Below, in pieces: positions 1 through 64,000 of a stretch of DNA of 64,000 bases. The stretch's first letter is position 1. Every line of letters begins with the position of its first letter. Source of the DNA: an uncultured Enterobacteriaceae bacterium. Its GTDB lineage: Bacteria > Pseudomonadota > Gammaproteobacteria > Burkholderiales > SG8-39. The stretch covers positions 2,270 through 66,269 of the forward strand of contig CAZTXP010000037.1 of assembly GCA_964617355.1 (NCBI GenBank). Direction: 5' to 3'. The position numbers and the translations under genes were made by a program. A model generated the notes under the pieces. The model made no database searches. It saw only the letters and a list, made by a program, of their open reading frames with translations, and was not told the DNA's origin.

Positions 1-142
1 CCAGCGCGCGGATGGTGCGGCTGAGCGCGGGCTGCGTCATGTAGAGCTTCGCCGCCGCCCGGCCGAAGTGCAGGTCTTCGGCCACGGCGAGGAAGGCGCG
101 CGCCTGTCGCAGGTCGAAGCGGGGAGCCGGGGGAGCCGCCAT
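1..142 (-). CDS. LysR-family transcriptional regulator, N-terminal HTH (partial, runs off window start)
   Basis: Not in the ORF track. Minus strand from ATG at 142 reads [47 protein letters not shown], a classic LysR HTH; divergent from the amidase. Confidence 0.9.
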
Positions 143-241
143 TGTTGCCCCATTTTGCATCAATCAAGCTGTATTTCATATCAAACCATGCCGGCCGGGC
201 CTTACGATGGCTCGGTCACCCAACGCCACCGAGGAGATTCC
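143..241. promoter_or_regulatory. AT-rich divergent promoter region between LysR and amidase
   Basis: AT-rich stretch (ATTTTGCATCAATCAAGCTGTATTTCATATCAAACC) in GC-rich DNA; GAGGAG RBS before ATG 242. Exact LysR box not resolved. Confidence 0.5.
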
Positions 242-973
242 ATGTCCAGCACCACCGACATCGCCGACAAGAAGCTCGAAGCCGCCCTCGAGGCCGCCTT
301 CGCCGAAGCCACCCGCCTCTACCAGGGCAGCGGCTTCCAGCGCCGCGTCGGCTTCGGCTCGAAGCCCGCACTGATCAGCGTCGACCTCGCCAACGCGTGG
401 ACGCGCCCGGGCAACCCGTTCACCTGCAAGAACGTGGACGAGCAGATCATCCCGTCGATGCAGAAGCTGCTCGCGGCGTTCCGCAAGTACAACCTGCCGG
501 TGGTGCACGTGACCACCTGCTACCAGATCACCGACCGCAAGAACCCGCACACCGACATGGGCCTGTGGCACGACAAGATCCCCGTGGACGTGGTGGACCA
601 GAAGAACACCGAACTCTGGGCGATCGACTCGCGCATCGCGCCGATCGAGGGCGAGCAGCTGCTGATCAAGAAGCGCGCCAGCGCCTTCCACGGCACCTAC
701 CTCGCGGGCTACCTGCGCGCGGCGGGCGTGGACACGATCCTCGTCACCGGCGTGACCGCGTCGGCCTGCGTGCGCGAGACCATCTGCGACGGCCTCGCCG
801 ACGGCTTCCGCCCGATCGCGGTCAAGGAAGCGATCGGGGACCGCATCCCGGGCGCGGTGCTGTGGAACCTCTTCGACATCGACGCAAAGTTCGGCGACGT
901 CGAGACCACCGCGCGCTGCCTGCAGTATCTGGACGAGGTCGGCGCCAAGCACCTGAAGGCCAAGGCAGCCTGA
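242..973 (+). CDS. N-carbamoylsarcosine amidase (isochorismatase/cysteine hydrolase family)
   Basis: Motifs [22 protein letters not shown] (Asp-Lys-Cys triad), DMGLW..KIP and [14 protein letters not shown] match my recollection of the Arthrobacter enzyme; start placed at ATG 242 after the RBS. Confidence 0.8.
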
Positions 974-1046
974 TGGCCTTGCAGTGACGCGGGGCATTCG
1001 CCCCCGCGTCACGCACGCATCACACGGCCGGGGTACCCTTCGCAGC

Positions 1047-2435
1047 ATGTACGTCGGCCTCTTCGACCTCTTCAAGATCGGCATCGGCCCGTCGAGCTCG
1101 CACACCGTCGGGCCGATGCGGGCCGCGCGCCGCTTCCTCTACGAACTGCCGCCCGGTGCGCTCGCGCGCATCGCACGTGTCGAGGTGACGCTGCACGGGT
1201 CCCTGGCGCACACCGGCCGTGGACACGGCACCGACCTCGCCATCGTGCTCGGCCTGATGGGCTCGCTGCCCGACGAGATCGATCCCTCCGCGGTCGGCGC
1301 GACGGTCGCGAAGGTGCGCGAAGCGAAGTCGATCGCGCTGCTCGGCGAGCGCGTCGTGGCCTTCGACGAAGCCACCGACCTGCGCTTCAACCTCAAGGAC
1401 GTCCTCCCGATCCACTCGAACGGGATGGTGTTCCGCGCCTTCGACGCGGCGGGCGAGCGGGTGGCCGAGCGCGACCTCTACTCCATCGGCGGCGGCTTCG
1501 TCGTCGACGACCATGAGGCCTTCGTCGGCACGCCGCGCGGCGAGAACGCGATCGTGCCGCATGCGTTCGACACCATGCAGGCGCTGCTCGACCGCGCCCA
1601 CGCACTCGGACGGCCGATCACCGCCCTGCTCGCCGAGAACGAGCACGCGCTGCACGGCGCGGAGCGCACGAACGCGTTCATCTCGCGCATCGAAGCCGTG
1701 ATGCGCGACTGCATCCGCCGCGGCATCGAGACCGAGGGCACGCTCCCGGGCGGGCTGTCGGTGAAGCGCCGCGCCAAGGCGCTCGCCGAACGCCTTGCCG
1801 CCGGCACCGGGATCGCGGGCCACGACACGATGAACTGGGTCAGCACCTACGCGATCGCGGTGAACGAGGAGAACGCCGCCGGCGGCCGCGTGGTCACCGC
1901 GCCGACCAACGGCGCCGCCGGCGTGGTGCCCGCGGTGCTCGAGTACTACCGCCGCTTCTGCAAGGGCGACGACGCGGGCGTCGAACGCTACTTCCTCGCC
2001 GCCGCCGCGATCGGGTCGCTCTGCAAGCGCAACGCGTCGATCTCGGGCGCAGAGGTCGGCTGCCAGGGCGAAGTCGGCTCCGCGGCGGCGATGGCCGCGG
2101 GCGGGCTCGCCGCCGCGCTCGGCGCAACCAACGAGCAGGTCGAGAACGCGGCCGAGATCGCGCTCGAGCACCACTTCGGCATGACCTGCGACCCGATCGG
2201 CGGCCTGGTGCAGGTGCCCTGCATCGAGAGGAACGCGATGGGTGCGGTGAAGGCGATCAACGCCTGTTCACTGTCGATGCTCGGCGACGGCACGCACCTC
2301 GTCAGCCTCGACGCGGCGATCGAGACCCTGCGCCGCACCGGCGCGGACATGCAGTCGAAGTACAAGGAGACCGCGCTCGGCGGGCTCGCGGTCACGGTCG
2401 CCGCGCCCGCGTCGATCGCGCAGGCGGAGTGTTGA
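1047..2435 (+). CDS. sdaA: L-serine ammonia-lyase (Fe-S, single chain)
   Basis: [47 protein letters not shown]-like [24 protein letters not shown]. Confidence 0.95.
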
Positions 2436-2451
2436 AGCTCGGTCCCGGGGG

Positions 2452-3501
2452 CTAGTCGACGAGCACGCAGTGCTCGGGGCGCCAGCTCACCACGAGCTTC
2501 GTGCCCGGTGCCGCCGTCACGTGCGGCGCGTCGGAATCCGCGCTCACCAGCAGCCGTTCGCCGGACTCGGCGACGAGGTCGTACTCGGTCTGCGCGCCCA
2601 GGTACGTGACCGAGCGCAGCGTCGCTTCCATCCAGTTGCCATCCGCCGGCGCCGCGGTGGCGACGCGCGCGTGCTCGGGCCGGAAGCACAGCGCCCCGGT
2701 GCCCACGGCGTGCTGCCCCGAGAAGCCGCAGGCGCGGCCGTTCGCGAGCTGGAAGCGCCCGGGTTCCGTGACACGGCCTTCCAGCAGGTTGCACTTGCCG
2801 ATGAAGGTGGCCACGAAGCGCGAAACCGGACGCTTGTAGAGGTCCTCCGCCGAGCCGAGCTGCTCCAGCTTGCCGTGGCTCATCACGCCGATGCGATCGG
2901 CGATCGCCATCGCCTCTTCCTGGTCGTGCGTGACGAACACCGAGGTGATCTTCGCGTCCTGCTGCAGCTCGCGGATCTCGGTGCGCATCTGCGTGCGCAG
3001 CTTGGCGTCGAGCGCCGAGAACGGCTCGTCGAGCAGCAGCACGTCCGGCTCGATCACCATCGCGCGCGCGAGCGCCACGCGCTGCTGCTGCCCGCCCGAG
3101 AGGGCGCGAGGCGAGCGCTCGGCCATGGCTTCCAGCTGCACCCAGCGCAGCATCTCGGCGACGCGCTTCGCCTTGCGATCGGCGTCCCACGAGCGCACCT
3201 TGAGGCCGAACTCGATATTCTTCGCGACGCTGAGGTGCGGAAACAGCGCGTAGCCCTGGAACACCATGCCCACATTGCGCTTGTGTACCGGCACTCGCGT
3301 GACGTCGCGCTCGCCGAACCTGATATGGCCCGCGGTCGGCTCGACGAAGCCCGCGATCATGCGCAGCGTGGTGGTCTTGCCGCAGCCGCTGGGGCCGAGC
3401 AGCGCGAGCAGCTCGCCATCGCGGATGTCGAGGGAGACGTCGTCGACCGCGGCGAGTTCGCCGTAGGTCTTTCGAATCGAGGTGAGCGTGACGCCGGACA
3501 T
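2452..3501 (-). CDS. ABC transporter ATP-binding protein, PotA-like
   Basis: Walker A GPSGCGKT, signature LSGGQQQR, Walker B LLLDEP, C-terminal TOBE-like region; start MSGVTLTS at 3501. Confidence 0.93.
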   Translation of the reverse strand: MSGVTLTSIRKTYGELAAVDDVSLDIRDGELLALLGPSGCGKTTTLRMIAGFVEPTAGHIRFGERDVTRVPVHKRNVGMVFQGYALFPHLSVAKNIEFGLKVRSWDADRKAKRVAEMLRWVQLEAMAERSPRALSGGQQQRVALARAMVIEPDVLLLDEPFSALDAKLRTQMRTEIRELQQDAKITSVFVTHDQEEAMAIADRIGVMSHGKLEQLGSAEDLYKRPVSRFVATFIGKCNLLEGRVTEPGRFQLANGRACGFSGQHAVGTGALCFRPEHARVATAAPADGNWMEATLRSVTYLGAQTEYDLVAESGERLLVSADSDAPHVTAAPGTKLVVSWRPEHCVLVD

Positions 3502-3506
3502 GGGTT

Positions 3507-4307
3507 CTAGAAGGCCTTGCCGAGCTTGACGAAGCGGTCGGAGACGAGGAGCCCGATCGCGATGATCGCGATCTGCACGGTGGCGACCGCCGAGATCGTC
3601 GGGTCGAGGCTCCACTCGAGGTAGTTGACGATCGCGATCGGCAGCGTCGTCTTGCCCGGGCCGATCAGGAACAGCGACTTCTCGAGGTCGGAGAACGAGG
3701 CGATGAACGAGAACATCGCCGCCGCGATGATGCCCGGGCGGATGATCGGCAGCGTGACGTAGAAGAAGGTCTGCCACGCATTCGCGCCGAGGCTGCGCGC
3801 CGCCTCCTCGGAGGTCGTGTTCGCGGTGACGAGGGCCGCGCAGACGAGGCGCATGGTCCACGGCAGCGCGATCAGCGAATGCGCGATCACCAGGCCGCCG
3901 AAGGTCGCCGCGAGCTGTACCTTGGTCAGGATCTCGAACTCGACGTAGTAGATGTACACCGCGGCGCCGGCGACGATCGCCGGCACGTACATGGGCGCGA
4001 GCAGCACCTGGCGGATCGACTCGCTCCCCGGGAATGCGCGCCGCTCGATCGCCAGCGCCGCCGGCACGCCAAGCACCAGCGACACCAGCGTCGCGCAGGC
4101 GCCGACCTGCAGGCTGGTCAGGAAGCCGTTGGCGAAGTCCGGCAGCGCCCACGCGGCGGCGTACCACGAGGTGGTGTAGCCGGTGGGCGGGAAGATCAGG
4201 ATCTTGTCCTTGAAGAAGCTCGCCCAGACGATCATCAGCAAGGGCCCGAGCAGGAACACGAAGATCGACGCGACCAGCGCGTGGAAGGCGAGGCGCCCGG
4301 GCTTCAT
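3507..4307 (-). CDS. ABC transporter permease, PotC-like
   Basis: Hydrophobic helices, EEAARSLGA EAA loop, TTLPIAI; start MKPGRLAF overlaps the upstream stop. Confidence 0.9.
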   Translation of the reverse strand: MKPGRLAFHALVASIFVFLLGPLLMIVWASFFKDKILIFPPTGYTTSWYAAAWALPDFANGFLTSLQVGACATLVSLVLGVPAALAIERRAFPGSESIRQVLLAPMYVPAIVAGAAVYIYYVEFEILTKVQLAATFGGLVIAHSLIALPWTMRLVCAALVTANTTSEEAARSLGANAWQTFFYVTLPIIRPGIIAAAMFSFIASFSDLEKSLFLIGPGKTTLPIAIVNYLEWSLDPTISAVATVQIAIIAIGLLVSDRFVKLGKAF

Positions 4308-5167
4308 CGCGCGCCTCCCGCCGGCCCGCGCGCCAGCATCCGCCCGGAGAGCACGGTGAGCACCATCGTCACGGCGACCAGGATGCAGGCGAGCGTCGAG
4401 CCGAGCGGCCAGTTGTTCGCCTTCGAGATCTGCTCGTACACCGCCGGCCCCATCATGTGCATCGTCGGCCCGCCGATCAGCACCGGCGTCGCGTAGGCGT
4501 TCATCGCCAGCGCGAAGCAGATCGCCGAGGCCGCCACCACGCCCGGCATCGCGAGCGGCAGCACCACCTCGAATACCGTGCGCAGCGGCGAGTGCCCGAG
4601 CGACTGGCCGGCCTCCTCGAGGCTGGTCGGGATCGCGTCCATCACGCTCTGCAGCGTGATGATCGCGAACGGCAGCAGCACCGACACCAGCGCGATCACC
4701 ACCGCGGTCGGCGTGTAGAGGATCTTGATCGGCTCCGGGATCAGGCCGATGCCGATCAGCACCGCGTTCGCCACGCCCTTGGTGCCCATCATCAGCATCC
4801 ACGCCGCCGAGCGCACCGCGTTGCCGAGGAGCAGCGGCAGCACCGTGAGGATGATCAGCAGCCCGCGCAGCCGCTGCGATTCCAGCCGCGTGATGTAGTA
4901 GGCGACCGGGAACGCGAGCAGCATCACGATCACGGTCGACAGCGCGGCGATGCCGGCGGTGGTACCGAGGACGTTCTGGTAGAACGGGTCGGTCACCGCC
5001 TTCACGTAGTTCTCGGGCGTCAGCACGCCCAGCATCAGCTTGATCGGGTCGTAGCGATCGAAGCTGTAGCGCAGGATCAGGGCGAGCGGCGCGAGCAGGA
5101 ACGCGGCGACGAGCAGGAACGCCGGCGCCACCAGCGCCGGCCCTCCCCAGCCGCGTTTCTCCTGCAT
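4304..5167 (-). CDS. ABC transporter permease, PotB-like
   Basis: TM helices, LEEAGQSLG EAA loop, YATPVLIGG. Confidence 0.9.
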   Translation of the reverse strand: MQEKRGWGGPALVAPAFLLVAAFLLAPLALILRYSFDRYDPIKLMLGVLTPENYVKAVTDPFYQNVLGTTAGIAALSTVIVMLLAFPVAYYITRLESQRLRGLLIILTVLPLLLGNAVRSAAWMLMMGTKGVANAVLIGIGLIPEPIKILYTPTAVVIALVSVLLPFAIITLQSVMDAIPTSLEEAGQSLGHSPLRTVFEVVLPLAMPGVVAASAICFALAMNAYATPVLIGGPTMHMMGPAVYEQISKANNWPLGSTLACILVAVTMVLTVLSGRMLARGPAGGAR

Positions 5168-5194
5168 GCCGTCCCCGTCCCTACGCCCGCGCGC

Positions 5195-6229
5195 TCACGC
5201 GAGGAAGTTCTTCTTCCACCAGTCGAGCCAGGCGGTCAGGTTCTTCGCCCAGTAGTCGTTGTCGGCGTAGTGCAGCTTCGCGCTCTGCTCCGGCGTGTAC
5301 GCGATCTTCTTGCCGACGTCGCCCGACAGGTTCACCGCGGTGATCGGCGGCGTGTAGAAGTTGTCCGCGCAGAGCGAGACCAGCTGGGTCGGATCGAGCA
5401 GCGCGTTCAGGTAGGTGTACGCGCCGTCCTTGTTGGCCGCGCGCCGCGGCATCACGGCACCGAATACCTGGTAGATCGCGCCTTCCTTCGGATACGCCGT
5501 GAGCACCTTGGTGCCGTCCTTGGCGAACTGCAGGCCGCGCGCCCGGTAGTTCGCCATGATCCAGATCTCCTCGCTCTGCAGCGCAGCCTGCGCCTGCTGG
5601 TGCGCCGGGTAGACCTTGGGCTGCACGGCCTTCTTCCACTCGAGCAGCATCTTCTGCGCGCCGGCGAAGTCGTTCATCTTGCCCGAGGCGACGATGCTCG
5701 CGGTCTGCATCGCGTTGCCGTAGTTCTGGTCCATCACGCCGACCTTGCCGGCGTACTTGGGATTCCACATGTCCGCGTACGCGGTGACCGGGTCCTTGAT
5801 CTTCTCGGGGTTGTAGACCAGCTCCCAGCCCGACCACAGCCACGGCAGGAAGAACGGCCGCTTCATGCCCTGCACCATCGTCGCGGCGTTCGGGATCTTC
5901 GAGTAGTCGAGCGTCTCGAGCGCCTCGTTCACGTGCAGCGTGTAGGCCTCGGCCTCGCCCAGGTGGGCGATGTCCACAGTGCCGCGCGGCAGGCGCTTCT
6001 CGGCGATGATCTTGGTGAGCCGCGGCGGCTGCTCGCCGAGTTCGCGCTGGATGGTCCAGCCCTTGGCCTCCAGCAGCGGCGCCTCGATGTGCTTCACCGT
6101 GCGGCCGTTCCAGTCTCCGCCCCAGTTCATCACCGCGATGGTCTTCGATTGCGCGACGGCCGGGCGGATGCCCAGCATGCCCGCGCCCGCTGCCGCGAGC
6201 CCTGCACCGACGAATTGCCTGCGTTTCAT
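5195..6229 (-). CDS. ABC substrate-binding protein, PotD/PotF-like, Tat signal
   Basis: MKRRQFVGAG twin-arginine signal; WGG, YNPEK and PKEGA motifs; in operon with the permeases. Confidence 0.88.
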   Translation of the reverse strand: MKRRQFVGAGLAAAGAGMLGIRPAVAQSKTIAVMNWGGDWNGRTVKHIEAPLLEAKGWTIQRELGEQPPRLTKIIAEKRLPRGTVDIAHLGEAEAYTLHVNEALETLDYSKIPNAATMVQGMKRPFFLPWLWSGWELVYNPEKIKDPVTAYADMWNPKYAGKVGVMDQNYGNAMQTASIVASGKMNDFAGAQKMLLEWKKAVQPKVYPAHQQAQAALQSEEIWIMANYRARGLQFAKDGTKVLTAYPKEGAIYQVFGAVMPRRAANKDGAYTYLNALLDPTQLVSLCADNFYTPPITAVNLSGDVGKKIAYTPEQSAKLHYADNDYWAKNLTAWLDWWKKNFLA

Positions 6230-6254
6230 GGGATTGCCTCCGTGAAAGGGACGG

Positions 6255-7268
6255 TTACTTCCAGACCTGGGAACAGACTCGGTGGAAATTCCCCCCGAGG
6301 ATGCCGCGCACGGCCTCGTCGGGGTAGTTCTTGCGGCACATCAGCTCGGCGAGATCCTCGACCTGCTCGGGCTGCACGAACTTCGTGTGGCGGTTCGGCC
6401 GGCCCTGGTTGTCGGGCCAGGCGTCCGGATTGTCGTCGACGTACTTCCAGAATCCGGCCACGTCCTTCACGTAGTCGAGGCCGATGCCGGCGTGCTTCGC
6501 GCCGACCAGGTTCACGATGTGGTCGAGGTGGCGGAACATGGTCTCGCTCTTCGCCTCGACGTCGTCGAGGAACTCGCCCAGCCCGTTGACGCCGATCACG
6601 CCGCCGGTCTCGGCGCACTTCCTGATCTGGTCGTCGCGGATGTTGCGGTAGTGCGGGAACACCGCATGCGCGTTGCAGTGCGAGAAGATGCACGGCGCGG
6701 TGCTGGCCTCCATCGCCTCCATGGAAGTGCGGTACCCCGTGTGCGTGCCGTCCACCAGCATGCCGACCCGGTTCATCTCGCGGATCATCGTCAGGCCGAA
6801 GCGCGACAGGCCGGCGTCGGTGCGCTCGGCGCAGCCATCGCCCACGAGGTTCTTCTGGTTGTAGGCCATCAGCATGTGGCGCACGCCCAGCCGATAGAAG
6901 ACCTCCACCAGTCCGACGTCGTTGGCGAGCACGTTGGTGCCCTGGAAGTTCAGCGTGATCGCGAGCTGGCCGGCCTTGCGTGCCGCATCGACGTCGTCGA
7001 TCGTGCGCACGAACCGGTAGAGCTCCGGGTGCTTCGCGCAGACGGCGTACACCTTGCCGATGCTGCCGAGTGCGGTCTCGGGGCCGAAGGTCTTGTCGCC
7101 GCCGATGGTAAGCGACACCAGCCCGAACCCGGCCTTGCGAAAGCGCGGCAGCGTGATGCCGTCGGTGGCGTGCTGCAGGCCATACGGAACGGTCATGTCC
7201 CAGACGAGCGAGGAGCGGTACAGCTCCCGGGCGCGCGCGCCGATCTCGAGGGTCGGGCCGTGCTGCAT
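6255..7268 (-). CDS. Membrane dipeptidase (peptidase M19 family)
   Basis: RHMLMAYNQKN, GLSRFG..MIREMNRVGMLVDGTH, FSHCN, RNIRD, HAGIGLDY; start MQHGPTL at 7268. Confidence 0.88.
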   Translation of the reverse strand: MQHGPTLEIGARARELYRSSLVWDMTVPYGLQHATDGITLPRFRKAGFGLVSLTIGGDKTFGPETALGSIGKVYAVCAKHPELYRFVRTIDDVDAARKAGQLAITLNFQGTNVLANDVGLVEVFYRLGVRHMLMAYNQKNLVGDGCAERTDAGLSRFGLTMIREMNRVGMLVDGTHTGYRTSMEAMEASTAPCIFSHCNAHAVFPHYRNIRDDQIRKCAETGGVIGVNGLGEFLDDVEAKSETMFRHLDHIVNLVGAKHAGIGLDYVKDVAGFWKYVDDNPDAWPDNQGRPNRHTKFVQPEQVEDLAELMCRKNYPDEAVRGILGGNFHRVCSQVWK

Positions 7269-8248
7269 CAGGGTTGCTCCAGCCGGATGCCGCGCGAGCG
7301 CACCACGCGCCCGAAGCGCTCGTACTCGGCGCGCATGAACTCGGCGAACTCCGCCGGCGTGCCGCCCGACACCTCCCAGCCGAAGGCCGAGATCTTCTGG
7401 TGCACCTCGGTATCCTTCGCGAGGATCGCCGAGATCTCGCGCGACAGGCGCTCGCGCACCGCCGCCGGCACGCCGGCCGGCGCGACGATGCCGTACCACG
7501 AGCCGCCCTCGGCGCCCTTCAGGCCGAGCTCGGCGTAGGTCGGCACGTCGGGGATCCAGCGCGCGGCGCGCTGCGCGCCGCCGTAGGCGAGCACCTTCGC
7601 GCGGCCGTCCTTCTGCATCGCGGCGGCATTGATCGGGCTCGACACGATGAGATTCACCTGTCCGCCGAGGAAGGCGCTCGACGCCGGCGCCGCGCCCTGG
7701 AAGGGCACGTGCAAGAGGTCGGTGCCGGTGGCGGTCTCGAAAAGCGCCACGGCGACGTGCGCCGTGCTGCCGATGCCCCAGGTGCCGTAGGTGACCCGGT
7801 TCGGCTCGCGCTTCGCGGCGGCGACGAGATCGGCGACGCTAGCCACCTGCAGGTCCGGGCGCGCGAGCAGCGCGAACCAGACGGTGCCGACCAGCGTGAT
7901 CGGCTCGAAGCCCTTCTGCGCGTCGTAGGGCAGGCTGCGGTAGACGTGCGGGTTGATCGAGTGCGTGTCCGCGGTGGCCATCAGCAGCGTGTAGCCGTCC
8001 GGCGCCGCCTTCGCCGCCTGCTGCGTGCCGATGATGCCGTTCGCGCCCGCGCGGTTCTCGACCGCGACCGGCTGGCCCAGGCGCTTCGCGAGTTGCTCCG
8101 CCACGAGGCGCGTGGCCGAATCGGTGGCCGCGCCCGGCGGCCAGGCGACCAGGATGCGCAGCGGCTTCTCCGGGTACTGCGCCAGCGACGGCAGCGCGGC
8201 GGCCAGCAAGGCCAGCAGTGCGATGAGTCGGGTCACTCGTGCGCGCAT
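7268..8248 (-). CDS. Bug/TctC tripartite tricarboxylate transporter substrate-binding protein
   Basis: Signal peptide, YPEKPLRILVAWPPG, VENRAGANG, PDGYTLL, HVPFQG. Confidence 0.92.
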   Translation of the reverse strand: MRARVTRLIALLALLAAALPSLAQYPEKPLRILVAWPPGAATDSATRLVAEQLAKRLGQPVAVENRAGANGIIGTQQAAKAAPDGYTLLMATADTHSINPHVYRSLPYDAQKGFEPITLVGTVWFALLARPDLQVASVADLVAAAKREPNRVTYGTWGIGSTAHVAVALFETATGTDLLHVPFQGAAPASSAFLGGQVNLIVSSPINAAAMQKDGRAKVLAYGGAQRAARWIPDVPTYAELGLKGAEGGSWYGIVAPAGVPAAVRERLSREISAILAKDTEVHQKISAFGWEVSGGTPAEFAEFMRAEYERFGRVVRSRGIRLEQP

Positions 8249-8417
8249 GAGTTCCTTTCGAGTCTCGCCCGGAGCGGCGGACCAGCACCGCAGCTTATCC
8301 AAAGCCCCCGCGCGAAAGTTGCCGATATGCGACACGCTTCTGCATTTTTGCGAAGCCGCACCGCGACGGCGCGAACTGCACCTCGGCGGGGCGGGCGGGC
8401 ACGGACGCGCGGGGCGC

Positions 8418-9485
8418 TCAGGCCCTGGCGCGAGGCGCGCCGCGACGGGCCGGCGCCGGACGCTGGGCGTGGCGCGACGCGCGCCGCGCCGCCGACGGCG
8501 TCTCGCGGAAGCGCTGCGCGAACGCGCGCGAGAAGTGCGAGCAGTCGCCGAAGCCGCACTCCAGGCCGATGCTCGTGACCGGCAGGTCGGTATGCTCCAG
8601 CATCCACTTGGCGCGCGCGAGGCGCAGGTGCAGCCGGTAGTCGCGCGGCGTGAGGCCGACGTCGGCGACGAAGCGCCGCTCCAGCTGCCGCGGGCTGATG
8701 CCGAGCTGCCCCGCGACGCCCGCGAGCGAATCCGCCTGCCCGAGCTTCTGTTCGATCAGCAGCATCGCTCGGCGCACCAAGCCATCCGTCGCCTGCCGCG
8801 TGACTACCGATTCGGGCTGGGGCGTATTGGAGGGCAGCGGCTGGTCCTCGATCAGGATGCGCAGGCTCTTCGCGGCCAGCGCGCGCCCGCAGTGGCGCTC
8901 GATCAGGTGCGCCGCGAGGTGCACCACGCTCGTGCCGCCAGCGCAGGTCATGCGATCGCCGTCGACCACGAACATGCGGTTGGACGCGAGACGCAGCGCC
9001 GGGAACTCGGCCTCGAAGTCCTCGCGATGGAACCAGCTCACGCACACGAGGTACCCGTCGAGCAGACCCGCGCGCGCCAGCACGAAGGAGCCGGTGCACA
9101 GGCCGACGAGCCCGACGCCGGCGCGCGCCGCCGCGCGCAGGAAGGCCTGCGTGCCCGGCAATACCTTCTGGCCGCCGTGCAGCAGGCCTCCGACGACCAC
9201 TATGTAGTCGAAGCGCGAAGGATCTTCCATCGGAGACCAGGGCTTCACCGCCGCGCCGCAGCTCGAGGCCACAGGCGCGTGCGCGTCGCCGAGCACCGCC
9301 CATTCGCATTCCAGCGGCCGGCTGCGATCGCCCTCGTCGGCGGCGAGGCGCAGCGCGTCGACGAAGCCGGCGAACGCGGTGAGCGTGAACGACGGCGTCA
9401 GCACGAAGCCGACGCGCAGCTTCGGCGTCGCCGCCTGCGGCGGCGGCGTCGGGCGGGGCGTCCTGGAGGGCTTGCGCAGGCTCAT
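8418..9485 (-). CDS. GlxA/GbdR-type AraC regulator (DJ-1/GATase-like sensor plus HTH)
   Basis: [28 protein letters not shown], then AraC HTH ([21 protein letters not shown]); divergent from soxB. Confidence 0.9.
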
Positions 9486-9573
9486 GGGGCTGACGGATAG
9501 ATTAAAGAGAATGTCGCAGAAATCAAAGTACCCGGGGGAGCCTGTGTCTAGCATCCAACGCTCCGGACCCCGC

Positions 9574-10824
9574 ATGGAACGCTTCTCCGTCTTCAGCCTG
9601 TTGCGCCACGCGATGAGCGGCCACCGCCAGTGGCCGCCGTTCTGGCGCGACCCGGCCCCGAAGCAGAAGTACGACGCCATCATCGTCGGCGGCGGCGGCC
9701 ACGGCCTCGCCACCGCGTACTACCTCGCGAAGAACCACGGCCTCGCCAACATCGCGGTACTCGAGAAGGGCTGGATCGGCGGCGGCAACACCGGCCGCAA
9801 CACCACGATCATCCGTTCCAACTACCTGTGGAACGAGAGCGGCGCGCTCTACGAGCATTCGCTGAAGCTGTGGGAGGGCCTCACCGAGGACCTCGGCATC
9901 AACCTGATGTTCAGCCAGCGCGGCGTGCTGAACCTCGCGCACAACCTCGGCGACGTGCGCGAGGCGGTGCGGCGCGTCGAGGCGAACCGGCTGAACGGCA
10001 TCGACGCCGAGTGGCTCACCCCCGAACAGGTGAAGGCCTTCTGCCCGATCGTCAACATCGACCGCGACGCGCGCTACCCGGTGCTCGGCGCGACCCTGCA
10101 GCGCCGCGGCGGCGTGGCGCGGCACGACACCGTGGCCTGGGGCTACGCGCGCGCGGCCGACGCGATGGGCGTGGACATCATCCAGAACTGCGAGGTCACC
10201 GGCATCCTGCGCGAGAACGGCGCGGTCACCGGCGTGCGCACCACGCGCGGCACGATCATGGCGCCGAAGGTCGGCGTGGTTGCCGCGGGCCACACCTCGG
10301 TGATCGCCTCGATGGCCGACGTGCGACTGCCGTTGCAGAGCCACCCGCTGCAAGCCCTCGTGTCCGAGCCGATCAAGCCGATCCACCCCTGCGTGCTGAT
10401 GTCGAACGCGGTGCACGTGTACCTCAGCCAGTCTGACAAGGGCGAGCTGGTGATCGGCGCCGGCATCGACGCGTTCAACTCGTACAGCCAGCGCGGCTCG
10501 TTCCACATCATCGAGCACCAGATGGCGGCGCTGATCGAACTCTTCCCGATCGTCAGCCGCGTGCGCATGCTGCGCACCTGGGGCGGCATCGTGGACGTCT
10601 GCCCCGACGCCTCGCCCATCATCTCGAAGACGCCGGTGAAGGGCCTGTTCCTCAATTGCGGCTGGGGCACAGGCGGTTTCAAGGCCACGCCCGGCTCCGG
10701 CTGGGTGTTCGCGCACACCATCGCCACCGGCGAACCCCACCCGCTCAACGCGCCGTTCGCGCTGGAGCGCTTCTCGACCGGCGCGCTGATCGACGAACAC
10801 GGCGCCGCCGCGGTGGCACACTGA
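9574..10824 (+). CDS. soxB: Sarcosine oxidase subunit beta
   Basis: [60 protein letters not shown] end. Confidence 0.96.
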
Positions 10825-11117
10825 TGTTGCGGATCCGTTGCCCGTGGTGCGGCGAGCGCGAGGAGGTTGAGTTCTCCTATGGCGGCCAGGCGCACATCGC
10901 CTATCCGAAGGACCCCGGCGCGCTCACCGACGACGAGTGGGCGCGCTTCGTCTTCCTGCGCGACAACCCCAAGGGCTGGTTCCGCGAGCGCTGGGTGCAC
11001 TCGCAGGGCTGCCGACGCTGGTTCAACGCGCTGCGCCACACGGTGACGCACGAGATCGCCGCGACCTACAAGCCGGGTGAAGCTCACCCCGAGGAACCCG
11101 CCGGAGGGAAGCCATGA
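10824..11117 (+). CDS. soxD: Sarcosine oxidase subunit delta
   Basis: TGATG-coupled start; [33 protein letters not shown] zinc ligands. Confidence 0.95.
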   Translation: MLRIRCPWCGEREEVEFSYGGQAHIAYPKDPGALTDDEWARFVFLRDNPKGWFRERWVHSQGCRRWFNALRHTVTHEIAATYKPGEAHPEEPAGGKP

Positions 11118-14110
11118 GCCGCCTGCCCGGCCTCGGCCGGCTCGATCGCGCGCGCACGCTGAACTTCACCTTCAACGGCCGCGCGCTGCAGGGCCATCCG
11201 GGCGACACGCTCGCCTCGGCGCTGCTCGCGAACGACGTGCACCTCGTCGGCCGCAGCTTCAAGTACCACCGGCCGCGCGGTTTCCTGTCGGCCGGGCACG
11301 AAGAGCCGAACGCGATCGTGCAGCTGGAGCGTGGCGCGCGCACCGAGCCGAACCTGCGCGCCACCGAGATCGAGCTCTACGACGGTCTCGACGCCGAGAG
11401 CGTGAACGTCTTCCCGAGCGTGGAGTTCGACCTGCGCGCGGTGCTGGGACTGGGTTCGCCGATCATGGTGGCCGGCTTCTACAACAAGACCTTCAAGTGG
11501 CCGAAGGCGTTCTGGCAGGCGCTGTACGAGCCGATCATCCGCCACGCCGCCGGCCTCGGCCGCGCGCCGACCGAGCCGGATCCGGACACCTACGACCGCA
11601 TGCACTGGCACTGCGACGCGGTGGTGGTCGGCGCAGGCCCCGCGGGGCTCGCCGCCGCGCTGCCGCTCGCGCGCGCGGGGCTGCGCCTCGTCGTGGTCGA
11701 GGAAGCGCCGGAACTCGGCGGCAGCCTGCTGTCGCGCCCGGCGACGGTCGAAGGCGCCGCGGGCGCCGACTGGGCCGCCAGCGCCACGGCCGAGCTGGAA
11801 TCGCTTCCCAACGTGCTCGTCCTGCGCCGCACCTCGGTGTTCGGCTACTACGACCAGAACTACCTGATGGCGGTCGAGTCGCGCACCGACCGCCTCGGCC
11901 CCGGCCGCGCGAACGACGTGGCGAGGAAGCGCCTCTGGCACCTGCGCGCGGCTCGCGTGGTGCTCGCCACCGGCGCGCACGACCGGCCGATCGTCTTCGG
12001 CGACAACGACCTGCCCGGCATCATGCTGGCCGGCGCGGCCTGTACCTACGCGCACCGCTACGGCGTGTCGCTCGGCCGCACTGGCGTCGCCTTCGTCAAC
12101 AACGACGCCGGCTTCCGCCAGGCGCTCGACACGCAAGCCGCGGCGAAGAACCTTACCCACGTCGTCGATTCGCGTGCGCAGCCCGACGCGGCGCTCGCGA
12201 GCAGCGCGCGCGCCCTCGGCATCGAGGTCCTCGCCGGGCACGTCGTCACCTCCGCGCACGGCGGCAAGCGCGTCGCCGCGCTGGACGTGCTGCGCGCCGA
12301 CGGCGGCGGCGCGCGTCGCCTCGACTGCGACCACGTGCTGGTCTCCGGCGGCCTGAACCCCGTGGTGCACCTCTACAGCCAGGCGCCGGGCGCGCTCGCG
12401 TACGACGACGCGCTCGCCTGCTTCCTGCCGCAACGCACGGTGCAGGCGGTCGAATGCGCGGGCGCGGTGCGCGGCTGCTTCACGCTCGAGCGCGCGCTCG
12501 CCGACGGCGCTTCCGCCGGTGCGCGCACGCTCGCTTCGCTCGGTCATCGTGCCGAACCCGTGCCGGCCGCGCCTCGCGACGATCTGCGCCTCGAGAAGCT
12601 GTGGTCGGTGCAGGCGCGGCTTGGCACCGAGCTGCCCGGCAAGCACTTCGTCGACTACCAGAACGACGTCACCGAGCGCGACATCCGGCTCGCCGCGCGC
12701 GAGGGCTTCCGCTCGGTCGAGCACACCAAGCGCTACACCACCACCGGCATGGCGAGCGACCAGGGCAAGACGTCCAACGTCGTCGGCCTAGCATTGCTGG
12801 CGGATGCGCTCGCGAAGCCGATCCCCGAGGTCGGCACCACCACCTTCCGGCCGCCGTTCACGCCGGTCACGTTCGGCGCGCTCGCCGGCCGCGACCTCGG
12901 CGCGCTGTCCGATCCGGTGCGCACCACGCCGATCCACCCGTGGCACGTCGCGCAGGGCGCGCTCTTCGAGGACGTCGGCCAGTGGAAGCGGCCGTGGTAC
13001 TTCCCGAAGCCCGGCGAAGACCTGCACGCCGCGGTGAAGCGCGAGACGAAGGCGGTGCGCACCACCGCCGGCGTGATGGATGCCACGACCCTCGGCAAGA
13101 TCGACATCCAGGGCCCGGACGCGGCCGAGTTCCTCGAGCGCATCTACACCAACGCGTGGAAGAAGCTCGCGGTCGGCGCGTGCCGCTACGGCCTGATGTG
13201 CAAGGCCGACGGCATGGTGTTCGACGACGGCGTCACCGCGCGCCTCGCGCCGGACCGCTTCCTGATGACCACCACCACCGGCGGCGCCGCGCGCGTGCTC
13301 GACTGGCTGGAGGAGTGGCTGCAGACGGAATGGCCGGAGCTGAAGGTCTACTGCACCTCGGTCACCGAGCAGTGGTCCACGGTGGCGATCGTCGGCCCGC
13401 ACTCGCGTCGCATCCTCAAGGCGCTCGCGCCGACGATGGACCTGTCGAACGCCGCGTTCCCGTTCATGACCTGGCAGGACGGCGTCGTCGCCGGCATGGA
13501 CGCGCGCGTCTTCCGCATCAGCTTCAGCGGCGAGCTCGCCTACGAGATCAACGTGCCCTCGTGGCACGGCCTCGCGATGTGGGAAGCGGTCTGGGCCGCC
13601 GGAGAGCCGCACGGCCTCGTGCCCTACGGCACCGAGACCATGCACGTGCTGCGCGCCGAGAAGGGCTTCATCATCGTCGGCCAGGAAACCGACGGCACGG
13701 TGACGCCGCTCGACCTCGGCATGGACTGGATCGTGTCGAAGGCGAAGAAGGACTTCATCGGCAAGCGCTCGTTCGCGCGCGCCGACACCGCGCGCGCCGG
13801 CCGCAAGCAGCTGGTCGGCCTGCTGCCGAAGGACAAGGCCTTCGTCGCGGCGGAGGGCTCGCACCTCGTCGCCGACCCGTCGCGCGCGAGGCACGATCCC
13901 GCGACCGGCAGCCCGTCGCTCGGCCACGTGACCTCGAGCTACTTCAGCCCCAACATGGAGACCGGCTTCGCGCTCGCGCTGCTGCTCGACGGCCGCGCGC
14001 TGCACGGCAAGACGGTGTGGAACGTGACCGCGCAGGGCTTGCAGGAGATGACGGTCTGCGACCCTGTGTTCCTCGACAAGGAAAACAAGCGCCGTGACGG
14101 CATCGACTGA
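11114..14110 (+). CDS. soxA: Sarcosine oxidase subunit alpha
   Basis: GDTLASALLAN, SFKYHRPRG, EHTKRYTTTGM..DQGK, FEDVGQWKRPWYFP and a GcvT-like folate-binding C-terminus. Confidence 0.96.
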   Translation: MSRLPGLGRLDRARTLNFTFNGRALQGHPGDTLASALLANDVHLVGRSFKYHRPRGFLSAGHEEPNAIVQLERGARTEPNLRATEIELYDGLDAESVNVFPSVEFDLRAVLGLGSPIMVAGFYNKTFKWPKAFWQALYEPIIRHAAGLGRAPTEPDPDTYDRMHWHCDAVVVGAGPAGLAAALPLARAGLRLVVVEEAPELGGSLLSRPATVEGAAGADWAASATAELESLPNVLVLRRTSVFGYYDQNYLMAVESRTDRLGPGRANDVARKRLWHLRAARVVLATGAHDRPIVFGDNDLPGIMLAGAACTYAHRYGVSLGRTGVAFVNNDAGFRQALDTQAAAKNLTHVVDSRAQPDAALASSARALGIEVLAGHVVTSAHGGKRVAALDVLRADGGGARRLDCDHVLVSGGLNPVVHLYSQAPGALAYDDALACFLPQRTVQAVECAGAVRGCFTLERALADGASAGARTLASLGHRAEPVPAAPRDDLRLEKLWSVQARLGTELPGKHFVDYQNDVTERDIRLAAREGFRSVEHTKRYTTTGMASDQGKTSNVVGLALLADALAKPIPEVGTTTFRPPFTPVTFGALAGRDLGALSDPVRTTPIHPWHVAQGALFEDVGQWKRPWYFPKPGEDLHAAVKRETKAVRTTAGVMDATTLGKIDIQGPDAAEFLERIYTNAWKKLAVGACRYGLMCKADGMVFDDGVTARLAPDRFLMTTTTGGAARVLDWLEEWLQTEWPELKVYCTSVTEQWSTVAIVGPHSRRILKALAPTMDLSNAAFPFMTWQDGVVAGMDARVFRISFSGELAYEINVPSWHGLAMWEAVWAAGEPHGLVPYGTETMHVLRAEKGFIIVGQETDGTVTPLDLGMDWIVSKAKKDFIGKRSFARADTARAGRKQLVGLLPKDKAFVAAEGSHLVADPSRARHDPATGSPSLGHVTSSYFSPNMETGFALALLLDGRALHGKTVWNVTAQGLQEMTVCDPVFLDKENKRRDGID

Positions 14111-14729
14111 GCGCCGCAGCCCGCTCCATGCGCACTCGGCCCTGCTCGCGCAGGCGAGCGGCGACCCGTCGCGCTTCGCGATGCGCGAGCGCGCGTTCGT
14201 CGCGCAGCTGAACCTGCGCGGCGATCCGTCCGACGCCAGCTTCGCCGATGCGGTGCGCGGCGTGCTGGGCTGCGCGCTTCCGACGGCGGCGAATACGTGG
14301 ACCGGCACGCCCGACAAGGGCGCGCTCTGGCTCGGCCCGGACGAATGGCTCGTCGTCGCGCCTGACGCCGAACGCACCGCCCTCGAGGCGTCGCTGCGCG
14401 CGGCGCTCGCCGGCCGCCATCACTCGGTCGTGGACGTCTCCGCCAACCGCACCGTGCTCGAACTGTCGGGCGCCGATGCCCGCGCGGTGCTCGCCAAGGG
14501 CTGCACGCTGCCGCTGCACGCGGCAGCCTTCGCACCCCCGCAATGCGCGCAGACGGTGCTCGCCAAGTCGCAGGTCATCCTGCAGGCGTGCGAAACGACC
14601 CCCGTCTTCCGCCTGTACGTGCGCAACTCCTTCGCGCACTATGTCGCCCAGTGGCTCGCGGATGCCGCGGCCGAGTCGGCGGCGTCGAAGGCGCTCGATT
14701 CGGACCGCATCGCCGCGCGCCTCGCCTGA
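14094..14729 (+). CDS. soxG: Sarcosine oxidase subunit gamma
   Basis: QLNLRG, LWLGPDEWL, VDVSANR, YVRNSFAHY; follows soxA. Confidence 0.92.
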   Translation: MTASTERRSPLHAHSALLAQASGDPSRFAMRERAFVAQLNLRGDPSDASFADAVRGVLGCALPTAANTWTGTPDKGALWLGPDEWLVVAPDAERTALEASLRAALAGRHHSVVDVSANRTVLELSGADARAVLAKGCTLPLHAAAFAPPQCAQTVLAKSQVILQACETTPVFRLYVRNSFAHYVAQWLADAAAESAASKALDSDRIAARLA

Positions 14730-14760
14730 GCAGCCCCCCCTTCCCTCGAGGAGGTCGAGC

Positions 14761-16419
14761 ATGAGCAAGATCACCGTGTACGTCGCCCGCCGCGTCCGCA
14801 CGATGGACCCCGGTCGCCCCGTCGCCGAGGCCGTGGCCGTGATGGACGGTCGCGTCGTCTCCACCGGGACCCTCGCTTCGATGAAGCCCTGGCTCGACCG
14901 CCACGAGCACGTCATCGACCGCACGCTCGCGGACAAGGTGATCCTGCCCGGACTGATCGACCCGCACACGCACTTCTCGTGCTCGGCGGGCTACATGTCG
15001 CTCACCTACATCGGCCCGATCGAGTCGCCGGGGCCGGATGGCATCAACCCGCCGCTCTCCACGCACCAGCAGATCATCGACAAGCTGAAGGCCACGCACG
15101 CCGCCGAGAAGGATCCGAAGAAGCCGCTGCTCGCCTGGGGCCTCGACCCGGCCATGCAGGGAGGGCACCTGCACCGCGACGAACTGGACGCGATCACGAA
15201 GGACCGGCCGATCTGGGTGATCACCTACGCGCCGCACTTCGTCTATGTGAACAGCGCCGCGCTCGCGATCTCCGGGGTGAAGCCCGACACCACCATCCAC
15301 GGCGTCGGCCGCTATCCGGACGGGCGCCTGAACGGCGTCTTCGTCGAGATCGAGGCCAAGCGCGCGGTGCTCGGGTCGATGCTGCTCGTGATCCAGAAGG
15401 GCGGCGGCGTGGAAGGCATCCGCATGATGGGCGACACCGCGCGACGCGCCGGCGTCACCACCACCGCCGAGCTGGTGTTCGGCATGATGGACTTCGACCT
15501 CGAGTGGCAGGCGCACCAGGAGGCGGTGAACGACCCCGCGTTCCCGGTGCGCATGGGTCTCGTGTCGCTGGAAAACCCGCTCTACAAGAAGCACGGCGAC
15601 CAGTCCGCCGCGTTCCTGCTCGAGATGTCGAAGCAGAACAACGACAAGCTTTTCTTCCACGGCATCAAGTACCTGTCGGATGGTTCCTTCCCGGCGATGT
15701 CGCTGCGCCTCAACTTCCCCGGATACCTCGATGGCACGAACGGCGTGCGGAACGACATCCCGTGGGACGAGCTGCCGGCGCGCATGATGCAGTTCTGGAA
15801 GGCGGGCATCCAGATCCACTGCCACGCCAACGGCGACCAGGCGATCGACGCGTCGCTCAACGCGCTGGCCGCGCTGCAGGCCGCGCACCCGCGGTTCGAA
15901 CACCGCTTCACCATCGAGCACTACTGCATCAGCAACACCATGCAGGCGCGGCGCCTGAAGGCGCTGGGCGGCGTGGCGAGCGTGAACCAGTACTTCGCGC
16001 ACTACCGCAGCCAGATCCACGACAAGGAAGCCTACGGCCCCGACCGCGCGGAAGCGGTCGGCCGGCTGGCGACGCTCGACCGCGAAGGCGTGATCTTCGC
16101 GCTGCACTCGGACTTCTCGCTCGTCGTCGTGCCGATGCACCCGCTGACCGCGGCGTGGGTGGCGGTGAACCGCATCGCGGCGGATGGAAAAACCGTGGTC
16201 GCGCCGGGCGAGCGCATCAGCGTCGAGCGCGCGATGCGCGCGGTGACGATCGACGCCGCCTACGTCATCGGCATGGAAGACAAGGTCGGCAGCCTCGAAC
16301 CCGGCAAGCTCGCCGACTTCGCGATCCTCGAGGAAGACCCCTTCGAGGTCGACCCGATGAAGCTGAAGGACATCCGCGTCTGGGGCACGGCGCTGGGCGG
16401 CAAGCTGCAGCCGGCGTGA
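14761..16419 (+). CDS. Metal-dependent amidohydrolase (amidohydrolase_3/YtcJ-like)
   Basis: PGLIDPHTH metal motif, HCHANGDQAID, IEH, HSD, GSLEPGKLADF; GAGGAGG RBS. Confidence 0.88.
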   Translation: MSKITVYVARRVRTMDPGRPVAEAVAVMDGRVVSTGTLASMKPWLDRHEHVIDRTLADKVILPGLIDPHTHFSCSAGYMSLTYIGPIESPGPDGINPPLSTHQQIIDKLKATHAAEKDPKKPLLAWGLDPAMQGGHLHRDELDAITKDRPIWVITYAPHFVYVNSAALAISGVKPDTTIHGVGRYPDGRLNGVFVEIEAKRAVLGSMLLVIQKGGGVEGIRMMGDTARRAGVTTTAELVFGMMDFDLEWQAHQEAVNDPAFPVRMGLVSLENPLYKKHGDQSAAFLLEMSKQNNDKLFFHGIKYLSDGSFPAMSLRLNFPGYLDGTNGVRNDIPWDELPARMMQFWKAGIQIHCHANGDQAIDASLNALAALQAAHPRFEHRFTIEHYCISNTMQARRLKALGGVASVNQYFAHYRSQIHDKEAYGPDRAEAVGRLATLDREGVIFALHSDFSLVVVPMHPLTAAWVAVNRIAADGKTVVAPGERISVERAMRAVTIDAAYVIGMEDKVGSLEPGKLADFAILEEDPFEVDPMKLKDIRVWGTALGGKLQPA

Positions 16420-17468
16420 GCCTGCGCAGTCCGATCGGAGTTCCGGCCGCCGATCCGCACGCGGCCAAGCTCGCGGCGTGGGAGATGGTGAGCGGGCTGC
16501 TGGAAGCCGCGCGCTTCATCCCCGGCACGCTGCGCGCTGCGCCGGATTCGCTGCCGTTCACCGTGATCGGCGGCTTCCTCGGCGCAGGCAAGACCACGCT
16601 GCTGAACGAACTGCTGGTCGCGCCGCACGGCCGCCGGCTCGCGGTGCTGGTGAACGACTTCGGCCGCATCAATATCGACGCCTCGCTCGTGCGCTCGCGC
16701 ACCGAGGACATGATCAGCCTCGAGAACGGCTGCGCCTGCTGCACCGTGGCGGGCGACCTGACGCGGACGCTCGTGCAGCTCGCGCAGCGCGAAGACCCGC
16801 CCGAGGCCATCGTGCTGGAAGCGAGCGGCCTCGCCGACCCGCGCGGCATCGCGCAGATCGCGCTCGCGAACCCGGCGCTGCGCCTCGACGGCCTGCTGGT
16901 GGTGGCGGATGCGGAGACGCTCGCCGCGCGCGCGGCCGACACCGCGACCGGCGCCGCCTTCCGCGCGCAGCTGGACGCCGCCGACCTCGTGGTGCTGTCG
17001 AAGCTCGACCTGCTGGATGACGCCGGCCGCGCCGCCGCGCGCGCGTGGCTCGCCGCCGCCCTACCCGGCCGCCCGGTCGTGGACGCCGACCGCGGCCGCA
17101 TCCCGGTGGAGGTCGCGCTCGGTATCCACAGCGGCCGCGACCTGCGAAGCGAGAAGCCGGTGCCGCCGGTGCATGCCGCGGGCATCGCCAGCTGGAGCGT
17201 GCTCTGCGAGGGCGCGCTGGACGCGGCGAAGCTCGATGCAATGCTCGCCGCGCTGCCCGCGACGCTGTTGCGCGCGAAGGGGGTGCTGCACCTCGCGGAC
17301 GACCCGATGCACCGCGCCGTCTACCAGCGCGTCGGCGCGAGAGCGAACCGCACGCGCGGTGAATCGTGGGGCGCGGACACGCCGCACTCGCGGCTCGTCT
17401 GCATCGGCCCCGAAGGCGCGCTCGACGACGCCGAACTTCAACGCCGGCTCGACGCCTGCCGCGCCTGA
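16416..17468 (+). CDS. CobW/COG0523 G3E GTPase (metallochaperone)
   Basis: GFLGAGKTT, VNDFG, GCACC (CxCC), LEASG, SKLD, C-terminal LRAKG; GTGA overlap with the upstream gene; start uncertain. Confidence 0.88.
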   Translation: MSLRSPIGVPAADPHAAKLAAWEMVSGLLEAARFIPGTLRAAPDSLPFTVIGGFLGAGKTTLLNELLVAPHGRRLAVLVNDFGRINIDASLVRSRTEDMISLENGCACCTVAGDLTRTLVQLAQREDPPEAIVLEASGLADPRGIAQIALANPALRLDGLLVVADAETLAARAADTATGAAFRAQLDAADLVVLSKLDLLDDAGRAAARAWLAAALPGRPVVDADRGRIPVEVALGIHSGRDLRSEKPVPPVHAAGIASWSVLCEGALDAAKLDAMLAALPATLLRAKGVLHLADDPMHRAVYQRVGARANRTRGESWGADTPHSRLVCIGPEGALDDAELQRRLDACRA

Positions 17469-17480
17469 ACTAGCGCAGCC

Positions 17481-18647
17481 TCATCGCAACTTCGCCGGCA
17501 GCCGCGACGCCACCGCGATCCCGGCGACGTTGATGCCGGCCGCGATCAGCACCGCGGCGACGTAGCCCTGCGTGCGGTCGAAGAGCCAGCCGGCAATCAC
17601 CGGCAGCGTCACCGCGCCGACGCACCACGCGATGTAGAGCCGCGCGGCGACCGCGCCGACCTGCGACTTGTCCCAGTAGCGCGCGATCGCGGCCGCGGTG
17701 AGGCCGGAGGTGAAGCCGTAGCCCATGCCGATCATCGCCAGCGCCGGCACCGCGACGAGCGCGTCGGGCACGAGCGTGAGCAGCACGCCGCCGGCGAGCG
17801 CCCACGCGTTCGCGAACATCGCGACCCACGGCACCGGGAAACGGTCCACCAGCCAGCCGCCGGCGATGCGCGCCGCCGCGATCGCGCCGGTGATGAAGGT
17901 CGTCGCGCCCACCGCGAGCGCGGTGCCGCCGCCGTAGGCCTTGACGATCGCCGCGGCCTGGCTCATCACCATCAGCCCCGAGGCTGCGGCGAGGAAGAAA
18001 GCGGTGCCGAGGATCCACAACACGCGCCCGTGGCCGGCCGCGGCGGCGGAGCCCGAGGCCGAACGACCGCGCGTCTCCACGCGCGAGAGCACGTACAGTG
18101 CGGCGGCGGTCGCACCGGAGCAGAAGAGGAACGCGCCGATCGCGCCCAGCGTCGCCTCGAGCCCGAAGCGCTCGAGGCTCCAGCCGAAGAGCGGCGCGCC
18201 CACCATCGCGCCGAGCGGGTAGTGGCTGACGATGTAGCCGTTGACGAGACCGCTCGGTTTCGCCATCAGCGCGTTCACGCACTGCTGGTTCAGCGTGAAC
18301 GCGATGCCGGCCGAAAGCCCGAACAGCACGCCGAAGCCGACGAGCACCTGCGCGTAGCTCGTGCCCGCGGCGGCGAGCGCGATGCCGGCAGCGCCGAGCG
18401 TGCCGCAGCCGAGCGCGATCAGCGACGGCGGCAGCACGCGGTACAGGCGTGGCGACACGTTCATGCCGACGGTGAGCGTGATCGTCGCCAGCGCGAACAC
18501 CGCGCTCATCTGCGCGCGGCCGACGCCCAGCTTCGCCTCGAGCGCGACGAGGAACACGCTGAACGCGTAGATCGTGCCGTAGGGCACGTTCAGCACGGTC
18601 GCCGCCGCGATCGCGGCGGCGAGGCGCCGGCCCGGCGTCATCGCCAT
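17481..18647 (-). CDS. MFS transporter (OFA/MCT-like)
   Basis: About 12 hydrophobic segments; YAFSVF, GWLVDRF motif. Confidence 0.82.
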   Translation of the reverse strand: MAMTPGRRLAAAIAAATVLNVPYGTIYAFSVFLVALEAKLGVGRAQMSAVFALATITLTVGMNVSPRLYRVLPPSLIALGCGTLGAAGIALAAAGTSYAQVLVGFGVLFGLSAGIAFTLNQQCVNALMAKPSGLVNGYIVSHYPLGAMVGAPLFGWSLERFGLEATLGAIGAFLFCSGATAAALYVLSRVETRGRSASGSAAAAGHGRVLWILGTAFFLAAASGLMVMSQAAAIVKAYGGGTALAVGATTFITGAIAAARIAGGWLVDRFPVPWVAMFANAWALAGGVLLTLVPDALVAVPALAMIGMGYGFTSGLTAAAIARYWDKSQVGAVAARLYIAWCVGAVTLPVIAGWLFDRTQGYVAAVLIAAGINVAGIAVASRLPAKLR

Positions 18648-18666
18648 GCGGGTGCGGCGGCCGGGC

Positions 18667-20115
18667 TCAGTCGTAGCCGGGCGGCGGCTCGAAGGTGCGC
18701 AGATGGCGTTCCATCAACCGCGCGACGCCCATCGTGACGCGGTCGCCGTACTGCGGGCCGACGATCTGCACGCCCACGGGAAGGTTCTCTTTCGTGCGCG
18801 CGATCGGCGCCACCGTACCCGGCAGGTAGAACGCGCCGCTCCAGCCCGCCCAGAACATCTGCTGCGTCGAGGGCTGCGGCTGGCCGTTGACGTCGATCAT
18901 GCGCTCCCAGCGCTCGCCGGCGGTGTTCTGCTTGAACGCGGCGGTGGCCGCGGCGGGGCAAAGCAGCACGTCCCAGTCGCGGTAGAACTCCGCCCACGCG
19001 AGGCGCATCTGGTGGCGGCGGTTCGACGCGACCAGCCAGTCCTTGTGCAGCGCCAGCGTGCCGCGCGAGGCCATCGCCTCGTAGGCCTTGCTGTCGCGCG
19101 TGTGCGACGAGCGGATCACCTGCCACTTGGCGAGGTCCTTGCCCGCGACGCGCGCCGACGTGGCGGCGCGCAGCAGCAGCACGAACACCTCCCACGCTTC
19201 CTGCTCGTCGATCGCGGGGCGCGCCTTGAACGACACCTTGGCCCCCAGTTTCGCCATCGCGCGACCGAGCGCCTCGATCTCGCGCGACACGCTCGCGTCC
19301 ACCGGTGCGACGCTGCTGGTCGGCATCACCGCGACGCGCAGGCCCTTGAAGGATTTCGGCGCCGCGCGCAGCGGCGCGAGGCTCCAGCCTTTCGCATCGA
19401 CCTCGTCCGGCCCGGCGATCAGGTCGAAGGCGAGCTGCAGGTCCTCGGCGCTCCTCGCGAGCGGGCCGATCACCGAGATGTCGGGCGTGCCGACGCCGCC
19501 GGGCAGCGCGTGGCCGTTCATCGCACACACGCCCCACGTGGGCTTGTGGCCGTAGACGCCGCAGTAGTGCGCCGGGCCGCGGATCGACGCGCCGATGTCG
19601 CTGCCCAGTTCCAGCCCGGTGAGGCCGGCGGCGAGCGCCGCGGTCGCGCCGCCCGACGAGCCGCCCGGCGTGCGCGTCACGTCCCACGGATTGTTCGTGG
19701 TGCCGTAGACCGGGTTGTAGGTCTGCCAGTCGGCGAGCATCACCGGCACGTTCGACTTGCCGAAAACGTTCGCGCCGGCGGCCTTGAGGCGCGCCACCGC
19801 GAGCGCGTCGATCTTCGGGACGTTGCGCTTCAGCTCGAGCAGGCCCCACGTCGTCGGCATGCGCGCGACGTCGAAGGACTCCTTCACCGTCATCGGCAGG
19901 CCGTGCAGCGGCCCGCGCGCGCCGCGCGCCTTGTCCGCGGCCTTCGCGCGCTGGCGCCCGCCGTCGAGGTCGAGCACGCAGAGCGCGTTCAGCGCCGGGT
20001 TGTGGCGCGCGATGCGCTCGGCGTAGAGGTCGAAGAGTTCGAGCGCGCCGAGCTTCTTCGCGCGCAATGCCCGCGCGAGTTTCGTGGCGGACCAGAAGGC
20101 GGGATTGGAGGACAT
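18667..20115 (-). CDS. Amidase (amidase-signature family)
   Basis: GLPMTVKE (catalytic Lys), TPGGSSGG, GSDIGASIR; start MSSNPAFW. Confidence 0.92.
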   Translation of the reverse strand: MSSNPAFWSATKLARALRAKKLGALELFDLYAERIARHNPALNALCVLDLDGGRQRAKAADKARGARGPLHGLPMTVKESFDVARMPTTWGLLELKRNVPKIDALAVARLKAAGANVFGKSNVPVMLADWQTYNPVYGTTNNPWDVTRTPGGSSGGATAALAAGLTGLELGSDIGASIRGPAHYCGVYGHKPTWGVCAMNGHALPGGVGTPDISVIGPLARSAEDLQLAFDLIAGPDEVDAKGWSLAPLRAAPKSFKGLRVAVMPTSSVAPVDASVSREIEALGRAMAKLGAKVSFKARPAIDEQEAWEVFVLLLRAATSARVAGKDLAKWQVIRSSHTRDSKAYEAMASRGTLALHKDWLVASNRRHQMRLAWAEFYRDWDVLLCPAAATAAFKQNTAGERWERMIDVNGQPQPSTQQMFWAGWSGAFYLPGTVAPIARTKENLPVGVQIVGPQYGDRVTMGVARLMERHLRTFEPPPGYD

Positions 20116-20155
20116 CGCGGCATTATGCCGCTCGCGCGCGACCCGATCGCGAAAT

Positions 20156-21133
20156 TCAGTCCGGCGTGATCTCCAGAATGACGTTGCCCCGCTTGCGCCA
20201 CGTGTCGACGTAGGCGTGCGCCTCCGCGATGCGTTCGAACGCGTAGCGGCGGTCGATGACCGGCCTGAACTCGCCCGTGTCCGCGAGCCGCGCGAGGAAC
20301 CGCAGGTCTTCGGCGCGCTCGGGCGCCGGGCCCGCGACGACCCGCCGGGAGTCGGTGAGCGCAACCAGCGGGGCCGCGAGCATCTGTGGCAAGGAGGCCT
20401 CCACCAGCAGCAGCCGGCCGCCGGGCCTAAGGGCTTGCCGGCAGCGCGCGAAGCCCGCCGTCCCGACCGTGTCGACGATCACGTCGTAGGCGGCGCGTTC
20501 GCGCGCGAAGTCCTCGCGCGCGTAGTCGATGGCGCGCGTCGCGCCGAGCGATCGCGCGAGGCCGACGTTCGCGCCGCTGCAGACGCCGGTGACTTCGGCG
20601 CCGAAGCGGACCGCCAGCTGGATCGCAGCCGTGCCGACGCTGCCGGACGCGCCATGGACGAGCACGCGCTCGCCGGCACCGAGCTTCGCTCGCCGGAAGA
20701 AGCCCAGGACCGTCGTGCCGCCGAACGGGATCGCCGCCGCCTCGGCGTATCCCAGCGCGGCCGGGGCGAGGGCCAACGCGGCATCCTCTCGGATGCACGC
20801 GAACTGCGCGTGGCAGCCCATCCGCGCGCCGCGCATCCCGAACACGCGGTCCCCGACCTTGAACCTCGTGACGCTGCGACCCACCTCGACGACGTCCGCG
20901 GCGAAGTCGACCCCGAGGATCGGCTGTCGCGGGCGACGCGCGCCGAAGGCGAGACGCGCGACGAGGCCGAAGCCGCGAGGCATGTCGAAGCTGCGCACGC
21001 GGCGGTCGGCGGAACTGACCGTCGCCGCGCGAATCCGCAGCAGCAGTTCGCGCTCGCCGGGCGACGGCGTCGGCACTTCGGCGATCTCGAGCACCGAAGG
21101 CGGGCCGTAGTTCCTGCAGAGCGCCGCCTTCAT
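20156..21133 (-). CDS. NAD(P)-dependent MDR oxidoreductase (quinone-reductase-like)
   Basis: YGPPSVL, GVDFAADV, VLVHGASGSVG, AHAYVDT...GNVIL. Confidence 0.88.
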   Translation of the reverse strand: MKAALCRNYGPPSVLEIAEVPTPSPGERELLLRIRAATVSSADRRVRSFDMPRGFGLVARLAFGARRPRQPILGVDFAADVVEVGRSVTRFKVGDRVFGMRGARMGCHAQFACIREDAALALAPAALGYAEAAAIPFGGTTVLGFFRRAKLGAGERVLVHGASGSVGTAAIQLAVRFGAEVTGVCSGANVGLARSLGATRAIDYAREDFARERAAYDVIVDTVGTAGFARCRQALRPGGRLLLVEASLPQMLAAPLVALTDSRRVVAGPAPERAEDLRFLARLADTGEFRPVIDRRYAFERIAEAHAYVDTWRKRGNVILEITPD

Positions 21134-21339
21134 GGCGACGAGGTCCGGCTCCGCTCGTAGGCGCCGAAGTCCTGCCGGTTGAGCTGCGCTTCGCAGCGTT
21201 CGCGTTCCGAGGACGGCAACACCTGGCACGCGTTCCTCGCAGCCGCCTGCAGGCCGTCATACCACGCGCGGGTCGAGCATCCCGTCGCGGCCAGGGCGGC
21301 AAGTACGGCGAGCACGGCGGCTCGATGGCGGGTCGGCAT
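21130..21339 (-). CDS. Small putative lipoprotein
   Basis: MPTRHRAAVLAVLAALAATGC lipobox; two further Cys; stop overlaps the next start. Confidence 0.6.
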   Translation of the reverse strand: MPTRHRAAVLAVLAALAATGCSTRAWYDGLQAAARNACQVLPSSERERCEAQLNRQDFGAYERSRTSSP

Positions 21340-21374
21340 TGCGCGTTCTCCGGTAGCGGACGGCGTCGGTGCGG

Positions 21375-21596
21375 CTACTTCGCGTCGTCGCCGTCCGGCA
21401 CGTACGCCAGCAGGTCGCCGGGCTGGCAATCGAGATACGCGCAGATGGCCTGCAGCGTGTCGAAGCGGATGCCCTTCACCTTGCCCTGCTTTAGCAGCGA
21501 CAGGTTGGCCTCGGTGATCCCGACGTGCGCGGCGAGGTCCTTCGACTTCACCTTGCGCCGCGCGAGCATCACGTCCAGCTGGACGACGATCGGCAT
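21375..21596 (-). CDS. XRE/Cro-C1 HTH regulator (YozG-like)
   Basis: LDVMLARRK, GITEANLSLLK.GK.KGIRFDTL..IC..L.CQPGDLL. Confidence 0.92.
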   Translation of the reverse strand: MPIVVQLDVMLARRKVKSKDLAAHVGITEANLSLLKQGKVKGIRFDTLQAICAYLDCQPGDLLAYVPDGDDAK

Positions 21597-21605
21597 CGGC
21601 GCGGG

Positions 21606-22163
21606 TCAGACGAACGCCGCGTTTTCCTCGGCCAGCGCCCGACCCTGCCCGATCACGGTGGCCATCACCCACACCATGCCGGCGAAGAACAGGGTGAAGA
21701 CCTGGTCGGTGCCGAAGCTGATCGCGAGATGCCGCGCGCCGGGCGGATTGTGGAAGGTCAGCACCACGGAGGTCGCCGTGGCCGCCACCATGCTCGCGGC
21801 GACGGACACCGATACCCAGCCGGCGAAGCGACGCAGGCAGCGCACGGTCGCCGCGGTGAACACCTCGCCCGCCTCGAACAGGCGGAAGCACGCGCGCGCC
21901 TGCCAGAGCCCGGCGCAGAAGAAGAGCAGCGGCACGAACGTGACGACCGCGCCCGCCCAGCGCTGCGCGGACGTCAGCGGCGCGCGAATGGCGTCCACCG
22001 GCAATTGCGCACGCAACGCGAGCTGCGCCGGATCCGCCCACTGCCAGTAGGCGATCGCCAGGATCGGCAGCAGGACGATGAGCAGAAGGCAGGCGCGAGC
22101 CATCCACCAGCTCAGGCGTCGCAGGTTCTGCGCAGGGCTGTTTGTAGCAGTGATCGAGTTCAT
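21606..22163 (-). CDS. DUF2975-family membrane protein
   Basis: Four TM helices, F..GEVFT, C-terminal G.AL.EEN..FV; habitual partner of YozG-like HTH genes. Confidence 0.8.
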   Translation of the reverse strand: MNSITATNSPAQNLRRLSWWMARACLLLIVLLPILAIAYWQWADPAQLALRAQLPVDAIRAPLTSAQRWAGAVVTFVPLLFFCAGLWQARACFRLFEAGEVFTAATVRCLRRFAGWVSVSVAASMVAATATSVVLTFHNPPGARHLAISFGTDQVFTLFFAGMVWVMATVIGQGRALAEENAAFV

Positions 22164-22222
22164 CGCGCGCCTTTCTTCTATGTGGCCGAGGTGGCCAAAA
22201 TTTTCTGTTGGATGACAATATA

Positions 22223-22239
22223 TTATCGTTTTACAATAA
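22223..22239. promoter_or_regulatory. Imperfect palindrome TTATCGTTTTACAATAA, candidate XRE operator in a divergent promoter
   Basis: TTAT-n-GT-nnn-AC-n-ATAA dyad inside the AT-rich island at 22200-22260, upstream of DUF2975-HTH. Confidence 0.5.
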
Positions 22240-22265
22240 ATTCAATCCTTCCTTCCCTAGACTTC

Positions 22266-22868
22266 ATGCCCCGCTCCGCGGTTCTCTCCTGTGCCGTCCT
22301 CGCGATTGCCGCGACGCTCGCCGCCTGCAGCGGCGTCCCGCTGCGCTCCATGCCGCGCCTGATGTCGCTGCCGGGCACGCTGCTCGACCTCGATCCCGCG
22401 CAGTTCATGCTTGCGATCCAGGTCGACGCGCGCATGGCGCCGCCGCCCGACGCCGCGCCCGTCATGCGCGTGCACTTGCGTCCGCGCGAAGCAGGCGCGT
22501 TCGAGGCCCTGCAGAAGGACCTGCCGATGCGATTCGCGACGGCGTCGGGCAGCGAAGCCGCGGCCCAGGGCCTGCCGCCCGCACGCGCGCAACGGCGCTG
22601 GCTGCTCTACCGCTTCGCGCCGGAAGCGCAGGCCGAGCTCGCGCGCCTCCAGCAATCGATCCGGCACCTGCGCGCCGGCGGCGGTCCGGGCGGCAGCGTC
22701 GCGATCGGCATCGCGCAGGAAGGCATCGCGGCGCGCGACCCGGTGTTCGCCGATACGCGCTGGGAGACATGGCTGCAGACCTCGACGCGCGAGGGCTTCT
22801 ACGAAGTGTGGTCCGGAACGGTTGCGGAACTGCTGCAGCAGGCTATGGAGGCGCGCCGGCAGCCATAG
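22266..22868 (+). CDS. Hypothetical lipoprotein
   Basis: MPRSAVLSCAVLAIAATLAAC lipobox; host-like codon usage. Confidence 0.65.
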   Translation: MPRSAVLSCAVLAIAATLAACSGVPLRSMPRLMSLPGTLLDLDPAQFMLAIQVDARMAPPPDAAPVMRVHLRPREAGAFEALQKDLPMRFATASGSEAAAQGLPPARAQRRWLLYRFAPEAQAELARLQQSIRHLRAGGGPGGSVAIGIAQEGIAARDPVFADTRWETWLQTSTREGFYEVWSGTVAELLQQAMEARRQP

Positions 22869-22881
22869 TATCGTCCCCGCG

Positions 22882-23994
22882 ATGTCCCTAGCGAAGCCAG
22901 AAGTGCTGATCGTCGGCGCCGGGATCGCCGGCGCATCGGCGGCGCATTTCCTCGCGCCGCACGCCAAGGTCACGGTGCTGGAGCGCGAGGACCAGCCGGG
23001 GTATCACTCCACCGGACGGTCGGCCGCGCTCTACGCCGCCGCCTACGGCAACGCGCCGGTGCGCGCGATCACGCGCGCGAGCCGGCCGTTCTTCGACTCG
23101 CCGCCCGCTGGATTCACGTCGTCGCCTCTGCTCTCGCCGCGCGGCATGCTGTTCTTCGCGCGCGAGGACCAAGGCACGCTCCTCGAGGAGCACGTGCGCG
23201 AGCACGAAGCCACCGGCGCACACCTTAAGCCGCTCACGGGCGCCGAGGTGCGCAGGCTCGTACCGGCGCTGCGCGAATCGCACTCGTTCGCAGGCCTCCT
23301 CGACGAGGAATCCGAGGACATGGACGTGAACGCGATCCACCGCGGTTTCCTGCGCGGTATCACGGTGGTGCGCAATGCCGAGCTGCGCCGCGCCGAGCGC
23401 GTCGCGGGGCGCTGGCGCGTCAACACCTCGGCGGGCGTATTCGAGGCAGACGTGCTCGTCAACGCGGCCGGCGCGTGGGTGGACGAGGTCGCGCGCGCCT
23501 GCGGCGTGGCGCCGATCGGCATCCAGCCGCTCAGGCGCACCGCGATCGTGTTCGACTGCGGGCGCTGGAACGGCGCCGCCGAATGGCCGATGGCGATCGA
23601 CGCCACCGAGACGCTGTACTTCCGCCCCGAGGCCGGACGCTTCCTTGCTTCTCCCGCGGACGAAGTGCCTTCCGCGCCGTGCGATGCGCAGCCGGATGAG
23701 CTGGATGTCGCCGCGCTCGTCGAGCACCTTCAGCAGGCGACGAACTTCGACGTGAAACGCCTCACCGCGCGCTGGGCAGGCCTGAGGAGCTTCGTCGGCG
23801 ACCGCACGCTGGTCGCCGGGTTCGACCGCCGCGAGCCGGGCTTCTTCTGGGTCGCCGGGCAGGGCGGCTACGGCATCCAGACCAGCCCGGCGATGGGCAT
23901 GGCGGCGGCGGCGCTGGTGCTGGGGCGTGAACTGCCCGCCGTCCTGCGCGACAATGGGGTCACCCCGGACATGCTCTCCCCCACCCGCCTGTGA
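22882..23994 (+). CDS. FAD-dependent D-amino acid dehydrogenase, DauA-like (DAO family)
   Basis: IVGAGIAGAS, QPGYHSTGRSAA, VNAAGAW, WAGLRSFV, GQGGYGIQTSPAMG, as recalled for D-arginine dehydrogenase DauA. Confidence 0.82.
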   Translation: MSLAKPEVLIVGAGIAGASAAHFLAPHAKVTVLEREDQPGYHSTGRSAALYAAAYGNAPVRAITRASRPFFDSPPAGFTSSPLLSPRGMLFFAREDQGTLLEEHVREHEATGAHLKPLTGAEVRRLVPALRESHSFAGLLDEESEDMDVNAIHRGFLRGITVVRNAELRRAERVAGRWRVNTSAGVFEADVLVNAAGAWVDEVARACGVAPIGIQPLRRTAIVFDCGRWNGAAEWPMAIDATETLYFRPEAGRFLASPADEVPSAPCDAQPDELDVAALVEHLQQATNFDVKRLTARWAGLRSFVGDRTLVAGFDRREPGFFWVAGQGGYGIQTSPAMGMAAAALVLGRELPAVLRDNGVTPDMLSPTRL

Positions 23995-24428
23995 CCCGCA
24001 CCCCGAAAGCGAAGAAGGCGTCCGCGTCATCCGCGAAATCCGCGCCGAAGAGCCGCGCATTCAAGGATGCGCTGCGCGACGCCGCCACCTACGCAAGCGA
24101 TCCGGTACGGTTGCGCGCGCTGATCGACGAGGCGGTGAAGAAGGCGCGCCGCATGCCCAAGGGCCCGTTCAAGGACCTGTGGCCGTACTTCCTCGCCATG
24201 CTCCGGCTCCTGCGCGCGTACTACGCCGGCGCCTACCGCAAGGTGCCGTGGCAGACGGTGCTGATGGTGGTTGCCGCGGTGATCTACGTGGTGAACCCCC
24301 TCGACTTCATCCCCGATGCGATCTTCGGCATCGGCCTCGTCGACGACGCCACCGTCGTCGGCTTCGTGGTGCGCACCGTGAAGGCGCAGATCGACGCCTT
24401 CATGGACTGGGAAACTACTCGCGACTAG
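23991..24428 (+). CDS. YkvA/DUF1232-family protein
   Basis: YVVNPLDFIPD..FGIGLVDD motif. Confidence 0.88.
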   Translation: MTRTPKAKKASASSAKSAPKSRAFKDALRDAATYASDPVRLRALIDEAVKKARRMPKGPFKDLWPYFLAMLRLLRAYYAGAYRKVPWQTVLMVVAAVIYVVNPLDFIPDAIFGIGLVDDATVVGFVVRTVKAQIDAFMDWETTRD

Positions 24429-24484
24429 TCCGTTCGTCCGGCGCTATACAATCGCCGGCGGTGCCACCGAAGGAGATCCTCCCC

Positions 24485-25804
24485 ATGCTGCGAGAGAAAG
24501 TCCCCGACCTGTCGTCCTACGTCGAGCCCGACCGCGTCCGGAAGGAGTGCTACACCGACCCCGACGTCTTCCAGCTCGAAATGGAGCGCATCCACGAGAC
24601 GGTGTGGATCTACTGCGGCCACGAGTCGCAGATCCGCAAGCCCGGCGACTACGTCACCGTGCAGGTCGGCCGCCAGCCGATGATCCTGGTGCGCGGCAAG
24701 GACGGCAAGCCGCACGTGGTCTACAACCGCTGCCCGCACCGCGGCGCGATGGTCTGCGGCAACCACACCGGCAACACCGGCGAGTTCTTCCGCTGCTCGT
24801 ACCACGCGTGGACCTTCCACCACGACGGCAAGCTGCGCAACATCCCGATGATGGAGTCGGGCTATGCGGGAACCCGCTTCACGCGCGACAACCCCGACTG
24901 CAACATGAAGCCCGCCGCGCGCGTCGAGTCGTACCGCGGCTTCGTGTTCTGCAGCCTCGCCAAGGACGGCCCGACGCTGAAGGAGTTCCTCGGCGAGTCG
25001 ATCGTCGCCTTCGACGACATGTGCGACCGCGCGCCCGAGGGCGAGGTCGAGGTGGTGCCCAACTGCTTCCGCGTCATCCAGCACTCGAACTGGAAGCTCT
25101 TCATGGAGAACCAGATCGACGCGCTGCACCCGTCGGTGACGCACCAGTCCACCGGCCGCGCCGCGCGCGAGGTCGAGCTCGACATCGAGAAGAAGACCGG
25201 CCACGCGCCGCTGTCGTACCACATGCTGTCGGCGTTCGCGACCGTGACCATCGACAAGTGGGACAACTTCCAGACGCTGAACTACCCCTACGGCCACTGC
25301 ATCCTCACCGGCTACATGGGCCTGCGCCCGACCGACCCCGACACGCGCGCCTACGAGGCGGTCATGGAGAAGGCGTACGGCAAGAAGCGCATGGAGGAGA
25401 TCTTCAACGTCAACATCCACCACGTGCTCGTGTATCCCGGTTTGTCGGTGCAGTCGCCGCTCCAGCAACTGCGCGCGGTGCGGCCGCTGGACGTCAACCG
25501 CACGCTGACCGAGATCTGGCACTTCCGCCTGAAGGGCGCGCCGGAGCCGATCTACCGCCGGTCGCTCGCCTACTACAACCTCGTCAACTCGCCGTCGACG
25601 ATGATCAACGCCGACGACCTCGAGAACTTCTGGAAGTGCCACACCGGCCTCGAGTCCGACGGCGGCGACTGGGTCAGCTTCGCGCGCCACCATGGCCGCG
25701 ACATCCGCCAGGGCAACGCGATCTCCTCGCCCCCGAACCAGGGCACCTCCGAAGCACCGATGCGCAACCAGATGCAGGCCTGGGCGCAGTACATGAAGGG
25801 TTGA
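24485..25804 (+). CDS. Rieske aromatic ring-hydroxylating oxygenase alpha subunit
   Basis: Rieske CPH...CSYH; mononuclear Fe site NWK..EN..DALHPSVTH and DDLENF; AAGGAG RBS. Confidence 0.93.
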   Translation: MLREKVPDLSSYVEPDRVRKECYTDPDVFQLEMERIHETVWIYCGHESQIRKPGDYVTVQVGRQPMILVRGKDGKPHVVYNRCPHRGAMVCGNHTGNTGEFFRCSYHAWTFHHDGKLRNIPMMESGYAGTRFTRDNPDCNMKPAARVESYRGFVFCSLAKDGPTLKEFLGESIVAFDDMCDRAPEGEVEVVPNCFRVIQHSNWKLFMENQIDALHPSVTHQSTGRAAREVELDIEKKTGHAPLSYHMLSAFATVTIDKWDNFQTLNYPYGHCILTGYMGLRPTDPDTRAYEAVMEKAYGKKRMEEIFNVNIHHVLVYPGLSVQSPLQQLRAVRPLDVNRTLTEIWHFRLKGAPEPIYRRSLAYYNLVNSPSTMINADDLENFWKCHTGLESDGGDWVSFARHHGRDIRQGNAISSPPNQGTSEAPMRNQMQAWAQYMKG

Positions 25805-26367
25805 TGAGCATGGCCGCGAAAAAGAAGGCAGTGAAGAAGGCCGCGAAGCCCGCGGCGAAGAAGGCGCCGGCCAAGGCCGTGAAGGTCACGCCGCAGCTCC
25901 AGCACGAGGTCGAGCAATTCCTCTACGCGCAGGCCGCGCTCCTCGACAACAAGCGCTGGCAGGAATGGATCGACCTCTTCACGCCCGACGGCGTGTACTG
26001 GATGCCGCCCGAGCCCGGCCACACGCACTGGGACGGCATGCCGGCGATCTTCGCCGAGGACAAGAACATCATGACGGTGCGCATGAAGCGCGTGCTGCAC
26101 CCGGACGCGTGGTCGCAGGTGCCGCTGTGGGGCACCAACCACGTGGTCGGCAACGTCGTGGTGGACAAGGCCTCGGCCAACGGCGACGTCGTGGTGCGCT
26201 CGCGCTTCCACATGCTCGAGATGCGGCGCGACAACGTGCGCCACTTCGCCGGCCAGTACACGCACCACCTGAAGAAGACCCCGCAGGGCTGGAAGATCAA
26301 GCTGCAGCGCGTCGACATGACCAACGCGCAGGCCGCGTACGACTACGTCCTGCAGGTCTGGGTGTAA
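25804..26367 (+). CDS. Ring-hydroxylating oxygenase beta subunit with Lys/Ala-rich N-terminal tail
   Basis: EQFLYAQAALLD..RW.EW.DLF..DG.YWMP, RSRFH, WKIKLQRVD; TGATG-coupled to alpha. Confidence 0.9.
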   Translation: MSMAAKKKAVKKAAKPAAKKAPAKAVKVTPQLQHEVEQFLYAQAALLDNKRWQEWIDLFTPDGVYWMPPEPGHTHWDGMPAIFAEDKNIMTVRMKRVLHPDAWSQVPLWGTNHVVGNVVVDKASANGDVVVRSRFHMLEMRRDNVRHFAGQYTHHLKKTPQGWKIKLQRVDMTNAQAAYDYVLQVWV

Positions 26368-26376
26368 GCGGGCCGG

Positions 26377-26922
26377 TTGCGCCTCCTAGAGCTCCTGCTG
26401 AAGGCGATCGACCAGCTCGGTCGCGCGAACCTCGTCCTGGCCGGGATCGCCGGCGCGCTCGTCGTGGTGCTGTGGACCAAGCACCGCGACGACCGCGTCG
26501 ACTTCCTGCTGAGCCTGGTCATGACCTCGCCGTTCATCGCGGGGCTGCTGGCGCTGCCGATCATGAGCTGGATGAAGCTCTTCCTGTACGACGCCGCCAA
26601 GGCGGCGGCGTTCGGCGGCAAGCGGCAGATGTACTACACGACCGAACTGCGCACGATGTACGTGCGCGGCTACCCGTGGGTGCGCCTCACCGACGTCTGC
26701 AAGATCGTGGGCGTCGCGCAACCCGAGAAGCTCGCCAAGCGCATGTCCGGCCAGGAGTGTGATTCGCACGACACCGACCACGACTGGTTGTCGGAGGCCG
26801 GCGTGAAGAAGCTCGCGACCATGCCGCTCGGCCCCGAGACGGCGAAGTTCGTCGCCTGGTTCGACCGCGAGATGGCCAAGCCGGCCGCGAAGATGCGCGA
26901 CAAGGGCACGCCGCTGGGCTGA
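26377..26922 (+). CDS. Membrane protein with C-terminal BRO-N-like domain
   Basis: Two N-terminal hydrophobic segments, then RTMYVRGYPWVRLTDVCKIVG...WLSEAGVKKL...AKFVAWFDRE, resembling the BRO-N pattern. Confidence 0.55.
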   Translation: MRLLELLLKAIDQLGRANLVLAGIAGALVVVLWTKHRDDRVDFLLSLVMTSPFIAGLLALPIMSWMKLFLYDAAKAAAFGGKRQMYYTTELRTMYVRGYPWVRLTDVCKIVGVAQPEKLAKRMSGQECDSHDTDHDWLSEAGVKKLATMPLGPETAKFVAWFDREMAKPAAKMRDKGTPLG

Positions 26923-28364
26923 TGCCGGACCTCGGCGCACCGATCTGGCGCGACCTGCTGCTCGTCGGCGCCTACGTCGCCTGGGCGATCGGCGTGACCA
27001 GCATGCTGCTGCTGGCGCGCCGGCCGCCGATGGCCACCGTGGCGTGGCTGCTCGCGCTGCTGCTGCTGCCCTACATCGGCGCGTTCCTGTGGTTCTTCTT
27101 CGGCCCGCGCCGCCTGCGCAGGAAGCGCCTGCGCTACGCCAGGAGCCGCTCGGCGGTGGCGCAGAGCGCGGCGCGCATCGCGCGCCCCGACAACCTCTCG
27201 GAGGACATCTTCCACCGCTACCGGCAGCTCGCCATCCTCGCCGAACGACTGGAGCAGCCCGCGCCGGCGCGCGCTACCTCGCACGCGCTCTACTTCGACG
27301 GCGACGCGCTCTACGACGCGATGCTCGAGGCGATCGCCGCGGCGCGCGACCACCTGCACCTCGAGTACTACATCTGGCGCGACGACGCGATCGGCACGCG
27401 GCTGCGCGACGCGCTGGCGGCCAAGGCGCGCGAGGGCGTGAAGGTGCGGCTGCTGGTCGACACCGTCGGCTCGAACACCACCCACGACCGTTTCTTCGCG
27501 CCGCTCGAGGCCGCGGACGGCGAAGTGGCGTGGTTCAATCGGCCGCACCTGAAGAAGCTGCGCTTCCGGTACGTCAACTTCCGCAGCCACCGCAAGATCC
27601 TCGTCGCCGACGGCCGCGTCGGCTTCGTCGGCGGCATGAACGTCACCGACGACCACAGCGCGCGCGCGAAGGGCGACGCGGCGTGGCGCGACACGCACCT
27701 GCGCATCGAGGGCGCACCGGTGGCGCAGTTGCAACGCGTGTTCCTCGACGACTGGGTGTTCGCGCGCGGCCCGTACCCGATCCAGCCGCAATGGTTCCCC
27801 GAGGCCGCGCCGGCCGCCGGGCCTTACGTGCAGGTGGTCGCCTCCGGCCCCGACAGCGACACCTGGGCGATCCAGCGGCTCCTCTTCAATGCGATCGCGA
27901 ACGCGCGCCGGAGCATCCGCCTCACCACGCCCTACTTCGTGCCCGACGAGGCGTTGCTCGCGGCGCTGGTCGCCGCCGCGCTGCGCGGCGTTTCGGTGCG
28001 CGTGCTGGTGCCGAAGGCGAGCGATTCGAAGCTCGTCACCGCGGCCGCGCGCAGCTACTTCGACGAACTCGCGCGCGTCGGCGTCGAGATCTGGGAATAC
28101 GGCCCGCCGATGCTGCACGCCAAGACCTCGGTGTTCGACGACCTCGTCTCGGTGGTCGGCACCGCCAACCTCGACAACCGCAGCTTCCGGCTCAATTTCG
28201 AGGTCGTCGCGGTCGCGTATTCGGCGGAGATCGCGCAGGCGCTGAACGCGCAGTTCGACCACGACCTCGGCGAGGCGACGCGCTTCGCGCCCTCGGGCCG
28301 GCGCACGCCGGTCGGCGAACGACTGATGATGGGCGCGGCGCGCCTCTTCTCGCCGATCCTCTGA
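26922..28364 (+). CDS. cls: Cardiolipin synthase
   Basis: Two N-terminal TM helices and two HKD motifs (HRKILVAD, HAKTSVFD); GGMN and GTANLDNRS. Confidence 0.93.
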   Translation: MPDLGAPIWRDLLLVGAYVAWAIGVTSMLLLARRPPMATVAWLLALLLLPYIGAFLWFFFGPRRLRRKRLRYARSRSAVAQSAARIARPDNLSEDIFHRYRQLAILAERLEQPAPARATSHALYFDGDALYDAMLEAIAAARDHLHLEYYIWRDDAIGTRLRDALAAKAREGVKVRLLVDTVGSNTTHDRFFAPLEAADGEVAWFNRPHLKKLRFRYVNFRSHRKILVADGRVGFVGGMNVTDDHSARAKGDAAWRDTHLRIEGAPVAQLQRVFLDDWVFARGPYPIQPQWFPEAAPAAGPYVQVVASGPDSDTWAIQRLLFNAIANARRSIRLTTPYFVPDEALLAALVAAALRGVSVRVLVPKASDSKLVTAAARSYFDELARVGVEIWEYGPPMLHAKTSVFDDLVSVVGTANLDNRSFRLNFEVVAVAYSAEIAQALNAQFDHDLGEATRFAPSGRRTPVGERLMMGAARLFSPIL

Positions 28365-29563
28365 TGGCGACGGTCGTCCTGCTGGCCCCGCTGGGCAACA
28401 CCGGCTTCGGCACCTTCGGCTTCCACCTGTCGCGCGAGCTGCTGCCGCTGGTCGACCGAGACGGCGTTACGTTCCGGATCCTCTCCGGCAACGACCGTCG
28501 CCGCGCCGTCGCGGCCGATTCCCCCGACGCGAAGGCGCGCGCCGTCCACGCGGCGCACGCAAGGATCTTCCCCGGGATCGCGGACGTCTCCGTCTCGATG
28601 TTCGACGCCACCAATGTCGTCGTGCTGCCCGGCCGCGTGCGTGTCGGCTTCACGATGTGGGAAGGCTCGCAGGTACCGCCCGAGTTCGCCGAGCAGCTGC
28701 GTCCCTTCGACCTGGTCGCCGTTCCGAGCCACTGGAACCAGCGCGCCCTCGACGCGGCCCTCGCGGCGCTGCCCCCCGGGCGACGGCCCGCCACCGCGGT
28801 GTGGCCCGGCGCGGCGCCGGACATCGCGTTCGCGAACGCGGGGCCGAGCCGCTATCGCGGCGACGCCTTCACCTTCGGCAACGTCGGCAAGTTCGAGCGC
28901 CGCAAGGGCATCGTGCCGATGGTCATGGCCTATGCCGAGGTCGCGCGCGCGCGCCGCGGCACGCCGATGCGCCTGCTCGCGAACTGGACGCACATCTGGC
29001 ACAAGTCCTGGGCCGAGCGCGCGCAGGCCATGCTGGGCGACCACGGCTTCGAGCCGGAGCCCGGCGACCGTGGCGGCGCGCTCGCGCGCTTCCGCCATCG
29101 CGACGCGAGGAACGCGACGATCGAGCTGCTGCTGCGGCCGCTGCCGGGCGAGGACGACGTGATCGAGTTCCACCGCGGCTGCGACGCCGGGCTCTACCCG
29201 TATTTCTGCGAGGGCTGGGGCCTGCCGCTGATCGAGACGCTGGCCTGCGGCGTGCCCTGCGCCGCGAACCCCTATTCGGCGCCGACGGAGTACCTGGTCG
29301 ACGGCGGCTACGTGCCGATCGCGAGCACGGTCGAGCGACCGATGCGCGGGGTCTTCTACCAGAAGTGGCCGTGGGGCACGTGGCGCGAGCCGACGCTCGA
29401 GGCCATCGTCGCGGCGATGGCCACGCTGCTCGACATGCCGCCGGAGCGGCGGCTGGCGATGGGCGCGCGCGCGCGGGACCACCTGCAGCAGCGGTTCACG
29501 TGGCGCGACGCCGCCGTCCGCGTCGCCGCCGACCTGAATGCCATCCTCGCCGCAATGCGCTAG
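28364..29563 (+). CDS. GT-B fold glycosyltransferase (GT4-like)
   Basis: VAVPSHWN, NVGKFERRKG, EGWGLPLIETLACGVP; not called as a clean ORF in the track, start at the TGATG overlap with cls. Confidence 0.85.
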   Translation: MATVVLLAPLGNTGFGTFGFHLSRELLPLVDRDGVTFRILSGNDRRRAVAADSPDAKARAVHAAHARIFPGIADVSVSMFDATNVVVLPGRVRVGFTMWEGSQVPPEFAEQLRPFDLVAVPSHWNQRALDAALAALPPGRRPATAVWPGAAPDIAFANAGPSRYRGDAFTFGNVGKFERRKGIVPMVMAYAEVARARRGTPMRLLANWTHIWHKSWAERAQAMLGDHGFEPEPGDRGGALARFRHRDARNATIELLLRPLPGEDDVIEFHRGCDAGLYPYFCEGWGLPLIETLACGVPCAANPYSAPTEYLVDGGYVPIASTVERPMRGVFYQKWPWGTWREPTLEAIVAAMATLLDMPPERRLAMGARARDHLQQRFTWRDAAVRVAADLNAILAAMR

Positions 29564-29572
29564 GCTCCTCGC

Positions 29573-30523
29573 ATGCGCTGCGTCTTCGTTGCCCTGCTCC
29601 TCGCGTTCGCCGCCTCGGCGTCGGCCCAGCCCGCCGCGCCGCTGCGCGTCATCGTGGTCTACCCGCCCGGCGGGCCTAGCGACGTCGTCGCGCGCGTGGT
29701 CGCCGAGCGCCTCGGCGCGCGCCTCGGCCAGCCGGTGGTCGTCGAGAACCGCAGCGGCGCCAGCGGCGCGATCGGCATCGACGCGATGGCCAAGGCCGCG
29801 CCCGACGGCCGCACGCTCGCGTTCTCGGCGGTCAGCCCGGTGACGCTGCTGCCGCACGTCGCGCGCGTGCCCTACGACCCGATCAAGGACGTCGCGCCGG
29901 TGGCCTCGGTGATGTTCTCGCCGGTATACCTCGTGGGCACGCCGGCGTTCAGCGGCCGCACGCTGGAGGATGCGGTCGCGCAAGCGCGCGCGAAGCCGGG
30001 CTCGATCCGGCTCGCCACTTCCGGCGTCGCCACGCTCGGCCACGTGATGCTGGAACAGATCCGCTCGGCGGCCGGCGTCGACATCGTGCACGTGCCCTAC
30101 AAGGGCGGCGGGCAGGTGGCGCTCGACGCCGCGGCCGGGCAGTTCGAGCTCTTCACCACCAATCCGGCGCCGGGCGTGAACGGGCTCATCGCACAGGGAA
30201 AGCTGCGCATGCTCGCGGTGGCCGCGCCGCAGCGGCTCGCGGCGCACCCCGCGGTGCCCACCATGGCCGAACTCGGCCGCCCGGAGTCGAACTACGCCTC
30301 GCTCTTCGGCTTCTTCGCGCCGGGGCGCACGCCCGCGGCCGAGGTCGCGCGGCTGAACGCGGAGGTGAACGCGGTACTCGCGCTGCCCGCGGTGCGCGAG
30401 CGCATCGCGGGCCTGGACAACGTGCCCGCGCCCGACACGCCCGAGGCCTTCGCGCGCCGCGTGCTGCAGGAATACGCCTCGAACGCGCGCCTCGTGGCAC
30501 GCACGGGGTTGAAGGCAGACTAG
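29573..30523 (+). CDS. Bug/TctC substrate-binding protein
   Basis: YPPGGPSD, VENRSGASG, PDGRTL, HVPYKGG. Confidence 0.92.
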   Translation: MRCVFVALLLAFAASASAQPAAPLRVIVVYPPGGPSDVVARVVAERLGARLGQPVVVENRSGASGAIGIDAMAKAAPDGRTLAFSAVSPVTLLPHVARVPYDPIKDVAPVASVMFSPVYLVGTPAFSGRTLEDAVAQARAKPGSIRLATSGVATLGHVMLEQIRSAAGVDIVHVPYKGGGQVALDAAAGQFELFTTNPAPGVNGLIAQGKLRMLAVAAPQRLAAHPAVPTMAELGRPESNYASLFGFFAPGRTPAAEVARLNAEVNAVLALPAVRERIAGLDNVPAPDTPEAFARRVLQEYASNARLVARTGLKAD

Positions 30524-30622
30524 CGCGATCGCTTGCGATTGCGCTCCACGCGAGCCCGCGATCGCTTGCGATTGCGCTCCACGCGAACCCGCGATCGCTT
30601 GCGATTGCGCTCCACGCTAGCC
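30524..30622. repeat. Three tandem 33-bp repeats, each with a hairpin
   Basis: Unit CGCGATCGCTTGCGATTGCGCTCCACGC(GAG/GAA/TAG)CC at 30524, 30557 and 30590; lies between convergent stop codons. Confidence 0.95.
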
Positions 30623-31438
30623 CCGCGCCCTGACCGCGAGGCTCTGCGTCGCGCGGCCGACGAGGCCCTCCTCGTCGAACAGGCGCGACTCGGCGAGCCC
30701 GCCACCCTCGTCGCAGAAATACGACTGCGAGTCGACGCAGATCCACTCGCCGCGCGGCACGCGCAGGAGATTGATCGTCAGGTCCGAGTTCGCGAAGGTG
30801 AACTTGCGGAAGTCGAGCACCGCGCTGATGCCGTTGCCGGAGTCGGCGGCGACCGCGACGCGCTCCAGCGGCCGCGGCGATTCGCCCGCGACCAGCGGAT
30901 GCCGCAGGCGGAACCACACGGCCGACGGCGTGCGGAACGGACGGCCGGTGGCGACGCGCGTCTGCACGAGCTCCGGGTAGCCCACCATGTCCGTGACGAT
31001 CGGCATGCGCGCCTCGACCGATTCGTCGACGCGCTTCGGCGCCTGCGGCAGCGGATGGCCGGGGACGTCCGCGGGCAGTGCGATTGCCTGCTCGCGCTGC
31101 GCCACCGCGGTGAAGCGCGCGACCTCCTTGCCCTCGGCCTCCAGGGTCGCGGCGAAATGCGCGACGCCCTTGCCGGCGTATTCGGTGCGCACCTCGAAGG
31201 CGAGTTCGCCGATCGGGATCGGCCGGATGAGGTTCGCGGTGAGGCGCGCGACGTGCGTGTACTCCATCGCCGCCGCCGCGCGCTCGATGGCGCCGCCCAC
31301 CAGCGCGATCGGCGGGCCGGCGTGCTGGTGCGCCGGGCTCCACGGCCCGCGCGTGAGTTCGGTGGCGCGATAGCGATCCCCGGCACGCTCGTACGCGCAC
31401 GCGGGGATCTTCGCGAGTTCCGTGTGCGGCGTGGTCAT
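30617..31438 (-). CDS. Thioesterase-family protein (hot-dog fold)
   Basis: TRGPWS..HQHAGPP, AADSGNG, FANSDLTINL.R.P.GEW. Confidence 0.85.
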   Translation of the reverse strand: MTTPHTELAKIPACAYERAGDRYRATELTRGPWSPAHQHAGPPIALVGGAIERAAAAMEYTHVARLTANLIRPIPIGELAFEVRTEYAGKGVAHFAATLEAEGKEVARFTAVAQREQAIALPADVPGHPLPQAPKRVDESVEARMPIVTDMVGYPELVQTRVATGRPFRTPSAVWFRLRHPLVAGESPRPLERVAVAADSGNGISAVLDFRKFTFANSDLTINLLRVPRGEWICVDSQSYFCDEGGGLAESRLFDEEGLVGRATQSLAVRARG

Positions 31439-32583
31439 CGCGCCACGAGGTCGGGCGTGATCTCGGCGAGGTTGCGCGCGCCGCAGAGCTGCATCGCGCG
31501 CACGAACTCGCCCTGCAGGATGGACAGCGCCCGCGCCGCGCCCTCCTCGCCGCCGGCCATCACGCCGTAGAGCGTCGCGCGGCCGACCTGCACCGCGGTC
31601 GCACCGAGCGCGCGCGCCTTCAGCACGTCGACGCCGCGGCGCACGCCGCTATCGACCAGCACCGGCACCTTGCCGCCCGCCCCCTGCACCACGTCGGGCA
31701 CCGCGTCCAGCGTGCCGAGCGCGCCGTCGAGCTGCCGCCCGCCGTGGTTCGACACCACGATCGCGTCCACGCCCATCGAGGCGAGGCGCATGGCGTCGTC
31801 GCCGCGCTCCACGCCCTTCACCACCAGCTTGCGGGGCCAGCGCTCGCGCAGCTTCGCCAGTTCGTCCCAGTCGAAGCTCGCATCCATCTCGCGGCCGACC
31901 GACGAGGCGACGTCGGTCGCCTTGGTCGACGACGCGACGAGGCCTTCCAGGTTCGCCATCTGCGGCATGCCGTGCCGCGCCATGTCCCAGAGCCACGCCG
32001 GCTTGGCCCACATGTCGCGCGAGTTGCGCCAGCTCGGCTTGAAGTTGGACGCGAAGTCGTTCCGGAGGTCGCGCTCGCGCTTGCCGCCCACGGGCAAGTC
32101 GACCGTCAGCACCAGTGCCTCGTAGCCCGCCGCCTCGGCGCGCGCGATCAGGCGCTCGCGCACCTTCAGGTTGCGCAGCACGTAGAGCTGGAACCAGAGC
32201 CGCCCGCCCGCCTGCTCGGCGACCTCTTCGATGGAACACATCGCCGGCGTGGCGAGCGTGAACGGGATGCCCATCGCCTTCGCCGCGCGCGCGATCATGA
32301 TCTCGGCGCCGCGCCGGCCGATGCCGATGGCGCCGGTGGGCGCGATCACGATCGGCGACGCGGCGGGGCCGCCAAGGAGTTCCAGCTTCGTGTCGACCTC
32401 GGCGACGTTCACCAGCACCTTCGGGCGCAGGCGCACGCGCTCGAAGGCCTCGCGGTTGCCGCGCAGCGTGGTCTCGTCTTCCGCGCCGCCGTCGAAGAAA
32501 TCGAAGATCGCGCGCGGCAGGCGCCGCTTCGCGATCAGCCTCAGGTCCGCGATGTTCGCGGCGTGCTTCAACGCATCCGACAT
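31435..32583 (-). CDS. FMN-dependent alpha-hydroxy acid dehydrogenase (lactate/mandelate dehydrogenase family)
   Basis: FDFFDGGAEDE, WFQLY, LTVD.P..GKRE, SNHGGRQLD, DSGVRRG. Confidence 0.92.
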   Translation of the reverse strand: MSDALKHAANIADLRLIAKRRLPRAIFDFFDGGAEDETTLRGNREAFERVRLRPKVLVNVAEVDTKLELLGGPAASPIVIAPTGAIGIGRRGAEIMIARAAKAMGIPFTLATPAMCSIEEVAEQAGGRLWFQLYVLRNLKVRERLIARAEAAGYEALVLTVDLPVGGKRERDLRNDFASNFKPSWRNSRDMWAKPAWLWDMARHGMPQMANLEGLVASSTKATDVASSVGREMDASFDWDELAKLRERWPRKLVVKGVERGDDAMRLASMGVDAIVVSNHGGRQLDGALGTLDAVPDVVQGAGGKVPVLVDSGVRRGVDVLKARALGATAVQVGRATLYGVMAGGEEGAARALSILQGEFVRAMQLCGARNLAEITPDLVAR

Positions 32584-32622
32584 GGGCCGCAGTTTACCCG
32601 CCGGCCAGGATGCACTCCTCGC

Positions 32623-33258
32623 TCAGGCGCGGCCGTACCCCTCCTGCCGCAACCTTACCGAGAGGTCGGCGCCGTTGACCACCACGCGCGCGATCGAGCG
32701 GCCGTAGCCGTCGACCGCGATCCGCCAAACCTGTACCGCGCCGCTGGAGAGCAGCTGCTGCAGCCGCGCGCGCGCCGCGGCGCCCTGCGGCGTCGAGGGA
32801 TCAAAGGTCTGCATCCCCGAGAGCACGTAGGTCACGCCACCCGCCACGAACGACGCGCCATCCACCGCGAGGAACGGCCCCGCAAGCGTGCGCCACGTGC
32901 TCGCAGCAGGGGGCGGCACCGGCGCGCCGTAGGGCGTCGGCGCAACGTAGGCGGGAGGCGGCACGTAGACCGGCGCCGGGACATAGGCCGGCGCGACGTA
33001 GGCGGGCGCCACGTAGGCGGGTGCGACGTAAACAGGACGCGGCACCACGACCACGCGCGGCGCAGAGTAGGCGACGGCCGGCGCGCCACGGTAGCTAGGC
33101 CCGTGGTGATGGTGCGAATGCGCGTGGGAGTGCGAGTGAGCGTGCGAGCCGCGCGAGGACGACCCGCCGCGCGCCGCGTGCGCTGGAACGCTGGCCACGG
33201 CGGCCGCGCCGAGCAGCGCGGCGGCGAACGCGAGGCGGTGTTTCGCTATCCCGTACAT
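32623..33258 (-). CDS. Exported protein: His/Ser-rich and VAPAY-repeat region plus degenerate thermonuclease (SNase-like) domain
   Basis: Signal peptide, HAHSHSHAHSHHHH, Pro-rich repeats, then AVDG...DGYGRSIARVVVNG.DL...L..EGYG. Confidence 0.65.
   Translation of the reverse strand: MYGIAKHRLAFAAALLGAAAVASVPAHAARGGSSSRGSHAHSHSHAHSHHHHGPSYRGAPAVAYSAPRVVVVPRPVYVAPAYVAPAYVAPAYVPAPVYVPPPAYVAPTPYGAPVPPPAASTWRTLAGPFLAVDGASFVAGGVTYVLSGMQTFDPSTPQGAAARARLQQLLSSGAVQVWRIAVDGYGRSIARVVVNGADLSVRLRQEGYGRA
32981..33025 (-). repeat. Three 15-bp coding repeats (VAPAY)
   Basis: Plus-strand units ACATAGGCCGGCGCG / ACGTAGGCGGGCGCC / ACGTAGGCGGGTGCG. Confidence 0.8.
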
Positions 33259-33387
33259 GGCGGGCATCCTAAACCCGCCGACCCCGCGGATAAGGACTTT
33301 TACAATTGCACGACGGGCACCCGCATAATGGCGCCTCCCGGCAACTGGCATGCGGCGCCGCAACAGCGGAACCGCCGCGGAGAATTC

Positions 33388-34242
33388 ATGGAAACCATCG
33401 CCTTCATCGGCACCGGCATCATGGGCGTGCGTCAGGCAGCGAACCTCGTGCGCGCCGGCCACCCGCTCGTCGCCTACTCGCGCACGCCGTCGAAGGCCGA
33501 CCCGCTCGTCGCGCTCGGCGCGACAGTCGCGCCGACGATCGCCGACGCGGTGAAGGGCGCCGACGTCGTCATCACGCTGATCGGCGCGCCGAAGGACGTC
33601 GAGGAGGTGTACTTCCAGCACGTGCTCGGCGCCGCGAAGCCCGGCGCGCTGCTCATCGACATGACCACCTCGAGCCCGAAGCTCGCCGAGAAGATCGCCA
33701 CCGCGGCCCGGGCCAACGGCCTGCGCGCGCTGGACGCGCCGGTCACCGGTGGCGAGCAGGGCGCGCGCGAAGGCACGCTCACCATCCTCTGCGGCGGCAC
33801 GCAGGAAGACTACGACGCCGCGCTGCCGATCCTGCAGCGCATGGGAAAGACGATCGCGCGCTTTGGCGGTCCCGGCGCCGGCCAGCGCGCCAAGGCGGTG
33901 AACCAGATCATCGTGCAGCAGAACGTGCTCGCCGCGGTCGAGGGCCTCGCGTTCGGCAAGCGCGCCGGGCTCGATGTCGAGGTACTGCTGCAGACGCTGC
34001 AGACCGGCACCGCGGATTCCAAGGCGCTGCGCTTCCAGGCCACGCGCGCGATCCGCGGCGACTTCACGCCCGGCTTCTACCCGGCGCATGCGCTGAAGGA
34101 CCTCGAGATCGCGATCGAGGAATCCGACGCCCTCGGCATGGACCTGCAGGGCCTGAAGAACATGCGGGACCGGTGGAAGGAACTCTTCCGGCGCTACCCC
34201 GACGCCAACTCCATTCAAGACATCATCCGCCTCTATCTCTAG
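33388..34242 (+). CDS. NAD(P)-dependent oxidoreductase, 3-hydroxyisobutyrate dehydrogenase family
   Basis: FIGTGIMG, LIDMTT, LDAPVTGG, K..NQ catalytic motif. Confidence 0.9.
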   Translation: METIAFIGTGIMGVRQAANLVRAGHPLVAYSRTPSKADPLVALGATVAPTIADAVKGADVVITLIGAPKDVEEVYFQHVLGAAKPGALLIDMTTSSPKLAEKIATAARANGLRALDAPVTGGEQGAREGTLTILCGGTQEDYDAALPILQRMGKTIARFGGPGAGQRAKAVNQIIVQQNVLAAVEGLAFGKRAGLDVEVLLQTLQTGTADSKALRFQATRAIRGDFTPGFYPAHALKDLEIAIEESDALGMDLQGLKNMRDRWKELFRRYPDANSIQDIIRLYL

Positions 34243-34250
34243 GGAACACC

Positions 34251-35168
34251 ATGGCAAAACGTCTCGAGGGCGTCCTCTCGCCCGTCATCACCCCGTTCAA
34301 GAAGGACCTCTCGCCGGACCACGACCGCTTCGTGAAGCACTGCAAGTGGCTGCTGCGTAGCGGCTGCTCCGGGCTCGCGGTGTTCGGCACCAACAGCGAG
34401 GCGAACTCGATGGCGGTCGAGGAGAAGCTCGAACTGCTGGATGCGCTGATCAAGGGCGGCGTGCCCGCCGACGCGCTGATGCCCGGCACCGGCCACTGCG
34501 CGCTCACCGACTCGGTGAAGATGACGCGCGAGGCGGTGCGCATGGGCTGCGCGGGCGTGCTGATGCTGCCGCCGTTCTACTACAAGGGCGTGCCGGACGA
34601 GGGGCTCTTCCGCAACTTCGCCGAGATCGTCGAGCGCGTGGGCGACGACCGCCTGCGCCTCTACCTGTACCACATCCCCCCGGTGGCGAACGTGCCCATC
34701 ACGCTGGAGCTGATCGACAGGCTGATCACGCGCTACCCCGGCATCGTCGTCGGCGCGAAGGATTCCTCCGGCGACTGGTCGAACACCAAGGCGGTGCTCG
34801 ATCGCTTCAAGGACCGCGGCTTCGACGTCTTCCCCGGCAGCGAGGTGTTCCTGCTCGATGGCCTGCGCGCCGGCGGCAAGGGCTGCATCACCGCGACCGG
34901 CAACGTGAACCCCGGCCCGATCAACGAAGTGTTCAAGAACTGGCGCGGCCCCGATGCGGATCGGCTTCAGGCCGGCATCACCGCGACGCGCTCGATCGTG
35001 CAGAAGGTGCCGATGATCCCGGCGCTGAAGGCGATCACCGCGCACTTCGGCAACGACCCGGCGTGGAAGACGGTGCGCCCGCCGCTCGTCGAGCTGTCGG
35101 ACGCGCACGAGAAGCAGGTGATCACCGAACTGAAGTCGGCCGGCTTCTCGATGCCGGGCCTAGCCTAA
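34251..35168 (+). CDS. DapA-like class I aldolase/lyase
   Basis: VITPF, FGTNSEA (non-canonical GTTGE), LYHIP, Schiff-base GAKDSSGD. Confidence 0.88.
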   Translation: MAKRLEGVLSPVITPFKKDLSPDHDRFVKHCKWLLRSGCSGLAVFGTNSEANSMAVEEKLELLDALIKGGVPADALMPGTGHCALTDSVKMTREAVRMGCAGVLMLPPFYYKGVPDEGLFRNFAEIVERVGDDRLRLYLYHIPPVANVPITLELIDRLITRYPGIVVGAKDSSGDWSNTKAVLDRFKDRGFDVFPGSEVFLLDGLRAGGKGCITATGNVNPGPINEVFKNWRGPDADRLQAGITATRSIVQKVPMIPALKAITAHFGNDPAWKTVRPPLVELSDAHEKQVITELKSAGFSMPGLA

Positions 35169-35172
35169 CCCC

Positions 35173-36135
35173 ATGCGCCGCGCCCTCGCCGCCATCGCGC
35201 TCGCCGCCGTCACAGGCATCGCGGGCGCCCAGGACACCTTCCCCTCGCGCACCGTGCGCATGATCGTGCCGTTCGCGCCCGGCGGCGGCATCGACGTGCT
35301 CGGCCGCGCGATCGGCCAGAAGCTCTCCGAGCGCTGGAAGCAGCCGGTGGTAATCGAGAACCGCCCCGGCGCGAGCGGCGCGATCGGCACCGAGCTCGCC
35401 GCCAAGGCGCCGGCCGACGGCTACACGCTCCTCATGTCGGTGAACACCATCGTCATGGTGCCGAGCCTCAGCCCGAAGGCGCCCTACGACCCGGTGAAGG
35501 ACTTCGCGCCGGTGTCCACGGTCGCGCTCGGGCGCCTGTCGCTGGTCGCGCATCCGTCGCTCGGCGTGAAGAGCGTCGCCGAGCTGCTTGCCCATGCGAA
35601 GAAGGACCCGGGCAAGCTGAACTACGGCTCGCCCGGCAACGGCACGCCGCACCACCTGTCGATGGAGCTCTTCAAGCAGCGCACCGGCTTCGAGATCACG
35701 CACATCCCGTACAAGGGCTCGGACGGGTTCCTGGCCGGCATCCTCTCGGGCCAGACGCAGGCGGTGTTCATGCCGATCCACCAGGCGCTGGCGCAGGTGC
35801 AGGCCGGCAAGCTGGTGATGCTCGCCGCGGGCGGCAAGGAACGCGCCTCGGTGACGCCGAACGTGCCCTCGCTCGCCGAGGCCGCCGGGATCTCCGACAT
35901 GGACGTGGACATGTGGTACGCGGCCTACCTCCCGGCCGGCACGCCGCGCGAGATCGTGCAGCGCGTGAACGCGGACATCAATGCGGTGCTGAAGATGCCC
36001 GAGGTCGCCGAGACGCTCGGCAAGCAGGGGCTCACGCCGATGGGCGGCGCGAGCGAGGCGCTCGCGGCGATCACGGTTGCCGACCTCGCGCGCTGGGCGC
36101 GGGTCATATCGAACGCGAAGATCAAGGCGGACTGA
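35173..36135 (+). CDS. Bug/TctC substrate-binding protein
   Basis: FPSRTVRMIVPFAPGGG, ENRPGASG, DGYTLL, HIPYKGS. Confidence 0.93.
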   Translation: MRRALAAIALAAVTGIAGAQDTFPSRTVRMIVPFAPGGGIDVLGRAIGQKLSERWKQPVVIENRPGASGAIGTELAAKAPADGYTLLMSVNTIVMVPSLSPKAPYDPVKDFAPVSTVALGRLSLVAHPSLGVKSVAELLAHAKKDPGKLNYGSPGNGTPHHLSMELFKQRTGFEITHIPYKGSDGFLAGILSGQTQAVFMPIHQALAQVQAGKLVMLAAGGKERASVTPNVPSLAEAAGISDMDVDMWYAAYLPAGTPREIVQRVNADINAVLKMPEVAETLGKQGLTPMGGASEALAAITVADLARWARVISNAKIKAD

Positions 36136-36137
36136 AC

Positions 36138-37376
36138 ATGCACGCGATCATCGTCGGCGGCGGCATCGGCGGGCTCACGCTCGCGCTCGCGCTGCACAAG
36201 GCCGGCATCTCCTGCAAGGTCTACGAATCCACCCCGGAGCTGCGCGCCATCGGCGTCGGCATCAACCTGCTGCCGCACTCGACGAAGGTCCTCGACGAGC
36301 TCGGCCTGCAGGACGAACTCGCACGCGTCGCCGTCACCACCAGGGAAGCGGCCTTCTTCAACCGCTTCGGCCAGTTCGTGCACCGCGAGCCCTCCGGCAC
36401 CTACGCGGGCTACCCATGGCCGCAGTTCTCGATCCATCGCGGCGACCTGCAGATGGTGCTCGCGGCCGAGGTGCAGAAGCGCCTTCCGCCCGGCACGCTG
36501 GTCACCGGCTGGAAGTGCACCGGCTTCACGCAGGACGAGCGCTCCGCGACCGCCAGCTTCGTCGACGCCGCCGGCCACGCGCTGCCGCCGCAGTCGGGCG
36601 ACGTGGTCATCGCCTGCGACGGCCTGCACTCCGTGATCCGCAAGAAACTCCACCCGGACGAAGGCGAGCCGCGCTACTCGGGCGTCAACATGTGGCGCGG
36701 CGTGACGCGCTGGAAACCCTTCCTCTCCGGCGCGAGCATGACGCGCGTCGGCTGGCTGGTGCCGGGCAAGATGGTGATCTACCCGATCCGCAACAACGTC
36801 GACGCCGAGGGCCGCCAGCTGGTGAACTGGGTAGCCGAGGTGACGACGCCCAAGTACGAGAAGCGCGACTGGAACCGCCTCGGCAAGCTGGAGGACTTCC
36901 TGCCGGTGTACGCCGACTGGAAATTCGACTGGCTCGACGTGCCCGCGTTCCTGAAGGCCTCGGACATCATCCTCGAGTTCCCGATGATCGACCAGGACCC
37001 GCTGCCGTTCTGGACCAAGGGCCGCGTCACGCTGCTGGGCGACGCCGCGCACCCGATGTACCCGCGCGGCTCCAACGGCGCCGGGCAGGCGATCCTCGAT
37101 GCGCAAGCGCTGGTCGACGCCTTCGTCGCGGAACGCGACCCGGTGCGCGCGCTCGCCGCCTACGAGGCGAAGCGCCTGCCGGCCACCTCCGAGGTGGTGC
37201 TCACCAACCGCAAGAACCCGCCCGACGCCATCCTGCGCGAAGTCTGGCAGCGCACCGGCGACAAGCCCTTCAAGAACATCGACGACGTGATCACGAAGGA
37301 CGAGATCATGGCGATCTCGGACGGCTACAAGAAGGTCGCGGGCTACGACAAGGCGGCGGTCGCCGCGGGGAGGTAG
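36138..37376 (+). CDS. Flavin-dependent monooxygenase (group A, PhzS-like)
   Basis: GGGIGG, SIHRGDLQ, DG fingerprint ACDGLHS, DQDPLPFW, LLGDAAHPMYPRGSNGAGQAILDA. Confidence 0.88.
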   Translation: MHAIIVGGGIGGLTLALALHKAGISCKVYESTPELRAIGVGINLLPHSTKVLDELGLQDELARVAVTTREAAFFNRFGQFVHREPSGTYAGYPWPQFSIHRGDLQMVLAAEVQKRLPPGTLVTGWKCTGFTQDERSATASFVDAAGHALPPQSGDVVIACDGLHSVIRKKLHPDEGEPRYSGVNMWRGVTRWKPFLSGASMTRVGWLVPGKMVIYPIRNNVDAEGRQLVNWVAEVTTPKYEKRDWNRLGKLEDFLPVYADWKFDWLDVPAFLKASDIILEFPMIDQDPLPFWTKGRVTLLGDAAHPMYPRGSNGAGQAILDAQALVDAFVAERDPVRALAAYEAKRLPATSEVVLTNRKNPPDAILREVWQRTGDKPFKNIDDVITKDEIMAISDGYKKVAGYDKAAVAAGR

Positions 37377-37378
37377 CG

Positions 37379-37744
37379 ATGGCGCAGGAACCGCTCGCGC
37401 GCAAGGGCAACTACCTGCACATCTACGACTTCAAGGTCGTGGCCGACAAGATCGACGAGTTCGTGCGCCTGTTCAACGAGTTCGACTACGGCGACGACAA
37501 TCCGATGCACAAGTCGAGCGCGCAGGTGAAGGACGGCGTGCTGGTGCAGGACGTCGCCGACCCGACGCACTTCTGGCTGGTCGCCGAGTGGGCCGACATC
37601 GAGGTGCACGCGCGCATCCGCAAGGTGCTGGTCGAGATGAAGCCCGCGTTCATCCAGCACATCGAGGGCGGCAGGTTCGTGCCCGCCTACGGCAAGGTGG
37701 TGTCTGCGACGCCACAGGAGATCCTCGACAAGGCGAAGGGCTGA
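37379..37744 (+). CDS. Dimeric alpha+beta barrel (ABM-like) protein
   Basis: 122 codons, preceded by GGGAGG; pattern F.V..DKIDEF...F, DPTHF.LVAEW.D...H. Confidence 0.6.
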   Translation: MAQEPLARKGNYLHIYDFKVVADKIDEFVRLFNEFDYGDDNPMHKSSAQVKDGVLVQDVADPTHFWLVAEWADIEVHARIRKVLVEMKPAFIQHIEGGRFVPAYGKVVSATPQEILDKAKG

Positions 37745-37803
37745 AGCACGGCCCTCGGGCGTCCGGGATCGACCCGTCTGCAAACCGAGAGGTGGACAGG
37801 ACC

Positions 37804-38667
37804 ATGACGACCCTGAAAGCGATGCTGGCCGCCGGCGACTTCGTCGTCGCGCCCGGCGTGTTCGAGATGTTCTCGGCGAAGATCGCCGACCGCATGGCCT
37901 TCAAGGCCCTCTACATGACGGGCTACGGCATCTCGGCCTCGCACCTCGGCGTGGCCGACGCCGGCCTCGTCACCTACCGCGACATGGTGGAGCGCGCGCG
38001 CACCATCGCTTCCGGCACCTCGAAGCCCTTGATCGCGGACGCCGACACCGGCTTCGGCGGCTTGCTCAACGTGCGCGAGACCGTGCGCGGCTACGAGGCT
38101 GCCGGCGTGCAGGCGGTGCAGATCGAGGACCAGGAAGTGCCGAAGAAATGCGGGCATACGCCGAACCGGCGCGTCGTGCCGCTCGCGGACGCGGTGCGCC
38201 GCATCGAGGTGGCGGTGGACGCGCGGCGCAGCACCGACACGCTCGTCATCGCGAGGACGGATGCGCGCACGGGCCTCGGGCTTGACGAAGCCATCGCGCG
38301 CGGCAAGGCCTTCGCCAAGGCCGGCGCAGACATCCTCTTCATCGAAGCGCCGGAGTCCGAGGACGAGTTCCGCCGCGTCGGAGACGCGCTGGCAGGGGAG
38401 GCGAAGCTGCTCGCCAACATGGTGCCCACCGGCAAGTCGCCGGTCGTCGCTGCGGAAAAACTCAAGGCCTTCGGCTTCTCGATCGCCATCTACCCGAGCG
38501 CCGGCATGGGCACGGCCTGCGCGGCGCTCGACGCGGCGTATCGCTACCTGCTCGAGCACGGCAGCACCGAGGGTTCGCCGGTGCCGGCCTACGACATGAA
38601 GCAGCTGCATGAACTGGTCGGCTTCCCGGACGTCTGGGACTTCGAGAAGAAATACGTCGAGCGATGA
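37804..38667 (+). CDS. Isocitrate lyase/PEP mutase superfamily lyase (2,3-dimethylmalate/methylisocitrate lyase-like)
   Basis: ADADTGFG, IEDQ..PKKCGH, ARTDA, FIEAP, ANMV. Confidence 0.9.
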   Translation: MTTLKAMLAAGDFVVAPGVFEMFSAKIADRMAFKALYMTGYGISASHLGVADAGLVTYRDMVERARTIASGTSKPLIADADTGFGGLLNVRETVRGYEAAGVQAVQIEDQEVPKKCGHTPNRRVVPLADAVRRIEVAVDARRSTDTLVIARTDARTGLGLDEAIARGKAFAKAGADILFIEAPESEDEFRRVGDALAGEAKLLANMVPTGKSPVVAAEKLKAFGFSIAIYPSAGMGTACAALDAAYRYLLEHGSTEGSPVPAYDMKQLHELVGFPDVWDFEKKYVER

Positions 38668-40043
38668 AGACGCTGTTCGCCAAGGTCTGGGACGCGCACG
38701 TGGTCGCCGACCTCGGCGGCGGCGTCGCGCTCTTGCACATCGACCGCCACCTGCAGCACGACCTCGGCGGCGGGCGCTCGCTCGAGTCGCTGCGCAAGCG
38801 GGGCCTGAAGGTGCGCAATCCCGAACTCACGTTCGCCACCGCCGACCACGTGGTCGAGACCGAACCCGGCGTGAAGGGCAGCCGGCACGACTGGGCGATC
38901 AAGCTGCTGGATTCGCTTCGCACCGAGACCAAGGCCGCGGGCGTGCGCCTCTTCGACGTCGGCGAGGACGGGCAAGGCATCGTGCACGTGGTGGCGCCGG
39001 AACTCGGCATCACCCTGCCCGGCCTCACCGCGGTCTGCGGCGACAGCCACACCTGCACCAACGGCGGCATCGGCGCGATGGGCTTCGGCATCGGCGCCAC
39101 CGAGATCGTGCACGTGCTCGCCACGCAGTGCCTCGTCCAGTCGCGGCCCAGGACCATGCGCGCGAGCTTCGACGGCGAGCGCCGCCCGGGCGTGCACGCG
39201 AAGGACCTCATCCTCGCGCTCGCCGGCCGCATCGGCACCGCGGGCGGCGTCGGCCACGCGATCGAGTACGCCGGCCCTGCGATCCGCGCGCTCGGCGTGG
39301 AGGAACGCCTCACGCTCTGCAACCTCACCGTGGAACTCGGCGCGAAGATCGGCATGGTGGCGCCGGACGCGACCACCATCGACTGGCTGCGCGGCCGCCG
39401 CTTCGCACCGAAGGATCGCGCTTTCGACGCCGCCGCCGAGCAATGGCTCGCGCTCGCCACCGACGCCGGCGCGAGCTTCGACCGCGAGGTCGCGCTCGAC
39501 GCTTCGGCGATCGCACCGCAAGTGACATGGGGCACCAGCCCCGAGGACGTCATCGCCGTCGATGGGCGCATCCCCTCGCCCGCCAGCGACGCGAAGCGCG
39601 AGGCGCTCGCCTACATGGGCCTCGACGCGGGCGCGCCGCTCGCCGGCACGAAGGTGGACCGCGTGTTCATCGGCTCGTGCACCAACTCGCGCCTGCCCGA
39701 CCTGCGCGCAGCCGCCGCCGTGGCGAAGGGTCGCAAGGTCGCGAAGCACGTGCGCGCGTGGGTGGTGCCCGGCTCGGTGGCGACGCAGCGCGCCGCCGAA
39801 GCGGAGGGCCTGCACGAAGTCTTCCGCGCCGCCGGCTTCGAGTGGCGCGACCCGGGATGTTCGCTCTGCGTCGGCGCGAACGGCGAGCTGGTCGAGCGCG
39901 AAGCGCGCTGCGTGTCGACCTCGAACCGCAACTTCGTCGGCCGCCAGGGCCCGGGCGCGCGCACGCACCTCGCGAGCCCCGTCACCGCCGCCGCGAGCGC
40001 GATCGCCGGCGTGATCGCCGACCCGAGGGAGTTCCTGTCGTGA
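38664..40043 (+). CDS. leuC: LeuC-like aconitase-family hydratase large subunit (probably a catabolic paralog)
   Basis: KTLFAKVWDAH, GDSHTCT, FIGSCTN, PGCSLC [4Fe-4S] cysteines, STSNRNF.GRQG. Confidence 0.85.
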   Translation: MKTLFAKVWDAHVVADLGGGVALLHIDRHLQHDLGGGRSLESLRKRGLKVRNPELTFATADHVVETEPGVKGSRHDWAIKLLDSLRTETKAAGVRLFDVGEDGQGIVHVVAPELGITLPGLTAVCGDSHTCTNGGIGAMGFGIGATEIVHVLATQCLVQSRPRTMRASFDGERRPGVHAKDLILALAGRIGTAGGVGHAIEYAGPAIRALGVEERLTLCNLTVELGAKIGMVAPDATTIDWLRGRRFAPKDRAFDAAAEQWLALATDAGASFDREVALDASAIAPQVTWGTSPEDVIAVDGRIPSPASDAKREALAYMGLDAGAPLAGTKVDRVFIGSCTNSRLPDLRAAAAVAKGRKVAKHVRAWVVPGSVATQRAAEAEGLHEVFRAAGFEWRDPGCSLCVGANGELVEREARCVSTSNRNFVGRQGPGARTHLASPVTAAASAIAGVIADPREFLS

Positions 40044-40648
40044 CGCCCTTCACCACGCTCACCGCGATCGCGGCGCATTACCCGAAGCCGAACGTCGACA
40101 CCGACCTCATCATCCGCGTCGAGCGCTGCGCGCAGGTGCCGAAGAACGAGCTCGGCCCCTGGGCCTTCGAGATGGCGCGCTACAAGCCCGACGGCAGCGA
40201 AAACCCGGACTTCGTGCTGAACCGCGCACCATGGCGCGAGGCCCGGATCCTCGTCGGCGCCGAGAACTTCGGCTGCGGCAGCTCGCGCGAGATGGCGGTG
40301 TGGGCGCTCGCGGGCATGGGCATCCGCTGCGTGATCGCGCCCTCGTTCGGCCAGATCTTCTTCGACAACTGCTTCCAGAACGGCCTGCTCGCGATCCGCC
40401 TGCCCGCCGACGCGCACGCCGTGCTGGCGAAGCGCGCGTCCGACCCGAGGGATTGCACCTTCACGGTGGACCTCGCCGCGCAGACCATCGACGGGCGGAT
40501 CCCGTTCGACGTCGACCCGCTGAGGAAGAAGATGCTGCTCGAGGGCCTTGACGAGATCGGCCTCACGCTGTCGCGCGAAGCCGAGATCGCCGCCTTCCAG
40601 CGCCGCGACCGCGACGCGCGGCCGTGGGTGTACGCGCCCGGCGCCTAG
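40040..40648 (+). CDS. leuD: LeuD-like hydratase small subunit
   Basis: NVDTDLII, ENFGCGSSREMA, SFGQIFF.NC.QNG, GLDEIGLTL; GTGA overlap. Confidence 0.88.
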   Translation: MTPFTTLTAIAAHYPKPNVDTDLIIRVERCAQVPKNELGPWAFEMARYKPDGSENPDFVLNRAPWREARILVGAENFGCGSSREMAVWALAGMGIRCVIAPSFGQIFFDNCFQNGLLAIRLPADAHAVLAKRASDPRDCTFTVDLAAQTIDGRIPFDVDPLRKKMLLEGLDEIGLTLSREAEIAAFQRRDRDARPWVYAPGA

Positions 40649-40667
40649 GCGAGGACCGGCCGCCTCC

Positions 40668-42914
40668 ATGCGCGACTTCGGCATCCTGCAGCCCGACGTG
40701 CTGGCCACCATCGGCTCGGCCGGCAACGCCAGCGGGCCCGATCCGCTCGGCATGGTGTTGCGCGCGATCCCGGTCTCGATCCTCGCGGTGCTCGCGACGA
40801 TGTTCGCGGTGGGCAACCAGGGCCCCTGGCTCGGGACGATCGCTACGATGCTCGCCTGGTCGGTCGCGCAGTGGCTGCTCGACCGCTCGGGCCGGCGCGA
40901 GCTGGCGCTGCTCGCGCTGGTCGCGGGCCTGTCGGTGTTCGCCGGCGTGGCCTGCGCGACGTACGGCTCGGTGCGCGGCCCCGCGAGCGCGCTCACGGTG
41001 GCCTCGGTCGCCGCGGCCGGGATCTTCCTGCGCCTGCCCTGGGTACTGGGCGCGATCGCGCTCAACCTCGGCGTCGTCGCCGCGCTGATCGCCGCCGAGG
41101 CCGCCGGCCTGATCCGCACCAGCGACATCCGGCCCAGCCCGGTGACGTGGCTGGTCTACGCCGGCGTCTGCGGCATCCTCGGCTTCGCCGCGTACCACAT
41201 GCGCTCCACGATGCGCGCGCGGCTCGAGCGCCAGATGGCCGCGGAGGCGGCACGGGCACGGGCGCAGGAGGACGCGCGCCGCAGCAGCGAGGCGCTGGAG
41301 ACCGTGTTCCGCATGGTGCCGGTGGCGCTCACGCTGTCGCGGCTCTCGGACGCGCGCGTGATCGAGGCCAACCCGGCGAACGCGGCGCACCTGGGCTACA
41401 CGCGCGAGGAGATGCTTGCGCTCGACGACGTGCGCGCGACCTGGGCCGATCCCGAGGACTACGCGCGCCTCGCGCGAGAGGTCGACTACGCGCGCCTCGC
41501 GCGCGCGGTCGACGGGCGCGGCCCCACCGCCACGATCGAGGCACGCCAGCGCACGCGCGCCGGGGACCTCGTCGACGTGCAGGCCTGGGCGGCGCGCGTC
41601 GACGTCGCCGGCGAGCCCTGCCTGCTGGTCGCGGCGATCAACGTCACCGACCGCAAGCGCGACGAGGCACTGCTCTACCGCCTCGCCGAGGGCGTCGCCG
41701 GCGCCACCGGCCAGCCGCTCTTCGCGTCGCTGGTCGAGCACCTCGCGGACGTGCTCGGCTGCGAGATCGCGTTCTGCGGCGAGGTCACCGGCCGCGGCGC
41801 GGTGCGCGCGCTCGCGCTGCGCAAGGACGGCGCGATGGCGCGCGACGCGACGCTGGACCTCGCCGGCACGCCCGACGCGCACCTGCCCTTCGACGGCAGC
41901 CCGAGCCTCACGCCCGACGGCGTGCTCGCCGCGTGGCCGGGCGCCGTCGCGCTCGACCCGCGCGTGCGAGGACACGCCGGCATGCTGTTGCGCGACGACG
42001 ATGGCGGCGCGATCGGCCTGCTCTCGGCCTACGCCTACCACCCGCTCGCGTGGTCGCCTCGCGCCGAAGCGCTGTTCCGCATCTTCGCCGCGCGCGCCGA
42101 GGCGGAGCTGCGCCACCTGCGCCGCGACCGCGAGCTGCAGGACCTGCGACGCTCGCTGGAATTGCGCGTGCGCGAGCGCACGCAGGACCTCGAGACCTTC
42201 TCGTACTCGGTGTCGCACGACCTGCGCGCGCCGCTGCGCGCGGTGAGCGGCATGTCGTCGATCCTGCGCCAGGACTTCGGCGCCACGCTCGCGCCCGCCG
42301 CGATCGGGTACCTCGACCGCATCGACCACAACGCGCTCAAGATGGGGCGGCTGGTCGACGGCCTGATCGAGTTCGCGCGCCTGGGCCTCGCGCCGCTCGA
42401 GCCGCGCGAGGTCGAGATGCGCCCGCTGGTCGAGCGCGCCGCGTCCGGCCTCGACGCCTTTGCCGACGGCCGCGTCGAGCTGCGCATCGGCACGCTGCAC
42501 CCCGCGGTGGGCGAGCCGCGCATGCTGGCGCTGGCCTGGCACCACCTGCTCGACAACGCGGCCAAGTTCTCGGCCTCGATCGGGCACCCGTGCGTGCACG
42601 TCAACTCGGAGCGACTGCCCGACGGCTGGGTGCGCTACTCGGTCGCCGACAACGGCGTCGGCTTCGACCCGGCGTACGCGCACAAGATCTTCGGCGTGTT
42701 CGAGCGCCTGCACGACGAGGCGCGATTCGAGGGCACCGGCATCGGCCTCGCGCTCGTGCGCCGCATCGTGCTGCGCCATGGCGGCACCACCGAGGCGCGC
42801 GGCGAGCCGGGCCGCGGCGCGACCCTGTCGTTCATCCTGCCGCCCGCTCAGGCCGGCGGCAGCACGATCGCGGTGTCGTCGCGGTTGCCCCACTCGCCCC
42901 ACGACGAGACGTAG
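40668..42914 (+). CDS. Membrane sensor histidine kinase (TM-PAS-GAF-HisKA-HATPase)
   Basis: Multiple TM helices, PAS (EANPA), H-box SHDLRAPL, DNAAKF, DNGVGF, GTGIGL; no response regulator in the window. Confidence 0.9.
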   Translation: MRDFGILQPDVLATIGSAGNASGPDPLGMVLRAIPVSILAVLATMFAVGNQGPWLGTIATMLAWSVAQWLLDRSGRRELALLALVAGLSVFAGVACATYGSVRGPASALTVASVAAAGIFLRLPWVLGAIALNLGVVAALIAAEAAGLIRTSDIRPSPVTWLVYAGVCGILGFAAYHMRSTMRARLERQMAAEAARARAQEDARRSSEALETVFRMVPVALTLSRLSDARVIEANPANAAHLGYTREEMLALDDVRATWADPEDYARLAREVDYARLARAVDGRGPTATIEARQRTRAGDLVDVQAWAARVDVAGEPCLLVAAINVTDRKRDEALLYRLAEGVAGATGQPLFASLVEHLADVLGCEIAFCGEVTGRGAVRALALRKDGAMARDATLDLAGTPDAHLPFDGSPSLTPDGVLAAWPGAVALDPRVRGHAGMLLRDDDGGAIGLLSAYAYHPLAWSPRAEALFRIFAARAEAELRHLRRDRELQDLRRSLELRVRERTQDLETFSYSVSHDLRAPLRAVSGMSSILRQDFGATLAPAAIGYLDRIDHNALKMGRLVDGLIEFARLGLAPLEPREVEMRPLVERAASGLDAFADGRVELRIGTLHPAVGEPRMLALAWHHLLDNAAKFSASIGHPCVHVNSERLPDGWVRYSVADNGVGFDPAYAHKIFGVFERLHDEARFEGTGIGLALVRRIVLRHGGTTEARGEPGRGATLSFILPPAQAGGSTIAVSSRLPHSPHDET
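41457..41510 (+). repeat. 27-bp in-frame tandem duplication in the kinase PAS domain
   Basis: GACTACGCGCGCCTCGCGCGAGAGGTC / GACTACGCGCGCCTCGCGCGCGCGGTC (DYARLAREV/DYARLARAV). Confidence 0.85.
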
Positions 42915-43702
42915 TTCCGGACGCGCGGGTAGCCGAGCGACTTCAGCGCGAGGAAGGTGCTCGCCGAACGGTAGCCGCCCTGGCAGACCGGAATCACGAC
43001 CTTGTCGGGCGTCACGCCGCGCGACTCGTACAGCGCGCGGATCTCGTTCGCCGGGCGCAGCGAGCCGTCGGGCGCGATGTGCTCGCGCCAGAACACGTGC
43101 ACCGCGCCGGGGATCGTGCCGGCACGCTTCGCGCGCTTCTCGGTGCCGCGATGCTCGGATTCGCGGCGCACGTCGACGATCACCGAGCCGGGATCGCCGA
43201 TCGCCGCGGCGACGTCGAAGCGCGTGGCGAGGAACGAGCGGTTCTGCTCGCTGCGGAACGGCGGCGCGGTGGGCGGCGAGGTCGCGGGGTCCGGGTGCGG
43301 CGGCGCCGAGTCGAGGCGCACGAGAGATCCGCCCGCCGCGGTCCACGCGTGCGTGCCGCCGTCGAGCAGCCGCGCATCGGGATGCCCCAGCACCGCGAGC
43401 AGCCACACCGCGCGCGATGCGCGCTCGCCGCTCTCGTGGTCGTAGCAGACCACCGGCCGCTCCGCGGTCACGCCGCGCGCGCCGAACAGCACGCGGAAGA
43501 TGCCGAGGAACGAGGCCAGCGGCGCCTCGGCGGAATCCGACAGGCTGATGCCGTAGAGGTCGAGCGGCCTCGCGCCCGGGATGTGGCCGACCGCATAGTC
43601 CTCGGCCGGCCGCAGGTCGAGCAGCGTGACCGCGCCCAGCTGCTCGCGCAGTTCGCGAGCCGTGACGAGGTAACGCGTATCCGTGAAGCCCTTCGTGTCC
43701 AT
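42848..43702 (-). CDS. Two-domain sulfurtransferase (rhodanese/SseA-like)
   Basis: GHIPGA, LLDGG..AW, GTIPGAVH, active-site CQGGYRS, NYVSSWGEW. Confidence 0.9.
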   Translation of the reverse strand: MDTKGFTDTRYLVTARELREQLGAVTLLDLRPAEDYAVGHIPGARPLDLYGISLSDSAEAPLASFLGIFRVLFGARGVTAERPVVCYDHESGERASRAVWLLAVLGHPDARLLDGGTHAWTAAGGSLVRLDSAPPHPDPATSPPTAPPFRSEQNRSFLATRFDVAAAIGDPGSVIVDVRRESEHRGTEKRAKRAGTIPGAVHVFWREHIAPDGSLRPANEIRALYESRGVTPDKVVIPVCQGGYRSASTFLALKSLGYPRVRNYVSSWGEWGNRDDTAIVLPPA

Positions 43703-44394
43703 CAGTCGCCTCCGCCTCCGCCGCACCCGCCGCCGCCGCAACCGGAGTCGCCGCCCGAGTCGCCGCCGATCGAGAAATCGCCGCCATCGACGCCGTCGCC
43801 GGCCGTGCGCTCGCCGAGCTCGGCGCCGCAATGCACGTTGCGCGCGCCGTCGCCGACCGTCGGCCCGCAGTTCGCCACGTAGCGAAAGCCATCGGCGACG
43901 CCGAGCTTGCCGTCGATCGCGAAGAGGAGCGGCACCCGCGCGGGCGCGGCCGGGTTGATGTTCTCCTCGCGGCAGGCGTAGTGCCACGTGCGCCTGAGGC
44001 CCGTGTCGTCGTTCTGCCCGTGGCTCAGCACCGCCGCGGGCACGTGATGCATGTAGCCGCCGAACGCCGCCTTGCAGAACGCGTGGTACTCGCGCGTGTA
44101 GAGGATGAACTCGTGCCACAGGTCGTCCACCACCTTCGAGGGCATGGACACGAATTTCATGCCGCTCGAGAGATGGCAAAGGAAGTACTGCCGCAGCGCC
44201 TGCGCGACCAGCGCGTGGTACTTCGGATCCACCTCGGGGCGGCGCTCGCCGAGCTTGTGGAACAGGCCGCGCGGCAGCTGGAAGGTGCGGATGTGGCGCT
44301 CGCGCCGCGCCGCCGACACCTTCGTCCACAGCGTCACGATGGCGAACGTCGCCACCGCCGCCAATGCGATCGCCAGCAGCACGTACTTGGTCAT
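43702..44394 (-). CDS. Membrane-anchored glycine-rich-domain protein with Gly/Cys tail
   Basis: N-terminal TM, PSKVVDDLWHEFILYT..Y..FC...FG..MHH.P, C-terminal GGDSGCGGGGCGGGGGD. Confidence 0.7.
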   Translation of the reverse strand: MTKYVLLAIALAAVATFAIVTLWTKVSAARRERHIRTFQLPRGLFHKLGERRPEVDPKYHALVAQALRQYFLCHLSSGMKFVSMPSKVVDDLWHEFILYTREYHAFCKAAFGGYMHHVPAAVLSHGQNDDTGLRRTWHYACREENINPAAPARVPLLFAIDGKLGVADGFRYVANCGPTVGDGARNVHCGAELGERTAGDGVDGGDFSIGGDSGGDSGCGGGGCGGGGGD

Positions 44395-44891
44395 GCCTGC
44401 GCCCTCCCTTCATCCCGCTGGTTCCTCGCCGTGCCGATCCGCGTGCCGACCAGTACGCCGATCACCGTGAGCAGGGCGCCGACCAGCACCTGGTCGATGA
44501 CGAACGCGGCCTCGCTGCCCGCGAACACGAGGCCGAGCAGCACCGAGATGCCGGCGAGGATCCACCCGAGGCGCGCCTCGTCGCGCTTCGCGATGCGCGC
44601 GCACACGTAGCCCCCGAGCGCCGACGCGGCCGCGCCGCACGCGGTGGCGAGCAGCGTCAGGGGCGTCCAGCCGGACTGGCGCAGCAGCTGCGCCGAGAAT
44701 TCCTCGGCCGAGGCGCCGGTCCCGGCGAGCACCATGGCGAACACGATCGACAGCACCGTGCCGCTCGCGATCGTCGCGCCGATGTCCACCACCGCGCCGA
44801 CGAGCACCGCCTTCACCGGCGAGCCCGGCGCGAGGTCGGGCCGGTCCGCGACCCTCGCGTCCGGCGGCGTGAACGGATTGGGCGGGGTCAT
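44391..44891 (-). CDS. Hypothetical membrane protein
   Basis: NPFTPPDARVAD leader then four hydrophobic segments. Confidence 0.65.
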   Translation of the reverse strand: MTPPNPFTPPDARVADRPDLAPGSPVKAVLVGAVVDIGATIASGTVLSIVFAMVLAGTGASAEEFSAQLLRQSGWTPLTLLATACGAAASALGGYVCARIAKRDEARLGWILAGISVLLGLVFAGSEAAFVIDQVLVGALLTVIGVLVGTRIGTARNQRDEGRAQA

Positions 44892-44908
44892 CGCCACGAT
44901 CCCGGCCG

Positions 44909-45370
44909 CTAGGGCGCGACCTCGACCACCGCCTTCAGGATGACGGGCACTCCGCCGCGCAGGGAACTCGCGCCGAGCACCGAGCGCGCGTGCACGCCCT
45001 TCTCGCCGAACACCTCGACGAGCAGGTCGGAGCACCCGTTCATCACCTTGGGGTGGTCCTCGAACTCGGGCACCGCGTTCAGGAAGCCCTGGATCTCGAC
45101 CACGCGCGCGACCCGGTCGAGCGAGCCCAGCTCCGCGCGCATCACCGCGATCAGGTCGAGCGCCGTGGTGCGCGCGAAGCGGTAGCCCTGCTCGACGGTG
45201 AACTCCTTGCCGAGCCGGCCCTTGGGCAGCCGGCCGTCCTCGGGCAGCGGCGCCTTGCCCGCGATGAAGAGCAGGTTCCCGGTGCGCACTGCGTTGACGT
45301 AATTGGCGGCGGGCGAAGTGCCGGCGGGGATGGCGAGGCCGAGCTCTCGGATGCGCTGTTCGGCGGACAT
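44909..45370 (-). CDS. RidA/YjgF family protein
   Basis: ANYVNAVRTGNLLFIAG, VMNGCSDLL..VFGE.G.HARS.LG..SL. Confidence 0.9.
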   Translation of the reverse strand: MSAEQRIRELGLAIPAGTSPAANYVNAVRTGNLLFIAGKAPLPEDGRLPKGRLGKEFTVEQGYRFARTTALDLIAVMRAELGSLDRVARVVEIQGFLNAVPEFEDHPKVMNGCSDLLVEVFGEKGVHARSVLGASSLRGGVPVILKAVVEVAP

Positions 45371-45513
45371 GGGAAGCTCCTCTCTGGCAACGGCGACTGC
45401 GGGCGGGGAATACGGCCGGAATGCTGGCGCCGCCTTCGATCGGGCGAATCGCGCAGGGACGGGGATCCGGACGCTCGCGACGGGCTGGTTCGCATCATGC
45501 CGCATTCGCCCGG

Positions 45514-46131
45514 CTACGGCCGCCACGACGCCACGACCTCGCCCGCGACCCTGCGCGCGCCCGCGACCCCGCCGTGCTTGTCGTAGAACCACGCCGCAAC
45601 CAGCAGCCCCTTCCGGTGCGCCACCGCGTACAGGTGCGCCGGCTCCTCGTACGTGCCGAGCCAGCCGGAGCGACGCACCGCGAGCTGGCGCGTGCGCTCG
45701 GGGCCGTCCGGCCCGTCGGCGCGCTCGATCGGGAAGTGCTTCTCCTTGCCGTCCCAGCGCTGGCCCGGGATCTCGGAGGCCGCGCTCCAGAGGGTCGACA
45801 GCGCGGCGCCCGCCTGCTGCACGAAGCGGTCCAGCGACGCGAAGCGCGCCGGCAAACCGACCGCGAGCATGCCATCGCAATCCGGATGCCCCGACAGCGT
45901 CGAGTCCCAGTTGCGATACGCCACCAGCGCATCGGGGGCGCGGTCCGCGTAGTTCGGATAGCTCGTCTTCACCAGGAACGGCGAGGGCACCGCCACCGAC
46001 CCGCCGCCCGGCAGCGCTGCGCGCGATTGCGCGAAGGCGAGCGGCGCGAACGGGATTCCGGCAAGCGCGAGGAGCAGCGAGCGGCGAGAATGGTTCAGAA
46101 GATGCCGCGGACCGGCACGCTCGGCGCTCAC
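45514..46131 (-). CDS. Hypothetical exported protein, probable Tat substrate
   Basis: SRRSLLLALAG...AFAQ twin-arginine leader; GTGA overlap with the parD-like gene. Confidence 0.55.
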   Translation of the reverse strand: MSAERAGPRHLLNHSRRSLLLALAGIPFAPLAFAQSRAALPGGGSVAVPSPFLVKTSYPNYADRAPDALVAYRNWDSTLSGHPDCDGMLAVGLPARFASLDRFVQQAGAALSTLWSAASEIPGQRWDGKEKHFPIERADGPDGPERTRQLAVRRSGWLGTYEEPAHLYAVAHRKGLLVAAWFYDKHGGVAGARRVAGEVVASWRP

Positions 46132-46379
46132 GCCTTCGCGCGCGGCCGAACCGCCCTGCCGACCTGGGCACGCAGGCTGTCGAAGTACATCGCGCCAGCA
46201 GGCACGGACGACGTGGAGCGCACGCCCGCCAGCAACAGGTCACGCAATTGCTGCCGTTGTTGCTCGCGAAGGAGCAACTCCCTCACGTAACCGCTACGCG
46301 TGCCATAGCCCCGCTCGCCGACCGCCTTGTCGATGAAGGTCTTGAGCGAATCGGGCAAGGATATGTTCAGCCTGACCAT
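46128..46379 (-). CDS. ParD-like (CC2985-type) ribbon-helix-helix antitoxin, no adjacent toxin
   Basis: LNISLPDSLK.FID..V...GYGTRSGYVRELL.REQ.R.QLR.LLL.G..S. Confidence 0.78.
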   Translation of the reverse strand: MVRLNISLPDSLKTFIDKAVGERGYGTRSGYVRELLLREQQRQQLRDLLLAGVRSTSSVPAGAMYFDSLRAQVGRAVRPRAKA

Positions 46380-46480
46380 CGGGAAAGCCTAGGCGTCTCG
46401 GCGAATTCTGGCAACACCAAGCCCGCAAGGCCCGCGCAATAGCCCACCCGCACTCAAGAATCCGTCGCCAGCGCCGACAG

Positions 46481-46756
46481 CTAGACCGACTTGCCCAGCA
46501 CGTCCGCCATGCGCGTCTGCCAGCCGGGGCCCGTGGCCTTCCAGCGCGCGAGCGTCTCGGGCGGCAGGCGAAGGCTGATGGCGACCTTGGCGTCGTGCGA
46601 TTTCGGCCGCCCCCGCGGCTTGAGCATCGCGGCGGCCGCGCGCGCGCCGAAGATCCGGGGCAGCACGTCCCTCGCAGGCCGCGCCTCCGCGATCATCTTC
46701 GCGGTCCACTCCGGATTCTTCCGCAGGGACTTCCTAGGACTGGAGCGCTTCTTCAT
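46481..46756 (-). CDS. brnA: BrnA antitoxin
   Basis: RGRPK....K.AISLRL....LARWKATGPGWQTRM. Confidence 0.9.
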   Translation of the reverse strand: MKKRSSPRKSLRKNPEWTAKMIAEARPARDVLPRIFGARAAAAMLKPRGRPKSHDAKVAISLRLPPETLARWKATGPGWQTRMADVLGKSV

Positions 46757-47003
46757 ATCGCCTGACCTCACGCTTGTTGGCCTTGCGCAGGCTGATCACC
46801 CGGGGCCTGCCCTCGCGCGGCGTGAAAACCACGCTGTGCAGCCGGTCGCCGATGAACCCGAGCACGCAATACCGCCGCTCGCCGTAGTCCTTGCGCCGGT
46901 CTTCCCAGATTAGCGCCGTGGACCAGTCGAGTTCCGCGGCAAGATCCAGCGAAAGGCCGCGCTGCTCGAGATTGCGGCGCTCCTTCTCCGGATCCTTGTC
47001 CAC
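46734..47003 (-). CDS. brnT: BrnT ribonuclease toxin
   Basis: DPEK..RNL..RGL, D.R.DYGERR...LG.I..RL..VVFT.R....RVISLRKAN.RE. Confidence 0.9.
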   Translation of the reverse strand: MDKDPEKERRNLEQRGLSLDLAAELDWSTALIWEDRRKDYGERRYCVLGFIGDRLHSVVFTPREGRPRVISLRKANKREVRRYEEALQS

Positions 47004-47007
47004 CGAT

Positions 47008-47025
47008 TAATTGTATATACGATTA
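47008..47025. promoter_or_regulatory. 18-bp palindrome TAATTGTATATACGATTA, candidate brnTA operator
   Basis: Dyad with a single mismatched pair directly upstream of brnT. Confidence 0.65.
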
Positions 47026-47039
47026 TTCAGCGCCGCAAG

Positions 47040-47468
47040 CTACGCCGCACCCGCCGGCCTTGGCGGCGGCGGCTGCGCCTCGAAACGCTGCAGCGAAGCG
47101 TCCATGCACGCCCACGCGGGCGCGCTGGCGCTCCAGATGTTGGCGACGGGCCGCACCGACGAGGGATCGTCCAGCGTGCCGACGCGCACCACCACGAACC
47201 CCGGATAGCCGGGCGACTCGGCGAAGAGGTGGCAGCCGCAGCGCGAGCAGAAGCGCCGCCGCACCGCGTTGCCGCTCTCCGCGGGGCGCACGAGCTCGGT
47301 CATCGGCCCCGACACCTCGAGCGCGCTCGCCGGGAACACCGCGTTCACGGTGCCGTTGGCCGCGATGCGCTGGCAATCGCGGCACCAGCACACGCGCGCG
47401 CCCACCGGATCGGCCGTCAATCGATAGCGCACTTCACCGCAAAGGCAACCACCGGTACGGTCCATCAT
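47040..47468 (-). CDS. GFA/CENP-V family protein
   Basis: GGCLCG.VRY, CWCRDCQR, RRFCSRCG. Confidence 0.9.
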   Translation of the reverse strand: MMDRTGGCLCGEVRYRLTADPVGARVCWCRDCQRIAANGTVNAVFPASALEVSGPMTELVRPAESGNAVRRRFCSRCGCHLFAESPGYPGFVVVRVGTLDDPSSVRPVANIWSASAPAWACMDASLQRFEAQPPPPRPAGAA

Positions 47469-47512
47469 GGGGACTCCTGTCGATGAACGCTCGTTGACGA
47501 CGCGGCCGCGGA

Positions 47513-47926
47513 CTACGGCTTCGCCCCGCCCTTCAGCTCCGCCACGCGCTTGGCTTCCTCCTTGCGGATGCGATCCATCATCGCCGCATCCGGATCCTTC
47601 CAGCCGGCGCCGCCCGCGCGCGCCATGTGCACGACCGCGCGCGCGAATTCCTCGAGCGCGAGATCCTGCCGGCCGCCCCTGGGCGGCATGGCGCGAAGGC
47701 CGACCCACGCGTGCGCGGTGAGCACGGGCTGCCCTTCCTTGATCAGCGGCGCCCACGCCTTGCGATCGCCGAACTTCGGCGCGCCGGCCACGCCGGCGGC
47801 ATGGCAGGCCGAGCAGGTCTGGGCATACACCTGCTCGCCGGACTTCAATGCCTGAGCGCCCGCGACCAGCGGGCTGCCGAGCGCGAGGGCGAGGATCGTG
47901 AAGCGTCGGGGGAAGTCGTGCGTCAT
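47513..47926 (-). CDS. Cytochrome c5-family protein
   Basis: Signal peptide, CSACH heme motif, GVAGAPKFGD..AW, MPPRGG. Confidence 0.9.
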   Translation of the reverse strand: MTHDFPRRFTILALALGSPLVAGAQALKSGEQVYAQTCSACHAAGVAGAPKFGDRKAWAPLIKEGQPVLTAHAWVGLRAMPPRGGRQDLALEEFARAVVHMARAGGAGWKDPDAAMMDRIRKEEAKRVAELKGGAKP

Positions 47927-47994
47927 GGTTGCGTTGCCCTTTGCGTGCAGTGCCGCTCGAACCGGAAGGAGCGCAATTCTAAGGCGCGGCGACC

Positions 47995-48282
47995 TCAGGC
48001 CGCCCACAGCGCCCCGACCACCAGGAGCGTCGCCGCCACGCCGGCCAGCGGCGAGAGCAGCAGCGCCCTGCGCCGCGCGGCGAGTACCGGCCGGCCGAGG
48101 AACGCGAGAAACGGCAAGCCCAGGAACGCCGGTGCGCCCGACGCGAGCCCGAACCACACCCCGAACAGGGCCTCGTTGTACGCAGGATCGGGCGGCGCGA
48201 CGAACCACCACGCGCAGAAATACATCATCAAGCCGCACGCGAGCGAGGCCCACGCGAAGGCGAGCCAGCGGATCAGCGACAT
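47995..48282 (-). CDS. Hypothetical membrane protein
   Basis: Three hydrophobic segments; start MSLIRW assumed. Confidence 0.55.
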   Translation of the reverse strand: MSLIRWLAFAWASLACGLMMYFCAWWFVAPPDPAYNEALFGVWFGLASGAPAFLGLPFLAFLGRPVLAARRRALLLSPLAGVAATLLVVGALWAA

Positions 48283-48311
48283 CGCAACCGGCCCTCCCCC
48301 CTGCACGACGC

Positions 48312-48719
48312 TCAGTCGCGCACGGCGGCGCGCAGCGCGGCCTTCTGCGCGTCGTCGGGATTGCCGAAGAAGCGCTCATTCTTGCCGTCGCGCACCAGCA
48401 ATCCCCAGGCCTTCGCGCCGTCGGCCGTGAACAGCACGAAGAAGCGGTTGTCGCCGCAGTCGTGCGTCTTGCACACGTTGCCGACGTAGTGCGCCGCGCC
48501 GCCCACCGTGACGCGCTTGCCCGGCGACGAAGGGCCGTCCTTGGTCTTCGCGTACCGCGCGAGCCACGCATCCACGCCCTTCTCGCCCGCGAGCATCGCG
48601 TTCCACGACTTGAGGTACGCCGGCTTGGCGAGGACGTCGAAGAGGTACTCCTGCGCGAGCGCGACGGTCGACGCGAAGGCGAGCGGGAGGCAGAGCGCGA
48701 GGCGGGTGCGAAGGGTCAT
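48312..48719 (-). CDS. ivy: Ivy-like lysozyme inhibitor
   Basis: Signal peptide and CKTHDC loop (Ivy signature CKPHDC), followed by the usual ..LF....K.WGLL strand. Confidence 0.78.
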   Translation of the reverse strand: MTLRTRLALCLPLAFASTVALAQEYLFDVLAKPAYLKSWNAMLAGEKGVDAWLARYAKTKDGPSSPGKRVTVGGAAHYVGNVCKTHDCGDNRFFVLFTADGAKAWGLLVRDGKNERFFGNPDDAQKAALRAAVRD

Positions 48720-48815
48720 GGTGGCGTGGACCGTGGAAGGTTGAAAGCTTGCGTGAGCGGGGAATCGAGATACCGACTGTACCGGATGAATAAGGCTGCT
48801 GCGGCCCACCCTTCG

Positions 48816-49088
48816 TCAATGCACCAGCCCGATGATCCACGACAGGAACTTGTAGAACGTGATCGTCAGCGCCACGAAGCCGGCGAGCACCCACGCGAAC
48901 TTGTAGATCGTCCAGTCGGGCGTCCAGCCGAACACGAGGAGCCAGGGCTCGCGTGCTGCCTCTTCGTAGTCGTCCTGCGCGCTGCGCGCGAACGCCACCA
49001 GCGCCGGCCAGATCACCACGCACGCGAGCGCCAGCGCCACGCCGAGCAGCACCGGATGGTCGAAGAAATCGTCGAGGGTCTGGCTCAT
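48816..49088 (-). CDS. Hypothetical membrane protein
   Basis: 90 aa with two TM segments. Confidence 0.55.
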   Translation of the reverse strand: MSQTLDDFFDHPVLLGVALALACVVIWPALVAFARSAQDDYEEAAREPWLLVFGWTPDWTIYKFAWVLAGFVALTITFYKFLSWIIGLVH

Positions 49089-49107
49089 GCCCGCGCGGCC
49101 GCCCCTG

Positions 49108-49410
49108 TCAGAGCCACCACGTGTAGAAGAACACGCGCGGGTCGAAGCGATGCCGCAGCCAGGCGCTGAGCGCGCCGACGGCCGTCGAGACGATCGCGAC
49201 GACGAGAACCAGCCCGAGCCACGAGTCCAATGCGTCGCTCAGCCACAACGTGCGCAGCCGGAGATCCCATTTCATCCAGATCCACACGCCCATGATCGCG
49301 CCGAGGATCGCCCCCATCCCGCCGAAGATCGCGACGTCGTGGCGGCGCTCTCGCTGCTTGTAGGCCTCGGCGGCTTCTTCGCCTGGGGTCACCGAGCTAG
49401 CGTCCGTCAA
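49108..49410 (-). CDS. Hypothetical membrane protein
   Basis: 100 aa with two TM segments; TTG start uncertain. Confidence 0.55.
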   Translation of the reverse strand: MTDASSVTPGEEAAEAYKQRERRHDVAIFGGMGAILGAIMGVWIWMKWDLRLRTLWLSDALDSWLGLVLVVAIVSTAVGALSAWLRHRFDPRVFFYTWWL

Positions 49411-49466
49411 TCAGCACGAGAATCAGGATTGGCAGGGCGACCAGCCCCCCCGAGGGACACGCCTGG

Positions 49467-49982
49467 CTATCGCAGGCGCAACACACTGCCGGCCTTTACG
49501 TGGATGTGATGCGTGTCCTCGCGCCCGCGGCGCGCCGCGACGAAGCGAAGCACGGTATCTTCATTGAAGGACACCGACGCGAGCTCCTGGAAGAACGGGG
49601 CACCGAACGTTTGCACGGTTACCGTCGTGCCGCCCTGCAGCTTCGTGAACTGGGTGCCGAACGAATGTGAATACCAGTCCCAGCTGAAATCGTCCTCGGA
49701 CCGGCCGGATACCAGCCCGAACCCCGTCAGCCGGGGTTCACGGAAGACTCGCGCGCCGATCCAGAAGCCCTTTTCGAGTTCTATGGATTTCTCGACGATC
49801 TCCATTCCGTCGCGCACGTACGGCTTCGCCACGACGTCGGCAATCGAGTAAGTCCTGACCCCACTGGCAATGGACTTCGGACCGTCGCGCTGGAGTTCGA
49901 AAATCTCGTAGGCGATCGTCTCGGTCTGTGCGAACGCCGTCCCCGCGCAGAACGAGGCCAATAGCACGAGCGCTCGAATCAC
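49467..49982 (-). CDS. Hypothetical exported protein
   Basis: Signal peptide ending TAFAQ; beta-rich body. Confidence 0.6.
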   Translation of the reverse strand: MIRALVLLASFCAGTAFAQTETIAYEIFELQRDGPKSIASGVRTYSIADVVAKPYVRDGMEIVEKSIELEKGFWIGARVFREPRLTGFGLVSGRSEDDFSWDWYSHSFGTQFTKLQGGTTVTVQTFGAPFFQELASVSFNEDTVLRFVAARRGREDTHHIHVKAGSVLRLR

Positions 49983-50015
49983 GTGGCTTGACCTTAGCGG
50001 AATGCCGGCAAGCGA

Positions 50016-50327
50016 CTACTGCTCGACGACGAAGGAAATCACGACTTGCCGCGGCGTTTGCTTGAACTCGGCTATGACCGCGGCCTTCGACTTCGCGGCA
50101 ATGTCCGCTAGCGGCACGTTTGGCGGAATTCCCATGAATGTCACGGTTACGGAAGTGAGAGATCCGTTATGCCAGTTGAAGCCCGTGGCGGACTTGACCC
50201 CCAACGCCTTCTCCAAGCTTTCGGAAACGGCCTTCGAGTGCGCCACGCCTTCCTTGAGGCTGTCGATCGGGCCGCAACCAGGAAGTACCGCCAACGCGAC
50301 CAGGAGAACGACGGCACAGGCTTTCAT
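50016..50327 (-). CDS. Hypothetical lipoprotein
   Basis: MKACAVVLLVALAVLPGC lipobox. Confidence 0.65.
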   Translation of the reverse strand: MKACAVVLLVALAVLPGCGPIDSLKEGVAHSKAVSESLEKALGVKSATGFNWHNGSLTSVTVTFMGIPPNVPLADIAAKSKAAVIAEFKQTPRQVVISFVVEQ

Positions 50328-50608
50328 CGGAGCCCCCATTCGAAGCGAGAGGTAACGAGATCAGGCCAAGCCTCGGCCAGTTCGACCCTGCGTCGGCAAG
50401 CATATAGGCGCCGATGAAAAGATTCACTGGTACAAATCACCATCGGCCGGACTTTGGTCTCCGTCCATCAGGCGGCTTTCGGAACCCGTCACGGCTGATT
50501 CCTGAGGCACGTCGCGTAGAAGGGCGACTGCGCCACGCCCTATCTAGAACAACGTCGACGCCGCGCGCGAATGCTGTGTCCGGGCCGACGATATCGAAGC
50601 ATCCATGG

Positions 50609-51058
50609 TCATGCCGGATCCCGCGTGTACACGATGAACCCAAGATGCTTCGCCACCTTGTCGTACAGCGCGCGCCCGGCCACGTTGCCGACCTGCGTCT
50701 GCCAGTACACCCGCTGCGCGCCCGCGGCCCGCGCCTCCGCGTACACGCCCTCGATCAGCGCCCGCCCGACACCGGCGCCACGACGATCCGGGCGAGTGAA
50801 GAGATCCTGCAGGTAGCAGACCGGCTCGATCTTCGTCGTGCTGCGATGGAAGAGATAGTGCACGAGGCCCACCAGCCGCCCCTCCGACTCCGCCACCAGC
50901 GCGAACACCGGCTCCGCCGGATCGAAGAACCGCTCCCACGTCGCCGCCGTGATCGCCTCCGGCAGCGCCGTCTCCCCGGCGCGGCCGTAGAACGCGTTGT
51001 AGCCGTCCCAGAGGGGGCGCCACTCGGAGTAGTCAGCGCGGGCGATAGATCGGATCAC
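50609..51058 (-). CDS. GNAT N-acetyltransferase
   Basis: W..LW.GYN.FY, CYLQDLF..P..RG.GVGRALI, VYWQT...N..GR.LYDKVA. Confidence 0.92.
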   Translation of the reverse strand: MIRSIARADYSEWRPLWDGYNAFYGRAGETALPEAITAATWERFFDPAEPVFALVAESEGRLVGLVHYLFHRSTTKIEPVCYLQDLFTRPDRRGAGVGRALIEGVYAEARAAGAQRVYWQTQVGNVAGRALYDKVAKHLGFIVYTRDPA

Positions 51059-51645
51059 GATGGAAGCAGGCCGTTGTCTGAGGAACGTTCAACTCCGCCA
51101 ATCGAAGCCCCTGCAGCGATGGGTTGGGCCTGAGCTTCGAGAGTACGAACCAACATCCCTGCGCCAGTTAGCTGCCCGAGGAGAATTGCGATGTCCGATC
51201 GAAACCTCTCCGCCATGGCCTCCCTATCGCTTGGGTCAATCTCAGGATCGTTAAGCAACGGCGCCAATTCCTTGCGAAGGCTCAGAAACCGAATGACACG
51301 ATCCCTAAGCTTGGGGCTATCAAGTTTATGCGCCAGATCGTTCCGTATCGAGTTCAAGGCGTCGATTAGTGGCCACAGGCCCGTCCATACAATGTGTCCA
51401 GAAAGCGCCCGCGCGACCCTCGCTTTGACGAAGAAGCCGATCTCGATTCCGTTCAGGTGTTCTGGTTGTCTACAGTAGAAGCGGATCAGATCATCGAGCG
51501 CCTCGTCTGCGAGCAGATGCCCTTTCAGGGCTATGAGGATGAGGTCCTTTCCAAGGGGCAAATGCGTCCGTACCCGCTCAATGCGAATCTCCGCTTCCGC
51601 ATCGATCTGAAGTGGAACCCTGTCAGACACTGATTTCAGGTCCAA
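51055..51645 (-). CDS. Cassette protein, helical, with R-x4-H (HEPN/MtlR-like) motif
   Basis: TTG start lies inside the GTTGGAC core; LKGHLL..E and RNDLAH motifs; 3' end runs through a decayed attC. Confidence 0.7.
   Translation of the reverse strand: MDLKSVSDRVPLQIDAEAEIRIERVRTHLPLGKDLILIALKGHLLADEALDDLIRFYCRQPEHLNGIEIGFFVKARVARALSGHIVWTGLWPLIDALNSIRNDLAHKLDSPKLRDRVIRFLSLRKELAPLLNDPEIDPSDREAMAERFRSDIAILLGQLTGAGMLVRTLEAQAQPIAAGASIGGVERSSDNGLLPS
51080..51129 (-). repeat. Decayed attC site inside the ORF 3' end
   Basis: Minus strand GCCCAAC CCATC GCTGCAGGGG...GAACGTT; R'' intact, R' degenerate (GTTCCTC), centre shortened. Confidence 0.5.
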
Positions 51646-51744
51646 CGTCCACGGCCGCCAGCGCGCGCAAGGTGTGACGACTCACGATGTACGTCGCTCG
51701 CACGCACGTCCGAGTGGGTCGTGTTGCTAAACCGCAGGTTCAGT
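51640..51744 (-). repeat. attC site
   Basis: Minus strand R'' ACTGAAC ... R' GTTGGAC; internal dyad ACGACTCAC/GTGGGTCGT. Confidence 0.68.
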
Positions 51745-51761
51745 CGCCTCTGGCTCATAGC

Positions 51762-52124
51762 TCAGCGCGGCTCGCGCCAACCATTAAGTCGTCCGCCGAG
51801 GAAGTCCGCACTACCGCCCCTGGGGTAAGTCCACAAGGTTAGAGACGAGCTGGCATCGACCCTCTGTGGTTCGCCCAAGATGGAACGCACGTCGCTCTCC
51901 GTCATTCCGCGCCTAAGGGAGCGCCAGCTCTCCATTTGCCGCCAGCCGTCCGACTGACCAGGCACGGGCTTAGGGGCACTAGAGGGAGACGCGGGATACG
52001 TACCTTGCTTCTCAAGTTGCTCTACGCGACGTTCAAGGTCGCGAACGCGATCATCGAGGGACTGCGCAGACGCTACGGCGCAGAACACCGTGCCCAGAAC
52101 GATGCCAGCTAGACGCTCAATCAT
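51762..52124 (-). CDS. Cassette-encoded exported protein (coiled coil plus SmpA/BamE-like repeat)
   Basis: Signal peptide MIERLAGIVLG..ASAQ; W..L..GMT..DV..ILGEP. Confidence 0.65.
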   Translation of the reverse strand: MIERLAGIVLGTVFCAVASAQSLDDRVRDLERRVEQLEKQGTYPASPSSAPKPVPGQSDGWRQMESWRSLRRGMTESDVRSILGEPQRVDASSSLTLWTYPRGGSADFLGGRLNGWREPR

Positions 52125-52145
52125 CCTGAACCCCCGTTCTATGCA

Positions 52146-52244
52146 GCTTAACGTTCGCCATGACCGGATGCCGGCGCGCAAAGCGCGACGAGTACCCAAG
52201 AGCGGCTACACTTTTGTGCGCTCCGGTAGATTGCCGGGTTATGC
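52146..52244 (-). repeat. attC site
   Basis: Minus strand R'' GCATAAC (contains the upstream TAA stop) ... R' GTTAAGC; ACCGGA/TCCGGT dyad. Confidence 0.75.
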
Positions 52245-52841
52245 CGCCGTTTCATAGGTCGACCTATAGGCCTCCCGTAGTTTGATCGCGAGATCGTTAG
52301 ATTTGACCACCGATGCAATTCCTACCCCTGCCAGCAACGACAGCGTCGCGGATGACGTGAGCAGACCGGCGACATGCGCCGGTTTGTAGCTCTGAACAAT
52401 CTCGTCCCTTGTAGTTCTCGCCATTACTTGAATGATTCCACCGTGAGTGAAGTCACAGAGATTCCGCCACAACTTGCTCTTCATCCTCCGGAGCTCGCCA
52501 CGGGTGAAAGCCTCCCGCGCTTCCAGTTGCTGGATCAAAACTCCTGATTTAGGCGGCTCAGAACCCCGGAGGAAGTTGGCGATCTCTCGGTCCGACGCAC
52601 AGAGGTGATACCACGCCCCTCGCAGGTACGCCTCAAACTCTGGGCGGAAAAGTGCGAAGGCCGATCCGCATAGGTCATGCTCAACTAAGGTGTGAATTGC
52701 AGTGTAGTGCTCAATAGCCAGATGATGCAGTGACGCTGACACACGGGCCCGGTTCGTTGTGGAGAAACTGACGCCGTCGATCAATGACGTCGACTCCATC
52801 ATCCAACGTAGCGACTTTTTGAATGCGTCGTCAAGCGGCAT
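52239..52841 (-). CDS. Cassette hypothetical protein (DUF6988/DUF5677-like, helical)
   Basis: HLAIEH..AI, SAFALFRP.FEAYLRGAW, LCDFTHGG; family name from recall. Confidence 0.6.
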   Translation of the reverse strand: MPLDDAFKKSLRWMMESTSLIDGVSFSTTNRARVSASLHHLAIEHYTAIHTLVEHDLCGSAFALFRPEFEAYLRGAWYHLCASDREIANFLRGSEPPKSGVLIQQLEAREAFTRGELRRMKSKLWRNLCDFTHGGIIQVMARTTRDEIVQSYKPAHVAGLLTSSATLSLLAGVGIASVVKSNDLAIKLREAYRSTYETAA

Positions 52842-52890
52842 AGCGTCAACGCTGAGGCGCGCGCCGGTCTTTGCGCGTCGCCTCCGACGC
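52838..52890 (-). repeat. Decayed attC site
   Basis: Hairpin GCGTC..GAGGCG.CGCG/GCGCG.CGCCTC.GACGC; R' reads GCTATGC, one change from the GTTATGC that would pair with this cassette's own GCATAAC; R'' lost. Confidence 0.55.
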
Positions 52891-52891
52891 T

Positions 52892-53719
52892 CTATTGGCG
52901 TGTACTTTGACTAGAGGCTGCCGCGAGTGCATCACCGAACACCTGAGCGTAGTCCACGTCGAAGGGCTTTGAGACGACAACGAGTTTCCCGGAACCACTA
53001 AGATCCTCCAGTAAGGCCTTTGCTGCTTCGTGATCGATGGGAAGGGGAATCCTCCCAGGGCTTTCGATGTGCGCGGAGTGCGCGAGCCCTGCCGCATAAT
53101 CCGCCAGCAGAAGTAGAGGCTCTTCCTCCTCAGTTGCCACGAGAACCTCGCGAGTCTCGAATCTGAAGCCACGCTCTGCCATGCGGGGTTGATGGCGATC
53201 ACTCCGTTCAAAAAAATATCTGAACGCAGAAAGATTCTCCTCGCCCTGAATGTCCGAATCGCACACTATCGTTCGCTCGACAATTTCCAGCCCCCGGTAG
53301 TCGAGAATGCGGGTTCCCCGGCTAACCTTCACCGCGTGACCGAGCGCAATCCCGTATGCATGCGCGAGAAGGCCGAAGAGAGCGACGTTCGCAGGCTTAA
53401 CGAAGCCTGCCGGCTTACCGTCCTGCGCAACGATAGCGTCCTGGAGAGGCTTTGCGGCATCCCAAAATTCAGGCCAGCGTTCCGGGTCTTTGGTCATTGA
53501 AACAACTGCGACTGATGCTGCCCCGGCCATCAGCTTGACTGCAGCGTGTGCGTGCTCCATGCCGCAATCGCGCCACTTCGGAAGTTTGCGAACGTGATCT
53601 CGAATCGCTTCTGCACGCGCACTGTGAATGGCTACCGCTGCCCCTGTCATGCGATCACTTCCGGCGCTGGCTCTGGACCGGCGGCCTGCGATGTCGGCAA
53701 CTATCGTGTAACGGCTCAT
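52892..53719 (-). CDS. Cassette protein, DUF3800-like RNase H fold
   Basis: N-terminal IVADIAG, central VCDSD, C-terminal LLLADYAAG acidic motifs. Confidence 0.6.
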   Translation of the reverse strand: MSRYTIVADIAGRRSRASAGSDRMTGAAVAIHSARAEAIRDHVRKLPKWRDCGMEHAHAAVKLMAGAASVAVVSMTKDPERWPEFWDAAKPLQDAIVAQDGKPAGFVKPANVALFGLLAHAYGIALGHAVKVSRGTRILDYRGLEIVERTIVCDSDIQGEENLSAFRYFFERSDRHQPRMAERGFRFETREVLVATEEEEPLLLLADYAAGLAHSAHIESPGRIPLPIDHEAAKALLEDLSGSGKLVVVSKPFDVDYAQVFGDALAAASSQSTRQ

Positions 53720-53732
53720 CGCATGTTGTGCA

Positions 53733-53813
53733 CTCTAACTTTTCGCTTTTGCCGCGCGGCGCGATCGGCGGAGCCGAAGGCGTAACGCGTCGAGCAATAA
53801 CGCGGCGTTAGAT
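53733..53813 (-). repeat. attC site
   Basis: Minus strand R'' ATCTAAC ... R' GTTAGAG; inner dyads TTTTGC/GCAATAA, CGCG/CGCG, TCGGC/GCCGA; 81 bp. Confidence 0.82.
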
Positions 53814-53814
53814 C

Positions 53815-54114
53815 TCATGATCCCTTCTTCCATTTGTTGGCCGGAATCCACCTCTCCTCTTCCTCAAGGAATTTGAATAGGTCGTCATACTCGTTGGAGC
53901 CGGACGTCGTTTGATCCTCTACGCTGCAAAAGAAGCACTGCTCCTCGGGACGCCATACGACTTGAGTTATGCCGCGTGATGTGAACTGGGATGTCTCGAT
54001 GCCGAGCTCAACAAATGGTGCAAATGGGAGTTCCAGCTTGCGAAAGAACGACATTCCGTGCTGCTTGCGCTCGGAATCCTTCCATAGCGACACAGTAAGC
54101 ACAACGGTGTACAA
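53815..54114 (-). CDS. Cassette hypothetical protein (99 aa)
   Basis: ORF fills the space between two attC sites exactly; TTG start a few nt after GTTAGAC. Confidence 0.65.
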   Translation of the reverse strand: MYTVVLTVSLWKDSERKQHGMSFFRKLELPFAPFVELGIETSQFTSRGITQVVWRPEEQCFFCSVEDQTTSGSNEYDDLFKFLEEEERWIPANKWKKGS

Positions 54115-54117
54115 GAT

Positions 54118-54198
54118 GTCTAACGTCCCGGGTGTGGCGCAAAGCGCGCATAGCGCAGCGGTGCGCGAAATTGGTCAACTGCCAGCCGGCTGTTAGAT
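54118..54198 (-). repeat. attC site
   Basis: Minus strand R'' ATCTAAC (contains the TAA stop) ... R' GTTAGAC; CCGG..TGGC/GCCA.CCGG and GCGCGCA/TGCGCG dyads; 81 bp. Confidence 0.85.
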
Positions 54199-54651
54199 CT
54201 CACCCAGCCACCTGCGAATCAGCCTGTAGGAGCCAGATGTTGCCTCACGAAGCGGTGTGATCGTGGCTGTCATTACCAGATGCTCCCACTCACGCGCATT
54301 GGTGACGAAGTCTCCGTAGTAACGCACCTCGTCGACAGGGCGGAAATGTCGGAACCATACTCCAAGTTCTGGCGCTGTGGCCCGGATGTAGTTGTAGGGT
54401 CCTGAGATTCGCGCAAGTGCAAACGGAAAGTGGTGTGTGAAGAGAAGGACCCGGTCGCCCACATCCATCTCATGTGCAAACGCCCAGTAATTGCGTTGAT
54501 TTGTAGGGAGTGCTTCCTGCCTAACCGTCATTAGATCAGGAACGTCTTCCTCAAAGTCCAAGCCTATATATCCCGAAGTCAAGCTTTCCACCGTGTGCTT
54601 GATCGCACCCTCAGACTCACTTGGGTGCAGTTGCATTCGCCAGTAGGTCAC
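54193..54651 (-). CDS. Cassette protein, PUA/EVE-like domain
   Basis: YWRM, F..EM.VGDRVL, G.Y.YI, HFRPV pattern; GGAG RBS. Confidence 0.6.
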   Translation of the reverse strand: MTYWRMQLHPSESEGAIKHTVESLTSGYIGLDFEEDVPDLMTVRQEALPTNQRNYWAFAHEMDVGDRVLLFTHHFPFALARISGPYNYIRATAPELGVWFRHFRPVDEVRYYGDFVTNAREWEHLVMTATITPLREATSGSYRLIRRWLGEI

Positions 54652-54685
54652 TGTGTCTCCGATCGCGCGATAGCTTTGCTGTGAG

Positions 54686-54747
54686 GTCTAACGTGTCGTT
54701 CAGCGGCGCTCGCTCGCGAGGGGCCGCTGCAACGGATTCTTGAGGGC
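54686..54747 (-). repeat. attC site with degenerate R''
   Basis: Minus strand GCCCTCAAG AATCC GTTGCAGCGG...CCGCTGAAC GACAC GTTAGAC; L''/L' pair with one extra base. Confidence 0.75.
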
Positions 54748-55491
54748 GTCACCTTCCTGAACAATCAAGGCTGGTGGCGCCGCATACAGCAAAGATCGCA
54801 GAATCGGCCCACGAAAGCCCGTCTTCTCCCGGATTCGCACCTTTAATGCATCTACGTCGGGTTCAGGCATTCGAGGGTCTATCATGATCTGATCGATAAA
54901 TGCATAAGGGTCGACGCTGTAACAGTACAAGTCGCCAACCGTTTCTGCGGCACTGTGCTGGAAGTAAAGAAGCCTTACTTCGCGCTCGTGTTTGAATGCC
55001 GGTCTCTTGACTAAGAGGGTTTCCGCTGAGACTCGCGCCCGCAGTCGGTGCGCCCCTGGGAACCAGCTGCTAGCGAATGCGCTAAGCCGTCTGCTGGGGA
55101 GGTATCGAACCTTGCCGATAAACGCCTGGATCTGCGCATAGTCTCCAAGCACTGTGCTGAGACTCTCTGCCAACGTTTGGATAGTCGAACGTATGCGAAT
55201 TGCGCTTCGATTGGGGGAGTAGATGCGCCAAATTGCATCTGAGGACGATTGCAGGGTCCAGCATTGACCGTAGAACTGATCGTGAAAAGAGAACTGCGCG
55301 AGCTGTCCTGTCTCCAGTCTGATGCGAGCGCGCAGAATGAAGTTTTCAAAAGGGTCATCCCACTTCCTAGGCTTGACTAGAACGTTCTGTCGGTTCTCAA
55401 ACAGTTCAAAGAGTCGCTCCACTGGAACAATTCGATAGATATGCCGAGATCGCATGGCTCTCGGTATCTCAATGTAGTTGTCGTCATCCAT
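54700..55491 (-). CDS. Cassette protein, DUF2971-like
   Basis: YR, P..WDDPFE, CWT....SDAIW.IYS, K...F.HEREVR; reads through the attC. Confidence 0.68.
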   Translation of the reverse strand: MDDDNYIEIPRAMRSRHIYRIVPVERLFELFENRQNVLVKPRKWDDPFENFILRARIRLETGQLAQFSFHDQFYGQCWTLQSSSDAIWRIYSPNRSAIRIRSTIQTLAESLSTVLGDYAQIQAFIGKVRYLPSRRLSAFASSWFPGAHRLRARVSAETLLVKRPAFKHEREVRLLYFQHSAAETVGDLYCYSVDPYAFIDQIMIDPRMPEPDVDALKVRIREKTGFRGPILRSLLYAAPPALIVQEGDALKNPLQRPLASERR

Positions 55492-55511
55492 CGCCCGAGG
55501 TTCAGCGTCGC

Positions 55512-55545
55512 GCCCAACGTTGTATAGATCGCCTAGCAGTCGGGA
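55512..55545 (-). other. attI-like recombination site
   Basis: Minus strand TAGGCGATCTATACAAC-GTTGGGC ahead of the first cassette, with no partner R'' palindrome upstream. Confidence 0.5.
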
Positions 55546-55699
55546 TGCAATCCGACTGATCTAGCGAGTCTGTCCGATTCCGCATTGGAATCAAGTGCAA
55601 ACGAACATCTCCCGGAATCATCTGGTCCTGTCCAACGCTGTTCGTCAGGATTTCATTCGCCGAATCAGCCTTCTACACCCGCGCGGGTGGTCTCGCGCC

Positions 55700-55993
55700 A
55701 GCGCAATGTGCGAAAGCGCACCGGTTTCCCCCTTCGCCCCCGCCGCGCGCGACGCGGCGCGCCGGGAAAGAAGGCGAGGATTGTCCGAGCCCTGAGCGGC
55801 CCTTGCGAGGGGCGAGTTCCGCAGCCGCCCGGCGCGTCGCGGCGCGCGTGGTGCCCGTCGCGCCGGCAGGCGCGGCGGCGGGGGCGCAGGGGCGTGCTTT
55901 CCGGGCGTCACCTGCTTTGCACGAGCAAAGGAGGTGACCGCAGGTGCGGGGCGCGCAGCCCCGCGTAGCGAAGCGCGCAGCGCGAGAGCGCGC
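55700..55993. ncRNA. Highly structured non-coding element (multi-branch hairpins; repeat/MITE or structured RNA)
   Basis: 55729-55746 pairs with 55875-55892 (17/18); inner stem near 55747-55766/55828-55847; TCACCTGCTTTGC-ACGA-GCAAAGGAGGTGA and GCGGGGC-GCGCA-GCCCCGC hairpins. Confidence 0.5.
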
Positions 55994-56440
55994 CTACTCC
56001 AGTTCCCGCAGCTTGATGCCTTCCATGTTCTGCACGATCGGCTTCCCGCCGGCGCAGAGCACCGAAGCCTCCTCGCGGCCGTTGATGACGACCGTCACCC
56101 CGCCGCCATCCGGATGCTTGTCGTCCAGCCGGTCCATGCCCCAGAAGACGTCGTAGACGGTATTGCCGTTGGGCACCTGCACGGAATACGAGATGCTGCG
56201 CCCGATGCCCTTCCACTGGCGCGTGGACGCATCCTTGCGCAAGGCGCGCACCACGATCTCCGGCTTCCTGCCCGGCACGCCGAACGAATAGTCGATCGTC
56301 TTGCCGGAGTCGCAGACCTCGATCTGCTTGCCGCGCGAGGTGAGGCACGAGAAGACCGTCTCCGTGCCCTTCTCGCACGCGGCGAGCGCGAGCGACGGCC
56401 CGAGCGCGACCGCGGCCGCGACCACCCACCGAGCGATCAA
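55994..56440 (-). CDS. Hypothetical exported protein with Cys pairs
   Basis: Signal peptide ending LALAAC; VFSC...GKQIEVC, YSFG; TTGA overlap with pap. Confidence 0.65.
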   Translation of the reverse strand: MIARWVVAAAVALGPSLALAACEKGTETVFSCLTSRGKQIEVCDSGKTIDYSFGVPGRKPEIVVRALRKDASTRQWKGIGRSISYSVQVPNGNTVYDVFWGMDRLDDKHPDGGGVTVVINGREEASVLCAGGKPIVQNMEGIKLRELE

Positions 56441-57954
56441 GACTTCTTCGCCTTCTTCTTCGCACCCTCGATCGCGTTCTCGACCGCGTCCACGACCGTC
56501 TTCACGATCTTGGCGCGCGCCCAGTACTTGTCGTTCGCCTCGATCAGCACCCACGGCGCGTGCGAAGTGCTGGTGCGCTCGATCATGTCGGACGCGGCCA
56601 CCTGGTAGCCGTCCCACTTCTCGCGGTTGCGCCAGTCCTCGGCGGTGATCTTGAACTGCTTGAAGCGCGTGCGCTCGCGCATCTTGAAGCGCCGGTGCTG
56701 CTCGGCCTTGGAGATCTGCAGCCAGAACTTCAGCACGATGGCGCCGTTCTTGGCGAGCTGCTCCTCGAAGTCGTTGATCTCGGCGTAGGCGCGCATCCAG
56801 TCGGCCTCGGAGCAGAAGCCCTCGATGCGCTCGACCAGCACGCGCCCGTACCACGAGCGGTCGTAGATCGTGTAGCGCCCCTTGCGCGGCACGTGCCGCC
56901 AGAAGCGCCACAGGTAGGGCTGCGCGCGCTCCTCGTCGGTGGGCGCGGCGATCGGGATCACGTTGTAGAGCCGCGCGTCCAGCGCCGCGGTGATGCGCCG
57001 GATCGCCCCGCCCTTGCCGGCGGCATCCATGCCCTCGAACACGCAGACCACGGTGCGGTCCTTGAACGCCGGGTCGCGCGTCAGGCGCGCGAGCTTCGCC
57101 TGTTGCTTCTCGAGTTGCTTGGCGTACTTCGGCTTCGGCATCGCGGCCGAAAGATCCATGCGATCGAGGATGCGCACGCGGTCGGCCGGTTCGGTGAGCG
57201 GCGCGGCGAGCGACGCGGCCATGGGTTTCTGCCCCGCGGCCTTCTGCGCGATGCGCTTCTGCAGCGCCTGCAGGATGGTCTTGCCCACGGTGACGGCGCG
57301 GTACTCGGGGTCCGAGCCCTCGACCACGATCCACGGCGCGGCGGCGGTGCTGGTCTCGCGCAGGGTGTCTTCGCTCACGCGGTAGAAGCGGTCGTACATC
57401 TTGAAGAAGTCCCAGTCGCGCTCGCTGATCTTCCAGCTCGTGTCCGGGTCGCTCTCGAGCTTCTTCAGGCGCTTTCGCTGCGCCTTCTTCGACAGGTGGA
57501 ACCAGAATTTCAGGATCAGCGCGCCGCCGTCGGCGAGCATGCGCTCGAAGTGGTTGATCTCCTCGATCGCCTGCACCTGCTCGGCCTTGCCGGTGCGGTG
57601 GAACACGCGGTCGATGATCGGCGCGGTGTACCACGAGCCGAACAGCATGCCGATCTTGCCCTTCGGGGGCAGCGCGCGCCAGTAGCGCCACATCGGCGGG
57701 CGCTCGCGCTCCTCGTCGGTGGGGTTGTCGAACGCATGCGTGTGGATGTGGCGAGGGTCCATCCACTCGTTCAGCAGGTTGACCGTCTCGCCCTTGCCGG
57801 CGCCGCGCACGCCCGAGATCAGGATGATCACCGGGAACGAGCCGTCCTTGGACAGCGCGAACTGCGCGTCCAGCAGGTCGGCGCGCAGCTTCGGCTCGAT
57901 GCGCTTGTATTCGCCCTTGGAGAGCTTGTGGCCGATCTCTGCAGCTTCGAACAT
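56437..57954 (-). CDS. pap: Polyphosphate:AMP phosphotransferase (class II PPK2, two domains)
   Basis: GAGKGETV and EGMDAAGKGG Walker A motifs, WY, DRSWY, KFWLQIS, N-terminal MFEAAEIGHKL. Confidence 0.93.
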   Translation of the reverse strand: MFEAAEIGHKLSKGEYKRIEPKLRADLLDAQFALSKDGSFPVIILISGVRGAGKGETVNLLNEWMDPRHIHTHAFDNPTDEERERPPMWRYWRALPPKGKIGMLFGSWYTAPIIDRVFHRTGKAEQVQAIEEINHFERMLADGGALILKFWFHLSKKAQRKRLKKLESDPDTSWKISERDWDFFKMYDRFYRVSEDTLRETSTAAAPWIVVEGSDPEYRAVTVGKTILQALQKRIAQKAAGQKPMAASLAAPLTEPADRVRILDRMDLSAAMPKPKYAKQLEKQQAKLARLTRDPAFKDRTVVCVFEGMDAAGKGGAIRRITAALDARLYNVIPIAAPTDEERAQPYLWRFWRHVPRKGRYTIYDRSWYGRVLVERIEGFCSEADWMRAYAEINDFEEQLAKNGAIVLKFWLQISKAEQHRRFKMRERTRFKQFKITAEDWRNREKWDGYQVAASDMIERTSTSHAPWVLIEANDKYWARAKIVKTVVDAVENAIEGAKKKAKKS

Positions 57955-58045
57955 GGCGGATCTCCCGACGGAACGATGACCTAGGATAAACGAAGGGTGG
58001 ACCGACCCGCCCCGCGCGGGATTGACCCAGATCAGATCGCCGGCG

Positions 58046-58516
58046 CTACAGCGCTGGCTTGGCCACCATCAGCCAGACGATGGCGAGCACCGCGGCGAAC
58101 GCGGGCCAGCCGAGGCCGAACCACCAGCGCATCACGCGGTGGTAGGCGGCCGGCAGCGGCGCGCGCTCGCGGGCGGCCTGCGCGGCGAGATCGCGCGCGC
58201 GCAGCTGCAGCCACACCACCGGCAGCCAGCAGGCGCCGGTGAAGACGAAGAGCCCGATCGCCCACGCGAGCCAGGGCGTCGACAGCGGGAAACCCGCGAC
58301 AAGCGCGAGCGCCACGCCGCTGGCGAACTGCACCAGCACCGCCGGCGCCGTAAAGCAGAAATCGGCGAGCACCACGATGCGCGCCACGGCGGCCACCGTC
58401 GCCGCGTCGCGCGTCGCGTGCGCGCGCCACATGAAGAACGCGATGCCGGCGCCGGTGCCGAGCAGCACGCAGGCGGAGACCACGTGCAGTGACTTGAGCA
58501 GCAGGTAGGTATTCAC
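58046..58516 (-). CDS. DUF2269-family integral membrane protein
   Basis: LKSLHV....LLGTGAGIAFF, AD..FTAP, WW..LGWPAF, LMVAKP. Confidence 0.85.
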   Translation of the reverse strand: MNTYLLLKSLHVVSACVLLGTGAGIAFFMWRAHATRDAATVAAVARIVVLADFCFTAPAVLVQFASGVALALVAGFPLSTPWLAWAIGLFVFTGACWLPVVWLQLRARDLAAQAARERAPLPAAYHRVMRWWFGLGWPAFAAVLAIVWLMVAKPAL

Positions 58517-59802
58517 GAGGCCCCGCGCGGCCGCTGCCAGGCGAGCACGAAGAGAAGCAGCGGCAGGATCGCCGCGTTCTTCACGAGACCCCCCAGCGGC
58601 TCCAGCCAGAACGCCGGCCACAAGAGGCCGGTGACCACGGTGTAGCCGGCGACGCTGCCGAGCATCAGCCAAGCGGCAAGCGTCGCGCTGCGCGGATGCA
58701 GCACCGCGAGCCCGAGCGCGAGGTCGAGCGCCGACAAGGCGCGCACCAGCGGCGGCCCGGCCTCGGCCGGCAATCCGCCCTGCACCGCGAGCGCGCGCAG
58801 GTCCGCCACCGGCGCTGCAAAGCCGGCAATCGCCGAGCCGAGCCAGACGAAGGCGAGCGCGAGGATCGCGACCGGATAGAGGAGATACAGGCTGGCGTGC
58901 GCGCGGTCCTGCGCCTCGGCGGGGCGCGCCGCGAGCGCGGCCTCGAGCGAGCGCGGCGCGACGCCGAGAAGCGCGTGCATGCGCTCGGCCGCACCGGGTG
59001 CGCCGACGTTGCCGCGCGCGAGCATGCGCTGCATGGTGCGCCCGAGCGGCCCGCGGCCGAGCGCCTCGCCGACGCCGCAGGCGATGCCGACCAGCGCCTG
59101 CGGCACGCGCAGCACGCGCGCCGGGCCGGCGCCTAGCCAGCGGCGCCACGCGAGCAGGTATTCGAGGAGCGTGAGTTCTGCTGGGCCGACGATTTCGATC
59201 ACCTGCCCGCGCGCCTCGGGGCGCTCGAGCGCGCCGACGACGCAGGCGGCGAGGTCGTCGCGGTCCACCGGCTGCAGCCTCTGCGTGCCCTCGCCCGGCA
59301 CCGCGAGCACCCAAGGCACGCAGGCCATCGCGCGCAAGAGCGACGTTCCGCCGTAGCTGCCGGCGGCGCTGTAGACCACCGAGGGCCGCAGCACGACCGC
59401 GTCGAGGCCGGCGGCGAGCAGGGCCTCGTCGCCGCGATGCTTGGAGGCGATGAACTCGCCGTCGCGCGCGTCGCCGATCGCGGACACCTGCACCACGCGG
59501 CGCACGCCCGCCGCGCGGCAGGCCTCGAAGAGCGCGCGCGGCGCATGGTGATGCACGGCTTCGAAGGTGGCGCCGCCGGCCTCGCGCAGGATGCCGGCGC
59601 AGTTGACCACGGCGTCGATGCCTTGCAGGCGCGGGGCCCAGTCAGCGGGGTCGACGTCGCGGGAGAGGTCGCAAGCAATGGCCTGCGAATCACCTTCGCG
59701 TGGATGGCGCACGCCCTTCACGACCTGCCAACCGGCTTGAACAAGTGCTGCGGCAATCCCGGCGCCAATGAACCCGTTGGCGCCCAGGAGCAGAACCCGC
59801 CC
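58513..59802 (-). CDS. NAD-dependent epimerase/SDR fused to a DoxX-like membrane domain; canonical start codon missing
   Basis: In-frame RVLLLGANGFIG lies upstream of the listed GTG (59721); VVNCAGIL, SKHRGD, LRPSVVY, QPVD; hydrophobic C-terminus ending P.GGLVKN. Confidence 0.75.
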   Translation of the reverse strand, partial: GRVLLLGANGFIGAGIAAALVQAGWQVVKGVRHPREGDSQAIACDLSRDVDPADWAPRLQGIDAVVNCAGILREAGGATFEAVHHHAPRALFEACRAAGVRRVVQVSAIGDARDGEFIASKHRGDEALLAAGLDAVVLRPSVVYSAAGSYGGTSLLRAMACVPWVLAVPGEGTQRLQPVDRDDLAACVVGALERPEARGQVIEIVGPAELTLLEYLLAWRRWLGAGPARVLRVPQALVGIACGVGEALGRGPLGRTMQRMLARGNVGAPGAAERMHALLGVAPRSLEAALAARPAEAQDRAHASLYLLYPVAILALAFVWLGSAIAGFAAPVADLRALAVQGGLPAEAGPPLVRALSALDLALGLAVLHPRSATLAAWLMLGSVAGYTVVTGLLWPAFWLEPLGGLVKNAAILPLLLFVLAWQRPRGAS

Positions 59803-59809
59803 TCGTCCT

Positions 59810-60313
59810 TCAGCGGACGCGATAAACCTCGTCGGCGAAACTGCCGCGCGAAACTTCCAGCTGCGCGCGCTTCTTGTCGAGCATCGAGGTCAGCAGGGCG
59901 CGGTCGCGGCCGTTCTCCCAGAGGACCTTGGTGATCTCGCGGTCCTCCTTGCCCTTCTTGGAGATGATGTCCTTGGTCTCGGACCTGGGTGCGCCCCAGT
60001 CGCCGCGCAGGCCGCCAACCATCTTGGGCGTGTCCTTGCTGTCGAAGCGCACGTCGAAGGCGACGATGCTGCCGGCCTTCAGGTAGTAGGTGATGCGCGA
60101 CTCGATGCCCTGCACCACGACCTTGGAATCGTCGCAGCGGCGGTCGGCGGCGTCGGTCTTCCACTCGAGCGGCTTGCAGTGCGCAGCCGGGTAGCGCTTC
60201 TTGACGTCGGACTCCGCGCCGCCGAGGCCGACGCCGTTCACGGGGTAGGCCATCTGCGCGTGCGCGGGCAGCGCGAACGCGGCGGCAAGGACGATCCAGG
60301 CGAGGAGTTTCAT
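59810..60313 (-). CDS. Hypothetical exported protein
   Basis: Signal peptide MKLLAWIVLAAAFALPAHAQ; one Cys pair. Confidence 0.7.
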   Translation of the reverse strand: MKLLAWIVLAAAFALPAHAQMAYPVNGVGLGGAESDVKKRYPAAHCKPLEWKTDAADRRCDDSKVVVQGIESRITYYLKAGSIVAFDVRFDSKDTPKMVGGLRGDWGAPRSETKDIISKKGKEDREITKVLWENGRDRALLTSMLDKKRAQLEVSRGSFADEVYRVR

Positions 60314-60873
60314 CGACGGTGCCGGAAGCAGGTGCTGACGTGGTCGTCGGCCATGCCGACAGCCTGCATGAAAGCATACATGATGGTCGTCCCGACGAAG
60401 CGGAACCCCCGCTTCTTCAGGTCCTTGGACAACGCATCCGACACTTCGGTTCGCGCGGGGATGTCGGCCATGGTCTTCCTCAACGCGCGAACCGGCTTTC
60501 CGCCGACGAAACCCCACACGTAGGTCGAGAAACTCCCGAACTCGCGCTGCACCTCGAGGAAGGCCTGCGCGTTGGTCACCGAGGACTCGATCTTCAGGCG
60601 GTTCCGGACGATGCCGGCGTCGTTCATGAGCGCGCGCTTCTTCGCCGCGCCGTAGCGCGCCACTTTCGCGGGATCGAAGCCGTCGTAGGCGCGGCGGTAG
60701 TTCTCGCGCTTGGCGAGGATGGTGTCCCAGGACAGGCCCGCCTGCGCGCCTTCCAGCAGCAGGAACTCGAACAGCACGCGGTCGTCCTTCACCGGACGGC
60801 CCCACTCCTTGTCGTGGTACTCGATCGCGAGCGGATTGCGCGCCCAGCCGCAGCGCGATTTCTCCTTGGCCAT
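60310..60873 (-). CDS. tag: DNA-3-methyladenine glycosylase I
   Basis: RCGWA, YHD.EWG, LEGAQAGLSW.TIL.KR, IVRNRLKI, GFRFVGTTI.YAFMQAVG...DH...CF. Confidence 0.95.
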   Translation of the reverse strand: MAKEKSRCGWARNPLAIEYHDKEWGRPVKDDRVLFEFLLLEGAQAGLSWDTILAKRENYRRAYDGFDPAKVARYGAAKKRALMNDAGIVRNRLKIESSVTNAQAFLEVQREFGSFSTYVWGFVGGKPVRALRKTMADIPARTEVSDALSKDLKKRGFRFVGTTIMYAFMQAVGMADDHVSTCFRHRR

Positions 60874-62183
60874 CAGACCAGCCCGATCTTCTGTTCCTGC
60901 AGCACCGACAGCAGGCGCCCGCCGAGCATCGAGATGCGGTCGGCCATGATCGACAGGAAAGCCTCGGTGAAGCGCGCCCGGCAGGGTTCCGACAACGCGT
61001 CGATGTCCGCGACGCGCAAGGACAGCGTCCAGCTCGGCTCGACCGCGGTCACCGTGGCGCTGCGCCGGCTGTAGCCGCGGCGCGCGTAGGCCATCTCGCC
61101 GACGCATTCGCCCGGGCTCACCGCGTTGAGCAGCTTGCCGCGCTGCGTGACCTTCAGGAGGCCCGTGGCGACGACGAACACGTGGTCGTCCTCGGTGCCC
61201 TCCTCGATCAGCGTGGTGCCGGGCGCGTACTTGGTGCAGCGACCGATGCGCACCACCTCCCACAACTCGCTGTCGTCGAAGCGGCGGAAGAAGCCCAGGC
61301 GCCGCATGGCGTTGTATTCCTCGACGTCCGAGAGCCGGTCGGCCTCGTCCTCGCGGTCATGGGCGACGTGCGGCTCGAGCGCCTGCGCGAACTCCTCCCA
61401 GCTGGCGTAGCGGCTGTCGCGCGTCTTGCCCAGCGCGCGGCGCACGATGGCGTCGAACTCGGGCGGCAGGCCCTGTCGCAGCTCGGAGGGCGGCGGCGGC
61501 TCGGCCTGCAGGATCGCCTCCATCAGCTCGAACGCGGTGCCGCCGCTGAACGGCTTGTAGCCGGTGAGCATGTGGTAGATCACCGCGCCGAGCGAGAACA
61601 TGTCGGAGCGGAAGTCGATCTCCTCGCCGCGGATCTGCTCGGGCGACATGTACGCCGGCGATCCCACGCCCGACACCTGCGTCACCTCGGCCTTCGACAC
61701 CTGCGCCGCGCCGAAGTCGGCCACCTTGATGTCGTAGTCGTCGGTGATCATGATGTTCGCCGGCTTGATGTCGCGATGCACGACGCCCACCGAGTTGGCG
61801 TACTCGAGCGCGCGGCAGCACTTGTAGGCGATCTGCGCGACGCGCGCCGGCGGCAGCAGCTCGCTCGGCTCGCACAGCGGCGCGAGCGACGTGCCCTTGA
61901 GCACTTCCATCACGAGGTAGCGCAGTTCCTGCCCGTCGACCACGTCGACGCCGGCGTCGAGGATGCTGACGATGTGCGGGTGGCGCAGCTTCCCCGCGAG
62001 CGAGGATTCGTTCTGGAAGAAGCGCGTCTGGCGGCGCGCCTCCTCGGGGTCGGCCGCCGGCGAATCGAGCACCTTGACCGCCACGTCGGTCATCGAGAAC
62101 GGGTCGGTGGCGAGGTACACCGAGCCGGTGGCGCCGCGGCCGAGCAGCTTCCTGACCTGGTACTTGCCGATGCGATCCAGCAT
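60873..62183 (-). CDS. Hanks-type Ser/Thr kinase with C-terminal cyclic-nucleotide-binding domain
   Basis: LGRGATGSVY, VAVK, HRDIKPAN, DFG, GSPAYMSPE; then EG....VF, G..VGEM, RSATV. Confidence 0.9.
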   Translation of the reverse strand: MLDRIGKYQVRKLLGRGATGSVYLATDPFSMTDVAVKVLDSPAADPEEARRQTRFFQNESSLAGKLRHPHIVSILDAGVDVVDGQELRYLVMEVLKGTSLAPLCEPSELLPPARVAQIAYKCCRALEYANSVGVVHRDIKPANIMITDDYDIKVADFGAAQVSKAEVTQVSGVGSPAYMSPEQIRGEEIDFRSDMFSLGAVIYHMLTGYKPFSGGTAFELMEAILQAEPPPPSELRQGLPPEFDAIVRRALGKTRDSRYASWEEFAQALEPHVAHDREDEADRLSDVEEYNAMRRLGFFRRFDDSELWEVVRIGRCTKYAPGTTLIEEGTEDDHVFVVATGLLKVTQRGKLLNAVSPGECVGEMAYARRGYSRRSATVTAVEPSWTLSLRVADIDALSEPCRARFTEAFLSIMADRISMLGGRLLSVLQEQKIGLV

Positions 62184-62246
62184 GGGGCCGCCATGCTACC
62201 GCGGCGCCCCGCGGCCGGGGGACCGCGGAAACAAACCTTTACCCTG

Positions 62247-62933
62247 CTAGGCGATTTTCACGTCGCGCGCGAAGCCGCCGTGCAGGTCGAGCACGCGCTC
62301 GCGCCACTGGCGCAGCGGATCGTCGGACGATGGGAGCACTTCGGTCGGGCTCATGACGCGCGCCCACTGCAACACCGAGAACAGCACGTAGTCCGCGTAG
62401 GCCGGCGCCGGGCCGCAGATCCACGGCTGGCGCTTCAGCGTGGAGCGCATCGAATCGACCGCCTTCGAGAAGCGCTCCCGCGCCTGCGGCGCCGCGGTGC
62501 CGGCCTCCTCGATCGTCTTGCCGAGGTACTTCTCCATGTTGCCGCGGAAGTGCTCGCGGTCCGCGGGGTCGATGCGCTCGAAGATGTCGGCGACGATCGC
62601 CGGCAGCATCGCTGGCACGACGACGCGGTCGACCCAGGTGTTGAAGGTGAACGCGAGGCCCTGCCCGATCGCGCCGCCGAACAGCGGGAAGCCGCCCGGG
62701 TATTGCGCCTCGAGGTGCTGCGCGATGGCCCACGAGTCGCGCACGATGGCCGCGCCGTCGCGGATCACCGGCACGGTCTTGCCGCCGGAGAACTCGATCG
62801 CCTTCTTGTCGCTCATCAGCACGGTCTGCGTGTCGAAGGGCAGGCCCTTGTGCTTGAGCGCCATGCGCGTGCGCCACGAGAAGAGGCTGTAGCGGCGGTC
62901 GTCGCGGCCGCGCAGTTCGAACAGCGTGATCAT
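62247..62933 (-). CDS. Glutathione S-transferase (etherase/LigE-like)
   Basis: YSLFSWRTRMALKHKG, TVPVI.DG, DSWAIAQHLE, PAYADY.LF...QWAR. Confidence 0.85.
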   Translation of the reverse strand: MITLFELRGRDDRRYSLFSWRTRMALKHKGLPFDTQTVLMSDKKAIEFSGGKTVPVIRDGAAIVRDSWAIAQHLEAQYPGGFPLFGGAIGQGLAFTFNTWVDRVVVPAMLPAIVADIFERIDPADREHFRGNMEKYLGKTIEEAGTAAPQARERFSKAVDSMRSTLKRQPWICGPAPAYADYVLFSVLQWARVMSPTEVLPSSDDPLRQWRERVLDLHGGFARDVKIA

Positions 62934-62951
62934 CGATCCCTCGTTTCCGGT

Positions 62952-64000
62952 TCAGGCGGCGCGCTTGGCCGGCGCGTCCTTGGCTTCGTGCGTCGGCGGC
63001 TTCAGCGCCTCGCGCGCGGCCTTCCATTCCTCGCGGTCGCGCTGCGCCAGGCGATACGCCTGGTCGCGCCCCGAGAGGTAGGCCGGGTGCCAGTGCTGGC
63101 CTGCGTGTTGATACCACGCGGAGGCCTGCAGCGTGAAGTAGGGATTCGAGAGATGTGGCCGCGCGAGCGCGACGAGGTCGGCGCGACCCGACACGACGAT
63201 GGTGTTCACCTGGTCGGCTGTCGTGATGTTCCCGACAGCCATGGTGGCGATACCCACCTCGTTCCTCACCTTGTCGGCAAACGGCACCTGGTACATGCGG
63301 CCGTACACCGGCTTCTGCTCCGGCACCACCTGCCCGGTGGAGACGTCGACCAGGTCGGCGCCCGCGGCCTTGAAGGCGCGCGCGATGGCGAGGAGGTCCG
63401 CCTCCGACAGCCCGCCCGGCGCCCAGTCGGTGGCCGAGATGCGCACCGACATGGGCTTCTCCTGCGGCCACGCGTCGCGGCAGGCCTTGAAAACCTCGAG
63501 CGGAAAGCGCAGGCGCTTGTCGACCGAGCCGCCGTACTCGTCGCTGCGACGATTGGTGAGCGGCGACAGGAAGCTCGACAAGAGATACCCATGCGCGCAG
63601 TGGATCTCGAGCATGTCGAAGCCCGCCTGGTGCGCAAGCTTCGTCGCGTTCACGAATTCGTCGCGCACGCGATCCATGTCGTCGCGCGTCATCTCGCGCG
63701 GCATCGGCGAGTAGTCGGCGTAGGGCAGCGCCGAGGGCGCGATCACCTCCCAGTTGCCGGCGGGCAGCGGGTGGTCCATCTGCTCCCAGCCGAGCTGCGT
63801 CGAGCCCTTGCGCCCGCCGTGCCCGATCTGCAGGCAGAGCCTGGCCTTCGACTGCGCATGGCAGAAGTCGACGATGCGCTTCCACGCCTGCATCTGCGCC
63901 TCGTTCCAGATCCCGGTGCAGCCCGGCGTGATGCGCGCCTCGGGCGAGGTGCAGGTCATCTCGGTGTAGACGAGCCCGGCGCCGCCGACCGCACGGCTGC
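62952..64000 (-). CDS. OYE-like C-terminal domain of a salicylyl-CoA 5-hydroxylase/2-aminobenzoyl-CoA monooxygenase-type enzyme (partial)
   Basis: GHGGRKGST, HCAHGYLLSSFLSPLTN.R.DEYGG, RISATDW, DVSTGQ, GRADLVALARPHL; truncated by the window end. Confidence 0.82.
   Translation of the reverse strand, partial: SRAVGGAGLVYTEMTCTSPEARITPGCTGIWNEAQMQAWKRIVDFCHAQSKARLCLQIGHGGRKGSTQLGWEQMDHPLPAGNWEVIAPSALPYADYSPMPREMTRDDMDRVRDEFVNATKLAHQAGFDMLEIHCAHGYLLSSFLSPLTNRRSDEYGGSVDKRLRFPLEVFKACRDAWPQEKPMSVRISATDWAPGGLSEADLLAIARAFKAAGADLVDVSTGQVVPEQKPVYGRMYQVPFADKVRNEVGIATMAVGNITTADQVNTIVVSGRADLVALARPHLSNPYFTLQASAWYQHAGQHWHPAYLSGRDQAYRLAQRDREEWKAAREALKPPTHEAKDAPAKRAA

What the first reader, a model, noticed from the sequence alone, without database searches (positions are those of the whole stretch)
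33388..40648. Uncharacterised catabolic operon: PhzS-like monooxygenase, ABM, ICL-family lyase and LeuCD-like hydratase
Seen: eight co-oriented, tightly spaced genes (HIBADH-like reductase, DapA-like aldolase, Bug receptor, flavin monooxygenase, ABM protein, KKCGH lyase, LeuC, LeuD), with no leuA or leuB. Known: in nicotinate fermentation, LeuCD homologs (DmdAB) hydrate dimethylmaleate and an ICL-family lyase (Dml) cleaves the malate product. Inference: an aerobic route that oxidises an aromatic or N-heterocyclic acid to a substituted maleate, then hydrates and cleaves it; the substrate is unknown.
Basis: partly seen in the sequence, partly recalled or inferred. Interest (0 to 1): 0.6.

Follow-up and report, generated by a model that had tools for sequence, protein, structure and literature searches.

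The report
Mosaic organic-acid breakdown operon
Eight tightly packed genes in a soil betaproteobacterium form a real but patchwork operon: spare copies of a leucine-synthesis enzyme and a carbon-carbon-splitting enzyme probably break down an unidentified unsaturated organic acid, while the oxygenase genes beside them look like a later, unrelated insertion.

Summary
The ABM call is below Pfam's threshold but is supported by relatives and by fold.

The LeuCD and the lyase are paralogs. The genome has a true leuC-leuD-leuB-asd locus and a true prpB elsewhere. The window LeuC falls in a separate clade of LeuCs from catabolic contexts, and substrate loops differ in both subunits.

The array is a mosaic:
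- HIBADH plus the DapA-like aldolase belong to a widespread uncharacterised core, "FMN-dependent hydroxyacid dehydrogenase | DapA-SDR".
- TctC plus the PhzS-like monooxygenase is a stand-alone two-gene module elsewhere (80% nt identity). It was never seen beside lyase or LeuCD. Here, with the ABM gene and the lyase, it occupies the place of the SDR.
- Lyase-LeuCD is a recurrent module in Burkholderiales with no known substrate.

In relatives the locus lies among gentisate-forming enzymes. I therefore favour hydration and CoA-independent cleavage of a maleate- or alkylmalate-type acid. No comparative evidence couples the monooxygenase/ABM step to it.

This scan has flagged the lyase-LeuCD module repeatedly on other DNA. 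The finding is an ordinary orphan catabolic cluster of moderate interest.

The parts
31435..32583 (-). FMN-dependent (L-)2-hydroxyacid dehydrogenase, LldD/mandelate-dehydrogenase-like. It is a divergently oriented, conserved neighbour of the DapA-like gene.
   Evidence: PF01070 at 433.8 bits. NCBIfam L-lactate dehydrogenase subfamily at 336 bits, below the 376 cut-off. It is 57-58% identical to the FMN_dh in the same position in G144, G006 and G012. It lies upstream in 13 of 14 metagenome loci whose DapA-like gene is at least 72% identical.
32623..33258 (-). SNase-like gene lying between FMN_dh and g1. It is a lineage-specific insertion, not part of the pathway.
   Evidence: Homologs occupy the same position only in the closest contigs: L134 (72%), L135 (61%) and L191 (36%). 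It is absent from G012, G144 and G006.
33259..33387 (+). 129-nt intergenic region, the likely promoter region of the array.
   Evidence: It is the only sizeable gap upstream of g1. By eye it contains TTACAA, 18 nt, then CATAAT. The consensus scan found no promoter, so this is inference only.
33388..34242 (+). g1: beta-hydroxyacid dehydrogenase (HIBADH / tartronate-semialdehyde-reductase-like).
   Evidence: PF03446 plus PF14833. Best NCBIfam match is TIGR01505 at 223 bits, below the 340.75 cut-off. Orthologs of 66-94% sit upstream of DapA in G012, L134, L135 and L140.
34251..35168 (+). g2: DapA/NAL-family class I aldolase-type enzyme. It is not DapA itself.
   Evidence: PF00701 at 127.7 bits. 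The dapA equivalog scores 115 bits, below the 206 cut-off. Lys170 in GAKDSSGD, Tyr140 and GTNSE are invariant in orthologs. Orthologs of 72% identity or more are followed by an SDR in 22 of 26 loci.
35173..36135 (+). g3: TctC/Bug periplasmic receptor, first gene of an inserted TctC-FMO module.
   Evidence: PF03401 at 211 bits. Window 35252-37350 is 80% nt identical to stand-alone TctC-FMO pairs in L030 and L215. TctC of 64-80% identity sits directly upstream of the FMO in 10 of 19 family loci.
36138..37376 (+). g4: class A FAD monooxygenase, PhzS-like (PRK07538 subfamily).
   Evidence: NF005720 at 575 bits, above the 400 cut-off. PhzS structures 2rgj/3c96 score 315 bits. Of 80 ortholog loci at 62-72% identity, none has lyase, LeuC, LeuD or g5 nearby.
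37379..37744 (+). g5: small ABM-fold (ferredoxin-like) protein.
   Evidence: PF03992 at E 0.004, below threshold. About 900 homologs at 68-96% identity, some carrying PF03992. AF2 model has pLDDT 86 and Foldseek hits are LsrG and ABM proteins. Homologs in G012, G134 and G034 are not beside FMO, lyase or LeuCD.
37804..38667 (+). g6: ICL/PEP-mutase-family C-C lyase (PrpB/Dml/petal-death-protein-like). It is not PrpB.
   Evidence: PF13714 at 144.9 bits. TIGR02317 scores 250 bits, below the 354 cut-off. The true prpB is at G000:C57 and scores 410 bits. KKCGH and DADTG are present. Window 37823-40633 is collinear with lyase-LeuC-LeuD of G012 and L143 at 74-75% nt identity.
38664..40043 (+). g7: LeuC-type Fe-S hydro-lyase large subunit, a catabolic paralog.
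   Evidence: PF00330 at 508 bits. TIGR00170 scores 573 against a cut-off of 560, whereas the genome's biosynthetic LeuC scores 777. Cluster cysteines C339, C399 and C402 are kept. HEVTSPQAF is replaced by HDLGGGR. It falls in a clade separate from biosynthetic LeuC.
40040..40648 (+). g8: LeuD-type small subunit, a paralog.
   Evidence: NF002458 at 217 bits. TIGR02087 (LeuD/DmdB type) scores only 67 bits, below the 109 cut-off. GCGSSRE is kept. The loop DTDxIIRVERC replaces DTDQIIPKQFLK, and a 9-residue insert is missing.
40668..42914 (+). g9: PAS-type sensor histidine kinase, 19 nt downstream. Adjacent, but probably not part of the pathway.
   Evidence: HisKA plus HATPase_c. No such gene follows LeuD in any related locus.

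Best explanation
The array is a recently assembled mosaic operon built from three units.

(1) g7/g8 plus g6 form a CoA-independent "add water, then split" module. The LeuCD paralog is a [4Fe-4S] hydro-lyase. It hydrates a cis-unsaturated di- or tricarboxylate (maleate or alkylmaleate type), or isomerises a 2-substituted malate, to a (2R)-hydroxy acid. The ICL-family lyase then cleaves the C2-C3 bond, giving glyoxylate or pyruvate plus a short carboxylic acid.

(2) g1/g2, together with the divergent FMN dehydrogenase at 31435-32583, are what remains of a separate and much more widespread unit, FMN_dh | (TctC)(HIBADH) DapA-SDR. That unit probably cleaves a 4-hydroxy-2-oxo acid to pyruvate plus an aldehyde and then reduces or oxidises the products. 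In relatives LeuCD is fused onto this unit.

(3) g3/g4 (TctC plus PhzS-like monooxygenase) is a self-contained import-and-hydroxylate module. Together with the ABM gene and the lyase, it occupies the place where the nearest relative has only the SDR. Nothing shows that it feeds the lyase/LeuCD step.

The most likely source of the unsaturated acid is ring fission of gentisate-type aromatics (maleylpyruvate to maleate or alkylmaleate).

Shown: gene identities, paralogy, the mosaic structure and the recurrence of the modules. Inferred: all substrates and all reaction directions.
For: Paralogy:
- True leuC-leuD-leuB-asd lies at G000:C181.
- True prpB lies at G000:C57.
- g7 sits in a clade (support 96/96) with LeuCs from catabolic contexts, apart from the biosynthetic clade (support 98/100).
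- Substrate loops are changed in both subunits while catalytic residues are kept.

Mosaic structure:
- The nearest contig, L135, is collinear at 82-85% nt identity over HIBADH-DapA and over LeuCD. It has only an SDR where the window has TctC-FMO-ABM-lyase.
- TctC-FMO is 80% nt identical to stand-alone pairs.
- 0 of 80 FMO loci carry lyase or LeuCD.
- Among loci whose DapA-like gene is at least 72% identical: an SDR follows in 22 of 26, FMN_dh lies upstream in 13 of 14, LeuC is present in 5 of 17, lyase in 1 of 17, and a g4-like FMO in 0 of 17.

Module recurrence:
- Lyase-LeuCD occurs in G012, L143, Variovorax, Paraburkholderia, Cupriavidus and Burkholderia replicons.
- Related LeuCDs pair instead with a LeuB-like dehydrogenase (Methylobacterium) or with a CoA-transferase plus an HMG-CoA-lyase-like enzyme (Novosphingobium). 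These are alternative ways of disposing of a hydroxy-acid product.

Gentisate context in relatives:
- A 3-hydroxybenzoate 6-monooxygenase equivalog lies beside FMN_dh.
- A salicylyl-CoA 5-hydroxylase equivalog is convergent with LeuD.
- A gentisate 1,2-dioxygenase equivalog lies 22-25 kb away in G006, G012 and G188. In G012 and in the own genome's copy on contig C6, the genes following it are not FAH-family or maiA-type.
Against: - No enzyme here was assayed, and no substrate is identified.
- In this genome the gentisate dioxygenase is on another contig. The salicylyl-CoA hydroxylase homolog is about 22 kb downstream, after an insertion.
- LeuCD is translationally coupled to DapA-SDR without any lyase in most relatives. 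A lyase-independent role for LeuCD (rival 2) is therefore at least as old as the lyase pairing.
- The tight spacing of all eight genes (2-8 nt across the module junctions) would fit selection for co-expression. Functional coupling of the FMO is therefore not excluded.
- That the known maleate hydratase HbzIJ is LeuCD-like is my recollection.
Confidence: 0.5

Rival explanations
1. An aromatic or N-heterocyclic carboxylate is imported via TctC and oxidised by the PhzS-like monooxygenase and the ABM protein to a substituted maleate. LeuCD then hydrates it and the lyase cleaves it. All eight genes serve one substrate.
For: - All genes are co-oriented with 2-59 nt gaps and no internal terminator-like site.
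- A close relative at 89% nt identity (L134) also has the FMO after DapA, so the arrangement has persisted.
- In G012 the g5 homolog sits just upstream of a maleyl-isomerase (maiA) equivalog and after Mo-hydroxylase subunits. This is a ring-fission-product context.
- Relatives carry a different class A hydroxylase (3HB6H equivalog) beside the cluster.
Against: - No ring-cleaving dioxygenase, amidase or deformylase is in the array.
- TctC-FMO orthologs are stand-alone pairs or single genes in 80 of 80 loci, with no lyase or LeuCD nearby.
- g5 homologs elsewhere are not beside the FMO.
- Orthologous clusters work with an SDR and no FMO.
Confidence: 0.17
2. A leucine-pathway-like degradative chain for a hydroxylated branched di- or tricarboxylate, such as a 2-(1-hydroxyalkyl)malate like hydroxycitrate, or 4-oxalomesaconate-type acids. 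LeuCD isomerises or hydrates the substrate. The product is either oxidatively decarboxylated (by the SDR in relatives) to a 4-hydroxy-2-oxo acid, which the DapA-like aldolase splits into pyruvate plus glyoxylate or an aldehyde, or it is cleaved directly by the lyase (in this genome). HIBADH and FMN_dh handle the aldehyde or hydroxy-acid products.
For: - DapA-SDR-LeuC-LeuD are joined by 1-nt gaps in L135 and recur in G144, G006, G188, L140, L144 and L151.
- A related LeuCD is followed by a LeuB-like dehydrogenase in Methylobacterium.
- TctC receptors fit tricarboxylates.
- DapA-like homologs of about 60% identity sit beside aldehyde or hydroxyacid reductases in sugar-acid contexts.
- g2 shows distant similarity to human 4-hydroxy-2-oxoglutarate aldolase (77 bits).
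Against: - This is purely chemical reasoning. No literature on such a pathway was found.
- The DapA-SDR core exists without LeuCD in most loci (12 of 17).
- The SDR is missing in this genome and has no ortholog elsewhere in it.
Confidence: 0.2
3. g7/g8 is simply a second, redundant isopropylmalate isomerase for leucine biosynthesis, and the neighbours are irrelevant.
For: g7 and g8 pass the leuC and leuD NCBIfam cut-offs (573 vs 560 bits, and 167 vs 116 bits).
Against: - The genome has a canonical leuCDB-asd locus whose LeuC scores 777 bits.
- g7 lies outside the biosynthetic clade.
- The conserved substrate-site motifs are replaced.
- Orthologs are patchy, found in 9 of 401 genomes of the order.
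- g7 overlaps the lyase gene by 4 nt.
Confidence: 0.03

Closest known systems
DmdAB (2,3-dimethylmaleate hydratase) plus Dml (2,3-dimethylmalate lyase) of Eubacterium barkeri nicotinate fermentation
   Same: A two-subunit aconitase-family hydro-lyase is paired with an ICL/PEP-mutase-family lyase that carries the K-x-C-G-H loop. The logic is the same: hydrate a substituted maleate, then split the malate without CoA. The A. niger Dml structure 3fa3 is among the best solved relatives of g6 (172 bits).
   Different: g7/g8 are bacterial LeuCD-type: TIGR00170/00171 score 573/167 bits, against 67 bits for the LeuD/DmdB-type model. No other nicotinate-fermentation genes are present. The host is an aerobic betaproteobacterium. 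g6 is roughly equidistant from PrpB, Dml, petal death protein and OAH.
Maleate hydratase HbzIJ of the direct-hydrolysis gentisate pathway (Liu, Xu & Zhou 2015, listed as ref. 2 in PMC12294151)
   Same: HbzIJ hydrates a ring-fission-derived maleate to D-malate. That it is a LeuCD-like two-subunit enzyme is my recollection. In relatives the cluster is flanked by gentisate-forming hydroxylases and lies 22-25 kb from a gentisate dioxygenase.
   Different: No sequence comparison with HbzIJ was possible. Here the hydratase is coupled to an ICL-family lyase, which is not described for hbz. In this genome the gentisate dioxygenase is on another contig.
Biosynthetic isopropylmalate isomerase LeuCD (EC 4.2.1.33)
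   Same: Same fold and subunit organisation. Fe-S cysteines and catalytic motifs are retained. About 52% (LeuC) and 44% (LeuD) identity to the genome's own biosynthetic copies.
   Different: Separate clade. Substrate-site segments are altered. There is no leuB neighbour. Taxonomic distribution is patchy.
Methylisocitrate lyase PrpB
   Same: Same family, with KKCGH and DADTG motifs and a similar length. B. pseudomallei PrpB 3eoo scores 177 bits.
   Different: Below the PrpB equivalog cut-off (250 vs 354 bits). The genome's real prpB scores 410 bits and is only 38% identical. No prpC, prpD, acnD or prpF is nearby.
PhzS (5-methylphenazine-1-carboxylate 1-monooxygenase) of Pseudomonas aeruginosa
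   Same: It is the best solved relative of g4 (315 bits). Both are class A FAD monooxygenases, and the FAD motifs are conserved.
   Different: No phenazine genes are nearby. g4 belongs to a very large family: at least 7996 proteins with E <= 1e-50, and 107 of 301 genomes of the host family. In betaproteobacteria it is typically paired with a TctC receptor.

Membership tests
DmdAB/Dml system (nicotinate fermentation) | Small subunit of the LeuD/DmdB (archaeal-type) family | tested here: not met
   TIGR02087 scores 67 bits against a cut-off of 108.95. Bacterial LeuD models score 217 and 167 bits.
DmdAB/Dml system (nicotinate fermentation) | ICL/PEP-mutase-family lyase with the catalytic K-x-C-G-H loop, adjacent to the hydratase | tested here: met
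   PF13714 at 144.9 bits. KKCGH is present. The g6 stop overlaps the g7 start by 4 nt.
DmdAB/Dml system (nicotinate fermentation) | Accompanying nicotinate-fermentation genes (nicotinate dehydrogenase, enamidase, mutase and others) | tested here: not met
   None is among the genes from 30617 to 42914.
Biosynthetic LeuCD (IPMI) | Passes the leuC/leuD equivalog models | tested here: met
   573 vs 560.25 bits (marginal) and 166.9 vs 116.25 bits. The genome's other copy scores 777 and 272 bits.
Biosynthetic LeuCD (IPMI) | Groups with biosynthetic LeuC of related genomes | tested here: not met
   In the ML tree the biosynthetic clade has support 98/100. g7 lies in a different clade with support 96/96.
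Biosynthetic LeuCD (IPMI) | Only copy in the genome, or linked to leuB | tested here: not met
   leuC-leuD-leuB-asd lies at G000:C181.
Methylisocitrate lyase PrpB | Reaches the TIGR02317 equivalog cut-off | tested here: not met
   250 bits against a cut-off of 354.4. The C57 copy scores 410 bits.
Maleate hydratase HbzIJ | Sequence relationship to HbzI/HbzJ | not testable with these tools
   No HbzIJ sequence could be fetched, and the paper (PMC4551245) is not held.
Maleate hydratase HbzIJ | Genomic link to a gentisate pathway that lacks a maleylpyruvate isomerase | tested here: inconclusive
   In G006, G012 and G188 a gentisate dioxygenase equivalog lies 22-25 kb from the cluster. maiA lies elsewhere in G006, G144, G188 and the own genome; G012 also has maiA-type hits on the same contig, 30 kb and 400 kb from the cluster. 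In the own genome the dioxygenase is on another contig.
ABM (antibiotic biosynthesis monooxygenase) superfamily | Pfam PF03992 gathering score | tested here: not met
   17.8 bits against a cut-off of 23.1, E 0.0039. Some homologs of 68-73% identity do carry PF03992.
ABM (antibiotic biosynthesis monooxygenase) superfamily | Ferredoxin-like beta-alpha-beta fold of about 100 residues | tested here: met
   AF2 model with pLDDT 86 and a strand-helix-strand-strand-helix-strand order. Foldseek hits are LsrG, SnoaB and putative ABMs, with TM 0.5-0.63.
PhzS-like class A flavoprotein monooxygenase (PRK07538) | Reaches the NF005720 cut-off and has conserved FAD motifs | tested here: met
   575 bits against a cut-off of 400. 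GGGIGGL and GDAAHPM are invariant.
PhzS-like class A flavoprotein monooxygenase (PRK07538) | Phenazine-biosynthesis context | tested here: not met
   No phz genes were found in the window array or in the annotated FMO neighbourhoods.
DHDPS/NAL class I aldolase family | Pfam PF00701 plus the Schiff-base lysine and catalytic Tyr/Thr | tested here: met
   127.7 bits. K170, Y140 and T47 are invariant in orthologs. The dapA equivalog cut-off is not met (115 vs 206 bits).
Tripartite tricarboxylate transporter receptor (TctC/Bug) | Pfam PF03401; membrane partners TctA/TctB in the genome | tested here: met
   211 bits. Four TctA matches lie elsewhere in the genome, none in the window array. There are more than 150 TctC-like hits genome-wide.

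The most novel reading that the evidence does not exclude
The lyase-LeuCD paralog pair is the missing genetic basis for CoA-independent disposal of maleate or alkylmaleates released from (alkyl)gentisate ring fission. The sequence would be hydration to D-(alkyl)malate by a bacterial-type LeuCD paralog, followed by direct aldol-type cleavage by an ICL-family lyase. Here the pair would have been recruited into an operon with an aromatic-carboxylate import and hydroxylation module.
Probability: 0.2. Interest if true: 0.55.

Novelty: new variant of a known kind. Interest (0 to 1): 0.36.

Why it matters
Automatic annotation labels these genes as leucine biosynthesis (leuC/leuD), methylisocitrate lyase and dihydrodipicolinate synthase. 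All three labels are wrong for this locus.

The lyase-LeuCD pair and the FMN_dh | DapA-SDR core are each conserved across many soil Burkholderiales. Neither has a published function. Identifying their substrates would close gaps in models of organic-acid and aromatic carbon turnover in soil.

This window adds a clear natural example of module swapping, with an SDR exchanged for TctC-FMO-ABM-lyase. It does not by itself reveal a new kind of system.

Tried and rejected
The contexts of the closest FMO homologs (84-88% identity; P0007, P0011, P0012) could therefore not be read.
- Literature searches gave nothing that assigns a function to this cluster. Searches covered maleate hydratase with isopropylmalate, LeuCD with methylisocitrate lyase, PhzS with TTT, hydroxycitrate catabolism, IPMI paralogs, 2-aminobenzoyl-CoA monooxygenase, and citraconate with LeuCD.
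- The HbzIJ paper and the Hopper 1970 paper are not held.
- g5 is unrelated to the 187-aa protein that occupies a similar position in G012. That protein has a signal peptide.
- FMO neighbours in alphaproteobacteria (DsbB, cytochrome b561, HNH and housekeeping genes) gave no functional hint.
- The promoter consensus scan found nothing, as expected at 71% GC.
- I did not attempt a residue-level substrate prediction for the lyase. My memory of the PrpB, Dml and OAH specificity residues is not reliable enough.
- The idea that this is the genome's only leuCD is rejected.

Full report
**What is there.**
The region is 67-74% GC. Codon-position GC analysis plus start-codon inspection resolve eight + strand genes that span exactly the reported 33388-40648. 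Gaps between successive genes are 8, 4, 2, 2 and 59 nt, followed by two 4-nt overlaps.

Pfam and NCBIfam confirm:
- a HIBADH-family dehydrogenase (g1);
- a DHDPS/NAL-family enzyme (g2);
- a TctC receptor (g3);
- a class A FAD monooxygenase (g4), whose best solved relative is PhzS (315 bits);
- an ICL/PEP-mutase-family lyase with KKCGH (g6);
- LeuC (g7) and LeuD (g8).

The 121-aa g5 is below Pfam's ABM threshold. It nevertheless belongs to a family of about 900 close homologs, some of which carry PF03992. Its model (pLDDT 86) matches ABM-fold structures.

No + strand terminator-like site interrupts the array. A PAS histidine kinase follows after 19 nt.

**Are LeuCD and the lyase housekeeping genes?**
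No. The genome (G000; 210 contigs, 96% complete) has leuC-leuD-leuB-asd on contig C181. That LeuC scores 777 bits on the leuC model, against 573 bits (cut-off 560) for g7, and the two are 52-53% identical. A true prpB scoring 410 bits lies on C57, while g6 scores 250 bits against a cut-off of 354.

Four relatives that carry a g7 ortholog each also have a biosynthetic LeuC that is 82-84% identical to the one on C181.

In a maximum-likelihood tree, the biosynthetic LeuCs form one clade (support 98/100). g7 sits in another clade (support 96/96) with LeuCs from catabolic contexts.

The paralogs keep the three cluster cysteines, the DSH and STSNRNFxGRQG motifs, and GCGSSRE in LeuD. They replace HEVTSPQAF with HDLGGGR-like sequences, replace the LeuD loop DTDQIIPKQFLK with DTDxIIRVERC, and lack a 9-residue insert.

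By HMM score they are bacterial-type LeuCD, not the LeuD/DmdB type.

**The array is a mosaic.**
Orthologs of the LeuC paralog are rare: 9 of 401 genomes of the order.

In same-family genomes the arrangements are:
- G144, G006 and G188: FMN_dh (divergent) | DapA-like - SDR - LeuC - LeuD.
- G012: TctC - HIBADH - TctC - DapA - SDR - small exported protein - TctC - lyase - LeuC - LeuD.

A scan of metagenome contigs with the DapA-like protein gave 80 loci. Among those with at least 72% identity:
- an SDR follows in 22 of 26;
- the FMN dehydrogenase lies upstream in 13 of 14;
- LeuC is present in 5 of 17;
- the lyase is present in 1 of 17;
- a g4-like monooxygenase is present in 0 of 17.

The window has the same FMN dehydrogenase at 31435-32583 on the minus strand. 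It is 57-58% identical to those of the relatives. An inserted SNase-like gene separates it from g1.

DNA comparison fixes the breakpoints:
- Contig L135 is collinear with the window at 85% nt identity over g1-g2 and at 82% over g7-g8. It has only an SDR of about 690 nt where the window has 3.5 kb (g3-g6).
- Window 35252-37350 (g3-g4) is 80% nt identical to stand-alone TctC-FMO pairs.
- Window 37823-40633 (g6-g8) is collinear with lyase-LeuC-LeuD of G012 and L143 at 74-75% nt identity.

The genome has no ortholog of the SDR.

**The monooxygenase module.**
g4 belongs to a very large family. It is present in 107 of 301 genomes of the host family. That tally includes the unpublished genomes G442 and G607. 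One locus used, L233, is from G442.

In 80 genome loci with orthologs of 62-72% identity, none has lyase, LeuC, LeuD or g5 within 10 kb. In betaproteobacteria a TctC gene commonly abuts the FMO: 10 of 19 family loci, with TctC 64-80% identical to g3. The flanks of these pairs are unrelated to one another. In alphaproteobacteria the gene sits among housekeeping genes.

g5 homologs in three other genomes are not beside FMO, lyase or LeuCD. In G012 the g5 homolog lies between Mo-hydroxylase subunits and a maiA-type isomerase.

**The hydratase-lyase module.**
Lyase-LeuCD recurs in several replicons:
- Variovorax paradoxus VAI-C: GntR | lyase-LeuCD-TctC-PrpF.
- Paraburkholderia sp. 22B1P: lyase-LeuCD, beside a PrpD-family gene.
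- Cupriavidus sp. EM10 and Burkholderia sp. THE68.

Related LeuCDs are coupled to other enzymes instead:
- a LeuB-like dehydrogenase in Methylobacterium aquaticum;
- a CoA-transferase plus an HMG-CoA-lyase-like enzyme, next to an FAH-family hydrolase, in a Novosphingobium PAH cluster.

The common reading is that the LeuCD paralog produces a hydroxy-di- or tricarboxylate. That product is then removed by direct aldol-type cleavage, by oxidative decarboxylation, or by CoA-dependent cleavage. Earlier notes of this scan describe the same module on other DNA and also left the substrate open.

**Where the substrate may come from.**
In relatives:
- The FMN dehydrogenase is followed by a 3-hydroxybenzoate 6-monooxygenase equivalog (505-522 bits, cut-off 459).
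- LeuD is convergent with a bifunctional salicylyl-CoA 5-hydroxylase/oxidoreductase equivalog (1133 bits, cut-off 1078), plus a CoA ligase, RidA and a 3-hydroxyacyl-CoA dehydrogenase.
- A gentisate 1,2-dioxygenase equivalog lies 22-25 kb away in G006, G012 and G188.

In the own genome's copy, and in G012, the dioxygenase operon continues with an alpha/beta hydrolase and a transglutaminase-like gene (own: TctC-GDO-hydrolase-transglutaminase-like). It contains no FAH-family hydrolase or maiA-type isomerase. In G006, G144, G188 and the own genome, maiA lies on another contig; G012 also has maiA-type hits 30 kb and 400 kb from the cluster on the same contig.

This fits the direct-hydrolysis gentisate route, in which maleate is hydrated to D-malate. 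D-malate as an aromatic-degradation intermediate, and the existence of a specific maleate hydratase, are cited in PMC12294151. That this hydratase is LeuCD-like is my recollection.

In this genome the synteny is broken. The dioxygenase is on contig C6.

**Verdict.**

The proposed upstream oxidation by the PhzS-like enzyme and the ABM protein has no comparative support, and those genes look like an inserted independent module.

The HIBADH and DapA-like genes belong to yet another conserved, uncharacterised unit, whose SDR was lost here. Substrates remain unknown.

This is a new variant of a known enzymatic logic (DmdAB/Dml-like, HbzIJ-like). It is not a member of those families, and it is of moderate interest.

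Noticed in passing
window 31435-32583 (-) and related loci L024, L119, L121, L135-L171: An FMN-dependent 2-hydroxyacid dehydrogenase, transcribed divergently from a (TctC)-DapA-like-SDR unit, is a strongly conserved and apparently uncharacterised gene set in soil Burkholderiales metagenomes (FMN_dh upstream in 13 of 14 loci, SDR following in 22 of 26). It often sits beside a 3-hydroxybenzoate 6-monooxygenase equivalog.
   Followed up: partly
window 62952-64000 (-), cut by the window end: This is the C-terminal part of a FAD-monooxygenase plus old-yellow-enzyme fusion. It is 72% identical to a protein in relatives that reaches the NCBIfam equivalog for bifunctional salicylyl-CoA 5-hydroxylase/oxidoreductase. 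In relatives that gene is convergent with LeuD. Here about 22 kb, including the histidine kinase and the integron cassette array, has been inserted between them.
   Followed up: partly
window 35173-37376; loci L030-L034, L215-L227: TctC receptor plus PhzS-like FAD monooxygenase is a conserved two-gene unit with unrelated flanks in many betaproteobacteria. This suggests an import-and-hydroxylate (possibly detoxifying) function for an unknown carboxylate. The monooxygenase stays 62-73% identical across alpha- and betaproteobacteria and Myxococcales.
   Followed up: partly
L134 (metagenome contig, 89% nt identical to window 32622-35193): In this close relative, DapA is followed directly by sequence matching window 36081-36218. 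Most of the TctC gene g3 is therefore absent while the monooxygenase is retained.
   Followed up: no
G012:C12:948000-952000 (L131 8629-11711): The g5 (ABM-fold) homolog of G012 sits between Mo-hydroxylase subunits (MoCoBD; Fer2/CoxG) and a maiA-equivalog maleyl isomerase plus an EamA exporter. This is a possible N-heterocycle or aromatic ring-fission context for this small protein family.
   Followed up: no
G000:C172:14361-15838 (own genome, outside the window): A third LeuC/LeuD-like pair of the shorter, archaeal/HacA-like type, 35% identical to g7. It forms a very long branch in the LeuC tree. Its context was not examined.
   Followed up: no
G000:C6:4852-8452 and G012:C12:523000-526000: The gentisate 1,2-dioxygenase equivalog is in an operon TctC-GDO-alpha/beta hydrolase-transglutaminase-like protein, with no FAH-family hydrolase or maleylpyruvate isomerase. 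The alpha/beta hydrolase may be an unrecognised maleylpyruvate hydrolase.
   Followed up: no
whole genome G000: There are more than 150 TctC/Bug-like tblastn hits but only four TctA matches, one of them carrying an internal TAG. This is the Bordetella-like excess of orphan receptors.
   Followed up: no

Follow-up and report, generated by a model that had tools for sequence, protein, structure and literature searches.

The window, as the whole analysed stretch of 64 kb is called here, is chromosomal DNA of an uncultured betaproteobacterium with a high GC content. It contains seven co-oriented minus-strand ORFs (C1-C7), one per cassette, with inter-ORF gaps of 42-119 nt. The GC content of 51108-55517 is 0.566 (56.6%), compared with 0.70 in the left and 0.69 in the right flank, and all seven ORFs that a preliminary description had assigned to lower-GC DNA are in their places. 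The array was found in three public contigs from three independent samples, all identical to the window, and the gene calls of these contigs match the array ORFs. From the proximal to the distal end, the features are as follows.

55650..55995, no strand assigned: GC-rich, highly self-complementary non-coding spacer, unique; proximal flank
55518..55636, minus strand: ORF-less stretch of 119 bp, 51% GC, between GTTGGAC at 55636 and GTTGGGC at 55518
55518..55524, minus strand: R' core GTTGGGC, start of cassette 1, G at 55518
54692..55517, minus strand: cassette 1, 826 bp, with ORF C1
54700-55491, minus strand: ORF C1, 263 aa, DUF2971 family, PADLOC candidate defence protein PDC-S31
54686..54745, minus strand: S1, attC of cassette 1, R3 23.9 bits, E = 1.3e-3
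54124..54691, minus strand: cassette 2, 568 bp, with ORF C2
54193-54651, minus strand: ORF C2, 152 aa, widespread conserved family, predicted EVE/YTH-like (PUA-like) fold
54118..54198, minus strand: S2, attC of cassette 2, R'' ATCTAAC, R' GTTAGAC, divergent subtype
53739..54123, minus strand: cassette 3, 385 bp, with ORF C3
53815-54114, minus strand: ORF C3, 99 aa, no family match found
53733..53813, minus strand: S3, attC of cassette 3, canonical attC geometry
52844..53738, minus strand: cassette 4, 895 bp, with ORF C4
52892-53719, minus strand: ORF C4, 275 aa (252 aa by the public-contig calls), no family match found
52838..52900, minus strand: S4, attC of cassette 4, R3 21.2 bits, E = 6e-3
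52152..52843, minus strand: cassette 5, 692 bp, with ORF C5
52239-52841, minus strand: ORF C5, 200 aa, DUF6988 (PF22491, E = 5e-27), PADLOC candidate PDC-S52 (E = 1.1e-25)
52146..52244, minus strand: S5, attC of cassette 5, R'' GCATAAC, R' GTTAAGC, R3 34.6 bits, E = 3.5e-6
51646..52151, minus strand: cassette 6, 506 bp, with ORF C6
51762-52124, minus strand: ORF C6, 120 aa, signal-peptide lipoprotein, weak BamE/SmpA similarity
51640..51744, minus strand: S6, attC-like site of cassette 6, R'' candidate ACTGAAC, R' GTTGGAC, G at 51646
51108..51645, minus strand: truncated cassette 7, 538 bp or more, with ORF C7
51055-51630, minus strand: ORF C7, 191 aa, small, invariant R-N-x-L-A-H motif (HEPN-type Rx4H)
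51108..51129, minus strand: S7, 5' half of the cassette 7 attC, GCCCAAC CCATC GCT G CAGGGG, R3 only 7.7 bits
50609..51058, minus strand: GNAT acetyltransferase gene of host type, high GC; forms the distal flank and is no cassette

Recombination sites were sought with two home-made, roughly calibrated covariance models, distinct from the IntegronFinder attc_4 model. R2, trained on only 14 attC sites of class 1 resistance cassettes, recognised none in the window. In environmental contigs with homologues of C1, C2 and C7 it detected many co-oriented attC sites, at least ten of them in L158 and others in L163, L120, L097/98, L168, L092, L184 and L189. The occurrence of attC sites in contigs with C1, C2 and C7 homologues indicates that these families circulate as integron cassettes. 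R3 was built from 43 of these outside sites; its training drew on class 1 and environmental attC sites, the window contributing none. When all 64 kb were searched with R3, filters off, the top three matches, all of them in minus-strand orientation, were S5, S1 and S4; the best match outside the array scored 12.6 bits, and the highest score across 1.12 Mb of control genomic DNA was 20.5 bits, below 21. Thus, the attC-model check proposed earlier, performed with our own R3, returned significant matches at 52146-52244, 54686-54745 and 52838-52900. S3 and S6 obtained no R3 score in either the window or a local search, and a rule-based attC scan was not above chance (14 matches versus about 21 in shuffles).

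Seven palindromes had been described between the ORFs. R3 recovered those at 52146-52244 and 54118-54198 at exact coordinates and came very close for two more with its matches at 54686-54745 and 52838-52900, and the one at 53733-53813 has canonical geometry. The interval drawn at 52838-52890 misses the R'' at 52894-52900, the left half of 51640-51744 is non-canonical, and 51080-51129 contains no more of an attC than its 5' half. No T-tract terminators follow the palindromes. The reported complementarity between cassette core and own R'' stands at six of the first seven nucleotides in C2, C3, C5 and C7, but is statistically not strong alone, the chance expectation being about 0.3 per cassette given the consensus.

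Homologues of C1, C2 and C7 are present in unrelated metagenomic arrays, and for C2 and C7 the homology to outside loci begins at the R' crossover G|TT. For C1, the sole conserved boundary feature is the position of R', 12-20 nt ahead of the ATG, where the C1 homologues in L189 and L194 have a GTTGG-type core. Neither an attC nor an attI can be recognised upstream of the core at 55518..55524. Site S1 reads R'' CCTCAAG, AATCC, GTT-G-CAGCGG / CCGCTG-AAC, GACAC, R' GTTAGAC, with the C1 stop codon inside its L' arm and the R'' triplet mutated from AAC to AAG; attC sites homologous to S1 follow the C1 homologues of L189 and L194, with GGCCAAC and GTCCAAC in place of its R''. The C1 product matches PDC-S31 over its full length (E = 2.7e-86), its DUF2971 match being weak. 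It has 753 homologues, and homologues are located in co-oriented arrays alongside TIR genes.

C2 has 836 homologues (60-89% identity), and its structure model (pLDDT 77.7) retrieved PH1033, MJECL36, VcaM4I and YTH domains in Foldseek (E = 5e-5 to 1e-2). Nucleotide homology to the L183 homologue (89% amino acid identity) extends from G|TTAGAC to about 10 nt beyond R'', and the neighbours of the two genes differ on both sides. C2-type cassettes in L092, L096-99 and L105 likewise begin with GTTAGAC|CTCA and end with GGTGAG-GTCTAAC. Site S2 has short unpaired spacers (AG / GAC) and is aligned by R3 over its full length at 10.6 bits (E = 2.3 in the whole window, 0.21 in a local search). Its ends are homologous to those of the L183 attC (TCTAACAGCCGGCTG ... 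CCGGGACGTTAG), a site whose own score is just 14.1 bits.

S3 consists of R'' ATCTAAC, the 5-nt GCCGC, GTT-A-TTGC / GCAA-AAG, the 6-nt CGAAAA and R' GTTAGAG; in its fold R' is paired with R'', and the rule-based scan gives 6/7 L-box pairs with canonical spacing. S4 has the L box GTC-G-GAGG / CCTC-AGC and is mutated at both ends: R'' CGCCAAT (AAC to AAT), whose T opens the TAG stop, and R' GCTATGC (GTT to GCT), which is complementary to the cassette 5 R'' GCATAAC at 6/7 positions. S5 is the best-preserved site and shares 75% identity over 83 nt with an attC of L184, an unrelated array. The two stop codons previously located inside R'' are indeed there, the C2 TAA in ATCTAAC and the C5 TAA in GCATAAC. 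Of the two start codons placed inside R', the C5 ATG in GCTATGC is solid, and the C7 TTG in GTTGGAC is open to doubt, given that gene callers begin C7 at GTG 51630.

S6 is asymmetric, with a long, imperfect central hairpin (51668-51722) separated from R' by about 30 nt. The homology boundary with L184 proves that the GTTGGAC of S6 is the start of cassette 7: homology between C7 and L184 starts there and stops at 51108. The window keeps only R''-L'' of S7, without the 3' half (L', R'), and the complete counterpart in L184 reads GCCCAAC CCGGC GCT G CAGGGGACGCGCCGC AAGC GGCGCGTCCCTG AGC TCTTGC GTTGGGC. Homologues of C7 are 178-182 aa long, with invariant R96, N97 and H101; C7 has a weak CARF_HEPN match, and its final ~17 codons have no homology to these relatives. 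The distal junction between array and host DNA falls between 51108 and 51058. The GTG start of the GNAT gene overlaps the C7 stop (GTGA), and R3 finds no attC after this gene.

On the proximal side, the stretch 55518..55636 may be an empty cassette that has degenerated or the remains of an attI; it has no significant R3 match and no similarity in other loci. The adjoining spacer 55650..55995 (MFE -127 kcal/mol, no second copy in the window, no Rfam match) sets the array apart from lipoprotein and PPK2 genes, and the public assemblies break here. Neither a tRNA nor any Rfam match was found in the window.

Several cassettes look like candidate anti-phage defence genes, their products including the PADLOC candidates PDC-S31 and PDC-S52, the EVE/YTH-like protein and the small HEPN-motif protein; a defence role of this cargo is a prediction.

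In tblastn searches of the 64-kb window with IntI1 (query verified, 100% against plasmids) and VchIntIA, the best hit had E = 0.76, revealing no integron integrase or pseudogene; as stated in the preliminary description, the window has no tyrosine recombinase. Nor was IntI found beside homologous cassettes in 725 kb of such loci, so that the link to an integron platform is made only through attC structure. Cury et al. (2016, PMC4889954) define a CALIN by the presence of two or more attC sites within 4 kb without a neighbouring intI. Since the window shows neither a detectable intI nor a pseudogene, the array is a CALIN by this definition: seven co-oriented, foreign, low-GC integron-type cassettes in a high-GC betaproteobacterial chromosome. 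The earlier assignment to an integrase-less, CALIN-like array is upheld by three significant matches to a model trained outside the window, the G|TT boundaries and the lack of IntI, with the correction that the array is not pristine. Judged from this one window, its intI may have been lost or may act in trans. RefSeq genomes contain 2961 CALINs (bioRxiv 10.1101/2022.09.11.507474). With CALINs already known by the thousands, this array is an ordinary further example.

Other origins have to be weighed against this assignment. That the locus is an ordinary acquired defence or accessory island unrelated to integrons, its palindromes being terminators or REP-like elements, is hardly credible, even though the class-1-only model has no matches, the rule-based scan does not exceed chance and two cassettes match defence-candidate families. 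The R3 matches fall on the palindromes, in coding-strand orientation, and score higher than anything in the control DNA; C2 and C7 homology starts at the G|TT core (C1 conserves the R' position only), and the cassette-type C2 homologues and the L184 C7 homologue are then followed by model-detected or canonical attC sites. The palindromes also lack the T-tracts of terminators. The C2/C7 homology boundaries and the R3 matches effectively refute this reading.

The two remaining alternatives concern the source of the cassettes and are both improbable. The array could be a detached part of a live integron, with intI and attI elsewhere in the genome, IntI acting in trans and exchange ongoing. About half of CALINs share a replicon with IntI (Cury et al. 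2016, PMC4889954), the cores of S2, S3 and S5 are intact, and the GC-rich structured proximal spacer with its assembly breaks is compatible with a rearrangement point. However, no tyrosine recombinase lies within the 64 kb, the array is identical in three independent samples, and four of the seven sites are mutated, asymmetric or truncated, which argues against selection by an active integrase. Slightly less likely still, there was never a local integron, and a visiting integrase, for example plasmid-borne, inserted cassettes at a genomic GWT (attG) and added more at resident attC sites. Loot et al. (bioRxiv 10.1101/2022.09.11.507474) described efficient IntI insertion at 5'-GWT-3' genomic sites and proposed it as an origin of small CALINs/SALINs. 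Small integrase-less clusters amid housekeeping genes repeatedly contain C1, C2 and C7 homologues (L092, L184, L195), the 725 kb of such loci are free of IntI, and neither an intI pseudogene nor attI adjoins the array. Yet seven cassettes are many for this route, and the distal junction lies inside an attC stem rather than at a G|WT crossover, so that at least this end was shaped by deletion; no information comes from the proximal junction (…ATACAAC|GTTGGGC).

Taken together, the locus is very probably a CALIN of seven promoterless, G|TT-captured cassettes that is now a remnant in decay and not an active platform. Each cassette would have been captured as a circle by integron-type site-specific recombination at G|TT. 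An illegitimate deletion presumably then severed the distal attC within the stem, leaving cassette 7 joined in frame up to the host GNAT start codon. The array is not self-mobile: excision or re-capture would require an in-trans source of IntI, which would recombine two attC sites through their folded bottom strands (the plus strand of the window). We judge the array to be partly fossilised, its last attC being a half-site, two sites having mutated triplets and one being asymmetric. The mutated sites are probably inactive, because the R-box triplets are known to matter. S2, S3 and S5 keep intact cores and look still usable, so that cassette 3 by itself (S2 x S3) and cassettes 4 and 5 as one block (S3 x S5) might in principle be excised. 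As there is no Pc-like promoter, expression most likely occurs by read-through from the co-oriented upstream lipoprotein/PPK2 genes.

Like the CALINs of Cury et al. (2016), the array has at least two co-oriented attC sites within 4 kb (three significant, up to seven recognisable), neither intI nor a pseudogene of it within 10 kb and cassettes of non-resistance or uncharacterised function; it has seven cassettes versus a reported average of about five. It differs in its distal half-site and several core mutations, in its high-GC uncultured betaproteobacterial host and in having been detected with home-made models. With sedentary chromosomal integrons (the Vibrio and Xanthomonas super-integrons) it shares chromosomal location, cassettes largely of uncharacterised function with defence-like cargo, foreign composition and an attC bottom strand on the C-rich (plus) strand, as has been reported for sedentary integrons, but it has only seven cassettes, no intI, attI or Pc, and heterogeneous attC sites instead of a homogeneous species-specific repeat family. 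Class 1 arrays (aadA, dfrA, blaOXA) have the same G|TTRRRY start, single ORF, R''-L''...L'-R' attC, extrahelical L-box base and stop codons within R''; unlike them, the window array lacks integrase, 5'-CS, 3'-CS and resistance genes, and its sites are missed by the class-1-only model. SALIN/attG insertions (Loot et al., bioRxiv 2022.09.11.507474) comprise one cassette rather than seven and, in contrast to the distal boundary here, end at a GWT crossover; they too are integrase-less cassettes amid housekeeping genes, and relatives of the array cassettes occur in such small clusters.

Seven successive ORFs (C1-C7) fill the minus strand of the window between 51055 and 55545, each ending in an attC or attC-like site (S1-S7), and host-like genes flank them on both sides:

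50609-51058, minus strand: GNAT acetyltransferase gene, host-like low-coordinate flank
51055-51630, minus strand: C7, 191 aa
51762-52124, minus strand: C6, 120 aa
52239-52841, minus strand: C5, 200 aa
52892-53719, minus strand: C4, 275 aa
53815-54114, minus strand: C3, 99 aa
54193-54651, minus strand: C2, 152 aa
54700-55491, minus strand: C1, 263 aa
55994-57954, minus strand: lipoprotein gene and PPK2 gene, host-like high-coordinate flank

The preliminary description of seven minus-strand ORFs in low-GC DNA holds: three public Logan contigs, 100% identical to the window, give the same gene calls except for start-codon choices, and GC is 0.566 in 51108-55517 versus 0.69-0.70 in the flanks, with all seven single cassettes at 0.53-0.62. 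The window contains no tRNA genes and no Rfam match at gathering thresholds. Just past the GNAT flank lies an Ivy-family gene (48312-48809; PF08816, inhibitor of vertebrate lysozyme); genes for a number of small membrane or secreted proteins are also found beyond this flank, and GC at 49-51 kb is intermediate (0.64). GC skew is slightly negative across positions 1-64000 (cumulative -1.7), making the plus strand the C-rich one, and the bottom strands of the attC sites lie on it. The same orientation is reported for sedentary chromosomal integrons, with the bottom strand on the leading-strand template.

Since Rfam has no attC family, we built our own covariance models. The IntI1 sequence was found at 100% identity in more than 5000 plasmids, and 11 class 1 integron regions provided 15 curated attC sites as training material. 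A model of full-length class 1 attC (R1) followed the aadA-type central stem too closely (overfitting), returned only GC-rich noise in the window and was discarded. Model R2, based on the cores of 14 class 1 sites (46 positions and 14 pairs, covering R and L boxes), recovered class 1 sites, some of them unseen in training. It had no match in the window and detected many co-oriented attC in environmental contigs bearing homologues of the window cassettes; its use was restricted to harvesting training sites from outside. The resulting model R3 comprises 43 aligned outside matches, class 1 and environmental, none of them from the window. Using R3, a home-made model and not that of IntegronFinder, we searched the whole window on both strands with filters off:

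52146-52244, minus strand: S5, rank 1, 34.6 bits, E = 3.5e-6
54686-54745, minus strand: S1, rank 2, 23.9 bits, E = 1.3e-3
52838-52900, minus strand: S4, rank 3, 21.2 bits, E = 6e-3
54118-54198, minus strand: S2, rank 6, 10.6 bits, E = 2.3

The best match outside the array in the whole window was partial and scored 12.6 bits. In a negative control of 1.12 Mb, mostly GC-rich betaproteobacterial DNA, the best match was again partial (20.5 bits) and none reached 21 bits; S5, S1 and S4 thus match a model trained elsewhere at scores above the control maximum. The alignment of S2 spans the full model length and coincides exactly with the palindrome delimited beforehand. Local search gave 7.7 bits for S7, and S3 and S6 were not found by R3 even in this mode. 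The proposal that the palindromes between the ORFs are attC sites, to be checked with a covariance model, is supported, R3 having its three significant matches on them (S5, S1 and S4). A rule-based scan for AAC...GTT with L-box pairing produced 14 matches versus about 21 in shuffled sequences, not above expectation, and served solely for describing how S3 is laid out.

Cassette boundaries can be read from homologues in other arrays. The unit of ORF plus attC recurs in differing contexts for C2 and C7, with boundaries at G/TT, and for C1, with the R' position conserved. The homologues of C2 number 836, with identities of 60-89%. Among 88 fetched loci, one subset is entirely without attC, and in another (L092, L096-99, L105, L108, L120, L158, L163, L165, L166-169) the cassette starts at GTTAGAC/CTCA, about 35 nt 5' of the start codon, and ends at GGTGAG-GTCTAAC, followed by attC. 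The closest relative, in locus L183 (89% amino acid identity), has nucleotide homology with the window that begins at the R' core GTTAGAC and stops about 10 nt beyond R'', sharing the attC ends TCTAAC-AGCCGGCTG ... CCGGGAC-GTTAG, and the neighbours of C2 in the two differ on both sides. The attC of L183 has short spacers, is of the same type as S2 and scores only 14.1 bits, compared with 28.6 bits for the attC immediately upstream. For C7, whose homologues are 178-182 aa long, homology with locus L184 starts at GTTGGAC, and the L184 gene ends within a textbook attC: GCCCAAC CCGGC GCT-G-CAGGGGACGCGCCGC AAGC GGCGCGTCCCTG-AGC TCTTGC GTTGGGC. An attC in L184 is 75% identical to S5 over 83 nt. Homologues of C1 (L189-L194) reside alongside TIR and DUF2971 genes in arrays of a single orientation and have a GTTGG-type core 12-20 nt 5' of the ATG. 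The attC sites that follow them are homologous to S1, with the same L box (...CAGCGG / CCGCTG-AAC), and their R'' is GGCCAAC or GTCCAAC, versus CCTCAAG in the window. In tblastn searches, C3 and C4 had no plasmid homologues and C5 had only matches below 50% identity.

The outside loci also show the cassette families in other settings. L158 (Ga0207665_10004180, 9.6 kb), with at least 10 co-oriented attC of about 100 nt, and L163 are large environmental arrays that include a C2 homologue among their cassettes; a 19-nt partial match (16.9 bits) is repeated between their attC sites, and no integrase is present on either contig. In L088-L091, located between mnmA and HPPK/dNK genes, a C2 homologue without attC lies within a co-oriented run of toxin-antitoxin and defence-like genes (BrnT, CAP12-PCTIR TIR, HigB/HigA-like, Fic), so that members of the C2 family occur as cassettes as well as outside cassettes. 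In L185-L188 (about 8001-8620), a C7 homologue is carried by a conjugative element (Tra genes, HipAB, FRG, DUF4238). Its ATG is still preceded by GTTGGGC, and its tail resembles an attC, with ATT in place of GTT in R'; judged by these motifs, it is a further decayed cassette not lying in an integron.

The seven sites of the array are in different states. Recombination of attC involves cleavage at the R box, and the AAC and GTT triplets are its most conserved positions. Both triplets are intact in S2, S3 and S5, where the R'' and R' cores can pair once the strand is folded. In S1, AAC of R'' has become AAG. In S4, it has become AAT, which creates the TAG stop of C4, and GTT of R' has become GCT, although this R' remains complementary to the R'' of cassette 5 at 6 of 7 positions. 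S6 has a proven R' but an asymmetric body and a non-canonical L box, and S7 is only a half-site, lacking R'. An L-box stem with an extrahelical base and unpaired spacers of 5-6 nt is found in S1 (GTT-G-CAGCGG/CCGCTG-AAC), S3 (canonical 5/6-nt spacers, six of seven L-box pairs), S4, S5 and the 5' half of S7; the spacers of S2 are short. Based on established knowledge of attC recombination, we infer that S1, S4, S6 and S7 are impaired; plausible excision would then be restricted to cassette 3 (S2 x S3) and to cassettes 4 and 5 as a block (S3 x S5).

At its distal end, the window keeps GCCCAAC CCATC GCT-G-CAGGGG of the C7 cassette and then diverges from L184 at position 51108. Because this point falls inside the attC stem, the distal end is the product of a deletion and not of an integrase. 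Beyond 51108, the C7 frame stays open for another 17 codons, which are non-homologous, and closes with a TGA sharing bases with the GTG that starts the host GNAT gene (GTGA, 51055-51058). GNAT has therefore been deprived of its own upstream region, and its translation may be coupled to the foreign C7 gene. We also considered GNAT as an eighth cassette and rejected this, since it has host GC, is not followed by attC and starts at the truncation junction.

The window was also said to encode no integrase, and tblastn with IntI1 and VchIntIA agrees: the best matches had E = 0.76-3.2, a low-threshold search of 41-64 kb included. These two queries, 45% identical, detect each other at E = 1.6e-99. 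The arrangement of a complete integron, with intI adjoining the array and divergent from it, is thus not found. Instead, the lipoprotein and PPK2 genes precede cassette 1, separated from it by a 346-nt GC-rich spacer and, next to the cassette, a 119-bp stretch. The 119-bp stretch (55518-55646, 51% GC) is devoid of ORFs and lies between GTTGGAC and GTTGGGC cores. At 55630-55646 it reads GACGAAC-AGC-GTTGGAC, with AAC and GTT three bases apart, which we take to be the layout of an attI simple site. We know of no general model of attI sites; the stretch may derive from an attI or from an empty cassette that has collapsed. No sigma-70-like promoter was found on the minus strand in 50400-56100, and the array, if expressed at all, is probably transcribed by read-through. 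The spacer (55650-55995, about 75-80% GC) is non-coding, consists of nested inverted repeats with a predicted DNA MFE of -127 kcal/mol and is unique in the window. It has no Rfam match, even at E<=1 (55400-56100), and public short-read assemblies end inside it (55758, 55805).

Four of the cassettes encode short single-gene anti-phage candidates. C1, of the DUF2971 family, matches PDC-S31 of PADLOC (E = 2.7e-86, residues 3-244 on positions 3-242 of the 245-position profile), and C5 (DUF6988) matches PDC-S52 (E = 1.1e-25), both being candidate defence families only. The predicted fold of C2 (pLDDT 77.7) resembles EVE/YTH/PUA-like readers of modified bases, with Foldseek matches to PH1033, MJECL36, VcaM4I and YTH domains (E = 5e-5 to 1e-2, TM about 0.45). 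C7 may be a mini-HEPN protein: its HEPN-type motif R-N-x-L-A-H is invariant, and it has a weak CARF_HEPN match. C6 is a BamE-like lipoprotein. Profile searches assigned C3 and C4 to no family, NCBIfam had no match for any cassette, and PDB sequence searches with C2 and C4 returned none. Two preprints (bioRxiv 10.1101/2024.07.02.601686 and 10.1101/2024.07.02.601719) describe integron cassettes as stores of compact defence genes. The cargo, putatively defensive, fits this recent view of cassettes as reservoirs of anti-phage genes.

A cluster lacking an integrase may have arisen by three standard routes, which a single window does not separate (PMC4889954; bioRxiv 10.1101/2022.09.11.507474): loss of intI in situ, splitting of the array from an integron elsewhere, or insertion in trans at a GWT secondary site. 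The last route stays alive because several small clusters without an integrase (L092, L184, L195) contain homologous cassettes, and the 725 kb of such loci encode no IntI. Relatives of the array cassettes thus seem to spread mainly as such clusters, and the constant lack of a neighbouring integrase bears on the question of how CALINs originate. In a stronger version of this route, the array would be a working bank, built up by insertion at a secondary site with no local integrase and served in trans, and the S2/L183-type attC, with unpaired spacers of 2-3 nt, would represent a structural variant that functions but is detected too rarely by current attC models. We regard this as improbable; both the truncation of the distal site and the mutations in the cores speak for an old element in decay. 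A scan of the genome collection with PPK2 revealed no syntenic relative. The best match (85% identity, no synteny) is in a MAG labelled 'uncultured Enterobacteriaceae' (CAZTDU010000006.1); all other near matches are from Burkholderiales or Betaproteobacteria, so this label looks wrong.

Taken together, attC scores, cassette boundaries and the lack of IntI sustain the original interpretation of the locus as an integrase-less integron cassette array. Cury et al. 2016 (PMC4889954) delineate a CALIN by at least two model-detected attC on the same strand, no more than 4 kb apart. Here, three significant same-strand attC lie within 2.6 kb and no intI occurs closer than 4 kb (or 10 kb) to them, which places the array in this class. 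The element is a partly fossilised CALIN, in which a path of decay can be followed through substitutions in core triplets, stem asymmetry and a deletion within an attC stem that fused a cassette to a host gene. As such, it belongs to a well-known kind and adds one more case in which cassettes have persisted with no integrase, the host here being an uncultured betaproteobacterium of high GC.

Follow-up and report, generated by a model that had tools for sequence, protein, structure and literature searches.

A GC-rich, self-folding DNA unit of about 300 nt, set between an integrase-less cassette array and core genes, is probably one arm of a non-autonomous foldback or MITE-like element that carries an orphan attI with a cassette array and is filled in trans by a resident IntI. 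The unit lies at 55693..55990 of the window, by which we mean the whole 64,000-nt stretch of DNA that was analysed (contig C37:2270-66269 of a 5.0 Mb assembly in 210 contigs), and is described here on the + strand, its better-folding strand. An initial annotation of the window had suggested a non-autonomous mobile element or a structured RNA at this place. That suggestion has since gained a dispersed repeat family, covariation within the fold and, in a related family of repeats, insertion polymorphism.

The window locus may illustrate how platforms that capture cassettes come to be duplicated to other places on a chromosome, and it bears on where cassette arrays without an integrase (CALINs and SALINs) come from. 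A non-autonomous element could copy an integron platform that has no integrase, and the copy could then be filled in trans, a route that is open to testing. The repeats also add a large, structurally constrained family that is absent from Rfam, that breaks short-read assemblies of these soil bacteria, and whose insertion signature falls outside the standard transposon classes.

Structure of the repeat unit

Homology among five genomic copies that are 77-91% identical places the conserved extent of the unit at about 55693-55990, compared with 55700-55993 as first given. Its multi-branch core (55729..55892, + strand), for which the MFE and centroid structures are concordant, is enclosed by an outer stem of 18 bp in which 55729-55746 pair with 55875-55892 at 94% complementarity (inverted repeat I7 of the repeat search). 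The long inner stem corresponds to direct repeat D5, with 55735-55762 and 55820-55847 both paired in the MFE fold. Three further elements were read from the sequence, namely CCCTTGCGAGGG at about 55801-55812, the hairpin CGCGCC-GGCA-GGCGCG at about 55860-55875 and the hairpin GTGCG-AAAG-CGCAC at 55709-55722. Beyond the core on the + strand are the hairpin TCACCTGCTTTGC-ACGA-GCAAAGGAGGTGA (55909..55938), in which four pairs have changed on both sides among the copies and are still paired (alignment A3, columns 236-240 with 261-265), and the terminal hairpin GCGGGGC-GCGCA-GCCCCGC (55947..55965), which adjoins the stop codon of a core gene and is conserved in four copies. All the hairpins and stems that the initial annotation had claimed were recovered where it had put them or within a few bases.

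When folded as RNA, the + strand of 55690-55995 reaches -203.9 kcal/mol, as against -176.8 +/- 5.9 for 100 dinucleotide-preserving shuffles (z -4.6), none of which folded as well; the - strand gives a z of -3.3. Mechanical open reading frames cross the unit on both strands (127 aa on +, 88 aa on -), but indels of 1 nt between the copies break every frame (alignment A3). These frames are not conserved and a coding reading is ruled out, in keeping with the earlier remark that the region holds no credible ORF. The window contains no tRNA or tmRNA gene, which also rules out a tRNA-targeting island.

Copies in the genome and their flanks

Searches of the whole genome with BLAST and nhmmer found five copies of the unit, on contigs C37, C181, C157, C76 and C61, the C181 unit being 91% identical to that of the window. 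When the copies are oriented as in the window, the 1.5-6 kb to their left have a GC content of 0.47-0.63 and the DNA to their right has the genomic value of about 0.70. The low-GC side is the same in five of the five copies, with core DNA opposite, and the low-GC genes beside the copies are all transcribed away from the unit. In three copies the outer end of the unit is 0-25 nt from the stop codon of a core gene. The copy on C61 (C61:21850-23100, loci L005/L006) is split by a 1.25-kb insertion that encodes a 399-aa IS481-like transposase, and the cargo beside it is a response regulator and histidine kinase cluster with a GC content of about 0.5, not cassettes. An extra match to the core motif on contig C38 has no unit around it and was set aside as chance.

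On the core side of the window unit lies a gene for a small exported protein of 148 aa (55994..56440, - strand), whose stop abuts the unit, and then a PPK2 gene (56437-57954, - strand; Pfam match of 462 bits). The TGA stop of PPK2 and the TTG start of the exported-protein gene downstream overlap as TTGA at 56437-56440, an arrangement which suggests that the two may be translationally coupled. PPK2 is kept in genomes of the same genus at 86%; the small exported-protein gene and everything to its left are not kept.

The full unit was found in none of 40 relatives at E<=1e-10. The nearest relatives of this genome are 76-86% identical and retain only one flank of the loci, and searches with the PPK2 neighbourhood and with the joined flanks of three other loci returned no empty site for the loci of this genome. 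Each of the five copies is a single arm; BLAST, Smith-Waterman comparison with shuffles, nhmmer and a covariance model run with its filters off found no second, inward-facing (-,+) partner in the 9 kb around each copy, nor any in the 64-kb window.

An orphan attI and its cassette array

The homology of the C37, C157 and C76 copies runs about 175 nt past the GC-rich unit and ends just before the first low-GC gene, and about 130 nt beside the unit in these copies are homologous to the attI of the complete integron of the genome. A TIGR02249 search located intact intI genes at C144:62930-63874 (483 bits) and C73:8849-9787 (365 bits). The two integron integrase genes are of different types and each is followed by low-GC DNA; together with at least four orphan attI platforms, these two loci give the genome at least six cassette-bearing loci.

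In the window the orphan attI occupies 55511..55639 on the - strand, with its core G|TTGGGC at 55518-55512, and is recognised because both the C144 attI and the attI modules in a related metagenome-assembled genome (MAG) are homologous to it. It aligns with the stretch of C144 between intI and the first cassette. The homology, about 130 nt, terminates in CGTTGGGC, so that a G|TTRRRY crossover stands at the head of the cassettes, and the boxes CAACGTTGAACAGG and CAGGCGGATTGCAYTCCGACTTTTAGGCAACCTATAYAACG|TTRRRY are common to the orphan and C144 sites. Across the whole genome, an HMM of the attI module found the three orphan copies, the C144 site and one marginal match on C54 (E 8e-4). The three orphan copies align up to CGTT and are then unrelated (GGGCGCG, AGCCCTC and AGGCGTG), so that the divergence of C37, C157 and C76 falls exactly at the G|TT integron crossover; the first cassette thus differs from platform to platform. 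The C181 unit is joined to a different sequence, which ends in CAACCATTTCACGTTGGGC and resembles the integrase-adjacent site of C73, CAACAATTTCACGTTAGGC. Within this genome, then, the unit is found fused to attI sites of two types.

Only the 300-nt unit separates attI from the core gene at the window locus, and no intI lies there beside attI as it would in a complete integron; intact intI genes are confined to C144 and C73. The initial annotation had placed the element where intI should be, and the adjacent 130 nt are indeed an attI homologue followed by cassettes. It had further proposed that the element disrupted or replaced intI. The absence of intI agrees with this, but the joint between unit and attI is identical at three loci, which argues that an already integrase-less module was copied and that no intI was disrupted at the window locus. 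The linker between attI and the unit (55640..55722, + strand), which includes the GTGCG-AAAG-CGCAC hairpin, has about 60 nt that, in two copies, run colinear with C144 intI codons 3-25, at about 2 sd above shuffles. This segment is a possible, and doubtful, relic of the 5' end of intI; no similarity of the unit to intI was found beyond the linker.

Behind the window attI is a low-GC (0.55-0.59) array of about seven genes, all on the - strand (51055..55511), which was delimited by composition and attC and contains no integrase. It fits the description of a CALIN, that is at least two attC and no integrase in the locus, with one clean attC of 81 nt (54198-54118) and GTTRRRY at further cassette boundaries. 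The first cassette ORF (54700..55491, - strand, 263 aa) starts 20 nt past the attI core site. Most of the cassette proteins belong to no Pfam family. At E<=1e-3 there was no Pfam match for 52892-53719, 54193-54651 or 54700-55491, and the matches in the array region are at 52239-52841 (DUF6988) and 50609-51058 (GNAT).

Two metagenome contigs from a closer relative carry the same arrangement. The first holds an orthologue of the C157 locus (89% over 5.3 kb), in which unit and attI are kept and homology ends exactly at the crossover, where there is an IS110-family transposase. The second has the unit and attI followed by yet another first cassette. On Ga0172373_10021655 (L108:54-1058), an orthologue of the C157 platform, this IS110-family transposase (DEDD_Tnp_IS110 and Transposase_20) occupies the exact attI crossover, a position reminiscent of the IS1111-attC group, which targets integron sites. 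A RibD_C/DHFR-like gene was met twice, once as a cassette inside a pair of units of the related MAG (L064:779-1336, inner) and once as a close homologue on C157, where it is found at the far end of the array (extract coordinates 7108-7668) with a GC3 of 0.92. The C157 array may thus extend further and be partly ameliorated.

A foldback repeat family in related genomes

An exact-pattern scan of one genome per species located the core of the unit in the long-read MAG CAVRDW01 ("uncultured beta proteobacterium MFD10007.bin.2.212"), from the same bacterial family and a different genus. The core 14-mer GGCGAGTTSCGCAG occurs there at least 67 times (34 forward and 33 reverse), compared with none for the reversed control. 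The dispersed intergenic repeat that the initial annotation had associated with betaproteobacterial genomes is thus real, with five copies here and dozens in related genomes. The units of the MAG are about 200 nt long and have their central 65-100 nt, a core of about 80 nt, in common with the window unit. This core domain (55755..55835, + strand), within which a pattern search placed GGCGAGTTCCGCAG at 55811-55824, scores 37.1 bits (E 7e-7) against positions 60-137 of a covariance model of 40 MAG units and matches the related family with an E of 4.7e-9 in nhmmer; the covariance model also matches the other four copies of this genome. The window unit has the conserved core stem-loop GAGGAYTGTYY...GGGCGAGTTSCGCAG. 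Its closing stem differs from that of the type family in consisting of the 18-bp outer stem and an outer 4-bp helix, and its alignment with the type family is confined to model positions 60-137, so that the window unit represents a distinct subfamily. A further variant was seen in genome G041 (loci L028, L051, L076-L078, L080 and L082), where a subfamily of the units of about 200 nt has an insertion of about 70 nt between model positions 177 and 179 of the arm.

All 22 of the 22 close pairs of units in MAG CAVRDW01 are in (-,+) order, with inner ends facing and 0.03-2.3 kb apart. Near-empty pairs form near-perfect palindromes of 350-500 nt. Filled pairs contain low-GC (0.54-0.64) cassette-like genes, among them BrnT/BrnA, a GST operon and HIT, VOC, OsmC-like and RibD_C-like genes, and no transposase was found inside them. 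In at least six pairs an attI module lies beside one arm, homologous to that beside the intI of the MAG itself, and these pairs also hold attC repeats in common with the main array of the MAG. Arm, attI and cassettes are thus arranged in another genus as they are in the window, and there the second arm exists as well. Several more genomes, from genera g2, g4 and g9, have multiple copies of the core motif, many of them at the ends of contigs, and (-,+) pairs were found in four of these genomes.

Insertion evidence and landing sites

The joined flanks of five MAG pairs were compared with 25 genomes of the genus of the MAG, and a contiguous empty site was found in some species for each of the five loci. 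At the cleanest locus, where flank identity is 91-94%, the empty site consists of two convergent genes that share a CTAG and reads GACGGCTAGCGCTT, in the context ...GTCGTCATCGACGGCTAGCGCTTGAAGCGG...; the occupied site reads ...GACGGCTAG-[1173 nt: arm, cargo, arm]-CGGCTAGCGCTT..., and CGGCTAG stands on both sides of the 1173-nt insert. At other MAG loci the direct repeats are GCTAGGCG, GTGAACTnCTAGC or YTAG and lie 20-40 nt outside the conserved part of the arms. Target duplication, which had been proposed as a check on mobility, was thereby found around pair and cargo. The direct repeats contain CTAG and range in length from 4 to more than 13 nt (4, 7, 8 and about 13 at different loci), and the arms end in 15-40 nt that differ from copy to copy. 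Variable repeat length and non-conserved termini do not fit a classical DDE transposon.

In the related genus, then, the pair of arms with its cargo is demonstrably an insertion as a whole. This evidence for mobility is limited to the related subfamily of about 200 nt, whose 80-nt core is the only part in common with the window unit. The intergenic spots that hold MAG elements hold unrelated insertions in other species, and insertions in general seem to favour places where CTAG stop codons overlap. At L099 (G325:C67:10994-12049) and L095/L098, different insertions lie between the same two convergent genes across species, one of them being an unrelated palindromic element of 204 nt (GGGGTCAGAGCAACATT...AACAATGTTGTTCTGACCCC).

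Covariation, strand specificity and alternative readings

The RNAalifold consensus of the 40 MAG units has 61 pairs, 24 of them with double-sided changes. In the alignment 94.9% of cells are paired, compared with 39-46% when the partners are slid by 1-3 columns, and doubly changed cells number 185 as against 26-47 in the slid controls; none of 500 shuffles attained any of the observed covariation measures. The S of the core motif covaries with G/C in GAG[G/C]AC (27 G-C and 13 C-G), and in the outermost 8-10 pairs of the closing stem sequence varies between MAG copies while complementarity is kept. Covariation, a check suggested at the outset, also extends to the window type, for which a comparison of the four full copies here shows compensatory changes at 14 of 107 consensus pairs, four of the 14 being in the 55909-55938 hairpin. 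The strand that corresponds to the window + strand is the more stable in 39 of 40 MAG units and in all four copies here. When this strand is folded, the ratio of G.U to A.C is 173:29 in the MAG units and 39:1 in this genome, compared with 104:42 and 8:5 when the opposite strand is folded. The window unit shares with the family its long closing stem, its compensatory changes and its preference for one strand, and the bias in stability and in wobble pairs indicates that one single strand is constrained. Given the (-)cargo(+) geometry, outward transcripts or strands carry the well-folding version at both ends.

The unit might instead be primarily a functional structured RNA (an sRNA, a 3'-end or an insulator element), transcribed on the window + strand, for example from a former intI promoter in the attI region, and spread only secondarily. 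We regard this reading as unlikely. The strength and strand specificity of the covariation, with G.U tolerated on one strand only, are in its favour, as is the 80-nt core conserved across genera, and both the lost intI and any transcript that leaves the platform have the well-folding strand as their sense strand. The G.T wobble is, however, the most tolerated mismatch in DNA hairpins, so that strand bias does not separate RNA from single-stranded DNA; covariation and strand bias fit the two equally and cannot tell them apart. A consensus scan of 55350-56100 found no sigma-70 promoter or intrinsic terminator, and no Rfam family matched at gathering score over the whole 64-kb window, group II intron domains included; over the unit region the comparison with Rfam recommended earlier yielded just two chance-level matches at E<=10 (E about 8). 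Moreover, units that mirror each other about their cargo, at sites which stand clean and empty in sister species, have the traits of insertions and not of genes. A hand-picked TTGCAT/TATACA promoter pair in the region failed the criteria of the consensus scan.

Another possibility is that the folded unit is itself a recombination substrate of the integron system or of another site-specific recombinase, a giant attC- or attG-like site at which recombination would bring cargo into the middle of the palindrome. The cassette-like cargo, the attC repeats as in the main array, the six or more pairs with an attI module and the joining of the unit to two attI types would all suit this reading, and attC sites likewise function through strand-specific folding. 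The GTTAGAC at the centre of one empty palindrome points the same way; other empty palindromes have no GTTRRRY centre. Some of the cargo consists of ordinary genes without att sites (the GST operon, kinases), and the absence of the whole pair at orthologous sites would be left unexplained. We think the substrate reading quite unlikely, as the stem bases of the unit bear no RYYYAAC/GTTRRRY boxes and its length is 2-5 times that of any attC. A giant attC was rejected because the unit has no R/L boxes.

Spread as a REP/REPIN-type repeat by a RAYT (HUH Y1) transposase is improbable. The initial annotation had pointed to a cognate HUH/RAYT transposase as something to look for, and there are two Y1_Tnp genes in this genome, one in the repeat-rich MAG and some in most of the other repeat-bearing genomes tested, while two same-genus genomes without the repeat have none; the organisation in inverted doublets also recalls REPINs. 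The expected link did not materialise. The 1.5 kb on either side of the Y1_Tnp genes that were examined contain no unit, and one genome with ten core matches has no Y1_Tnp match. The units measure 200-300 nt, compared with 20-40 nt for REPs, and enclose kilobases of cargo, which REPINs do not. More broadly, no transposase or other mobilising gene was found linked to any copy.

It is scarcely credible that the unit is a decayed intI remnant or chance GC-rich pairing, since, for all that it stands where intI belongs and the first 60 nt or so past attI align weakly with the 5' end of intI, it has five copies, compensatory changes, a fold z of -4.6 and no similarity to intI beyond the linker, and its 80-nt core recurs in dozens of units unlinked to attI in other genomes. 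The weak colinear similarity of the linker, at about 2 sd above shuffles, was all that a decayed intI had to offer, and that candidate was rejected.

Proposed working of the element

The reading that we favour, an arm of a non-autonomous foldback element with an integron platform as cargo, would work as follows. The hosts are a family of uncultured high-GC soil betaproteobacteria. Each arm is a GC-rich unit of 200-300 nt with a strand-specific fold, a closing stem and the conserved core stem-loop, and a complete element has two inward-facing arms around foreign low-GC cargo. Elements sit between genes, typically at the overlapping CTAG stop codons of convergent genes, where a short duplication preserves both stop codons. 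An enzyme supplied in trans would recognise the folded arms, probably as single-stranded DNA, and move or copy the element.

In one sub-lineage the cargo would be an integrase-less integron platform made up of attI, at most about 60 nt of intI relic and inserted cassettes; the window would hold such a copy, in the order arm, linker, attI and cassette array. The intact C144 and C73 integrases may act in trans on the orphan attI, and such action would account for the first cassette being different in every copy. A further effect of the arm may be to shield the neighbouring core operon from transcription leaving the platform; we propose this because outward transcripts carry the well-folding strand.

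A bolder version, which we put forward as an outside chance, is a distributed integron, in which a dedicated foldback element spreads copies of the attI platform over the chromosome and many capture sites are thereby served by just one or two integrase genes, and in which the strand-specific arms form a new class of single-stranded DNA substrate. The folded arms would then be processed either by the integron integrase or by some recombinase as yet unrecognised. Such processing would account for termini and CTAG-containing repeats that vary and for a strict inward geometry, none of which is predicted by a classical transposase.

Comparison with known systems

The closest known systems are the MITE-bounded integron remnants, namely IMU and TIME-COMPs (PMC13367494), and CALINs (PMC4889954). 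In IMU, TIME-COMPs and MITE-flanked class 1 integrons, two short non-coding repeats of about 200-290 bp bound a segment without a transposase, the segment can be an integron remnant with intI truncated or absent, and the unit inserts with flanking direct repeats by means of an enzyme needed in trans (PMC13367494; PMC3575428). The elements described here are alike in being repeat-bounded, transposase-free segments with an integron remnant and direct repeats at the insertion. They differ in several respects. TIMEs have Tn3-type terminal repeats of 38 bp and fixed duplications of 5 bp, whereas here the termini vary, the CTAG repeats vary in length, and we identified no parent element, that is no autonomous transposon with matching terminal repeats. 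TIME-COMPs occur with both orientations of the repeats, whereas the present family is inward-facing in 22 of 22 pairs. Each arm here is a covarying, strand-specific fold, and the elements are chromosomal, number dozens of copies, belong to environmental bacteria, and have attI platforms where the known systems have resistance genes.

CALINs and SALINs are attC clusters or single attC sites without an integron integrase (PMC4889954; 10.1101/2022.09.11.507474), and most of them are not beside intI pseudogenes or known transposable elements (10.1101/2022.09.11.507474). The window array resembles them in having attC sites with no integrase nearby and complete integrons elsewhere which could act in trans (PMC4889954; 10.1101/2022.09.11.507474). 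CALINs are defined without attI, whereas here a recognisable attI homologue heads the array and is repeated at three loci or more, joined to a dispersed repeat. This suggests that the platform was copied, and that intI was not lost in situ nor the array inserted at attG sites.

With REPINs the units have in common that they are GC-rich, extragenic, palindromic and non-autonomous repeats that form inverted doublets between genes; they are ten times longer, enclose kilobases of cargo and do not flank Y1_Tnp genes as REP/REPIN repeats of 20-40 nt flank a RAYT. With attC sites they have in common a structure that is conserved while the sequence varies, strand-specific folding and an association with cassettes. 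An attC measures 57-141 nt and sits at the 3' end of its cassette, whereas the unit measures 200-300 nt, lacks the R''/L''/L'/R' boxes and sits outside the cassettes. What sets the present case apart from all of these is the combination of covarying strand-specific arms, strict inward geometry, variable CTAG repeats and a repeated orphan attI.
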